32,000 bases of DNA from contig NZ_LN831024.1 in the NCBI RefSeq assembly GCF_001457615.1, positions 1,290,001-1,322,000 on the forward strand, given 5' to 3'. The translations under genes and the position numbers were made by a program. How positions within the stretch are numbered: position 1 is the stretch's first letter; every line of letters starts with the position of its first letter. Under the pieces are notes generated by a model that did not search any database, had not been told where the DNA came from, and saw only the letters and a program-made list of their open reading frames with translations. Positions 1-32,000 of the stretch are shown here, piece by piece. The DNA is from Pseudomonas aeruginosa. Its GTDB lineage: Bacteria; Pseudomonadota; Gammaproteobacteria; Pseudomonadales; Pseudomonadaceae.

Positions 1-1
1 C

Positions 2-184
2 GAGGCGCTGTGCGATCTCGCTGGCGCGACCGGCGCCGGCTACTGCCCGATCTCGCTGGACCTGCTTCCGGGCTACCTGGCCATCGACGGCTTTCATCCG
101 TCGCAGCTGGGCTACCAGGTCTGGGCCGGGGCCCTCGCCGACTGGTTGGCGGCGAGGGAGAAGGGCGGCGTCGCGGTAGTCTGA
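2..184 (+). CDS. 3' end of an SGNH/GDSL-family hydrolase (5'-truncated by the window edge)
   Basis: Frame 2 reads ...GYLAIDGFHPSQLGYQVWAGALADWLAAREKGGVAVV* and ends at TGA 182-184. DGFHPS matches the block V D-x-x-H motif of SGNH hydrolases. Third codon positions are strongly G/C. It is absent from the ORF track only because it has no start codon in the window. Confidence 0.6.
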   Translation, partial: EALCDLAGATGAGYCPISLDLLPGYLAIDGFHPSQLGYQVWAGALADWLAAREKGGVAVV

Positions 185-191
185 GCGAGAC

Positions 192-1505
192 TCAGGACAC
201 TGCGCCGAGGTCGTTGTCGCGGGTTTCCTTCAGGCACAGCACCGCCAGCAGGCTGAGCAGCGCCGCTGCGGAGACGTAGCCGCCGACCCAGCCCAGGCCG
301 CCGATGCCGACCAGCTTCTGGGCGATATAGGGCGCCACCGAGGCGCCGAGAATGCCGCCCAGGTTGTAGGCCGCCGACGCGCCGGTGTAGCGCACGTGGG
401 TGGGGAATATTTCCGGCAGCAGCGCGCCCATCGGGGCGAAGGTGACCCCCATCAGGAACAGCTCGATGCAGAGGAACAGGGCGACGCTGAACGTCGAGCC
501 CTGGCTGAGCAGCGGCTCCATGGCGAAGCCGGAGGCGATCGCCGCCAGGCTGCCGAGCAGCAGTACCGGCTTGCGTCCGAAGCGGTCGCTGAGCCAGGCC
601 GACAGCGGCGTGGCGGCGGCCATGAAGAGCACCGCGAGGCACAGCAGACCAAGGAACTCCTCGCGGCTGAAGCCGAGGCTGGCCACCCCGTAGCTCAGCG
701 AGAACACCGTGGAGATATAGAACAGCGCATAACACACCACCATCGCCAGGGCGCCGAGCAGGGTCGGCCGCCAGTGCTGGGCGAACAGCTCGGCGATCGG
801 CAGGCGGACCCTCTCGTGCTTGGCCATGGCCTTGGCGAACACCGGGGTTTCCGCCAGCTTCAGGCGTACGTAGAGGCCGACCACAACCAGCGCCGCGCTG
901 AGCAGGAACGGGATCCGCCAGCCCCACTCACGGAACTGCTCCTCGCTGAGCAGCATCGCCAGGGCCAGGAACAGGCCGTTGGCGGCGAGGAAGCCGATCG
1001 ACGGGCCGAGCTGGGGAAACATGCCGAACCAGGCGCGCTTGCCGGCCGGCGCGTTCTCCGTGGCCAGCAGCGCGGCGCCGCCCCACTCGCCGCCGAGGCC
1101 GAGGCCCTGGCCGAAGCGCAGCACGCAGAGCAGCAACGGCGCCCAGTAGCCGATGCTGTCGTAGCCGGGGAGGACGCCGATCAGGGTGGTGGACACCCCC
1201 ATCAGCAGCAGCGAGGCGACCAGGGTCGACTTGCGCCCGATGCGGTCGCCGAAGTGGCCGAACAGCGCCGAGCCCAGCGGACGGGCGAGGAAGGCGATGC
1301 CGAAGGTGAGGAAGGCGCTGAGCATCTGCGCGGTGCCGGATGTCTGCGGGAAGAATACCGGACCGATCACCAGGGCGGCGGCAGTGGCATAGACGTAGAA
1401 ATCGTAGAACTCGATGGCGGTGCCGATGAAGCTGGCGACTGCGACCCGGGTGGTCGAGTTGGCCGGTTCCGGAGCGGCGTCGGCGGCGAGGGTGGCGGCG
1501 GTCAT
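192..1505 (-). CDS. MFS transporter, metabolite:H+ symporter (MHS) type
   Basis: 437-aa ORF with about 12 hydrophobic segments. The N-terminus ...FIGTAIEFYDFYVYATAAALV... and the loop GHFGDRIGRK are typical of the ProP/KgtP/ShiA-like MHS family. It converges on the upstream hydrolase with a 7-bp gap. Confidence 0.9.
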   Translation of the reverse strand: MTAATLAADAAPEPANSTTRVAVASFIGTAIEFYDFYVYATAAALVIGPVFFPQTSGTAQMLSAFLTFGIAFLARPLGSALFGHFGDRIGRKSTLVASLLLMGVSTTLIGVLPGYDSIGYWAPLLLCVLRFGQGLGLGGEWGGAALLATENAPAGKRAWFGMFPQLGPSIGFLAANGLFLALAMLLSEEQFREWGWRIPFLLSAALVVVGLYVRLKLAETPVFAKAMAKHERVRLPIAELFAQHWRPTLLGALAMVVCYALFYISTVFSLSYGVASLGFSREEFLGLLCLAVLFMAAATPLSAWLSDRFGRKPVLLLGSLAAIASGFAMEPLLSQGSTFSVALFLCIELFLMGVTFAPMGALLPEIFPTHVRYTGASAAYNLGGILGASVAPYIAQKLVGIGGLGWVGGYVSAAALLSLLAVLCLKETRDNDLGAVS

Positions 1506-1808
1506 GGTGGGAAGGTCCCTGGCAGTCGGGGCACGACGGAGTGCTTCCGTGCGGCCGGATGGTTATGGCCAGTGCGCCGATGCGGCGGCGCGGCGCCCGG
1601 GTGGGGCGGACGAGATCGGTCGCGCAGGGAGGATGGGGCTGCGCGCCGTGCGCCGGCTGGTACCGTCGGCATCGGGGCCGGGCGGGCAGGCGGGACTGGC
1701 GGGTGACTGGCCGGGGCTCGGGCTGCGGGTAGCGGCGGAACCGGCGGCAGGGCTGGATAAGCTGGGGTCGATTATAGAGCGCCGCGGGGCCGGTTCGGCA
1801 ATCCCGGA

Positions 1809-3101
1809 TCAGACGCTGGCGTCGCTTTCGACCAGCGGGGTCAGCGCGCGAGGATGCCAGGCGCGCACGCTTTTCACACGGTTTTCCGCCGACTGCTGGA
1901 TTTCCAGGCAGTAGGGGCCGATGCGCAGGCACACCGCGCAATCGGGGATCTGCTCCAGGGCTTCGGTGACCAGGCCGTTGAGGGTCTTCGGGCCGTCGCA
2001 GGGCAATTGCCAGCCAAGCGACTTGTTCAGCTCGCGCAGGTTGGCGCTGCCGTCGATGACGAAGCTGCCGTCCTCCTGGGCCTGGATATCCGGGTTGTCG
2101 AGGCTGTCGAGGTCGTTGAAGTCGCCGACGATCTCTTCGAGGATGTCCTCCAGCGTGACGATGCCGATCACCTCGCCATATTCGTCGACCACCACGCCGA
2201 TACGGCGCTTCTCCTTCTGGAAGTTCACCAACTGGGTCGACAGCGGCGTGCTTTCCGGCACGAAATACGGCTCCATGCAGGCCTGGCGGAGATTCTCCTT
2301 GGTCAGGCGGCCCTGGGTCAGCAGGCGCGCGATCTGGCGCATGTGCACGACCCCTTCGATCTGGTTGACGTCGTCGCGGTAGACCGGCAGGCGGGTGTGG
2401 CTGGTGGTGCGCAACTGCTCGACGATGACCTCGAGTTCGTCGTCGAGGTCGATGCCTTCGATTTCGTTGCGCGGGATCATCAGGTCGTTGACCGTGACCT
2501 TCTCCAGGTCCAGCAGGCCGAGCAGCATGTCATGCCGGTTGACCTCGCTGGCCTGGGGATTGTCGGCCGGATGCAGGGCCTCTTCGTCGCGGCTGCGTCC
2601 GCTGTCGTCCTGTTCCGCCGCGGCGACGCCGAGCAGGCGCAGCAGCGCGTTGCTCAGCAGGGTCAGCAGCCACAGCAGGGGCCAGCACAGGCGCTGCAGG
2701 ATCAGGAGCGGCAGGCTGAGCGGCAGGGCGACGCGTTCCGAGCGAAGGGCGCCGTAGCGGCGCGGCAGCAGGGCGCCGAACAGCAGCAGGAGCAGGGTCA
2801 TGCCGGGGATGGCGACGGCCAGGCCGATGACGCCCCAGTGGCGCAGCGCGGCCCAACTGGCCAGGGCGGCGGCGCTGACGTTGACCAGGGTGCGGCCGAA
2901 CAACAGGGTGCCGCGCAGGCGGTCGTCGTGCAGCAGCAGCCAACTGCTGCGCCGGGCCCCGCGCAGGCCTTGCTTGGCCTGCAGGCGCAGGCGGTAACGG
3001 TCGAGGTTGAGCAGGGCGGTCTCGACGCAGGAGAAGAACGCCGAGCAGGCGACCAGGAGAACCAGCAGGCCGACCAGGTACCCGGGGTGCAGCTCATCCA
3101 T
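1809..3101 (-). CDS. CNNM/DUF21 transmembrane domain, CBS pair and CorC_HlyC protein (CorB/YfjD-like putative Mg2+/Co2+ efflux or hemolysin-like protein)
   Basis: 430 aa. The N-terminal half is hydrophobic. It is followed by VNDLMIPRNEIEGIDLD...HTRLPVYRDD...IEGVVHMRQI (CBS pair) and a C-terminal ...FVIDGSANLRELNKSLGWQLP..GPKTLNGLV (CorC_HlyC-like). The neighbourhood matches E. coli yfjD-ypjD next to ffh. Confidence 0.9.
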   Translation of the reverse strand: MDELHPGYLVGLLVLLVACSAFFSCVETALLNLDRYRLRLQAKQGLRGARRSSWLLLHDDRLRGTLLFGRTLVNVSAAALASWAALRHWGVIGLAVAIPGMTLLLLLFGALLPRRYGALRSERVALPLSLPLLILQRLCWPLLWLLTLLSNALLRLLGVAAAEQDDSGRSRDEEALHPADNPQASEVNRHDMLLGLLDLEKVTVNDLMIPRNEIEGIDLDDELEVIVEQLRTTSHTRLPVYRDDVNQIEGVVHMRQIARLLTQGRLTKENLRQACMEPYFVPESTPLSTQLVNFQKEKRRIGVVVDEYGEVIGIVTLEDILEEIVGDFNDLDSLDNPDIQAQEDGSFVIDGSANLRELNKSLGWQLPCDGPKTLNGLVTEALEQIPDCAVCLRIGPYCLEIQQSAENRVKSVRAWHPRALTPLVESDASV

Positions 3102-3113
3102 GAAGGAGGCCCA

Positions 3114-3914
3114 TCAGATGTGCAGGATGAATTCCCGCACCAGCTTGCTGCCGAAGTACGCCAACATCAACAGGCAGAAACCGGCCAGGGTCCAGCGGAT
3201 CGCCTTGTGGCCCCGCCAGCCGAGCTGGTGGCGACCCCAGAGGAGCACGGCGAAGACCACCCAGGCGAAGCAGGACAGGATGGTCTTGTGCGCCAGGTGC
3301 TGGGCGAACAGGTTGTCGACGAACAGCCATCCGGACAGCAGCGACAGCGAAAGCAGCGACCAGCCGCCCCAGAGGAAGCCGAACAGCAGGCTTTCCATGG
3401 TTTGCAGGGGCGGGAAGTTGCGGATCAGCCCGGACGGATGCTTGTGCTTGAGGCGGTAGTCCTGGAGCAGCAGCAAGAGCGCCTGGAACACCGCGATGGT
3501 GAGCAGGCCGTAGGCCAGGATCGAGAGCAGGATGTGGGCCAGAATGCCTGGCTGTTCGTTGATCGGCTCGACGGTGCCGTGGGGGATGAGTACCGCCAGC
3601 AGGGTGGTGAGGGCACCCAGCGGGAATAGAAGGAGGAGCAGGTTCTCCACCGGTATCCGCAAGGTCGCCAGCAGGGTCAGGAGAATTACCGCGGCGGCGA
3701 TCAGGCTGGCGGCGTTGAAGAAGTCCAGCACCAGGCCGGCCGGGGTCAGCAATTGCTGGTAGAGGCTGAAGGCGTGGGCGACCAGTGCCAGGAGTCCGAA
3801 CAGGAGCAGCAGGGGTTTGCCCGGCGCGGTGCGCTTGGACACACAGGCACCCTGGTAGGCGGCGGTGCCGAGATAGAGAACAGCAGCGATGAGGCTGGGC
3901 AGCAGGGGATGCAT
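3114..3914 (-). CDS. YpjD-like inner membrane protein (CcsA/cytochrome c assembly family)
   Basis: Polytopic membrane protein. I place the start at the ATG at 3914 (MHPLLPSLIAAV...) because AAGGA lies 5-9 nt upstream. The track's longer ORF (to 4049) adds an Arg/Pro-rich, non-membrane extension. It is divergent from ffh, as in E. coli. Confidence 0.8.
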   Translation of the reverse strand: MHPLLPSLIAAVLYLGTAAYQGACVSKRTAPGKPLLLLFGLLALVAHAFSLYQQLLTPAGLVLDFFNAASLIAAAVILLTLLATLRIPVENLLLLLFPLGALTTLLAVLIPHGTVEPINEQPGILAHILLSILAYGLLTIAVFQALLLLLQDYRLKHKHPSGLIRNFPPLQTMESLLFGFLWGGWSLLSLSLLSGWLFVDNLFAQHLAHKTILSCFAWVVFAVLLWGRHQLGWRGHKAIRWTLAGFCLLMLAYFGSKLVREFILHI

Positions 3915-4214
3915 AAGTCCTTGTAATCGCGGGCCCGAAAGGATGGGAGTTTGGCATAGATCGAGCGTCGCGAGAAAGCCGTTGCGAACAGTTCTCTCGT
4001 ACCTGTGGCCGGGTTGGCGGACCGCCTGCCGCGGGCGCCGCGACCTCATGGTCCGGCGGTCGCTTCGGCAAAGACGGAACGCATCGGCAAATCAAGGACT
4101 TGAGGCTGGCCTCCGGTCGTCGCCGGACACACACTCCGTCTTTCATCGCGTGTCCCGCGACGCGCTCTTGGTTATAATCCGCCGCTTGCCGCAACCCCCG
4201 TGGAAGGATCGCGC

Positions 4215-5588
<1,374 letters not shown>

Positions 5589-5698
5589 TCGGACGCGCGG
5601 CCGCTGGCCACGCCGACGGTTTCGCGCCGTCGGCCGGCGGGCGGACCGTGTGCTTCCCGCGCTCTCCGCGCCGGCCGATGGGTGGCCGAAAAAGAGAT

Positions 5699-5726
5699 TT
5701 GCAAATTCCCCGATAATCCTTAGAAT
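5699..5726 (+). promoter_or_regulatory. Putative sigma70 promoter of the rpsP-rimM-trmD-rplS operon
   Basis: TTGCAA (5699-5704), a 16-bp spacer, then TAGAAT (5721-5726), about 70 bp upstream of the rpsP ATG. Pattern match only. Confidence 0.45.
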
Positions 5727-5797
5727 ATGCGGCCTTTCGGGCCGTGGGCCCAGCGTGCATTCATTTTGCAAGCACCGACTACAGGAACGAAGTTCAC

Positions 5798-6049
5798 ATG
5801 GTAACCATCCGTCTTGCTCGTGGCGGCTCCAAAAAGCGCCCCTTCTACCACCTGACCGTGACCAACAGCCGCAATGCGCGCGATGGTCGCTTCGTCGAGC
5901 GCATCGGTTTCTTCAACCCGGTTGCGACTGGTGGCGAAGTGCGTCTGTCCGTCGACCAGGAGCGTGCTACCTACTGGCTCGGCCAGGGTGCACAGCCGTC
6001 TGAGCGCGTTGCTCAGCTGCTCAAGGACGCTGCCAAGGCAAACGCCTAA
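5798..6049 (+). CDS. rpsP: 30S ribosomal protein S16
   Basis: [41 protein letters not shown]... is canonical S16. The start is an internal ATG of the track ORF 5744-6049. Confidence 0.97.
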
Positions 6050-6055
6050 GCCGTC

Positions 6056-6592
6056 ATGAGTGAAATGCCGACACCCGCCGACGACCTGGTCGTGATCGGC
6101 AAGATCGTTTCGGTGTACGGCATCCGCGGTGAGGTGAAGGTGTATTCCTTTACCGACCCGTTGGACAACCTGCTGGACTATCGCCGCTGGACGCTCCGGC
6201 GCGACGGCGAGATTCGGCAGGCCGAGCTGGTCAGGGGGCGCCTGCATGGCAAGGTCCTGGCCGCCAAGCTCAAGGGGCTCGACGATCGCGAAGAGGCCCG
6301 CACCTTCACCGGTTACGAGATCTGCATCCCGCGTAGCGAGTTGCCCTCTCTCGAGGAAGGTGAGTACTACTGGCACCAGCTGGAAGGCCTGAAGGTGATC
6401 GACCAGGGCGGGCAGTTGCTCGGCGTGATCGACCATCTGCTGGAAACCGGTGCCAACGATGTCATGGTGGTCAAGCCCTGCGCGGGCAGCCTGGACGACC
6501 GCGAGCGCCTGTTGCCCTACACCGGGCAGTGCGTGCTGTCGATCGACCTGGCCGCTGGCGAGATGCGGGTGGACTGGGACGCGGACTTCTGA
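6056..6592 (+). CDS. rimM: 16S rRNA processing protein RimM
   Basis: ...VVIGKIVSVYGIRGEVKVYSFTDP... and a PRC-barrel C-terminus, in the conserved position between rpsP and trmD. An alternative start ATG lies at 6065 (MPTPADD...). Confidence 0.93.
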   Translation: MSEMPTPADDLVVIGKIVSVYGIRGEVKVYSFTDPLDNLLDYRRWTLRRDGEIRQAELVRGRLHGKVLAAKLKGLDDREEARTFTGYEICIPRSELPSLEEGEYYWHQLEGLKVIDQGGQLLGVIDHLLETGANDVMVVKPCAGSLDDRERLLPYTGQCVLSIDLAAGEMRVDWDADF

Positions 6593-6598
6593 TCATCC

Positions 6599-7357
6599 AT
6601 GGACAAGCGTTTGTGGGTGGGCGTCGTCAGCATCTTTCCGGAGATGTTCCGCGCGATCAGTGACTATGGCATCACCAGCCGTGCGGTAAAGCAGGGGTTG
6701 CTCACGCTGACCTGCTGGAATCCACGGGACTACACCGAGGACCGCCACCAGACGGTGGACGACCGGCCCTTCGGCGGTGGCCCTGGCATGGTGATGAAGA
6801 TCAAGCCTCTGGAGGGCGCGCTGGCGGATGCCAGGCAAGCCGCCGGGGGCAGGAAGGCGAAGGTGATCTACCTTTCGCCGCAAGGCCGCCAGCTGACGCA
6901 GGCGGGCGTACGCGAACTGGCCGAAGAGGAAGCGTTGATCCTCATCGCCGGGCGCTACGAAGGCATCGACGAGCGCTTCATCGAAGAGCACGTCGATGAA
7001 GAATGGTCGATCGGCGATTATGTCCTGTCCGGCGGTGAGTTGCCGGCCATGGTGCTGGTCGATGCAGTGACGCGGTTGCTGCCCGGTGCATTGGGTCATG
7101 CAGATTCCGCCGAGGAGGACTCCTTCACGGATGGCCTGCTCGACTGCCCGCACTACACCCGACCCGAGGTGTACGCGGACAAACGTGTTCCTGAAGTGTT
7201 GCTCAGTGGCAACCATGAACACATCCGGCGTTGGCGTTTGCAGCAGGCCCTTGGGCGGACCTGGGAACGACGCGCCGATCTTCTGGATAGCCGCTCGCTT
7301 TCTGGAGAAGAGCAGAAGCTGCTGGCGGAATATATCCGTCAGCGGGACGATAGTTAA
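6599..7357 (+). CDS. trmD: tRNA (guanine37-N1)-methyltransferase TrmD
   Basis: ...[11 protein letters not shown]...[13 protein letters not shown]...[10 protein letters not shown]...[17 protein letters not shown]. These are canonical TrmD motifs. The gap after rimM is 6 bp. Confidence 0.97.
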
Positions 7358-7398
7358 CGTATCGATGGCTGGCCGATTGCCGGTCTTAGGAGCACAGC

Positions 7399-7749
7399 AT
7401 GACCAACAAGATCATTCAGCAGATCGAAGCTGAACAGATGAACAAAGAGATCCCGGCGTTCGCCCCCGGCGATACCGTGATCGTCCAGGTCAAGGTGAAG
7501 GAAGGCGACCGTCAGCGTCTGCAGGCCTTCGAAGGCGTCGTTATCGCCAAGCGCAACCGTGGCCTGAACAGCGCCTTCACCGTGCGCAAGATCTCCAACG
7601 GCGTGGGCGTGGAACGTACCTTCCAGACCTACAGCCCGATCGTCGACAGCCTGAGCGTCAAGCGTCGCGGCGACGTGCGCAAGGCCAAGCTGTACTACCT
7701 CCGCGCCCTGTCCGGCAAGGCCGCGCGCATCAAGGAAAAACTGGTCTAA
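7399..7749 (+). CDS. rplS: 50S ribosomal protein L19
   Basis: [14 protein letters not shown]...[46 protein letters not shown]... AGGAG lies upstream. Confidence 0.97.
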
Positions 7750-7766
7750 TCCGGTTCTTCTCCGAG

Positions 7767-7792
7767 AAAAGCAGCCCGAGGGCTGCTTTTTT
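7767..7792 (+). terminator. Rho-independent terminator of the rplS operon
   Basis: AAAAGCAGCC-CGAG-GGCTGCTTTTTT. A GC-rich 6-bp stem (extendable through A/T pairs) is followed by T6, 18 nt after the rplS stop. Confidence 0.8.
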
Positions 7793-7900
7793 CATGTCTG
7801 GCGTTCGCCTTTCCGGCGGCGCTTCCTACTGCCCACGGCAGCGCATAACCAGTACAACATCCGCGGCACCCAGGCAGCCACTCCATCCGGTATTCGTGGC

Positions 7901-8326
7901 ATGACCCCCAGAGAGCAAGAAATCCTGCGTCGCACCGAGCTTTCCGAAACCCGTGTGACCAAGGCGGTATTCCCGCCCACCACCAATCACCACAACACCC
8001 TGTTCGGCGGGACTGCGCTGGCCTGGATGGACGAGGTCTCGTTCATCACCGCGACCCGTTTCTGCCGCCTGCCGCTGGTGACCGTTTCCACCGATCGCAT
8101 CGACTTCAACCACCCGATCCCGGCGGGCTCGATCGTCGAACTGGTCGGACGGGTGGTCAAGGTCGGCAACACCAGCCTCAAGGTGGAGGTCGAGGTGTAC
8201 CTGGAAAGCATGTACGCCGACGGTCGCGAGAAGGCCATACACGGCCTGTTCAGCTTCGTTGCCATCGACGACGAAAAGCGGCCGGTTCCGGTCCTGCCGG
8301 GGTTCCCGGCCAGCCAGGCGGCTTGA
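7901..8326 (+). CDS. Acyl-CoA thioesterase, hotdog fold (YciA-like)
   Basis: 141 aa. ...TNHHNTLFGGTALAWMDEVSFITATRF... plus ...GSIVELVGRVVKVGNTSLKVEVEV... are typical of 4HBT/YciA-type thioesterases. Confidence 0.85.
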   Translation: MTPREQEILRRTELSETRVTKAVFPPTTNHHNTLFGGTALAWMDEVSFITATRFCRLPLVTVSTDRIDFNHPIPAGSIVELVGRVVKVGNTSLKVEVEVYLESMYADGREKAIHGLFSFVAIDDEKRPVPVLPGFPASQAA

Positions 8327-8337
8327 GACAGGCGGAA

Positions 8338-8363
8338 AGAAGGCACCCACGGGTGCCTTTTCC
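8338..8363. terminator. Bidirectional terminator-like hairpin between convergent genes
   Basis: AAAGA-AGGCACCC-AC-GGGTGCCT-TTTCC. An 8-bp inverted repeat is flanked by an A-run and a T-run, between the thioesterase stop (8326) and the stop of the minus-strand gene (8396). Confidence 0.65.
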
Positions 8364-8395
8364 ATATCCCCGGACGATCCGGCCCTGGGTTGGGA

Positions 8396-9082
8396 TCAGG
8401 GCCGCAGGCTGATCTTCAGGGAGGCCTGGGACAGGTCGATCTGTTGCAGGCTGACGCTGCCGAACGTCTGCTCGCGCGGCGCGCCGGCAATGCGAATATT
8501 GTCGAAGCGCACCTCGCCGATACTGCTCGGCAGGCGCAGGTTGACCGAGCCGTCGGGGTTGAGCGTGCTTTGCGTCTTGCCGGTTTCGTAGCGAACGTCG
8601 CTCATCGAGGTTTCCGCCTCCAGGCTGTCGAGCATCGGCATCACCAGCTTCGCCAGTTGCTTCACCGCGGCCAGTCCGTCGCCGCCCTCGGCCTTCAGGA
8701 ACAGGCCCTCGAGGCTTTCGTTGAGGCCCTGGGCGTTGACGTTGCTCATCTCGACGTCGGTCAGCGGACGCAGGTTCTTCGGCAGTTCCTGGCGGCTCAT
8801 GGCCGCTGGCGGCTGCATACGCTGGATGTCGGCGCTGGCCATCTGGAACGGACTGAGCAGGGCGGCGACCAGGGTCGCGGCCAGGCGCAGGTTGGTCTGC
8901 TTCTTCAGCGCCTTCTTCAGTTGCCGTTCGCTCAGCAGGCCCTGCTCGATCAGGGTTTCGCCCAGGCGCTTGTGGTTGCTCAACTGCGCCTGGATCGCGG
9001 CGTCCAGTTGGGCGGCGCTAATCAGCCCCTTGTTGATCAGGATCTGGCCCAGGCGGGAATGTTGTTGATTGGACATGGTCAT
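8396..9082 (-). CDS. Small membrane-anchored protein with an N-terminal MshEN-type (T2SSE_N-like) putative c-di-GMP-binding domain
   Basis: The N-terminus carries RLGQILINKGLISAAQLDAAIQAQ-LSNHK-RLGETLIEQGLLSERQLKKALKKQ. A hydrophobic segment follows (LRLAATLVAALLSPF), then about 140 aa of unassigned sequence. The start is uncertain: ATG at 9082 or 9076, while the track uses a TTG at 9118. Confidence 0.8.
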   Translation of the reverse strand: MTMSNQQHSRLGQILINKGLISAAQLDAAIQAQLSNHKRLGETLIEQGLLSERQLKKALKKQTNLRLAATLVAALLSPFQMASADIQRMQPPAAMSRQELPKNLRPLTDVEMSNVNAQGLNESLEGLFLKAEGGDGLAAVKQLAKLVMPMLDSLEAETSMSDVRYETGKTQSTLNPDGSVNLRLPSSIGEVRFDNIRIAGAPREQTFGSVSLQQIDLSQASLKISLRP

Positions 9083-9090
9083 GGCCTGAT

Positions 9091-9128
9091 GAAAAAAGAG
9101 GATGATGGCTAGATGCAATCATCCTCTT
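9091..9128 (-). terminator. Terminator-like hairpin downstream of the antiporter gene
   Basis: A perfect 11-bp inverted repeat AAGAGGATGAT / ATCATCCTCTT (9096-9106 / 9118-9128) with an 11-nt loop. On the minus strand it is followed by TTTTC. It lies 66 nt after the antiporter stop. Confidence 0.5.
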
Positions 9129-9193
9129 CGTGGGCTTCGTTTGTCACCCAACCTTGGATAGGGTGACGACGGTCTTCGTCGGTTCGTTGAAGT

Positions 9194-11029
9194 CTAGTCG
9201 GCGATTTCCGTAGCCTGCGACTTGCTGACTGACGGTTCCGCGTCGATCAGCGACAGCAGCGTCCAGCCGGTGCCCGGCGCCAGCGTGGACTGTGGCGTGG
9301 CGACGTGCATCCTGCCGTTCGGATCGCGGGCGAACAGCAGGATCGCGGACTCGCCGTGCAGCGCCTGGTAGTCGTTCCAGCCGAAGGTGTCGGTGAGCAG
9401 GGTGGTGCGGATTTCGGCGCCGCGCGACAGCAGGCTGGCGAACTGCGCGTAGGTCAGCGGTCGCTGGCCAAGCGGACGGCCACGGTGTTCGTCGCTGGAG
9501 CGGTGCTTGTCGGTACGCTTGGCTTCCTGGCTGGTCGGCAGGCCGAACAGCTGGCGATGGCCGAACTCGTGGCGGAAGCGCATGGCCGCCAGGGTATTCA
9601 GCTCGCCGGCTGGAGAAACCCCCAGCAAATGCCCGATGCCGACCAGGTCGAGGTGGGCTTCGGCGTGCTGCGAGGTGGGATTGCCGAAATAGGTGGGCAG
9701 GTTGTCCATGCGGGCGGCGCGGATGTTTTCCCAGCTCGAATCAGTCAGCAGCACGCGGCTGCCGAGGCTCTTCAGGGCCTTGCCGATGGCGCGCCCGACC
9801 GGATTGGCGCCGACGATCAGGTAGCCGCTGGGCGAGGGCTCGGCGACCTTCAGCAGGCGCGCCAGGGGGCGGGCGGTGGCGCTTTGCAGGACCACCGTGC
9901 CGATGATCACCAGAAAGGTCAGCGGCACCAGCAGCGCCGCCTGGGCATGGCCTTCGGCGCTCAGGCGGATGGCGAAGATCGCCGAGACCGCCGCGGCGAC
10001 GATCCCGCGCGGGGCGATCCAGCTGAGCAGGGCGCGCTCGCGCCAGCTCAGCGGCGAACCCCAGGTCGACAGCGCCACGTTCAGCGGCCGGGCGACGAAC
10101 TGGATCAGCAGCAGCACCAGCAGCGCCGCCGGGCCCAGGCCGAGCAGGGCATTGATGTCCAGGCGCGCGGCCAGGAGGATGAACAGGCCGGAAATCAGCA
10201 GGACGCTGAGGTTTTCCTTGAAGTGCAGGATCTGCCGTACGTCGACGCCCTTCATGTTGGCCAGGCCCATGCCCATCAGGGTGACGGCGAGCAGCCCGGA
10301 TTCGTGCATCACCCGGTTCGAGGCGATGAATACGCCCAGCACCGCGGCCAGCGTCGCCAGGTTGTGCAGGTAGTCCGGCAGCCAGTGGCGGCGCAGGACG
10401 ATGCCCAGCGCCCAGCCGCCGAGGATGCCGAACAGGCTGCCGCAGAGGATCACTCCACCGAAGGTCTGCAGGCTGTGTAGCCAGCCATCGCCTTCGCCGC
10501 TGGAGATGATGAAGCTGTACACCACTACCGCCAGCAGGGCGCCGATGGGATCGATGACGATACCTTCCCAGCGCAGGATGTTCGCCACCGCGGCCTTGGG
10601 CCGGACCACCCGCAGCATCGGAACGATCACCGTGGGCCCGGTGACCAGGGTCAGGGTGCCGAACAGCAGGGCCATTTCCCAGCTGAAGTCGAGCAGGTAG
10701 TGGGCGGCCAGGGCGATCACGCCCCAGGTCGAGAGCGCGCCGATGGTCACCATTCGGTGCACCACGGTGCCGATTTCCTTCCATTCGCTGAAATGCAGGG
10801 TCAGGCTGCCCTCGAAGAGGATCAGCGCCACTGCCAGGGATACCAGTGGGAACAGCAGGGGGCCGAACATCTCGTCCGGATCGAGCCAGCCGAGTAGCGG
10901 GCCGGCGACGATCCCGGACAGCAGCAGGAAAAGAATGGCTGGCAGGCGCAGGCGCCAGGCCAGCCATTGACTGAGCAGGGCGGCGGCACCGATGCCGCCG
11001 AGGGCGAGCAGGATAGCGTTCTGGTCCAT
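9194..11029 (-). CDS. CPA1-family Na+/H+ (cation/proton) antiporter with a C-terminal RCK/TrkA-N-like domain
   Basis: About 12 TM segments of Na_H_exchanger type. The C-terminus has a Rossmann-like YLIVGANPVGRAIGKALKSLGSRVLLTDS. The start is set at the ATG at 11029 (MDQNAILLALGG...), with AAGGA 7 nt upstream. The track ORF extends to 11089. Confidence 0.9.
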   Translation of the reverse strand: MDQNAILLALGGIGAAALLSQWLAWRLRLPAILFLLLSGIVAGPLLGWLDPDEMFGPLLFPLVSLAVALILFEGSLTLHFSEWKEIGTVVHRMVTIGALSTWGVIALAAHYLLDFSWEMALLFGTLTLVTGPTVIVPMLRVVRPKAAVANILRWEGIVIDPIGALLAVVVYSFIISSGEGDGWLHSLQTFGGVILCGSLFGILGGWALGIVLRRHWLPDYLHNLATLAAVLGVFIASNRVMHESGLLAVTLMGMGLANMKGVDVRQILHFKENLSVLLISGLFILLAARLDINALLGLGPAALLVLLLIQFVARPLNVALSTWGSPLSWRERALLSWIAPRGIVAAAVSAIFAIRLSAEGHAQAALLVPLTFLVIIGTVVLQSATARPLARLLKVAEPSPSGYLIVGANPVGRAIGKALKSLGSRVLLTDSSWENIRAARMDNLPTYFGNPTSQHAEAHLDLVGIGHLLGVSPAGELNTLAAMRFRHEFGHRQLFGLPTSQEAKRTDKHRSSDEHRGRPLGQRPLTYAQFASLLSRGAEIRTTLLTDTFGWNDYQALHGESAILLFARDPNGRMHVATPQSTLAPGTGWTLLSLIDAEPSVSKSQATEIAD

Positions 11030-11243
11030 CGAGGATTCCTTGTCAGCGTCGCTCCGCTCGTCCTGAGCCGGGGCGAACCATCGAGCCACATGGCTCCGCT
11101 TTTTCCCGCGGGCACGGGAAGCCGGCCGACCTCCTGTCGACCGGCCTGACTAACCATTACGTGGCGATGACGGCCAACGCTCGCGATAGCGCCCAGGCTA
11201 TGAAAGACTAGCCGCGCTTTCATTTGGTTCGCAGCCTTCATCC

Positions 11244-12140
11244 ATGAGTACCCTCGAACATCCCCTGATCGACCGTTTCCTCGATGCCCTGTGGCTGGAA
11301 AAAGGCCTTGCCGACAACACCCGCGAGGCTTATCGCAACGACCTCCAGCAGTTCAACGCCTGGCTCGATGGCCGCGGGTTGCGCCTGGAGGGCATCGGCC
11401 GCGACGCCATCCTCGATCACCTGGCCTGGCGCCTGGAACAGGGCTACAAGGCCCGCTCGACCGCGCGCTTCCTCTCCGGCCTGCGTGGCTTCTATCGCTA
11501 TTGCCTGCGCGACGGCCTGATCGCCGAGGATCCCACCTTGCAGGTGGACCTGCCGCAACTGGGCAAGCCGTTGCCGAAATCCCTCTCCGAAGCGGACGTC
11601 GAGGCATTGCTGGCGGCGCCGGAAGTCGACGACCCGCTGGGCCTGCGCGATCGCACCATGCTCGAAGTGCTGTATGCCTGCGGCCTGCGGGTCAGCGAAC
11701 TGGTCGGCCTGACCCTGGAGCAGGTCAACCTGCGCCAGGGCGTGGTCAAGGTGTTCGGCAAGGGCAGCAAGGAGCGCCTGGTGCCGCTCGGCGAGGAAGC
11801 CATCGGCTGGCTCGAACGCTACCTGCGCGAGGCCCGCGGCGACCTGCTTGGCGGGCGACCCAGCGACGTGCTGTTCCCCAGCCTGCGCGGCGAACAGATG
11901 ACCCGCCAGACCTTCTGGCATCGCATCAAGCATCACGCGCAGGTGGCGGCGATCGGCACGTCGATTTCGCCGCACACCCTGCGCCACGCCTTCGCCACCC
12001 ACCTGCTCAACCATGGCGCCGACCTGCGGGTGGTGCAGATGCTGCTCGGCCACAGCGACCTGTCGACCACCCAGATCTATACCCATATCGCCCGGGCCCG
12101 CCTCCAGGATCTGCACGCACGCCACCACCCGCGAGGCTGA
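11244..12140 (+). CDS. xerD: Site-specific tyrosine recombinase XerD
   Basis: It aligns along its full length, by eye, with my recollection of E. coli XerD: ...FLDALWLEKGLADNT.EAYR.DL..., LRDRTMLEVLYACGLRVSELVGL, HTLRHAFATHLLNHGADLRVVQMLLGHSDLSTTQIYTH. It sits next to dsbC as in enterobacteria. Confidence 0.95.
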   Translation: MSTLEHPLIDRFLDALWLEKGLADNTREAYRNDLQQFNAWLDGRGLRLEGIGRDAILDHLAWRLEQGYKARSTARFLSGLRGFYRYCLRDGLIAEDPTLQVDLPQLGKPLPKSLSEADVEALLAAPEVDDPLGLRDRTMLEVLYACGLRVSELVGLTLEQVNLRQGVVKVFGKGSKERLVPLGEEAIGWLERYLREARGDLLGGRPSDVLFPSLRGEQMTRQTFWHRIKHHAQVAAIGTSISPHTLRHAFATHLLNHGADLRVVQMLLGHSDLSTTQIYTHIARARLQDLHARHHPRG

Positions 12141-12266
12141 CGCTTTGTCCGAAAAATCCGTACCTACCCGAAAAGAGGCGCTTTCGTAGCGTTCTGCGAC
12201 AAGCGTCGGGCCCGTCGGGATAGCGGTCTATGGTAGGCTTCGCCGATCGCACGACAGGAGTGACAC

Positions 12267-12995
12267 ATGCGCGTGACCCGTTTTCTGGCTGCTGCCGCCC
12301 TCGGCCTGATGAGTACCCTGGCCCTGGCAGACAATGCCGATCAGAACATCCGCAAGACCCTGCAGGCCCTGCAACCGGACCTGCCCATCGACTCCATCGC
12401 CAGCAGCCCGCTGCAGGGGCTCTACCAGGTGCAGCTGAAGGGCGGCCGGGTGCTCTACGCCAGCGCCGACGGCCAGTTCGTCATGCAGGGCTACCTCTAC
12501 CAGGTGAAGGACGGCAAGCCGGTCAACCTGACCGAGAAGGCCGAGAGCCAGGCGATCGCCAAGGCGATCAACGGCGTGCCCGCCAGCGAGATGGTGGTGT
12601 ATCCGGCCAAGGGCCAGGCCAAGGCGCACATCACGGTGTTCACCGATACCACCTGCCCGTACTGCCAGAAGCTGCATGCCGAGGTGCCGGACCTGACCGA
12701 GCAGGGGATCGAGGTGCGCTACATGGCGTTCCCGCGCCAGGGGCCGCAGTCGGCGGGCGACAAGCAACTGCAGGCGGTCTGGTGTGCGAAGGAGCCGACC
12801 AAGGCGATGGACGCCATGATGAACGGCAAGGAGATCAAGTCTTCCGAGTGCAAGAACCCGGTAGACAAGCAGTTCCAGATGGGCCAGATGGTTGGGGTGC
12901 AGGGAACGCCGGCGATCGTCCTCGCCAATGGCCAGTTGCTCCCCGGCTACCAGCCGGCCAAGCAGTTGGCCAAGCTGGCGCTGGAGGCCAAATAG
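12267..12995 (+). CDS. dsbC: Periplasmic thiol:disulfide interchange protein DsbC
   Basis: Signal peptide (MRVTRFLAAAALGLMSTLALA), an N-terminal dimerisation domain, and a thioredoxin fold with CPYC (FTDTTCPYCQKLH) and GTPAIV. CAGGAG lies upstream. Confidence 0.93.
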   Translation: MRVTRFLAAAALGLMSTLALADNADQNIRKTLQALQPDLPIDSIASSPLQGLYQVQLKGGRVLYASADGQFVMQGYLYQVKDGKPVNLTEKAESQAIAKAINGVPASEMVVYPAKGQAKAHITVFTDTTCPYCQKLHAEVPDLTEQGIEVRYMAFPRQGPQSAGDKQLQAVWCAKEPTKAMDAMMNGKEIKSSECKNPVDKQFQMGQMVGVQGTPAIVLANGQLLPGYQPAKQLAKLALEAK

Positions 12996-13023
12996 CGCCG
13001 GGTCTGCCGAACAATTGACTAAT

Positions 13024-13059
13024 AAAGAGCCGCTTCGTAATGTGCGGCTCTTTTGTTTT
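13024..13059 (+). terminator. Rho-independent terminator after dsbC
   Basis: AAAGAGCCGC-TTCGTAATGT-GCGGCTCTTT followed by TGTTTT. The stem is 10 bp. Confidence 0.8.
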
Positions 13060-13208
13060 CATCATTGGCGATTTCCGCCGCCCGCTGGCGGAATCCATCG
13101 CCAGGATGTGTCGTGGCCCGTACAGTGGTCGCGTCAACCTCGATTCGCTCGGGGAACCATAGCAGGCCGGCGCGTCCGGCCGTCGTAGGTGAGATGGGGA
13201 GTTCCAGC

Positions 13209-14513
13209 GTGAAACCGGTCAAAGTAGGCATCTGTGGGTTGGGGACCGTCGGTGGCGGTACCTTCAATGTACTCGAACGCAACGCCGAGGAGATTGCCCG
13301 CCGTGCCGGGCGCGGTATCGAGGTTGCGCAGATCGCCGCCCGCCGGCCGAACCCGAAGTGCGATACCGGTGCGACCCCCATCACCGCCGATATCTTCGAC
13401 GTAGCGTGCAATCCCGAGATCGACGTGGTCGTCGAGTTGATCGGCGGCTACACCCTGGCCCACGAGCTGGTGCTCAAGGCCATCGAGAACGGCAAGCACG
13501 TGGTCACCGCGAACAAGGCGCTGATCGCCGTGCACGGCAACGAGATCTTCGCCAAGGCTCGCGAGAAGGGCGTGATCGTCGCCTTCGAGGCCGCTGTCGC
13601 CGGCGGCATCCCGGTGATCAAGGCGATCCGCGAGGGGCTGTCGGCCAACCGCATCAACTGGCTGGCCGGGATCATCAACGGTACCGGCAACTTCATCCTC
13701 AGCGAAATGCGCGAGAAGGGCCGTACCTTCCCCGACGTGCTCGCCGAGGCCCAGGCCCTGGGCTATGCCGAGGCCGACCCGACCTTCGACGTGGAAGGCA
13801 TCGACGCCGCCCACAAGCTGACCATCCTCGCCTCGATCGCCTTCGGCATTCCGCTGCAGTTCGACAAGGCCTACACCGAAGGCATCTCGAAGCTGACCAG
13901 CGCCGACGTCAACTACGCCGACGCCCTCGGCTATCGCATCAAGCACCTGGGCGTGGCGCGTCGCACCGAGAGCGGCTTCGAGCTGCGCGTGCACCCGACC
14001 CTGATTCCCTCGGATCGCCTGATCGCCAACGTCAACGGCGTGATGAACGCGGTGATGGTCAACGGCGACGCCGTCGGCTCGACCCTCTACTACGGCGCCG
14101 GTGCCGGCATGGAGCCGACCGCTTCCTCGGTGGTGGCCGACCTCGTCGACGTGGTCCGCGCCATGACCTCCGATCCGGAGAACCGCGTACCGCACCTGGC
14201 GTTCCAGCCGGACGCGCTGTCCGACCACCCGATCCTGCCGATCGAAGCCTGCGAAAGCGCCTACTACCTGCGCATCCAGGCCAAGGACCACCCGGGCGTA
14301 CTGGCCCAGGTGGCCACCATCCTGTCCGAGCGCGGCATCAACATCGAATCGATCATGCAGAAGGAGGCCGAGGAACAGGACGGCCTGGTGCCGATGATCC
14401 TGGTTACCCACCGGGTCATCGAACAACGCATCAACGATGCCATCGCCGCCCTGGAAGCGCTGGAAGGCGTGTCCGGGCCGGTGGTCCGTATCCGTGTCGA
14501 ACAACTGAATTGA
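13209..14513 (+). CDS. hom: Homoserine dehydrogenase
   Basis: (V/M)KPVKVGICGLGTVGGGTF (NAD-binding site), a central catalytic domain and a C-terminal ACT domain (YYLRIQAKDHPGVLAQVATILSERGINIESI). GTG at 13209 is preceded by GGGGAG with a 7-nt spacing. An alternative ATG lies at 13194. The track ORF from 13053 overlaps the dsbC terminator and is too long. Confidence 0.93.
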   Translation: MKPVKVGICGLGTVGGGTFNVLERNAEEIARRAGRGIEVAQIAARRPNPKCDTGATPITADIFDVACNPEIDVVVELIGGYTLAHELVLKAIENGKHVVTANKALIAVHGNEIFAKAREKGVIVAFEAAVAGGIPVIKAIREGLSANRINWLAGIINGTGNFILSEMREKGRTFPDVLAEAQALGYAEADPTFDVEGIDAAHKLTILASIAFGIPLQFDKAYTEGISKLTSADVNYADALGYRIKHLGVARRTESGFELRVHPTLIPSDRLIANVNGVMNAVMVNGDAVGSTLYYGAGAGMEPTASSVVADLVDVVRAMTSDPENRVPHLAFQPDALSDHPILPIEACESAYYLRIQAKDHPGVLAQVATILSERGINIESIMQKEAEEQDGLVPMILVTHRVIEQRINDAIAALEALEGVSGPVVRIRVEQLN

Positions 14514-14565
14514 TCGAACGCCGGGCGCCGCTCGCGGGCCCGCGTCAACAGCGAAGGTTTTGAAC

Positions 14566-15975
14566 ATGCGTTACATCAGCACCCGCGGCCAAGCGCCCGC
14601 CCTGAACTTCGAAGATGTCCTCCTCGCCGGCCTGGCCAGCGACGGCGGCCTCTACGTCCCGGAAAACCTGCCACGCTTCACCCTCGAGGAGATCGCCTCC
14701 TGGGTCGGCCTGCCCTACCACGAGCTGGCCTTCCGGGTGATGCGCCCGTTCGTCGCCGGCAGCATCGCCGATGCCGACTTCAAGAAGATCCTCGAGGAAA
14801 CCTATGGCGTCTTCGCCCATGACGCAGTGGCGCCGCTGCGCCAGTTGAACGGCAACGAATGGGTGCTGGAGCTGTTCCACGGCCCGACCCTGGCCTTCAA
14901 GGACTTCGCCCTGCAACTGCTCGGCCGCCTGCTCGACCATGTGCTGGCCAAGCGCGGCGAGCGCGTGGTGATCATGGGGGCCACCTCCGGCGATACCGGC
15001 TCCGCGGCCATCGAAGGCTGCCGCCGTTGCGACAACGTCGACATCTTCATCATGCACCCGCACAACCGCGTGTCCGAGGTGCAGCGCCGGCAGATGACCA
15101 CCATCCTCGGCGACAACATCCACAACATCGCCATCGAAGGCAACTTCGACGACTGCCAGGAGATGGTCAAGGCCAGCTTCGCCGACCAGGGCTTCCTCAA
15201 GGGTACCCGCCTGGTAGCGGTGAACTCGATCAACTGGGCGCGGATCATGGCCCAGATCGTCTACTACTTCCATGCCGCGCTGCAGCTCGGCGCGCCGCAT
15301 CGCTCGGTGGCGTTCTCGGTGCCGACCGGCAACTTCGGCGACATCTTCGCCGGCTACCTGGCGCGCAACATGGGTCTGCCGGTCAGCCAACTGATCGTCG
15401 CGACCAACCGCAACGACATCCTGCACCGCTTCATGAGCGGTAATCGCTACGACAAGGACACCCTGCATCCCTCGCTGTCGCCGTCGATGGATATCATGGT
15501 CTCGTCCAACTTCGAACGCCTGCTGTTCGACCTGCACGGCCGCAACGGCAAGGCCGTCGCCGAACTGCTGGATGCCTTCAAGGCCAGCGGCAAGCTGTCG
15601 GTGGAAGACCAGCGCTGGACCGAGGCGCGCAAGCTGTTCGACTCCCTGGCGGTCAGCGACGAGCAGACCTGCGAGACCATCGCCGAGGTATACCGCTCCT
15701 GTGGCGAGTTGCTCGACCCGCACACCGCCATTGGCGTGCGTGCCGCCCGCGAATGCCGGCGCAGCCTGAGCGTGCCGATGGTGACCCTGGGCACTGCGCA
15801 TCCGGTCAAGTTCCCCGAAGCGGTGGAGAAGGCCGGCATCGGCCAGGCGCCGGCGCTGCCTGCGCACCTCGCCGACCTGTTCGAGCGCGAGGAGCGCTGC
15901 ACCGTATTGCCGAACGAGCTGGCCAAGGTACAGGCCTTCGTCAGCCAGCACGGCAATCGCGGCAAGCCGCTCTGA
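14566..15975 (+). CDS. thrC: Threonine synthase
   Basis: MRYISTRGQAPALNFEDVLLAGLASDGGLYVP..., the PLP lysine context HGPTLAFKDFALQ, and ATSGDTGSAA. The ATG at 14566 follows GAAGG. The track start at 14560 is a TTG. Confidence 0.95.
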   Translation: MRYISTRGQAPALNFEDVLLAGLASDGGLYVPENLPRFTLEEIASWVGLPYHELAFRVMRPFVAGSIADADFKKILEETYGVFAHDAVAPLRQLNGNEWVLELFHGPTLAFKDFALQLLGRLLDHVLAKRGERVVIMGATSGDTGSAAIEGCRRCDNVDIFIMHPHNRVSEVQRRQMTTILGDNIHNIAIEGNFDDCQEMVKASFADQGFLKGTRLVAVNSINWARIMAQIVYYFHAALQLGAPHRSVAFSVPTGNFGDIFAGYLARNMGLPVSQLIVATNRNDILHRFMSGNRYDKDTLHPSLSPSMDIMVSSNFERLLFDLHGRNGKAVAELLDAFKASGKLSVEDQRWTEARKLFDSLAVSDEQTCETIAEVYRSCGELLDPHTAIGVRAARECRRSLSVPMVTLGTAHPVKFPEAVEKAGIGQAPALPAHLADLFEREERCTVLPNELAKVQAFVSQHGNRGKPL

Positions 15976-15992
15976 GCCTGTCGTGAAAGGAA

Positions 15993-16019
15993 GAAGCCCG
16001 CCTTGATGGCGGGCTTTTT
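15993..16019. terminator. Bidirectional terminator between thrC and the convergent hydrolase gene
   Basis: GAAGCCCGCC-TTGAT-GGCGGGCTTTTTC. A 9-bp GC-rich stem has a T-run on the + strand and an A-rich 5' flank that serves the minus strand. Confidence 0.75.
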
Positions 16020-16028
16020 CATGTCTTC

Positions 16029-17039
16029 TCAAAGGGCAGCGGCGAGTTTGTTGCGCGAGGGGCGGAGCAGCCTCAGTGGATCGTTGAACTGGATGTCGCT
16101 GGCCAGCTTGTAGTAGCGCCCGACGAAATAGTCGCGGGCCTGGGCATCGTTCTTTCCCTGGTACAGCACCCAGGCGACGCTGATGCCGGCGAACTCGTTG
16201 TACTCGATCTGTCGCAGCGGGCTGAAGTGGGTCGCCGTGGTGGCCGTGGCGCCCCAGGCGGGCACGTCGCGGATCAACGGGCCCTGCCAGAGGATCGGCC
16301 AACTGAGCGGCGGCACGACCACATCGGCCAGTCCGGTCAGCAGCAGGGTCGGGGTCTTTACCGTGGAACCGATGGCCAGGGGGCCTGGCTCGATCGGCAG
16401 GGCGCCGACCAGCTTCAACCGTGGCTCGATGAGTTGCAGGGCTTGTGCAGAGAGGCTGGCGCTCTGCAGTGTGGCCTGGCCGCCGGCGGAGTGCCCGGCG
16501 ACCAGCGTCCGGGAAAAGTCCGCCCGGCCATGCAGGGCCGAGGCCGGGTCCCTGTCCAGTTTCGCGACCTCAAGGATGCCGAGGGCGTGCATCAGCGGGA
16601 AGGAATTGATGAAGTCGGAGGAGATCACCACGATGAAGTCGTGGCTGGCCCACAGTTTCATCAGTTCGTGATAGTTGCCGGCGTTGGAAAGTATGCCGCC
16701 GACGAAAGTGATGACCGGAAGCTTGGCGTCGGACGCGGCGATGTCCGCCGGATAGTAGATGCTGGTACTGATCGGGCTGGCGAAGCCATAGGGGAAAGCC
16801 TCGTTGCAGCGGATCGAGCCGTCCAGCAGGACGATCCTGGCGATGGTCCCGACGAAGCCACGACAATCGGCGAGCACGGCGGTGCTGGCGATCTCGGTGT
16901 CGGCGACCGGACGCGCGTACTGGTCGTTGGCCAGGCCGACGGCGCCGAACAGCAGCGAGCCCTGTGCCGTGCCGGCGGCGAATGCCAGCGCGAGGATGAA
17001 GGCGCGCCAGGCGCCGCGGGGGGATGCGAAGGCAGTCAT
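16029..17039 (-). CDS. Secreted alpha/beta-fold hydrolase (lipase/esterase-like)
   Basis: Start set at the ATG at 17039 (GAGGA upstream). This gives a signal peptide MTAFASPRGAWRAFILALAFAAGTAQG and a nucleophile elbow G-H-S-A-G (LVAGHSAGGQ). The track ORF (to 17234) adds an unlikely 65-aa leader. Confidence 0.85.
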   Translation of the reverse strand: MTAFASPRGAWRAFILALAFAAGTAQGSLLFGAVGLANDQYARPVADTEIASTAVLADCRGFVGTIARIVLLDGSIRCNEAFPYGFASPISTSIYYPADIAASDAKLPVITFVGGILSNAGNYHELMKLWASHDFIVVISSDFINSFPLMHALGILEVAKLDRDPASALHGRADFSRTLVAGHSAGGQATLQSASLSAQALQLIEPRLKLVGALPIEPGPLAIGSTVKTPTLLLTGLADVVVPPLSWPILWQGPLIRDVPAWGATATTATHFSPLRQIEYNEFAGISVAWVLYQGKNDAQARDYFVGRYYKLASDIQFNDPLRLLRPSRNKLAAAL

Positions 17040-17346
17040 GAGATCCTCGCTGTTCGATGCGCAGGGGGAAGTCTCGTTGTTACTGCCTGACGGACGCGCC
17101 GGATACTGCAATTTCAAGCAGGTGAAGGCGTTGCGCGAGGGTGGGATGGTTGGAGTTTTTCCCGGTGCTTCCCTTATAGCGGGCTGATCGTTGCGTTGGC
17201 CTGGTTCGGCTCGAATGGCTATTTGCGCCGGCACGTGGCCTTTCGCCAGATGCTGCCGTTAGTCCGGTAAATGCTTGCATCGACGAACCCTATTCGCGTT
17301 TTTTCGGTCTTTGACGAGTCTTATTCGTCGAAACAGGAGACCTGAT

Positions 17347-17631
17347 TTGGACAGCCTGAAGCAACGACTGGCCGATGCCTTCGCTCCCCATCCCTTCACC
17401 CTCAGCCAGCCCCGGCCCGATGGCGGACGGGTGGTCACGCTGGTCGATCCGCAGGGGGAAACCCTGTTGCAGCGGGTCATCGCCAAGGTGCAGTTGAACG
17501 ACGAAAGCTATCTCGAGGATGCCGTGCAGACCATTCGCCGGGAATTGCAGGTGCTGGTCGGGCGGATGGAGGAAGACGTGCTGGCGACCTTCCGCGAGCG
17601 GGATCACGTGCTGCTGTATTCGTCGCGCTAG
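17347..17631 (+). CDS. Hypothetical small protein (94 aa), TTG start
   Basis: AGGAGA (17335-17340) lies 6 nt upstream of TTG 17347. Third codon positions are G/C-rich throughout. I recognise no family. The track's ATG at 17275 lacks an SD and adds a Phe/Arg-rich leader. Confidence 0.5.
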   Translation: MDSLKQRLADAFAPHPFTLSQPRPDGGRVVTLVDPQGETLLQRVIAKVQLNDESYLEDAVQTIRRELQVLVGRMEEDVLATFRERDHVLLYSSR

Positions 17632-17741
17632 CACCGTCTCGTTCGAGGGCGCGTTGCGCATCGGGCGGTCAGGCCGAAGGCGCGCGCCGGTGCAGCGGCT
17701 CTTGCCGGATGGCGCCATGCTCGTGGAAGCGTGCGGATAAC

Positions 17742-17772
17742 CCCCTCTCCCTGGCTGGATAGGGGAGAGGGG
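17742..17772. repeat. GC-rich intergenic hairpin (REP-like or terminator-like) between convergent genes
   Basis: CCCCTCTCCC (17742-17751) and GGGAGAGGGG (17763-17772) form a 10-bp perfect inverted repeat with an 11-nt loop. There is no flanking T-run. Confidence 0.4.
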
Positions 17773-17815
17773 CCGCCCTGTCCGCGGAGCACCGATGAAG
17801 GGCTCCGCGTACCGT

Positions 17816-19015
17816 TCAGATGGCGCCTTCCCGGCGCAGGGCGGCGATGCCCTCGCTGTCGTAGCCCAGCTCGGCGAGCAGGGCATCGGTATGCTCGCCC
17901 AGTTCCGGGCCTACCCAATCCGCCGAGCCTGGCGTGGCGGACAGCTTGGGCACGATGCCAGGCATGCGGAATGGCTTGCCGTCCGGCAAGCGTGCCGAGA
18001 GGAACATCTCGCGGGCAAGGAATTGCGGATCGCGGAACATGTCTTCGGCGGAGTAGATTCGGCTGGCCGGGACTTCGGCTCGCGCCAGCACCGCCAGCAC
18101 TTCCTCCAGGGGCTGCGAGGCGACCCAGCGGTCGATAACCCCATAGAGTTCGTCGCGGCGCGCATCGCGCCCGTCGTTGCTGGCCAGTCGCGGGTCGCTG
18201 GCCAGGTCGTCGCGGCCGATGGCCTGCATGAAGCGGCGGAAGATCGCGTCGCCGTTGGCGCCGATCTGTACGTGGCGGCCATCGGCGCTGGTGTGGATGG
18301 AGGAGGGGGTGATGCCCGGCATGATGTTGCCGGTGCGCTCGCGGATGAAACCGAACACGTCGAATTCCGGAACCATGCTTTCCATCATGGCGAAGATCGC
18401 CTCGTAGAGGGCGACGTCGACCATCTGTCCCTCGCCGCCGTTGACCTCGCGGTGTCGCAGCGCCATCAGCGCGCCGATCACGCCCCACAGGGCGGCGATC
18501 GAGTCGCCGATGGAAATCCCGGTGCGAACCGGCGGGCGGTCCTCGAAGCCGGTAATGTAGCGCAGTCCGCCCATCGACTCGCCGACCGCGCCGAAGCCCG
18601 GCTGGTCCTTGTAGGGGCCGGTCTGGCCGAAGCCCGACAGGCGCACCATCACCAGGCGCGGGTTCAGCGCGTGGAGGACATCCCAGCCCAGGCCGAGCTT
18701 TTCCAGTACGCCGGGGCGGAAGTTCTCGATCAGGATGTCGGCATCGCCGAGCAGGCGTTTCAGGATCGCCTGGCCTTCGGCGTGCTTGAGATTGAGGGTC
18801 AGGGATTTCTTGTTGCGTGCCTGAACGAACCACCACAGCGAGGTGCCTTCGTAGAGCTTGCGCCACTTGCGCAGTGGATCGCCGCCGTCGGGCGACTCGA
18901 TCTTGATCACTTCGGCGCCGAACTCGGCGCAGATCCGCGAGGCGAAAGGGCCGGCGATCAGGGTGCCGAGCTCGACCACCTTCAGGCCGGCCAGCGGTTT
19001 GGGCGAATGTTCCAT
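17816..19015 (-). CDS. Family III CoA-transferase (CaiB/BaiF type)
   Basis: ...LAGLKVVELGTLIAGPFASRICAEFGAEVIKIE... is the typical N-terminus of the family, and the length is right. The start is either ATG 19015 (MEHSPKPL...) or ATG 19045. Neither has a strong SD. Confidence 0.9.
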   Translation of the reverse strand: MEHSPKPLAGLKVVELGTLIAGPFASRICAEFGAEVIKIESPDGGDPLRKWRKLYEGTSLWWFVQARNKKSLTLNLKHAEGQAILKRLLGDADILIENFRPGVLEKLGLGWDVLHALNPRLVMVRLSGFGQTGPYKDQPGFGAVGESMGGLRYITGFEDRPPVRTGISIGDSIAALWGVIGALMALRHREVNGGEGQMVDVALYEAIFAMMESMVPEFDVFGFIRERTGNIMPGITPSSIHTSADGRHVQIGANGDAIFRRFMQAIGRDDLASDPRLASNDGRDARRDELYGVIDRWVASQPLEEVLAVLARAEVPASRIYSAEDMFRDPQFLAREMFLSARLPDGKPFRMPGIVPKLSATPGSADWVGPELGEHTDALLAELGYDSEGIAALRREGAI

Positions 19016-19300
19016 GCGGTGTCCGTCAGGCTGCAGTGTGCGCATAGCCTAGAGCATTTGCCGGCGGTGCGGGCGGGTGCCGCGGTAGGGTGAGACGTTT
19101 CCCGTTTTTTCCCGATATGCCCGGCGGTCCTTCAATTCCTTTTGCATAGAGGGTTTAATGCGGGAGTCGATACAGGATGTAGCGCGCCAGACACCGAGCC
19201 AGGGAGGCCCCTCGTGCCATTTCTTTCTCTCTTTCCTCCCCGTGTTTCTTTTCCATGCTCCGGCCGGCCCGGCGTAGATATGCGCGTGCGTTGGTTTTTA

Positions 19301-19335
19301 TTACATGTGATCTGTTGAAATCTTACATGTGATCT
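19301..19335 (+). promoter_or_regulatory. Two perfect 13-bp direct repeats (operator-like) upstream of the cluster
   Basis: TTACATGTGATCT occurs at 19301-19313 and again at 19323-19335, with a 22-bp period. Each copy contains the palindromic core ACATGT. Confidence 0.5.
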
Positions 19336-19343
19336 CGTAGTGT
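19315..19343 (+). promoter_or_regulatory. Possible sigma70 promoter of the pspA-like/flotillin cluster
   Basis: TTGAAA (19315-19320), a 17-bp spacer, then TAGTGT (19338-19343). The predicted TSS would fall at about 19350, at the first ATG. Pattern match only, with a weak -10. Confidence 0.3.
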
Positions 19344-19349
19344 GAGTCC

Positions 19350-19970
19350 ATGCAACGGAAATCATCGGCCCATTATCAGCGTGTCTTTCGCCAGCGCCTG
19401 CGCGAGCAGGGCCTGGTGAAGAAGGAAGTCTGGATCTTGCCGGAGAACGCCGCGGCGCTCGCCGGCATCGAGCGGATGCTGCGTCGCCCGGCTGCCGGAG
19501 CGGCTCATTTGGAGAAGGAGGAAGACATGACGGAAGCCCGGGTATGGAACGCTCGCTCGCTGGCCGAGGCCCTGAGCGGCACCGAGCTGTTCAGCAGCGG
19601 CGAGGCCCAGATCGAGCTGATCGAGGGGGCGGAAGCGAGTCTCTACGTGATCATGCGCGAATACGGCGACCTGCCGGTGTTCGTCGCGCCCCAGGGCGAG
19701 CAGATCATCGTCGAGGCGCTGCTCTGGCCGGAAAGCGACGTTACCGACGCGACCGCCTTCAACGAAGAGGTCCTGCTCAGCCGGCAACTGTTCCCGCTGT
19801 CGAGCATCGGCCTGCTCAACCTGCCGGGCGAGGAGCGCTGCTACAGCATGTTCGGCGCGTTGAGCACGACTTCGTCGCTGGCCAGCGTGCTGCACGAAAT
19901 CGAAACCCTGGCCGGCAACGTGATCCGCGCCACGGAAGTCTACGCCGGCTACCTGAAAGCCCGGGCCTGA
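19350..19970 (+). CDS. DUF2170/YjfI-like protein with an about 59-aa basic N-terminal extension (alternative start 19527)
   Basis: Residues 60-206 (MTEARVWNARSLAEAL...YSMFGALS...LHEIETLAGNVI...) resemble the YjfI/DUF2170 proteins encoded next to yjfJ. A near-perfect SD (AAGGAGG, 6 nt) precedes the internal ATG at 19527. Even so, 19350-19526 stays open in-frame with G/C-rich third positions. Confidence 0.75.
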   Translation: MQRKSSAHYQRVFRQRLREQGLVKKEVWILPENAAALAGIERMLRRPAAGAAHLEKEEDMTEARVWNARSLAEALSGTELFSSGEAQIELIEGAEASLYVIMREYGDLPVFVAPQGEQIIVEALLWPESDVTDATAFNEEVLLSRQLFPLSSIGLLNLPGEERCYSMFGALSTTSSLASVLHEIETLAGNVIRATEVYAGYLKARA

Positions 19971-19984
19971 GGGAGGACACCATC

Positions 19985-20680
19985 ATGACGGTATGGAGCA
20001 AGCTGCTGAGCGCCCTGCGCGGCGGAGCCAACGAGGTTGGCGAGGCGATCGTCGACAGCCAGGCGCTGCGCATCCTCGACCAGGAGATCCGCGACGCCGA
20101 CGTCGAACTGCGCAAGTCGCGGGAAGCGCTGGCCTCGATCATGGCCCGCCACCGCCTGGCCCAGGAGCGCGTCGAGAAGGGCGCGGCCCAGGTCGCCGAG
20201 TACGAGCAATACGCGATCAAGGCACTGGAGGCCGGCAACGAGGAGCTGGCCCGGGAGGTCGCGGAGAAGATCGCGACCCTGGAGAACCAGCTCGAGGGCG
20301 AGCGTGCCCAGGTCGCGGAATTCGCCGCCAGCGTAGCCCAGTTGCGCAAGTCGGTGAGCCAGGCCGAGGGCAACATCCGCCAGCTCAAGCAACAGGTGGA
20401 TACGGTCAAGGCCACCGAGAGCGTGCAGAAGGCGCAGATGGCCGTTGCCCAGCGCTACGGCAACTCGAAGAGCAAGCTGCAGACCGCGGTGGACTCCCTG
20501 GAGCGGATCAAGCAGCGCCAGGCCGAACGCGCGGCGACCATGGATGCCGCGGCCGAACTGGCCAGCGCGGCGGCGCCGGACGATGCGCTGGACGCCAAGC
20601 TGCGCGCGGCTGGGATCAAGGCCTCGGGCAACAGCGTGGATGGCGTGCTGGCGCGCCTGAAGGAAAAGGGCAAGGCCTGA
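19985..20680 (+). CDS. PspA/IM30 family protein, YjfJ type
   Basis: 231 aa, all-helical. RILDQEIRDADVELRKSREAL..., VAEKIATLENQL, VDTVKATESVQKAQMAV and SLERIKQRQAERAATMDAAAEL match my recollection of E. coli YjfJ and the PspA heptad pattern. GGGAGGA lies 7 nt upstream of the ATG. The track ORF 19544-20680 shares this frame but starts too early. Confidence 0.92.
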   Translation: MTVWSKLLSALRGGANEVGEAIVDSQALRILDQEIRDADVELRKSREALASIMARHRLAQERVEKGAAQVAEYEQYAIKALEAGNEELAREVAEKIATLENQLEGERAQVAEFAASVAQLRKSVSQAEGNIRQLKQQVDTVKATESVQKAQMAVAQRYGNSKSKLQTAVDSLERIKQRQAERAATMDAAAELASAAAPDDALDAKLRAAGIKASGNSVDGVLARLKEKGKA

Positions 20681-20689
20681 TAGGCCCGC

Positions 20690-20719
20690 GGCCCGGCGAA
20701 GGCGTCCGGGCCCGTTTTT
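20690..20719 (+). terminator. Terminator/attenuator-like hairpin after the pspA-like gene
   Basis: GGCCCGG-CGAAGGCGT-CCGGGCC followed by CGTTTTTC, inside the 55-bp spacer before the next gene. Confidence 0.45.
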
Positions 20720-20735
20720 CAGGGATAGAGCGACA

Positions 20736-21377
20736 ATGGAAGGTTTCCTGCAGACGGCGCTGTCGTTCCCGACCGTGCTGTTCAGCTTTCTTCTGATCTT
20801 AGCGATCATCTACTGGGGCATCGTCGCCCTGGGCATGGTCGAGATCGATGTGCTCGATCTCGACGCCGAGTCGGTCGTCGATGGCGCCGGCCAGGCCGAA
20901 GGCCTCGCCGCGCTGCTGGCGAAGCTGAAACTCAACGGCGTACCGGTCACCCTGGTGCTGACCCTGCTGTCCTTCTTCGCCTGGTTCCTCTGCTACTTCG
21001 TCCAGCTGTGGCTGCTCAGCGCATTGCCGCTCGGCTGGCTGCGCTACCCGTTGGGCGCCGTGGTGGCGGTGGGCGCGCTGTTCCTGGCGGCGCCGCTGGC
21101 GGCCACGCTGTGCCGGCCGTTGCGGCCGCTGTTCCGCAAGCTGGAAAGCACCAGCAGCAAGTCGGTGCTGGGCCAGGTCGCGGTGGTGCGCAGCGGGCGG
21201 GTCACCCTGCAACATGGCGAGGCGTTGCTGGAAGACGGCGGCGCCGGGCTGATCCTGAAAGTTCGTGCGGAAGAAAACAAAGGCTTCAAGCGCGGCGATC
21301 GCGTCGTGCTGCTGGAGTACCTGGAGGCGGAGCACGCCTATCGGGTCGTTACCGAGGAAGAGTTCCGCGGTATCTGA
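20736..21377 (+). CDS. YqiJ/DUF1449-like inner membrane protein with a C-terminal NfeD-like OB-fold domain
   Basis: It has 3-4 N-terminal TM helices. The C-terminus is soluble and beta-rich: VLGQVAVVRSGRVTLQHGEALLEDGGAGLILKVRAEENKGFKRGDRVVLLEY. It lies immediately upstream of a flotillin gene, the classic NfeD-SPFH pairing. Confidence 0.8.
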   Translation: MEGFLQTALSFPTVLFSFLLILAIIYWGIVALGMVEIDVLDLDAESVVDGAGQAEGLAALLAKLKLNGVPVTLVLTLLSFFAWFLCYFVQLWLLSALPLGWLRYPLGAVVAVGALFLAAPLAATLCRPLRPLFRKLESTSSKSVLGQVAVVRSGRVTLQHGEALLEDGGAGLILKVRAEENKGFKRGDRVVLLEYLEAEHAYRVVTEEEFRGI

Positions 21378-21412
21378 CCCGGGCTCGGTGAGAATCAAGG
21401 AGAACTGCTGCT

Positions 21413-23479
21413 ATGGATATGACGTCGCTGATGCCCCTCCTGCTGGGAGTGGGCCTGGTTGTTCTGCTGGTCGTGGGCCTGCTGGCCCTGTTCAAGGCCT
21501 TCTACATCAAGGTCCCGCAAGGCACCGCGCTGATCGTCAACGACATGTCGTCGACGCCCAAGGTGCATTTCACCGGTGCGCTGGTCTATCCGGTGATCCA
21601 CCTGAAGGAGTTCATGCGCATCTCGCTGATCACCCTGGAGGTCGACCGGCGCGGCAAGGACGGCCTGATCTGCCGCGACAACATGCGCGCGGACATCACC
21701 GTTGCCTTCTACCTGCGGGTCAACGAGACCCAGGACGACGTGCTCAAGGTGGCCAAGGCCATCGGCGTCGACCGTGCTTCCGACCGTTCGGCGGTGAACG
21801 AGCTGTTCAATGCCAAGTTCTCCGAGGCGCTGAAGACCGTCGGCAAGCAGTTCGACTTCGTCCAGCTGTTCGAGAATCGCCAGGACTTCCGTGACCGCAT
21901 CATCGAGGTGATCGGCAACGACCTGAACGGCTACGTCCTGGAAGACGTCGCCATCGACTACCTGGAGCAGACCGCGAAGAACTCGCTGGACCCGAGCAAC
22001 ATCCTTGATGCCGAGGGCATCCGCAAGATCACCGAGCTGACCGCCACCCAGAACGTCATCACCAACGAACTGGAGCGCAACGAAGAGCTGGCGATCAAGA
22101 AGAAGAACGTCGAGACCCGCGAGGCGGCCCTGGCCCTGGAGCGCCAGCAGGCTGACGCCGAGGCCCGGCAGAAGCGCGAGATCGAGACCATCCGTGCCCG
22201 CGAGGAAGCGGAAACCGCGCGGGTCAAGGAAGAGGAGCGGCTGAAGGCCGAGCAGGCGCGGATCCAGGCGCAGCAGGAAATCGACGTGCGCACCGAGAAC
22301 CACCAGCGCGAGGTCGAGGTGGCGCAGCAGAACCGCCAGCGCGCGGTGGTCATCGAGGTGGAGAAGGTCACCCGCGCCAAGGACCTGGAGATCGTCGCCC
22401 GCGAGCGTGAGGTGGAGCTGCAGAAGATCGAGAAGGAAAAGGCGCTGGAAGAGCAGCGCAAGAACATTGCCAATGTGATTCGCGAGCGCGTCGCGGTGGA
22501 AAAGACCGTGGCCCAGGAGGAGGAGCGGATCAAGGAGGTGCGCGAGGTTTCCGAGGCCGAGCGGGTCAAGCAGGTGATACTGCTGCAGGCCCAGGCGGAA
22601 GCCGAGCAGGAGCTGGTACGCCAGGTCAAGCAGGCGGAAGCCGACGAGGCCCGCTCCAAGCACAAGGCGGTGGAAATCAACACCATGGCGCAGGCCGAGC
22701 TGGAGGCGGCGTCGAAGCAGGCCGAGGCGAAGAAGCGTCTGGCCGAGGGCATCGAGGCCGAGCGCGCAGCGCCGGGCCTGGCCGATGCGCGGGTGCTGGA
22801 AGTCACCGCCGCGGCGAAGGAAAAGGATGGCTTGGCAGCGGCGCGGGTACGTGCCGAACAACTGATCGCCGAAGCCAGGGGCGACGAAGAGCGCGGCCTG
22901 GCCGACGCCCGGGTGCTCGAGGCGCAGGCCGCGGCCAAGGAGAAGGACGGCCTGGCCGAAGCCAAGGTGCTGGCCGAGAAGCTCGGCGCCCAGGCGCGCG
23001 GCGAAGAGCAGCTCGGCGCGGCCAAGGCCAAGGCCACCAAGGACCAGGGCAGCGCGGAAGCGGAAGTACTGCTGCAGCGCCTGAATGCCGAGGCCGAGGG
23101 GCTTGGCAAGAAGTTCGGCGCCCTGGATGCCCTCAGCGACAGCGCTCGCCAGCACGAAGAGTTCCGCATGCAGCTGGAGAAGAGCTTCGAGGAGGCCATG
23201 GCGGCCATCGCCGCGAACAAGGACATCGCCAAGGACCAGGCCGAGGTGCTCGCCACCGCGCTGGGCAAGGCGAACATCGAGATCGTCGGCGGCGAGGGCG
23301 ACTTCTTCAACTCCTTCGCCAAGTCGCTGTCGGTGGGCAAGGCCATCGAAGGTGTGGTCGGCAAGAGCCCGGTGGTGCAGGACGTTCTCGCCCGCCTGCT
23401 CAACGGCCGTGGCGCAGCCGCTGCGGTGATGCCGGAACGCAAGAGCGGCCACGAGAACGAGCCGGCGGCGGAAGTCTGA
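21413..23479 (+). CDS. Flotillin-like SPFH/band-7 protein (YqiK-like), 688 aa
   Basis: N-terminal TM anchor (LMPLLLGVGLVVLLVVGLLALF) and an SPFH core (...ALIVNDMSS..VHFTGALVYPVIHLKEFMRISLITLEV...DNMRADITVAFYLRV). A long Glu/Ala/Lys/Arg-rich coiled-coil 'flotillin' region follows. AAGGAG lies upstream. Confidence 0.92.
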   Translation: MDMTSLMPLLLGVGLVVLLVVGLLALFKAFYIKVPQGTALIVNDMSSTPKVHFTGALVYPVIHLKEFMRISLITLEVDRRGKDGLICRDNMRADITVAFYLRVNETQDDVLKVAKAIGVDRASDRSAVNELFNAKFSEALKTVGKQFDFVQLFENRQDFRDRIIEVIGNDLNGYVLEDVAIDYLEQTAKNSLDPSNILDAEGIRKITELTATQNVITNELERNEELAIKKKNVETREAALALERQQADAEARQKREIETIRAREEAETARVKEEERLKAEQARIQAQQEIDVRTENHQREVEVAQQNRQRAVVIEVEKVTRAKDLEIVAREREVELQKIEKEKALEEQRKNIANVIRERVAVEKTVAQEEERIKEVREVSEAERVKQVILLQAQAEAEQELVRQVKQAEADEARSKHKAVEINTMAQAELEAASKQAEAKKRLAEGIEAERAAPGLADARVLEVTAAAKEKDGLAAARVRAEQLIAEARGDEERGLADARVLEAQAAAKEKDGLAEAKVLAEKLGAQARGEEQLGAAKAKATKDQGSAEAEVLLQRLNAEAEGLGKKFGALDALSDSARQHEEFRMQLEKSFEEAMAAIAANKDIAKDQAEVLATALGKANIEIVGGEGDFFNSFAKSLSVGKAIEGVVGKSPVVQDVLARLLNGRGAAAAVMPERKSGHENEPAAEV
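22775..23014 (+). repeat. In-frame 120-bp tandem duplication inside the flotillin coiled coil
   Basis: Copy 1 is 22775-22894 (GLADARVLEVTAAAKEKDGLAAARVRAEQLIAEARGDEER). Copy 2 is 22895-23014 (GLADARVLEAQAAAKEKDGLAEAKVLAEKLGAQARGEEQL). By manual alignment, 29 of 40 residues are identical. Confidence 0.85.
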
Positions 23480-23628
23480 GTCGACCCGCAGCCTCCTCCG
23501 CCAACTGCGGAGGCGTTCCGCCCGCGCCCTGAGCGGCGCAGCCCCTGGCGTGGCCTGTTGGCTGCGCCCGGGGCAGGCCGCTCGGGCCGGTTTCCATCGA
23601 TGACCGCCGTAGACCCAGGAAGACCAGG

Positions 23629-26600
23629 ATGTCGGACACTCAAGCCGCAACTCCCGCGCAGGACGTATTGGACAAGGCCGTTGCCGAGGGCGGCGCCTAC
23701 GAGGTGCTGCACAAGCGCCTGCTGGAGCAGGGCCAGCGCCTGCGGCAGACCGCCGAAAGGCTCAACGCCAGTCGCCTGGAGGAGTTCGGCGACAGCCAGA
23801 TGGATGTGATCGGCCGGGTCCGCATCCGTACCGAGAACAACTGCATCGCCCGCGATATCGTCCAGGTCGGCGATTGCCTGCTGTTCGGCTACAACGTGTT
23901 CATCGGCCTGCGCAAGGAAACCGGCGTGGCCGACGTGTTCTCCCTCTACCGCCTGGTGGAGGGCAGCGAAGGCTACGAGGCGGAGCCTGTGCCACTGGGG
24001 GACAGCTTTCTCGCCGCGCCGGGCTTCGTCAACGACTTCAACGAGCTTTACACCTACTACAAGAACACCCGCCTGCTGCAACTGGCGATCCGCGACGGCA
24101 AGCTGCTGGCCAGCTTCCAGATCGGCGAGCGGATCACCGACATCCGCGTGTTCCGCTGGTCGATCTCCAGCGACGGTAGCGAAGTCCGCTACATCGACAA
24201 CCGCGGCGAGCGCGACATCGCCTTGCCGGCACCGTTCGACTTCGAATGGCAGCGGGCTACCCGCGAGATGGTGGTGGAGGGCCGCTTCCCGCACCTGAAC
24301 ATCCTCGACACCCTGTTCGTCGAGACCATTGGCGGCGACCTGACCATCAAGGTCGAGAACAACACCGAGGTCGGCCTGGGCATCTATCGCGAAGAGGTGA
24401 TGGACAAGACCCAGTCGCTGGACGACGCGCAGGTTGAGTTCGCCCGCCTCGGCAGCCTGCTGCTGCTCAAGGTCCTGCCCTATCGCGAGGAGCAGTGGCG
24501 CTACCTGGTGTTCAACAGCCTGACCGGCAAGGTCGAGCGCATCGACGCCATCGGCCTGGCCTGCATCCAGTTGCCGGAGGACCACGGGATCATCTTCCCC
24601 GGCGGCTACTACCTGCAGAACGGCGAGTACCGCACCTTCGAGCAATCCATGGAAGGCATGCGCTTCAAGCGCTCGGTACGCTCGCCCAACGGCGAGGACG
24701 TGCAGTACGTTTTCTACCATCCCGAGCAGGGGCGGAACGTGCTGCTCACCTACAACCTGATCAACCGCCAGTTGCAGAATCCGCTGTTCGGCCACGGCTA
24801 CGCGCGCCTGGAGGACGGGCGCATGGTGATCTTCGCCGCCGAAGGCGAGGAACCGACCCGCATCCATCCGATGCAGGTCTGGCAGACGCCGTTCTGCACC
24901 GAGGAGTACGCGGCCCGCCAACCGGCGCGTAGCGGTTTTCTCGGGCGGATCGGCAATGCCGAGCTGGTGCGCGGCGTCTCCGACCTCTACGACTTGTGCC
25001 GGGAGATCGAGACCCCGGCGGTTTCGATCCAGCGCTACTCGCTGCTGTGCCAGAACACCCAGCGCCTGTTCGACGTCTACCACTGGCTCGGCAGCGACCA
25101 ACTGGACGGCTTGGCGCCGCTGTTGCGCGAAGTGGCGGCGACCGCCGAGCTGGTGCTCGACGAGTACGAGAAGGTCGAAAGTATCCGCCGCCAGTCGGCC
25201 CAGGCGATGGTCGACGCGGAGGAGCGGCACAAGGCGCTCCTCTCCGGCTTGCTGCCCGACGGCTGGGACCGGGTGCAGCAGTTCGTCGACGGGCTCAACG
25301 GCATCACCGCCCAGCGTGGGTTGCTGCTGACCATCCGCGAGTACCGCTACATCGACGTGGCGCGACTCGACGCCATGGAGGCCGAACTGCTCGCGGCCCA
25401 CGAGCGGGTGGCCGCCGCCACCGCGACCTTCCTCGCCAGCGAACAGGCCCTGCAGCCCTTGCTGGAGCGCCTGCAGAGCCTCGATGGCGAGGCGCAGAAA
25501 GCCGAGACCGTGGCCCAGCTCGGCGAGCCGCTGGCGGCCCTGGAGGCGATGGCCGGCGACCTCGACATGCTGTCCTCGCTGATGGCTTCGCTGCGCATCG
25601 ACGACGCGACCCAGCGGACCCGCATCATCGAGTCGATCTCGGAGATCTACGCCCGCCTGAACCAGGCCAAGGCGCGCGCCGAGCAGCGGCGCAAGGGACT
25701 CGGTTCGAGCGAGACCGTGGCCCAGTTCGGCGCCCAGTTCAAACTGTTCGGCCAGGGCATCACCAACGCCCTGGCCCAGGCCCAGGACCCCGAGCGCTGC
25801 GACGAGCAACTGTCGCGCCTGCTGGTGCAACTGGAGGAACTGGAAAGCCAGTTCGGCGACCATGAGCAGTTCCTCGGCGACATCCTGGCCAAGCGCGAGG
25901 AGCTGCTGGAAACCTTCGAAGCGCACAAGCAGACCCTGCTCGACGAGCGCCAGCGCAAGGCCCAGGGACTGCTCGACGCCGCCCGGCGAATTCTCGACAG
26001 CCTGCAACGACGCACCGCGCGCTTCACCCAGGCGGAGGAACTGAACGCGTTCTTCGCCGCCGACCCGCTGATCCTCAAGTTGCGCGAACTGGCCGAACGT
26101 CTTCGCGAATTGAAGGACAGCGTCAAGGCCGACGACGTCGAGGCGCGCCTGAAGGCCGCGCGCGACCAGGCGGTCCGCGCATTGCGCGACAAGAGCGAGC
26201 TGTTCGAGGAGGGCGGCGACGTCATCCGCCTGGGCCCGCGCCACCGCTTCAGCGTCAACACCCAGGAACTCGACCTGACCCTGATGCCGCGCGGCGACGC
26301 GCTGTACCTGCACCTGACCGGCACCGATTTCCTCGAACCGCTGCAGGACCCGCGGCTCGATGAGTTGCGCGAGTTCTGGCAGGTGAACCTGGAATCCGAA
26401 TCGGAGACGCTGTACCGCGCCGAATATCTCGCCGGCGAAGTGCTCGCCGCCGCCGACGCGGGCCGCGATGGCTTCAGCCTGGAGCGCTTGCAGGCGCTGC
26501 TGGCGCAGCCGGACGAGCTGGCGCGGGCGATCCGCGATTTCGCCGCACCGCGCTACAAGGAGGGCTACGAGAAAGGCATTCACGACCACGATGCGGCGGC

Positions 26601-28869
26601 GATCCTGGTTCGCCTGCTGCCGTTGCGCGAGAGCGCCGGACTGCTACGCTACGCACCCTCGGCGCGGGCCTTCGCCAGCCTGTTCTGGAGCCGCCGGCGC
26701 GAGGAGCGGGAAGTCGCCGGCTGGCCCGAGCGGGCACGCAGCAGCCGCAGCATCCAGCAGATGTTCGGTCGTGACGACGGCCTGCTCGCCCTTCGCGGCG
26801 AAGTGGCCGCGGCGATGCGTGCGCTGCTCGCCGGACAGCCCATCGCGCTGGACCCGCAGCATATCGACGAGGCGGCCGAGTACCTGGTCTGGGAATTGTC
26901 CGCCGAGCGTCCCGAATTCACCTTCAGCAAATATGCCCGGCAATTGCAGGAAGGACTCAAGCTGCGCCTGCAAGGCGCGCGTCTATGGGACGACTACCGG
27001 CAGACCCTGGAGCGTCTCGGCGAGCGGCCCGCCGCCCAGTGGGAACTGGCCGGCAACTGGCTGCGCGGACTATGTGGCGACGCCGAGTTCCAGCCGCTGG
27101 CGGCCTACCTGGACGAGGCGGTGGCGCTCTCGTTGCTGGACGAGGAGATGCCACGACGGATCACCGAGGTCGACCTGCGCTTCCAGGTCGACGGCCTGAT
27201 GGGCGAGCATCCGCGCATCGTCGAACGCGGCCTGGCGCTGGCGGTGGACGACTTCTTCGGCCGCCTGCGTCGCCATCGCCAGCAGTTCCTGCCGGGGCTG
27301 CGGCGCTACCAGGCGCTGCGCCAGGAGATCGTCGAACGCGAGCGCGAGGCATTGCGCCTGGCCGAGTTCAAGCCGCGACCGCTGTCCTCGTTCGTTCGCA
27401 ACAAGCTGATCAATGACGTCTACCTGGGTGTCATCGGCGACAACCTGGCCAAGCAGATGGGGACGGTGGGCGAGAACAAGCGCACCGACCTGATGGGCCT
27501 GCTGATGCTGATCTCCCCGCCAGGCTACGGCAAGACCACCCTGATGGAGTACGTGGCGCATCGCCTGGGGCTGATCTTCATGAAGATCAACGGTCCTGCC
27601 CTCGGCCACGAGGTGCGCTCGCTCGACCCCGGGCAGGCGCCGGACGCGACTTCGCGGCAGGAACTGGAGAAGCTCAACCTGGCGCTGGAGATGGGCAACA
27701 ACGTGATGCTCTATGTCGACGACATCCAGCACACCCATCCGGAGTTCCTGCAGAAGTTCATCTCCCTCTGCGACGGCACGCGCCGGGTGGAAGGGGTGTG
27801 GAAGGGCTGGACCAAGACCTACGACATGCGTGGGCGGAAGTTCTGCGTGGTGATGGCGGGCAACCCCTACACCGAGTCCGGCGAGGTCTTCCGCATTCCC
27901 GACATGCTCGCCAACCGCGCCGACATCTACAACCTCGGCGACACCCTCAGCGGCATGCAGGAGGCGTTCTCCCTCAGCTACATCGAGAACGCCCTGACCT
28001 CCAACCCGGTTCTCGCGCCGCTGGCCACCCGCGACATGGCCGACGTCTATCGCTTCGTCGCCAAGGCCGAGGGCAAGCCGTTCTCCAGCAACGAGCTGGC
28101 CCACGGCTACAGCGGTGCCGAGATCAACGAGATCAGCAGCACCCTGCAACGCCTCATGCAGGTGCGCGACGTGGTGCTCAAGGTCAACCAGCAGTACATC
28201 GCCAGCGCCGCCCAGGCCGACCAGTACCGCAGCGAGCCGCCGTTCAAGCTGCAGGGCAGCTACCGCAACATGAACAAGATGGCGGAGAAGATCTCCGCGG
28301 TGATGAACGATGCCGAGCTGCTGCAACTGATCGCCGACCACTACCAGGGCGAGTCGCAACTGCTGACCACCGGAGCCGAGGAGAACCTGCTGAAGCTCGC
28401 CGAACTGCGCGGCAACCAGAGCCCCGAGCAGGCCGAGCGCTGGGCGCAGATCAAGCGTGACTTCCTGCGCAACAAGTCCATGGGCGGCAGCGACGCCGAC
28501 GTCGGCGGACGGCTGGTTGCGCAGCTCAACGACCTTGTGGAAAGCGTCCGTGGCCTGGCTCGCGAACCCCAGCCGGTACAACCGGCGCCCTGGGACGAGT
28601 TGTTGGCTGGATTGCGCCAGCTCGGCCAGGGTGCGCCGGCGCTGAACGTCGAGGTGACGGCGCCTGCGCAGCCGGGCGTGCAGCAGGTGCTGGAGAGCCT
28701 TGCCGCCTGCCTGCAGGACAGTTTCCTGCCGCTGATCAAGGTGATGGACCGCAAGATCGACGTCGACCTGCGCACGCACAACCGCATCAACGAGATATCC
28801 AGCCGCCTCGACGAACTGGGCCGGTTGCTGGGCGGCGAGCAGAGGCCGCTGGAGAACGATCAACCCTGA
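23629..28869 (+). CDS. Giant (1746 aa) uncharacterised protein: beta-rich N-terminal region, about 800-aa helical region, single MoxR/AAA_5-like AAA+ ATPase module, helical C-terminus
   Basis: Uninterrupted 5.2-kb ORF with AGGAAG upstream. Walker A is SPPGYGKTT (27514-27540) and Walker B is VMLYVDDIQ (27703-27729). It continues ...FCVVMAGNPYTESGEVFRIPDMLANRADIY, the AAA_5/MoxR-style 'NP...G...lp.Al.dR' pattern. The rest matches no family I recognise. Confidence 0.9.
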   Translation: MSDTQAATPAQDVLDKAVAEGGAYEVLHKRLLEQGQRLRQTAERLNASRLEEFGDSQMDVIGRVRIRTENNCIARDIVQVGDCLLFGYNVFIGLRKETGVADVFSLYRLVEGSEGYEAEPVPLGDSFLAAPGFVNDFNELYTYYKNTRLLQLAIRDGKLLASFQIGERITDIRVFRWSISSDGSEVRYIDNRGERDIALPAPFDFEWQRATREMVVEGRFPHLNILDTLFVETIGGDLTIKVENNTEVGLGIYREEVMDKTQSLDDAQVEFARLGSLLLLKVLPYREEQWRYLVFNSLTGKVERIDAIGLACIQLPEDHGIIFPGGYYLQNGEYRTFEQSMEGMRFKRSVRSPNGEDVQYVFYHPEQGRNVLLTYNLINRQLQNPLFGHGYARLEDGRMVIFAAEGEEPTRIHPMQVWQTPFCTEEYAARQPARSGFLGRIGNAELVRGVSDLYDLCREIETPAVSIQRYSLLCQNTQRLFDVYHWLGSDQLDGLAPLLREVAATAELVLDEYEKVESIRRQSAQAMVDAEERHKALLSGLLPDGWDRVQQFVDGLNGITAQRGLLLTIREYRYIDVARLDAMEAELLAAHERVAAATATFLASEQALQPLLERLQSLDGEAQKAETVAQLGEPLAALEAMAGDLDMLSSLMASLRIDDATQRTRIIESISEIYARLNQAKARAEQRRKGLGSSETVAQFGAQFKLFGQGITNALAQAQDPERCDEQLSRLLVQLEELESQFGDHEQFLGDILAKREELLETFEAHKQTLLDERQRKAQGLLDAARRILDSLQRRTARFTQAEELNAFFAADPLILKLRELAERLRELKDSVKADDVEARLKAARDQAVRALRDKSELFEEGGDVIRLGPRHRFSVNTQELDLTLMPRGDALYLHLTGTDFLEPLQDPRLDELREFWQVNLESESETLYRAEYLAGEVLAAADAGRDGFSLERLQALLAQPDELARAIRDFAAPRYKEGYEKGIHDHDAAAILVRLLPLRESAGLLRYAPSARAFASLFWSRRREEREVAGWPERARSSRSIQQMFGRDDGLLALRGEVAAAMRALLAGQPIALDPQHIDEAAEYLVWELSAERPEFTFSKYARQLQEGLKLRLQGARLWDDYRQTLERLGERPAAQWELAGNWLRGLCGDAEFQPLAAYLDEAVALSLLDEEMPRRITEVDLRFQVDGLMGEHPRIVERGLALAVDDFFGRLRRHRQQFLPGLRRYQALRQEIVEREREALRLAEFKPRPLSSFVRNKLINDVYLGVIGDNLAKQMGTVGENKRTDLMGLLMLISPPGYGKTTLMEYVAHRLGLIFMKINGPALGHEVRSLDPGQAPDATSRQELEKLNLALEMGNNVMLYVDDIQHTHPEFLQKFISLCDGTRRVEGVWKGWTKTYDMRGRKFCVVMAGNPYTESGEVFRIPDMLANRADIYNLGDTLSGMQEAFSLSYIENALTSNPVLAPLATRDMADVYRFVAKAEGKPFSSNELAHGYSGAEINEISSTLQRLMQVRDVVLKVNQQYIASAAQADQYRSEPPFKLQGSYRNMNKMAEKISAVMNDAELLQLIADHYQGESQLLTTGAEENLLKLAELRGNQSPEQAERWAQIKRDFLRNKSMGGSDADVGGRLVAQLNDLVESVRGLAREPQPVQPAPWDELLAGLRQLGQGAPALNVEVTAPAQPGVQQVLESLAACLQDSFLPLIKVMDRKIDVDLRTHNRINEISSRLDELGRLLGGEQRPLENDQP

Positions 28870-28887
28870 GGACACGAGGAGCGGGAA

Positions 28888-29580
28888 ATGGACTTCGACG
28901 GATTGGACCGCCAGCTGCGCGACAGCCTGGCCGATCTGAAGCTGAGCAACGAGGAGCGGGACGAACTGCGCCAACTGGGCAGCGAGCTGGCACCCGACCA
29001 GGTGCGTTTCCTGCGCAACCGTGCCTTCGACCTGGTGCGTGAGCTGGTCCTCCTGGAGGAGCAGGGCGAACGGATAGCCGCCCTGAAGTGGCTGGAGCAG
29101 GTGGTGCGCACCCTGGAGGTTACCGCGGCGCCGCCGCGCAGCCGCGCCAGCGCCTATTTCAGTCCCGGCGAGGAGTGTCGGCGGAAGATCCGCGAACTGT
29201 GCCGGCAGGCCAGGCAGAGCCTGGACATCTGCGTGTTCACCATCTCCGACGACCAGCTCAGTGCGGAAATCCTGGCCTGCCATCGGCGCGGCGTTCCGGT
29301 GCGGATCATCAGCGACGATGACAAGCAGTTCGACGAAGGCAGCGACATCCATGCGCTGCGCGAGGCCGGCGTGCCGCTGCGAATCGACGACAGTCCCTTC
29401 CACATGCACCACAAGTTCGCCCTGGTGGATGGCGCCTGGCTGCTCAACGGCAGTTTCAACTGGACCCGCAGCGCCAGCGTCAACAACGAAGAGAACCTGC
29501 TGGTAACCGACGACGCCGTGCTGATCGGCGCCTATCGGCGCGAGTTCGAGGAACTCTGGGGCCGCTACGCCCCGCGCTGA
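28888..29580 (+). CDS. Single-HKD phospholipase D superfamily protein (Nuc/Zucchini-like) with an about 85-aa helical N-terminal extension
   Basis: HKD motif H-H-K-F-A-L-V-D followed by GAWLLNGSFNWTRSASVNNEEN (29407-29490). The start lies 18 bp after the giant ORF's stop, with GAGGAG upstream. Confidence 0.9.
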   Translation: MDFDGLDRQLRDSLADLKLSNEERDELRQLGSELAPDQVRFLRNRAFDLVRELVLLEEQGERIAALKWLEQVVRTLEVTAAPPRSRASAYFSPGEECRRKIRELCRQARQSLDICVFTISDDQLSAEILACHRRGVPVRIISDDDKQFDEGSDIHALREAGVPLRIDDSPFHMHHKFALVDGAWLLNGSFNWTRSASVNNEENLLVTDDAVLIGAYRREFEELWGRYAPR

Positions 29581-29686
29581 GCGGCAGCGACGCGAGAAAG
29601 GCAGGGCAGGCGGTCGGCCGGCGGACCGCACGCGGGCGGGTTTCAGGTTAGACTTGCGCCCTTTCGCTTCCCACGCCGGTATTCCC

Positions 29687-30226
29687 ATGGCCCTGCAATC
29701 CACGCCCTATAAAGCCGATATTTCCCTCACCGACCTGGACCGCGGGGTCTACGAGACGTTGCGCCTGACCGTGGCCCGGCACCCCTCCGAGACCGAGGAG
29801 CGCCTGGCCGTGCGCTTGCTGGCCTACGTGCTGTGGTACGGCGAGCAGATCGCCTTCGGGCGTGGCCTGTCGGACGTGGACGAACCGGCGCTCTGGGAAA
29901 AGAGCCTGGACGGCCGGGTCCTGCACTGGATCGAAGTCGGCCAGCCGGACGCCGAGCGCATCACCTGGTGCTCGCGTCGCTGCGAGCGCTTCAGCCTGCT
30001 CGCCTATGGCAACCTGCGGGTCTGGCAGACCAAGGTGCTGGACAGCGTGCGCAGCCTGAAGAACATCAACGTCGCGGCAGTGCCCCAGGAACCCCTGGAG
30101 AGCCTGTCCCGCGACCTGCCGCGTTCGATCAACTGGACCGTGATGATCAGCGAGGGCACCCTGTTCGTCACCGACGAGAACGGCCAGCACGAGTTGCAGC
30201 TGGAGTGGCTGCAGGGCGAGCGTTGA
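29687..30226 (+). CDS. yaeQ: YaeQ family protein (PD-(D/E)XK-like fold)
   Basis: MALQSTPYKADISLTDLDRGVYETLRLTVARHPSETEERLAVRLLAY... is collinear, by eye, with my recollection of E. coli YaeQ (MALKATIYKA...ARHPSETQERMM.RLLA). Length is 179 aa. The start is an internal ATG of the track ORF 29654-30226. Confidence 0.9.
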   Translation: MALQSTPYKADISLTDLDRGVYETLRLTVARHPSETEERLAVRLLAYVLWYGEQIAFGRGLSDVDEPALWEKSLDGRVLHWIEVGQPDAERITWCSRRCERFSLLAYGNLRVWQTKVLDSVRSLKNINVAAVPQEPLESLSRDLPRSINWTVMISEGTLFVTDENGQHELQLEWLQGER

Positions 30227-30269
30227 TCGCCGCCGCCGTTTCCTTCCGTCGAGCCGAACGAGTGACCTG

Positions 30270-31985
30270 ATGCGTATCGAACCCCGCCCCCTGCCCGAAA
30301 CCCTGCCCGATCTCGGCGACCTTCCGCCATTGCTGGCGCGCCTGTACGCGGCTCGTGGCGTGCGTTGCGCCGAGGAGCTGGACAAGGGCCTGGCGCGGCT
30401 GATTCCCTACCAGCGGCTGAAAGGCATCGAAGAGGGCGTGGCGCTGCTGGTGGACGCCCTGGAGGGCGGCCAGCGGATTCTCATCGTCGGCGACTTCGAC
30501 GCCGACGGCGCCACCGCCAGCAGCGTCGGCGTGCTGGCCCTGCGCATGCTCGGCGCGGCCTGGGTCGATTACCTGGTGCCGAACCGCTTCGAGTACGGCT
30601 ACGGCCTGACCCCGGAGATCGTCGGCGTGGCCCTGGAGAAGCGTCCCGACCTGCTGGTGACGGTGGACAACGGCATCTCCAGCGTGGACGGCGTCCAGGC
30701 GGCGAAAGCCGCGGGGCTCAAGGTGCTGGTCACCGACCACCACCTGCCTGGCCCGGAACTGCCGGCGGCGGATGCGATCATCAACCCCAACCAGCCGGGC
30801 TGCGAATTCCCCAGCAAGGCCATGGCCGGGGTCGGGGTGATCTTCTATGTGATGCTGGCGTTGCGGGCGCGCCTGCGCGAGCTGGACTGGTTCGCCCGGC
30901 GCGGGCTGAAGGAACCGAACCTCGCCGAGCTGCTCGACCTGGTGGCGCTGGGCAGCGTCGCCGATGTGGTGCCGCTCGATGCCAACAACCGCATCCTGGT
31001 CCACCAGGGCCTCGCGCGCATCCGCGCCGGCCGCGCCCGGCCGGGCTTGCGCGCGCTGCTGGAGGTGGCCGGGCGGCCTCCGGTACGGATCACCTCCACC
31101 GACCTGGGTTTCATCCTCGGTCCGCGCCTGAACGCGGCGGGTCGGCTCGACGACATGTCCCTCGGCATCGAATGCCTGCTCTGCGACGACGAAGCGCTGG
31201 CCCGCGACATGGCGGTGCAGCTCGACCAGTTGAACCAGGACCGCAAGGCCATCGAGCAGGGTATGCAGCGCGAGGCGCTGGCGCAGCTCAAGGAGCTGAG
31301 CCTGGAGCAACTGCCGTTCGGCTTGTGCCTGTTCGACGCCGACTGGCACCAGGGCGTGATCGGAATCCTCGCCTCGCGCCTGAAGGAGCGTTACCACCGG
31401 CCGACCATCGCCTTCGCCGATGCCGGCGACGGCAGCCTGAAAGGCTCGGCACGGTCGATTCCCGGCTTCCACATCCGCGACGCGCTGGACGCGGTAGCCG
31501 CCCGTCATCCCGGGCTGATCAGCAAGTTCGGCGGCCACGCGATGGCTGCCGGACTATCGTTGCCGCAGGAAAACTTCGGCGCTTTCTCCGCCGCCTTCGA
31601 TGCCGAAGTACGCCGCCAACTGGCCGAGGAGGACCTGGCCGGGCGCCTGCTCTCCGATGGCCAGTTGAGCATCCAGGAGTTCCACCTGGAGTTGGCGCGC
31701 GCGTTGCGCCAGGCCGGTCCCTGGGGCCAGCACTTTCCCGAGCCGATGTTCCACGGGGTGTTCCAGCTGGTGCAGCAGCGGATCGTCGGCGAGCGTCACC
31801 TGAAGCTGGTGCTGAAAAGCGAATGCGGCTCGCTGCAACTGGATGGCATTGCCTTCAACATCGACCGCGAGCAGTGGCCCAACCCTACCGTGCGCTGGGC
31901 CGAGCTGGCCTACAAGCTCGACGTCAACGAATTCCGCGGCCAGGAAAGCGTGCAACTGATGATCGTCCACATGGCTCCTCGCTGA
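30270..31985 (+). CDS. recJ: Single-stranded-DNA-specific 5'-3' exonuclease RecJ
   Basis: 571 aa. DHH-family motifs (ILIVGDFDADGATA, VTVDNGIS, LVTDHHLP), the DHHA1 motif (GGHAMAAG) and a C-terminal OB-like domain. Confidence 0.96.
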   Translation: MRIEPRPLPETLPDLGDLPPLLARLYAARGVRCAEELDKGLARLIPYQRLKGIEEGVALLVDALEGGQRILIVGDFDADGATASSVGVLALRMLGAAWVDYLVPNRFEYGYGLTPEIVGVALEKRPDLLVTVDNGISSVDGVQAAKAAGLKVLVTDHHLPGPELPAADAIINPNQPGCEFPSKAMAGVGVIFYVMLALRARLRELDWFARRGLKEPNLAELLDLVALGSVADVVPLDANNRILVHQGLARIRAGRARPGLRALLEVAGRPPVRITSTDLGFILGPRLNAAGRLDDMSLGIECLLCDDEALARDMAVQLDQLNQDRKAIEQGMQREALAQLKELSLEQLPFGLCLFDADWHQGVIGILASRLKERYHRPTIAFADAGDGSLKGSARSIPGFHIRDALDAVAARHPGLISKFGGHAMAAGLSLPQENFGAFSAAFDAEVRRQLAEEDLAGRLLSDGQLSIQEFHLELARALRQAGPWGQHFPEPMFHGVFQLVQQRIVGERHLKLVLKSECGSLQLDGIAFNIDREQWPNPTVRWAELAYKLDVNEFRGQESVQLMIVHMAPR

Positions 31986-32000
31986 ACGCGCCACGGGGCC

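Follow-up and report, generated by a model that had tools for sequence, protein, structure and literature searches.

The bacABCDEF operon of Pseudomonas aeruginosa, a probable flotillin-centred envelope-stress module with a predicted on/off switch at its first gene

We analysed a 32-kb stretch of Pseudomonas aeruginosa DNA, hereafter the window, in which an earlier note had described seven co-directional genes separated by spacers of 14, 55, 35, 149, 18 and 106 bp. The ORF list gave exactly these coordinates and spacers, with the start of bacB taken as an internal ATG within a longer mechanical ORF, and each of the domain calls made for the seven genes was verified. The cluster is the already published P. 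aeruginosa bacABCDEF operon (PA3732-PA3727), with the same genes, order and sequence as the locus of Mace 2008 (PMC2587700) and Wallart 2024 (PMC10948618), an identity supported by BacE, whose sequence agrees at 100% with a protein cluster from P. aeruginosa. The genes are:

19350..19970, plus strand: bacA (PA3732), long form of 206 aa with a basic N-terminal domain (residues 1 to ~50), a linker and a DUF2170/CesT-like domain (66-202)
19985..20680, plus strand: bacB (PA3731), YjfJ-type PspA/IM30 protein, 231 aa
20736..21377, plus strand: bacC (PA3730), YqiJ/YuaF-type short NfeD membrane protein, 213 aa
21413..23479, plus strand: bacD (PA3729, PaFlo3; PMC13086221), YqiK-type flotillin, 688 aa, with a TM segment at the N terminus, an SPFH domain and a long coiled coil rich in E and A
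23629..28869, plus strand: bacE (PA3728), 1746 aa, with DUF3686 (38-485), a helical/coiled-coil region including DUF7902 (606-689), one AAA+ module (~1283-1440) and a helical C-terminal region
28888..29580, plus strand: bacF (PA3727), 230 aa, with a helical stretch of ~85 aa at the N terminus and a single HKD domain of the Nuc-like type (motif HHKFALVDGAWLLNGSFN, residues 174-191)
29687..30226, plus strand: yaeQ (PA3726), adjacent gene outside the module

BacA matched DUF2170 at 7e-50 and scored 339 bits against the NCBIfam equivalog 'biofilm formation regulator BacA' (cutoff 300); it shares 34% identity with E. coli YjfI over residues 66-201. BacB (PspA_IM30, 3.5e-66) is 37% identical to E. 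coli YjfJ over the full length. BacC gave no match in Pfam or NCBIfam even at E ≤ 10, and was assigned by profile comparison with E. coli YqiJ (92% probability, E 5e-7) and because PA14_16160 has been termed a short NfeD (PMC13086221). BacD, likewise without a Pfam match, aligned over 405 columns with the E. coli flotillin YqiK (99.9% probability, E 1e-33), than which it is 135 aa longer. BacF matched PLDc_2 at 6.7e-30 and holds one complete HxKx4Dx6GSxN motif (residues 174-191); reading its sequence by eye gave no signal peptide or TM segment. The E. coli pairs yjfI-yjfJ and yqiJ-yqiK are thus homologous to BacA/BacB and BacC/BacD, respectively, and form separate loci lacking the ATPase and HKD genes, as had been pointed out before.

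That the genes are transcribed together and function as a unit, as the earlier note proposed, was already in print. RT-PCR across all five junctions from bacA to bacF established a six-gene operon, and in a bacA::Tn mutant BacB-F increased together by 6-13 times (PMC10948618). Such an increase could also stem from transposon read-through. PA3728-PA3732 are co-induced in all samples infected with two lytic phages (PMC12041424) and in the proteome of a suppressor strain (PMC13637947). The exact neighbourhood, including the AAA+ ATPase and the HKD gene, had likewise been described by comparative genomics (PMC11237479). The locus is known for induction by osmotic shock and for effects on rhamnolipids, swarming and biofilm (PMC2587700), the last of which the note had correctly mentioned. 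Biofilm is reduced by no more than about 20% when paFlo3 (bacD) is deleted (PMC13086221) but is strongly affected in mutants of bacA and bacB, which indicates that the parts do not act as one simple machine for this phenotype. The operon lies among the core genes ffh, xerD, hom, thrC and recJ with uniform G+C, and belongs to the core genome rather than to an island.

Subsequently, we surveyed 82 related loci, of which 72 had enough upstream and 77 enough downstream DNA. The analysis revealed three layers. The bacC-bacD-bacE core extends over several phyla, BacD being present in 72/72 and BacC in 71/72 loci. The upstream YjfI/PspA pair is optional (BacB in 41/72 and BacA in 40/72, about 57%), as is the HKD gene bacF (18/77, 23%), and these percentages are biased towards Proteobacteria, since the locus sample comprised the 80 best matches to a Pseudomonas-led alignment. 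Only C-D-E occurs in Streptomyces, Deinococcus, Myxococcus/Corallococcus and a Clostridia MAG, and PspA is missing beside bacE in 31 of the 72 loci (43%), among them every locus from outside Proteobacteria. Accordingly, the view that an ATPase was added to a fusion of two pairs of the E. coli type is reversed: NfeD, flotillin and ATPase are invariant, and YjfI/PspA and HKD are the add-ons. These counts independently reproduce an observation by Ravi et al. 2024, who found shorter flotillin-YqiJ(-AAA+) operons to be more widespread than the bac-like architecture of CesT/Tir-PspA, band-7/flotillin, AAA+ and YqiJ/YuaF (plus HKD); their study gives neither numbers for the bac operon nor the N-terminal domain of the CesT-like protein nor an operator (PMC11237479). 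No further conserved flank gene was found around bac loci, where conserved flank genes reflect lineage-specific synteny and not function. YaeQ (family match at 5e-62), whose membership had been left uncertain, is not part of the unit but merely a Pseudomonas neighbour, next to bacE/F in only 7 of the 77 loci, which all belong to close Pseudomonas relatives.

The DUF3686 domain of BacE (1.7e-205) corresponds to a region called beta-propeller repeats (PMC11237479); neither it nor DUF7902 appeared in the earlier note. AAA, AAA_5 and AAA_22 identified a single weak module (residues 1283-1415) with the following motifs, the second being one of several peptide patterns used to search:

27514..27537, plus strand: Walker A SPPGYGKT, residues 1296-1303, invariant columns in the BacE alignment
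27709..27732, plus strand: Walker B LYVDDIQH, residues 1361-1368, DD instead of DE

BacE is 47-55% identical across phyla. Its resemblance to classical AAA proteins is confined to the Walker A region, also the only part that aligned with RavA and FtsH (hhalign), and no MIT domain, protease domain or Pfam-detected membrane domain was found. The predicted fold places a beta-hairpin ahead of sensor 1, and the best, weak structural matches are MCM, RuvB, CbbQ and NorQ; the model has a pLDDT of 60 and Foldseek TM scores below 0.2, and BacE is not demonstrably a member of the classical AAA clade.

These data bear on the main idea of the earlier note, namely that BacE is a bacterial analogue of Vps4 which disassembles or remodels BacB (PspA) polymers, with flotillin as a mere platform. 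Such a role was also suggested in general terms elsewhere (PMC11237479). An ESCRT-III-fold polymer of the PspA family is indeed encoded beside the ATPase, bacB lies upstream of bacE in 41/72 loci, and in P. aeruginosa the two genes share both transcript and regulation (PMC10948618, PMC12041424). Moreover, according to reviews no Vps4-like ATPase is known to serve PspA in bacteria (PMC7619361), which leaves room for one. Nevertheless, BacE occurs constantly with flotillin and variably with PspA, which weakens the analogy and takes away its main support, even if a PspA could be encoded elsewhere in the genomes of the 31 loci that have bacE with flotillin and NfeD and no PspA next to it. BacE also has no MIT domain, and its similarity to the classical AAA clade ends at Walker A; among the 50 best structural matches there is no Vps4 entry, and the classical AAA protein p97 appears only from rank 37. 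We consider this explanation unlikely.

The region around the first gene of the operon contains the following predicted control elements:

19301..19310, plus strand: operator box O1, palindrome TTACATGTGA, directly upstream of the -35 and abutting it; paired upstream of bacA in related loci
19315..19320, plus strand: -35-like hexamer TTGAAA; best sigma70-like match 8/12 here, up to 12/12 in orthologous loci
19323..19332, plus strand: operator box O2, TTACATGTGA, within the 17-nt promoter spacer and 22 bp from O1
19338..19343, plus strand: -10-like hexamer TAGTGT, ending 6 nt before the bacA ATG
19515..19529, plus strand: internal Shine-Dalgarno AAGGAGGA followed by the Met60 ATG, where a short BacA isoform of 147 aa probably starts; this region has the GGA motifs that were reported to be targeted by RsmA

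The published crystal structure of BacA (PDB 8Q8O) spans only residues 61-206, over which the protein is identical. What it leaves out is a conserved 59-residue basic N-terminal domain, described here for the first time, that E. coli YjfI lacks. The domain is kept in 32 of 40 homologues, from loci of several orders and in frame from a conserved ATG, with R14, R18, G21, K24, K25 and W28 invariant and R11 and R16 nearly so. AlphaFold models it as a helix, an extended segment and a helix (pLDDT 69); Foldseek gave no match, and recurrent sub-threshold matches to the MazE-like PF11455 (E 0.007-0.19) were the sole sequence similarity.

TYACATGTRA has just two matches in the window, O1 and O2. A pair spaced by 21-24 bp is present in 21 loci, and the 8 loci with a BacA devoid of the N-terminal domain have no such pair. 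Within 130 nt upstream of the long-form gene, ACATGT cores have a density of 12.9 per kb, as against 0.079 per kb in the remainder of these loci. In 20/26 loci the -10 of the best sigma70-like site stops 6-7 nt short of the ATG, which implies a leaderless mRNA. The score of the site averages 8.2/12 against a background of 4.6/12, and some loci have a perfect TTGACA-17-TATAAT; the stock promoter scan, which needs 9/12, returned nothing in the P. aeruginosa bacA promoter region, where the match is 8/12. Hence two TTACATGTRA palindromes overlap a putative sigma70-type promoter placed 6-7 nt before the ATG, an arrangement that is likewise new here. Furthermore, the internal Shine-Dalgarno and ATG recur in 22/33 loci, compared with 0.9% of equal-sized bacE windows, and PA3732 has been cited among the targets of RsmA, with several sites near its Shine-Dalgarno (PMC4066749). 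Taken together, the N-terminal domain, the paired palindromes and the internal start suggest, on sequence grounds, that BacA is a two-isoform autorepressor.

Published bac work, in contrast, assumes the 147-aa BacA under sigma54/Psp-type control, with an RpoN promoter before the short gene and the 59 upstream codons as an untranslated leader. In its favour, both bac papers proposed a -24/-12 site by inspection (PMC2587700, PMC10948618), a strong Shine-Dalgarno (AAGGAGGA) precedes Met60, and the short protein is the one in the first PAO1 annotation and in the crystals. However, TGGCAC-N5-TTGCW was absent from the plus strand upstream of bacA even with up to 3 mismatches, as the earlier note had found, and no enhancer-binding protein was detected among the larger ORFs scanned. 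The note had also stated that the window holds no pspF, pspB or pspC. Sigma54_activat, PspB and PspC were not found in the proteins scanned, namely the seven of the cluster (E ≤ 0.01) and the 20 larger flanking ORFs (E ≤ 1e-5), so that for pspB and pspC the statement stands for these proteins and not for the short ORFs in the rest of the window. In addition, the 59 codons are conserved as protein, in frame with a conserved ATG, in 32 loci of several orders, RefSeq and NCBIfam use the 206-aa BacA, and the sigma70-like promoter with its paired palindromes lies directly before the long-form ATG. The two predicted isoforms and the apparent leaderless sigma70-type promoter thus argue against the sigma54 proposal, which we regard as quite improbable.

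A function in anti-phage or abortive-infection defence, also considered in the earlier note, would have PspA and flotillin sense envelope damage, BacE transduce it and BacF degrade nucleic acid as an HKD nuclease. A very large ATPase beside a nuclease is a common defence layout, and the closest named relatives of BacF are nucleases and defence PLDs (NucT, DrmC, MkoB/C, DpdK). Induction of PA3728-PA3732 by two lytic phages (PMC12041424) fits this role, but a phage-shock-type stress response would give the same result. PADLOC matches were generic, confined to the PLD domain, or few, weak (E ≥ 4e-5) and on coiled-coil SMC-like proteins such as LmuB and JetC for BacB and BacE; BacA, BacC and BacD had none. 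The HKD gene is missing from 77% of the loci, the setting among core genes with uniform G+C does not resemble an island, and identities of 46-55% or more across phyla for BacE and BacD are unusually conservative for defence genes. The known phenotypes are induction by osmotic shock, rhamnolipids, swarming and biofilm (PMC2587700). Defence is in our opinion very improbable. Finally, it is hardly conceivable that BacE and a BacF nuclease act on DNA beside unrelated membrane genes, as implied by the names 'ATPase involved in DNA repair' (Pfam, DUF3686) and 'DNA repair ATPase' (NCBI family), by weak RuvB and MCM similarities and by recJ just downstream in the window, for DUF3686 is not mentioned in the literature searched, which leaves the name with no traceable experimental basis, the RuvB matches (E 0.006) span only the P-loop region, bacE adjoins the flotillin and NfeD genes in every locus examined and is co-transcribed with them (PMC10948618), and conserved flank genes follow lineage-specific synteny (a comparison that did not include recJ itself).

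We therefore favour as the probable reading that the bac operon is a flotillin-centred, Psp-like envelope-stress module, layered as a core with add-ons and driven from a BacA-repressed sigma70-type promoter. BacD and BacC would form a scaffold of the SPFH type at the inner membrane, and BacE, probably an AAA+ ring, would spend ATP to assemble, remodel or dismantle the scaffold or the cargo it holds. The best working analogy for BacD-BacE is HflK/C-FtsH, the only well-understood case of SPFH proteins with an AAA+ ATPase, in which an SPFH cage surrounds the protease (PMC13220708); FtsH is, however, a membrane-anchored classical AAA protease, whereas a beta-propeller and helical repeats of about 700 aa are found in BacE. 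Where the membrane is damaged, the flotillin patch may draw in the BacB polymer. The precedent is YdjI of B. subtilis, an SPFH protein required for placing PspA on the membrane (PspA-YdjG/H/I; PMC8581546). B. subtilis FloT-NfeD2 (YuaF) similarly pairs a flotillin with a short NfeD, but these systems have no dedicated ATPase or CesT-like protein and differ in control (LiaRS/sigma W). BacF, by prediction a Nuc-like hydrolase that has a single HKD motif and no obvious signal for export, might act on an anionic lipid headgroup or on nucleic acid.

Judging from sequence conservation, full-length BacA would bind as a dimer of dimers to the two palindromes over the -35 and the spacer and so repress the operon, with the transcript starting at or beside the bacA ATG. 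Initiation at Met60 would yield a short, DNA-blind BacA, the form that was crystallised. Repression could be tuned by BacB on the CesT-like domain and by RsmA at the internal Shine-Dalgarno. A BacA-BacB complex was predicted by AlphaFold with a probability of 0.981 (PMC13092808), and a strong interaction was mentioned by the authors of PMC10948618 as unpublished results. The proposed partner-switch, in which BacB titrates the regulator through a CesT-like fold, shares its logic with PspA-PspF and with T3SS chaperone switches of the ExsC/ExsD/ExsA type. In contrast to these, BacA combines the chaperone fold and a putative DNA-binding domain in one polypeptide, and it would be a repressor at a sigma70 promoter instead of regulating a sigma54 activator. 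Thus what this analysis adds to the published bac operon is a likely on/off switch at bacA, its first gene.

The seven genes are PA3732-PA3726 of P. aeruginosa and the locus is the published bacABCDEF operon of this species, followed by yaeQ. BacA scored 339 bits against the NCBIfam equivalog NF050185 ("biofilm formation regulator BacA", cutoff 300), its residues 61-206 are identical to PDB 8Q8O, and BacE matches a P. aeruginosa protein cluster with 100% identity. The equivalog is followed on the same strand by genes for a PspA-like protein, an NfeD-like protein, a flotillin, a giant ATPase and a PLD protein. The gene coordinates and spacers of the earlier note agreed exactly with the ORF list, and its domain assignments for all seven genes were each confirmed by domain or profile checks:

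19350-19970, + strand: gene 1, bacA, DUF2170, NCBIfam BacA equivalog
19985-20680, + strand: gene 2, bacB, PspA_IM30 (PF04012, 3.5e-66), 37% identity with E. coli YjfJ
20736-21377, + strand: gene 3, bacC, assigned by profile comparison with E. coli YqiJ
21413-23479, + strand: gene 4, bacD, assigned by profile comparison with E. coli YqiK
23629-28869, + strand: gene 5, bacE, DUF3686, DUF7902 and a single weak AAA/AAA_5 module
28888-29580, + strand: gene 6, bacF, PLDc_2, one complete HKD motif at residues 174-191
29687-30226, + strand: gene 7, yaeQ, YaeQ domain
30270-31985: recJ, downstream of yaeQ

The spacers between genes 1 to 7 are, in order, 14, 55, 35, 149, 18 and 106 bp. The window has a high G+C content (approximately 0.60-0.71), and the cluster is flanked by core genes (MFS transporter, CNNM protein, ffh, Na/H exchanger, xerD, hom, thrC, hydrolase), by a divergent CoA-transferase gene and by recJ on the downstream side. 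A stock promoter and terminator scan of 18800-30800 found neither a sigma70 site nor a convincing terminator. Two spacers contain hairpins. The one between bacD and bacE carries a hairpin of 7 perfectly paired bp closed by a loop of 5 nt (CCTCCGC-CAACT-GCGGAGG, 23495-23513), which lacks a T-run and was not flagged by the terminator scan; possible roles are setting the expression ratio of BacD to BacE or stabilising the mRNA upstream of it. The one between bacF and yaeQ holds a GC-rich hairpin (GCGGTC...GACCGC, 29610-29629) followed by a weak T-containing tail, perhaps the point at which the bac transcript ends.

PA3729-PA3732 were named a biofilm-associated cluster by Mace et al. in 2008, who reported loss of biofilm, swarming, rhamnolipids and virulence in a PA3731 mutant and upregulation of PA3731 upon osmotic shock (PMC2587700). 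Wallart et al. (2024) showed by RT-PCR over every junction from bacA to bacF that six genes form one operon, found 6-13 fold accumulation of BacB-F in a bacA transposon mutant and solved the BacA structure as a CesT-like dimer (PMC10948618). In the same year the comparative genomics of Ravi et al. already gave the bacABCDEF architecture, described shorter flotillin-YqiJ(-AAA+) operons as more widespread and took PspA-AAA+ links to suggest Vps4-like ATP-dependent remodelling (PMC11237479). Joint induction of PA3728-PA3732 was reported upon infection with two lytic phages (PMC12041424) and in the proteome of a suppressor strain (PMC13637947). Furthermore, BacD (as PaFlo3) and its short NfeD partner BacC were described in 2026, deletion causing only approximately 20% biofilm loss (PMC13086221). 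A single operon, its co-regulation, its induction by stress and phage, and a BacA dimer with a CesT fold are hence established. The proposal of the earlier note that these genes act as one functional unit agrees with the published operon and co-regulation (PMC10948618, PMC12041424, PMC13637947); the interpretation in the note is partly supported, but its essentials, including both the one-unit inference and the Vps4 idea, were already in print, and its Vps4-like and defence readings lose weight with the data described below.

Subsequently, we analysed the gene neighbourhood of bacE. A scan of one genome per species yielded at least 596 genomes with a BacE relative, of which the best 80 loci were kept, and the seven window proteins were compared by BLASTP with the six-frame ORFs of 82 loci. 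BacE was aligned with relatives including the plasmid copies from Streptomyces (47% identity) and Deinococcus (55% identity), whose contexts came from a plasmid megablast that gave partial matches only. Of these loci, 72 have 5 kb or more of sequence before bacE; BacD was found in all 72, BacC in 71, BacB in 41 and BacA in 40, and bacC adjoins bacD in 71 of the 72. Downstream, BacF was present in 18 of 77 loci with enough sequence (15 of them also with BacB) and YaeQ in 7, all close Pseudomonas relatives, which speaks against the membership of YaeQ that the earlier note had considered. The core bacC-bacD-bacE (C-D-E) stands alone in Streptomyces, Deinococcus, Myxococcus, Corallococcus, a Clostridia MAG and many Xanthomonadales and Enterobacterales. 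In evolution, NfeD, flotillin and the ATPase form the unit, to which PspA/CesT and HKD are additions; the percentages of these additions are probably overestimates for bacteria overall because the sample is skewed to relatives of the query (the best 80 of at least 596). The earlier note would have been contradicted by ATPase homologues that usually lack PspA and flotillin neighbours; this does not hold for flotillin, which adjoins bacE in 72 of 72 loci, and holds for roughly half as regards PspA. Flotillin as the obligate neighbour of BacE agrees with the 2024 comparative paper (PMC11237479), and the gene content as such is published.

In three loci (L054, L060 and L070) the bacA-bacB (A-B) pair is divergent from C-D-E, and the pair and the core can, as far as gene order indicates, be separable transcription units. 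BacA is short and without its N-terminal domain in all three. In one further locus (L012) the order at first appeared as A-B-D-C-E; refined coordinates restore the usual order, with bacC (6499-7266) preceding bacD (7365-9293), and the apparent one may result from the way overlapping stop-to-stop ORFs were sorted. Clustering of flanking ORFs for further partners or variable effectors gave only lineage synteny and spurious high-GC ORFs.

The SPFH-NfeD pair (flotillin gene bacD with the NfeD/YqiJ-type bacC directly upstream) and the YjfI/YjfJ dyad (the DUF2170 gene bacA directly 5' of the YjfJ-type PspA gene bacB, 14-bp gap) are both present in the window. Pfam-A hmmscan and NCBIfam scans gave zero matches for BacC and BacD even at E≤10, as did PDB sequence and profile searches, so that their identities had to be established by profile comparison with YqiJ and YqiK from E. 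coli MG1655. The BacD alignment matched YqiK with 99.9% probability (hhalign, E 1e-33) and for the BacC alignment and YqiJ the probability was 92% (E 5e-7), the match covering the TM region as well as the C-terminal beta domain. This flotillin/NfeD subfamily is a blind spot of Pfam annotation. The coiled-coil region of bacD contains a 33-bp tandem duplication (22281-22347, 2 copies, 82% match), and further downstream an EA-rich part of BacD carries a peptide repeat of approximately 40 residues (GLADARVLE...AAAKEKDGLA...).

Between Pseudomonas and Streptomyces or Deinococcus, BacE keeps approximately 50% identity, in every case with flotillin adjoining. Its Walker A (SPPGYGKT, residues 1296-1303) and Walker B (LYVDDIQH, residues 1361-1368) motifs are invariant in the alignment and the AAA region retains at least 65% identity across phyla. 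Pfam scores for AAA, AAA_5 and AAA_22 were all marginal (AAA_5 22.6 bits with a cutoff of 22, AAA 25.5 bits). PDB sequence matches (RuvB, p97) covered the P-loop only, just 35-45 residues or so around Walker A aligned with PDB entries and FtsH, and hhalign gave a probability of 3% for E. coli RavA. AlphaFold produced a poor model of residues 1201-1746 from a 25-sequence alignment (pLDDT 60, pTM 0.33), in which, at this low confidence, a beta-hairpin separates helix 3 from the sensor-1 strand. Foldseek comparison of the same low-confidence model with PDB returned generic AAA+ proteins only (TM <0.2), led by MCM, RuvB, CbbQ and NorQ. None of these comparisons placed BacE in a particular AAA+ clade, and an initial reading of a MoxR-like motif is not claimed, since the model is poor and the RavA alignment, like that with FtsH, comprises Walker A only.

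For a machinery of the ESCRT-III/Vps4 type one would expect the ATPase gene to be obligately coupled to an ESCRT-III-family gene, whereas a PspA gene adjoins bacE in only 41 of 72 loci; moreover, the Pfam domain scan found no MIT domain in BacE, and Vps4 was absent from the 50 best Foldseek matches of the low-confidence model, where the classical-AAA p97 first appears at rank 37. With the E. coli Psp system (PspF-ABC) the locus shares a PspA/IM30-domain protein, BacB; yet BacB reached only 23.5 bits against TIGR02977, the PspA equivalog (cutoff 243), which makes it a YjfJ-type paralogue and not PspA proper. In contrast to Psp, PspB and PspC matches were found in 0 of the 7 cluster proteins and a sigma54 promoter and PspF were not found within the scanned region: the sigma54 consensus had no match upstream of bacA at ≤3 mismatches, and the Sigma54_activat domain of PspF-type enhancer-binding proteins was detected neither in the seven cluster proteins (E≤0.01) nor in the 20 larger flanking ORFs (E≤1e-5).

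BacF belongs to the Nuc-like single-domain branch of the HKD/PLD superfamily (PLDc_2, PF13091, 6.7e-30), with a single HxKx4Dx6GSxN motif in a domain of approximately 150 residues; its N-terminal 85 residues are helical and an export signal is not evident. Its closest named relatives are nucleases and defence PLDs, the NucT, DrmC and DpdK models all scoring far under their cutoffs. PADLOC models matched only this PLD domain (DrmC 3.6e-9, MkoB/C, DpdK), besides weak coiled-coil matches of BacB and BacE, and the components thus do not correspond to a described anti-phage defence system. A DNA-repair role of BacE was rejected, because no support could be traced for the database name "DNA repair ATPase" and DUF3686 was mentioned in no paper found in our literature search.

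The regulatory region of bacA provides genuinely new leads, namely the long form of BacA, its putative operators, a predicted leaderless promoter and a probable internal start:

19301-19310 and 19323-19332: palindrome boxes, the only two matches in 32 kb
19515-19529: strong internal Shine-Dalgarno (SD) AAGGAGGA, 4 nt before the Met60 ATG

The published BacA is a 147-aa form starting at Met60, and the residue numbers of the paper fit a tagged short construct, whereas RefSeq and NCBIfam hold a 206-aa form. Codons 1-59 (19350-19526) encode a conserved basic N-terminal domain of 59 residues that is missing in the published crystal form. Homologues aligned from residue 1 in 32 of 40 loci; R14, R18, G21, K24, K25 and W28 do not vary at all, and S6, R11, R16, P31 and E32 are almost without variation. 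Few proteins carry the domain: phmmer recovered 68 representative clusters out of 1.84 billion, most of which are BacA or fragments. AlphaFold gave a helix (6-19), an extended segment (20-30) and a second helix (31-45) at pLDDT 69; Foldseek found no fold match, and PF11455 ("MazE-like antitoxin") matched recurrently at sub-threshold level (E 0.007-0.19).

Directly 5' of nearly every long-form bacA lie two copies of the palindrome TTACATGTRA or TCACATGTGA at a spacing of 21-24 bp; in the window, the TTACATGTGA boxes are 22 bp apart inside a sigma70-like promoter (19301-19349). The strict pair was found in 27 of 33 loci with the BacA N-terminal domain, variant pairs in the remaining ones, and none in the 8 loci where BacA lacks this domain. 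The density of the ACATGT core is 12.9 per kb in the 130-nt upstream regions vs 0.079 per kb in the remaining sequence of these loci. A -35-like TTGAnn lies between the boxes, and the second box fills the spacer of the sigma70-like promoter, whose mean score is 8.2/12 against a background of 4.6/12, with a perfect TTGACA-17-TATAAT in some loci. In 20 of 26 loci a gap of 6-7 nt separates the -10 element from the bacA ATG (6 nt in the window). This arrangement is the layout of a putative repressed promoter giving a leaderless mRNA. The lack of a sigma54 consensus upstream of bacA (≤3 mismatches) and of an enhancer-binding protein among the larger ORFs scanned is at odds with the sigma54 site that both bac papers put forward by inspection. 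Given the correlation between domain and operators and the published derepression in the bacA mutant, we infer that the N-terminal domain probably binds DNA.

An in-frame ATG with an SD-like motif within 14 codons before the conserved DUF2170 Trp was found in 22 of 33 loci, compared with only 0.9% of equal-sized control windows of bacE, and is kept although the linker peptide is not conserved. This suggests that BacA occurs in two isoforms, the long one repressing through DNA binding and the short one acting as a chaperone only. PA3732 has been listed among the targets of RsmA, with several sites close to its SD (PMC4066749), and GGA motifs at the internal SD fit the reported binding.

Comparison of the loci indicates an invariant C-D-E core and the co-occurrence of long BacA with paired palindromes at a sigma70-like promoter. 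We know of no ATPase that controls bacterial PspA/Vipp1 polymers or flotillin assemblies, and with its conservation and constant flotillin neighbour BacE is the most obvious candidate to test. In the mechanism that we consider most likely, long BacA would repress the bac operon and BacB would serve as its co-regulator, withdrawn to damaged membrane in a partner switch like that of PspA and PspF; BacA-BacB binding has been predicted (PMC13092808) and an interaction was reported as unpublished results (PMC10948618). BacD and BacC would form an SPFH platform recruiting BacB, by analogy with B. subtilis YdjI (PMC8581546), BacE would remodel the flotillin-centred assembly, for which HflK/C-FtsH is the only structural precedent of an SPFH-AAA+ partnership, and BacF would modify lipid or nucleic acid locally. 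We tentatively propose, while holding it rather unlikely in full, that bacterial flotillin (SPFH) scaffolds have a dedicated ATP-driven remodeller in BacE, the first such enzyme, which with BacA/BacB in Proteobacteria would act on a flotillin-PspA repair patch as a functional, non-homologous counterpart of Vps4, in a unit switched by the two-isoform, self-repressing chaperone-regulator BacA.

The published work on the structure and regulation of the bac module may rest on an N-terminally truncated BacA and the wrong promoter class. If true, the 206-aa BacA together with the two boxes would offer a cheap and direct route to the inducing signal of an operon that touches biofilm formation, rhamnolipids, swarming and lung virulence of P. 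aeruginosa and is induced by phage infection and osmotic shock.

Follow-up and report, generated by a model that had tools for sequence, protein, structure and literature searches.

BacE, a giant ATPase of Pseudomonas aeruginosa, is probably an ATP-driven partner of a flotillin scaffold, because bacE adjoins a flotillin gene in several phyla. We propose that it is the ATPase subunit of a three-gene membrane module, together with BacC (a short NfeD-like protein) and BacD/PaFlo3 (a flotillin), and that it remodels or regulates the flotillin scaffold; we put the probability of this reading at roughly one half. What has been shown is the domain anatomy of BacE and its conservation, the linkage of the genes, and their co-transcription and co-regulation. 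The finding bears on what bacterial flotillins do and how SPFH scaffolds form and come apart: in several phyla one flotillin subfamily has the gene of a giant AAA+ protein at its side, which offers an experimental handle on scaffold remodelling. BacE as such is not new: it is in Pfam, has a name, and its architecture is already in print. This work adds counts for the linkage of the flotillin/NfeD core, models of the individual domains, an invariant DD in Walker B, and a middle domain without a significant PDB match.

The bacE gene, its family and its operon

The window analyzed here, a stretch of 32,000 nucleotides of P. aeruginosa DNA, carries six genes in one order on the + strand, between positions 19350 and 29580:

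19350..19970, + strand: bacA, DUF2170/YjfI-type, with an N-terminal extension of ~60 aa; accessory (NCBIfam BacA, E=6e-102; DUF2170, E=7e-50)
19985..20680, + strand: bacB, PspA/IM30 (YjfJ-type), 231 aa; accessory (PF04012, E=3.5e-66)
20736..21377, + strand: bacC, short NfeD/YqiJ-type membrane protein, 213 aa; conserved core (locus comparison)
21413..23479, + strand: bacD / PaFlo3, flotillin-like, with TM, SPFH (Band 7) and coiled coil, 688 aa; Band_7 match
23629..28869, + strand: bacE (PA3728 / PA14_16190), 1746 aa; from the ORF, its translation and a P. aeruginosa cluster match
28888..29580, + strand: bacF, single-HKD PLD-family, 230 aa; accessory (PLDc_2, E=6.7e-30)

bacE is a single unbroken reading frame, as the initial annotation had read it, and starts with ATG. 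The G+C content at its third codon positions is 0.90, and its neighbours are alike in this respect. Its product matches a P. aeruginosa cluster of 3222 member sequences (P0001) at a rounded identity of 100%, and a single residue separates it from PA3728. There are more than 5900 homologues, which fall into 1413 clusters at 50% identity. Thus bacE is a real gene, and conservation and composition exclude a chance ORF.

The architecture had been thought unassignable, with about 1500 aa left without an assignment; neither view holds. BacE belongs to an already catalogued family with two Pfam domains, a published name and a printed architecture. DUF3686 (PF12458) matches residues 38–485 over 448/448 profile positions with E=1.7e-205, DUF7902 (PF25472) matches with E=7e-29, and a C-terminal AAA match follows with E=2e-5. 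Precomputed annotation shows this domain trio in nearly all homologues among the 240 matches listed. Both DUF3686 and DUF7902 are classed as domains of unknown function. The combination of propeller, coiled coil and AAA+, and the operon type, were described computationally by Ravi, Anantharaman, Aravind and Gennaro (mSystems 2024; PMC11237479), while the name BacE was given to the PA3728 product by Wallart et al. 2024 (PMC10948618), who found the six bac genes to be co-transcribed and BacB-F to rise together in a bacA mutant.

The operon in the window is therefore the P. aeruginosa bacABCDEF of PMC10948618, with the same BacE by identity, and it falls into the class that PMC11237479 describes as CesT/Tir-PspA, band-7/flotillin, AAA+ (coiled coil and beta-propeller), YqiJ/YuaF and PLD. 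The earlier recognition of PspA and a flotillin among the neighbours was correct: PF04012 identifies bacB, and Band_7 matches BacD at residues 33–182 (E=2.5e-7), with a weak FloT match besides. BacD is the protein named PaFlo3, and BacC is called a short NfeD, in PMC13086221; PMC11237479 refers to the type of BacC as YqiJ/YuaF, and a Pfam search gave no match for it. The best solved relative of BacF is MitoPLD/Zucchini (E=7.6e-32). An ORF at 19993–20796 was discarded as a wrong frame, the PspA gene proper being 19985–20680. Upstream of bacA, a search with the sigma-54 consensus pattern did not recover the site proposed in PMC10948618, and a simple sigma-70 scan found no promoter.

bacE is linked to flotillin and NfeD-like genes across phyla

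We compared 80 related bacE loci, 74 of them untruncated upstream, and seven loci from remote phyla. A flotillin homologue lay upstream of the bacE homologue in every untruncated locus (74/74), directly adjacent in all except three, and an NfeD-like gene was present in 69/80 related loci. In the remote phyla (Planctomycetota, Verrucomicrobiota, Bacteroidota and Sumerlaeia) flotillin was found in 6/7 loci, with E-values of 1e-128 to 1e-152, and an NfeD-like gene in 5/7; the remote member from Aureibacter had no flotillin nearby. All other partners were less frequent: PspA (bacB) occurred in 38/80 related loci, bacA in 37/80, PLD (bacF) in 18/80 and TelA in about 15, while a rhomboid protease gene followed bacE in about 11 loci of Enterobacterales type. 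The conserved core thus consists of the NfeD-like protein, flotillin and BacE, which is a new result, and PspA/BacA, PLD, TelA and rhomboid are lineage-specific add-ons, several of which have a link to membranes. PspA and flotillin had been taken for equal partners in the initial annotation; this has to be revised, since flotillin and the NfeD-like protein are conserved and PspA is optional. Abbreviated operons of flotillin and YqiJ/YuaF, with or without AAA+, have been noted independently (PMC11237479). Both PMC11237479 and PMC10948618 frame BacE as a PspA partner, whereas the conserved partners here are flotillin and NfeD; quantified linkage, structure and function of BacE are not given in these two papers.

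These counts bear directly on whether BacE could be a Vps4-like enzyme that disassembles and recycles the polymers of PspA (BacB), a member of the ESCRT-III superfamily, after membrane repair. BacE resembles Vps4 in being an AAA+ ATPase encoded beside an ESCRT-III-superfamily polymer, and the recycling of a membrane-bound assembly is plausible for it. PspA lies in the same Pseudomonas operon, BacB-F are co-regulated, and PspA-AAA+ pairings have been discussed as ESCRT-like (PMC11237479). However, about half of the bacE loci lack PspA, which is thus dispensable for the linkage, while flotillin is in every untruncated one. The PspA of the Verrucomicrobiota locus is paired with a different AAA protein, of 559 aa, whose transcription is divergent from that of the flotillin-bacE genes. 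BacE also differs from Vps4 in its domains: in Pfam searches it matched neither MIT nor Vps4_C, and a full PF00004 match taking in the second region of homology, as in the classical clade, was absent. Vps4 is about one quarter the size of BacE. We therefore regard a Vps4-like role as distinctly improbable.

Two apparent gene fusions were set aside. P0127 joins flotillin residues 192–654 to BacE from residue 225; it is a single metagenome protein and has the look of an in-frame deletion or an assembly artefact. In P0202, a protease domain of long-NfeD type stands first, after which comes an apparently frame-shifted stretch.

A beta-propeller, a helical rod and a middle domain precede the ATPase

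The domain limits of BacE, from Pfam, AlphaFold2 (AF2) models and Foldseek comparisons, are as follows:

23740..25083, + strand: DUF3686 region, residues 38–485; N-terminal helix (23–53) and 7-bladed beta-propeller (59–423) (PF12458, AF2, Foldseek)
24937..26199, + strand: spectrin-like all-helical rod of ~13 helices, residues 437–857 (AF2; weak spectrin-repeat matches)
25444..25695, + strand: DUF7902, residues 606–689, inside the rod (PF25472)
26266..27348, + strand: globular, alpha-rich middle domain with small beta elements, residues ~880–1240 (AF2)
27481..28068, + strand: AAA+ ATPase core, residues ~1285–1480 (Pfam AAA, AAA_22 and AAA_5, E 2e-5 to 1e-4; Foldseek; motifs)
28069..28866, + strand: helical lid and C-terminal region, residues 1481–1746, ending in a long helix, 1682–1733 (AF2)

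The overall layout, a propeller followed by a helical region and a single C-terminal AAA+ module, had been anticipated from the sequence and was confirmed. A beta, propeller-like character had been proposed for residues 60–440; the AF2 model (mean pLDDT 79.8) places about 28 strands in residues 59–423, arranged as seven four-stranded blades, and Foldseek matches this part to the 7-bladed propellers of prolyl oligopeptidase, LRRK2 WD40 and FBXW8 (E 1e-6 to 1e-4). The description of residues 440–1270 as helical fits the rod (437–857) and fails for ~880–1240, which make up a globular domain of their own in which helices predominate and beta elements are small. A propeller and a long rod are typical protein-interaction modules.

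For residues 1–900 the top Foldseek matches were clathrin heavy chain, IFT-A subunits and nucleoporins, all of which likewise begin with a propeller and continue into a long helical stretch. The likeness is one of domain order only (TM ~0.1, rmsd ~30 A) and does not imply homology; moreover, the helical part of BacE looks like a spectrin-like rod, in contrast to the solenoid of these proteins.

The middle domain is modelled at pLDDT >90 across ~360 residues. It had no Pfam match and no PDB match by sequence or family-profile search, and the top 50 Foldseek matches of the C-terminal model (PDB, BFVD) contained no fold relative of it, consisting of weak AAA+ matches only. Possibly it is a new fold, serving to couple motor and scaffold. 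When the PDB was searched with BacE and its 72-sequence family profile, only ~40 P-loop residues were matched, in RuvB and p97, and no solved relative emerged. The last ~65 residues of BacE are missing from Bacteroidota members, as judged from regional identity and a comparison of lengths.

The AAA+ module is the most conserved part and has an unusual Walker B motif

The AAA+ module is the most conserved part of BacE, being 58–73% identical between phyla, compared with 22–46% for the other domains. It contains a Walker A motif (SPPGYGKTT, with K1302), a Walker B motif (MLYVDD, with D1364-D1365), a sensor-1 candidate, N1412, within MAGNPY, and an arginine-finger candidate, R1430, within IPDMLANRADIY. 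These motifs do not vary among 72 close sequences and 20 taken across phyla, and all are present as first quoted. The invariant PPGYGKTT P-loop, together with an alpha/beta fold and a helical lid, places the module in the AAA+ superfamily. Where the catalytic Glu stands in the usual hhhhDE pattern, BacE reads (V/L/I)DDIQH. Model confidence in the core is moderate (pLDDT 44–84).

The clade of the module was addressed with profiles and structure comparison. The initial annotation had favoured the MoxR/AAA_5 type over the Vps4/FtsH clade, and the preference fits the evidence. The AAA_5 profile spans the whole module (positions 2–125 of 139), though with a score of 22.6 bits where 22 is the cut-off (E=1.1e-4), whereas PF00004 covers positions 2–72 of 131, the first half of the module. 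BacE shares with RavA, CbbQ and NorQ the pattern NP...E.G...P(D/E)..L.R and a pre-sensor-1 hairpin, modelled as strands 1386–1391 and 1394–1399 between helix 1371–1381 and strand 1405–1409 (pLDDT ~54–68). The best target-normalized Foldseek scores of the core are those of CbbQ and NorQ. Membership in the MoxR type itself does not follow. The AAA_5 score lies at threshold, and Foldseek probabilities are equally high for RuvB, CbbQ and NorQ (0.99–1.0) and reach 0.92 for ClpB, with E-values of only 2e-3 to 3e-2. Walker B carries DD and not DE, the AAA module is embedded C-terminally in a protein of 1746 aa, and no VWA/MIDAS protein was found among conserved or accessory bacE neighbours in related and remote loci. 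The segment 1322–1339 (~18 residues, beta2-alpha2), where a helix-2 insert would lie, is a coil in the model, with confidence ranging from low to moderate. In many homologues the AAA_5 match is itself marked as "weak" or "faint".

Since the DD of Walker B is invariant, slow ATP turnover is expected. DnaA, a slow, regulated ATPase, has a DDIQ motif, and the resemblance raises the possibility that BacE is a nucleotide-dependent switch or scaffold that hydrolyses ATP rarely and recruits PspA, PLD, TelA and others to flotillin domains upon membrane damage. Such a role would suit its very large non-catalytic docking regions and accessory partners that differ by lineage. Yet conservation is extremely high throughout the catalytic residues, sensor 1 and the arginine candidate among them, which suggests real turnover, and Pfam finds no signalling output domain in BacE. 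We consider such a switch or scaffold unlikely.

The same motifs bear on a client-directed unfoldase, in which BacE would extract membrane proteins from flotillin microdomains as a protease-free counterpart of FtsH in HflK/C. The flotillin linkage agrees with this as it does with scaffold remodelling, and so does the rhomboid protease gene in the Enterobacterales-type loci. Pairs of SPFH proteins and AAA+ ATPases are known, namely HflK/C with FtsH and prohibitin with the m-AAA protease (PMC13220708, PMC13376388). BacE is like them in that an SPFH-family scaffold at the inner membrane is coupled to an AAA+ ATPase, in its case by gene linkage. However, BacE has neither a protease domain nor a TM anchor, its AAA+ module lies outside the classical FtsH clade, and its SPFH partner is of flotillin type, unlike HflK/C and prohibitin. 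When the sequence was read by eye, no obvious aromatic pore-loop motif was seen; given this and the DD of Walker B, processive threading by BacE is doubtful. No client is known, and we judge an unfoldase to be unlikely.

The DNA repair annotation

Pfam and NCBI carry the names "ATPase involved in DNA repair" and "DNA repair ATPase" for this family, and BacE could accordingly be viewed as a nucleic-acid ATPase, or as an anti-phage component, working with a PLD-family nuclease near recJ. The neighbouring PLD protein does resemble Nuc, NucT, DrmC and DpdK, the operon is induced by phage (PMC12041424), and there is weak similarity to the P-loop of RuvB. The similarity is confined to ~40 residues around the P-loop, though, and recJ lies beside bacE in only 8/80 loci, all of the Pseudomonas group, with PLD present in 18/80. 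All conserved bacE partners are membrane proteins. An SMC/Rad50 type does not fit either: BacE has a single C-terminal AAA+ P-loop and not split ABC-type heads flanking a coiled coil. Because of the gene context, and because the literature search found no mention of "DUF3686", the DNA-repair reading was rejected as very improbable. The name is unsupported, and a widely spread label, attached to thousands of proteins and for which supporting evidence was not found here, is thereby corrected.

PADLOC-DB 2.0 assigned no defence system. BacE had only a weak LmuB match with E=4e-4, limited to the coiled coil at 608–876; BacA-D had no match, and the PLD protein had generic DrmC, Mko and DpdK matches.

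A model for BacE at the flotillin scaffold

That BacE is a remodelling motor or switch acting with membrane scaffold proteins was suggested from the outset, and linkage and AAA+ features still make it the best reading. In the mechanism that we propose, flotillin and the NfeD-like protein would form a scaffold of SPFH type at the inner membrane, on its cytoplasmic side. BacE would oligomerize via its AAA+ module and dock on the scaffold, in physical contact with flotillin, through its beta-propeller, its helical rod or its middle domain. By slow, regulated ATP turnover it would then build up, take apart or remodel the flotillin scaffold or its contents. In Pseudomonas, this core module is joined to the BacA-PspA pair and a MitoPLD-like hydrolase in the stress-induced bacABCDEF, a PspA-type envelope-stress operon that responds to membrane damage. 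If the mechanism is right, BacE might tentatively be seen as the first dedicated, protease-free, ATP-driven flotillin (SPFH) remodeller, spread from Proteobacteria to Planctomycetota/Bacteroidota, and forming in Pseudomonas one inducible membrane-repair or remodelling machine with the ESCRT-III-like PspA and the MitoPLD-like lipid hydrolase.

Mutant phenotypes reported so far are mild. Deletion of paFlo3 lowers biofilm by only ~20% and has no strong phenotype, and P. aeruginosa SPFH deletion mutants in general show almost none (PMC13086221); a pa3728 transposon mutant grows normally. As for induction, PA3728-PA3732 are jointly induced by phage infection (PMC12041424), and S. aureus toxins that damage membranes raise the expression of PA3731.

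The bacE gene and its operon

The bacE reading frame (23629..28869, +) starts with ATG and encodes 1746 residues with no interruption. Every motif quoted in the initial annotation was found in the translation, and bacE is a real gene. Since its third-codon-position G+C (0.90) agrees with that of its neighbours (0.86-0.91; window G+C 66%), the antisense ORFs across bacE are ordinary high-GC shadows. Two such ORFs over bacD/bacE/bacF, 21958-26589 (-) with 1543 codons and 27070-29703 (-) with 877 codons, translate into low-complexity sequence rich in Ala, Arg and Leu, and resemble high-GC shadow ORFs, not genes. The genes of the region, with a gap of 690 bp before recJ, are:

bacA, 19350-19970 (+), DUF2170/YjfI protein (NCBIfam BacA, E=6e-102)
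bacB, 19985-20680 (+), PspA/IM30 (E=3.5e-66)
bacC, 20736-21377 (+), 213-aa membrane protein
bacD, 21413-23479 (+), flotillin-like protein, TM plus SPFH (Band_7 in the N-terminal part, E=2.5e-7)
bacE, 23629-28869 (+), the 1746-aa protein under study
bacF, 28888-29580 (+), PLD protein with a single HKD
recJ, 30270-31985 (+), RecJ

The start codon of the PspA/IM30 gene is an ATG inside ORF 19544-20680, preceded by a GGAGG site. ORF 19993-20796 (+; 267 aa) was rejected as the PspA gene, being in the wrong frame with an Arg/Gly/Pro-rich translation. Full-length BacD had no Pfam match even at E=10, and the Band_7 match was obtained with its first 250 residues alone; the probable cause is the bias filter, set off by a long coiled coil rich in Glu, Ala, Lys and Arg. 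BacD homologues in precomputed tables show the same Pfam blank, and thus this flotillin subfamily is easily missed by automated annotation. Among proteins of solved structure, the eukaryotic mitochondrial cardiolipin hydrolase MitoPLD/Zucchini is the nearest to BacF in sequence (E=7.6e-32 and 1.3e-29), and bacterial Nuc (2.8e-11) and NucT (4.6e-6) match BacF far more weakly. As for Zucchini, the candidate substrates of BacF are cardiolipin and nucleic acid. BacF has a helical N-terminal extension of ~90 aa, and inspection by eye revealed no signal peptide.

BacE is 100% identical (rounded) to a P. aeruginosa cluster of 3222 member sequences, which NCBI names 'DNA repair ATPase'; therefore, the window corresponds to PA3732-PA3725 and BacE to PA3728 / PA14_16190. 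The sole difference from the cluster representative is at residue 1394 (~27808-27810), where BacE has Trp (VWKGWTKTY), while Arg stands there both in the representative and in the consensus of the family (VWKGRTKTY). Despite the NCBI name, no support was found for a role in DNA repair or defence, which we regard as very improbable.

Published record of the operon

By every test applied, BacE belongs to the DUF3686/DUF7902 family and to the published bacABCDEF operon class. Ravi et al. (PMC11237479) already describe this very operon class, and they also report that shorter operons of flotillin and YqiJ/YuaF (with or without AAA+) are widespread. The earlier view that the protein could not be assigned was thus overstated, since databases already list BacE and its architecture, and both have been described in print. 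Wallart et al. (PMC10948618) demonstrated by RT-PCR that PA14_16140-16200 form one operon, named BacE (PA14_16190) and BacF (PA14_16200), and found BacB-F up 6- to 13-fold in a bacA mutant. PA14_16160 has been called a short NfeD and PA14_16180 PaFlo3, whose mutant has a mild biofilm defect only (PMC13086221). PA3728-PA3732 are induced together by phage infection and increase together in another proteome, PA3731 is induced by membrane-damaging staphylococcal toxins, and a pa3728 transposon mutant grows normally. In the literature searched, we found neither a mention of DUF3686 nor an assigned function for BacE.

Domain architecture of BacE

To our knowledge, no system of this type, a giant AAA+ protein coupled to a flotillin, has yet been characterised. 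In Pfam, BacE matches DUF3686 at residues 38-485 (full profile, E=1.7e-205) and DUF7902 at 606-689 (E=7e-29); matches to AAA, AAA_22 and AAA_5 at 1290-1415 were at threshold level only. A model of residues 1-900, built from a 72-sequence alignment (mean pLDDT 79.8), predicts a helix (23-53), ~28 strands forming seven blades of four strands each (59-423), and a rod made up entirely of helices (437-857). In Foldseek, it matched the 7-bladed propellers of prolyl oligopeptidase, LRRK2 WD40 and FBXW8; the propeller-plus-helical likeness to IFT-A, nucleoporins and clathrin heavy chain is one of domain order only (TM ~0.1).

A second model (residues 861-1746, mean pLDDT 74.8) contains an unexpectedly confident globular middle domain at ~880-1240 (pLDDT >90), mostly helical with small beta elements, followed by the AAA+ core at moderate confidence and a helical C-terminal region. 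The middle domain has no Pfam match and no PDB relative detected by sequence or family profile, and it is absent from the top Foldseek matches in PDB and BFVD, which are all AAA+ proteins.

The AAA+ module

The module carries Walker A (SPPGYGKTT, K1302), a sensor-1 region (MAGNPY, N1412) and the conserved segment IPDMLANRADIY (R1430). In the C-terminal model, a beta-hairpin (1386-1399) lies between helix 1371-1381 and the sensor-1 strand, as a pre-sensor-1 hairpin; residue 1394, which is variable across phyla, falls within it. Foldseek returned RuvB, CbbQ and NorQ at probability 0.99-1.0 and ClpB at 0.92, with E-values of just 2e-3 to 3e-2; target-normalised TM was best for the MoxR-type CbbQ and NorQ (0.33-0.37), against 0.27 for RuvB. 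Together, the modelled hairpin and these matches place the module among the hairpin-bearing AAA+ clades and outside the classical Vps4/FtsH clade. The initial proposal of a MoxR/AAA_5 module holds in its non-classical part, while MoxR membership itself is plausible but not established, given the weak E-values and the absence of a VWA partner gene for BacE. The tests applied did not demonstrate that BacE belongs to MoxR, Vps4, SMC or any PADLOC defence family.

Walker B reads (V/L/I)DDIQH, and its DD is unchanged in all 72 close and all 20 cross-phylum sequences; thus, the usual catalytic Glu is missing. DnaA, a slow, regulated ATPase, has a similar DDIQ motif, which we treat as a lead only. 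That BacE is a slow nucleotide switch or organiser is conceivable, though we consider it unlikely. When Pseudomonas is compared with Bacteroidota, Planctomycetota or Verrucomicrobiota, the AAA+ module retains 58-73% identity, and the propeller, rod and middle domain 22-46%.

A conserved NfeD-flotillin-BacE unit

Neighbours were counted by phmmer with the window's proteins at 80 related loci of 47-80% identity, one genome per species. Apart from two odd fragments, the loci come from Gamma-, Beta-, Zeta- and Deltaproteobacteria/Myxococcota. Flotillin lies upstream of the bacE homologue at 74/80 loci, the remaining six contigs beginning within bacE; it is directly adjacent in 71/74 and 2-3.3 kb upstream in L041, L054 and L080. 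An NfeD-like gene was found nearby at 69/80 loci, PspA at 38/80, BacA at 37/80, PLD at 18/80 and recJ at 8/80 (Pseudomonas group only). Where PLD is missing, the following gene is of the TelA family at ~15 Xanthomonadales-type loci (PF05816, E=2e-70; e.g. L047:13539-14645), or encodes a rhomboid, an intramembrane protease, at ~11 Xenorhabdus/Providencia-type loci (PF01694, E=3.7e-19; e.g. L013:12675-13241).

Clustered at 50% identity, the BacE family falls into 1413 clusters (485 at E<=1e-30), and its full-length colinear members of 1600-1930 aa reach down to 27% identity. Remote members from Bacteroidota, Verrucomicrobiota, Planctomycetota, Sumerlaeia and Vibrio all have the identical Pfam architecture. 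Among seven remote loci, six have a flotillin homologue upstream (E 1e-128 to 1e-152), which adjoins the bacE homologue at five of them, with two small genes intervening in Dysgonomonas; five have an NfeD-like gene, and Aureibacter holds the sole orphan. From these linkage counts, the conserved unit is the NfeD-like protein, flotillin and BacE; PspA/BacA, PLD, TelA and rhomboid are interchangeable add-ons.

The most economical reading, to which we assign about even odds, gives BacE the role of energy-consuming partner to a flotillin/NfeD scaffold. BacE would dock on the scaffold through its propeller, rod or middle domain, and regulated ATP turnover by a putative AAA+ ring would build, dismantle or reshape the scaffold or its contents, the presumed substrate. 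In Pseudomonas, this module sits inside an inducible envelope-stress operon. The anatomy of BacE, its conservation, its gene linkage and its co-expression are shown, whereas its oligomerisation, its contact with flotillin and its actual substrate are inferred. Gene linkage is no proof of physical interaction. By analogy, BacE may work like SPFH-AAA+ pairs (HflK/C-FtsH, prohibitin with m-AAA protease) or like Vps4 with ESCRT-III, although clade, size and partner differ from both, and BacE has neither a protease nor an MIT domain. A client-directed unfoldase acting inside flotillin domains is a doubtful alternative. A Vps4-like recycler of PspA is improbable, PspA being optional and BacE having neither a fitting clade nor fitting domains.

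P0127, a single predicted metagenomic protein of 1798 aa, runs straight from flotillin residues 192-654 into BacE, which it contains from residue 225 onward. Either a natural fusion by in-frame deletion or an artefact of assembly could account for it; a real fusion would hint at physical proximity of flotillin and BacE. At L083, a remote verrucomicrobial locus, a divergent PspA gene with its own classical AAA partner of 559 aa (1151-3750) lies beside the NfeD-flotillin-bacE trio, and RtcR, a Ro60/TROVE-vWA protein, RtcB and RtcA are encoded downstream (14444-21151). The P. aeruginosa rtc locus has an embedded SPFH gene (PMC13086221).

Paired motifs upstream of bacA

TTACATGTGATCT occurs twice, at 19301-19313 and 19323-19335, with a spacing of 22 bp, 15-50 bp upstream of the bacA start codon; its core approximates the palindrome TCACATGTGA. 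The pair, which PMC10948618 does not mention, recurs ahead of bacA at loci of Pseudomonas, Lysobacter and Oleiphilaceae (L001-L009, L011, L015, L025, L063). BacA has a basic N-terminal extension of ~60 aa, outside the DUF2170 core and with no Pfam match. Together with the de-repression of BacB-F in the bacA mutant, the paired motifs and this extension suggest that BacA may bind these putative sites as an autorepressor.
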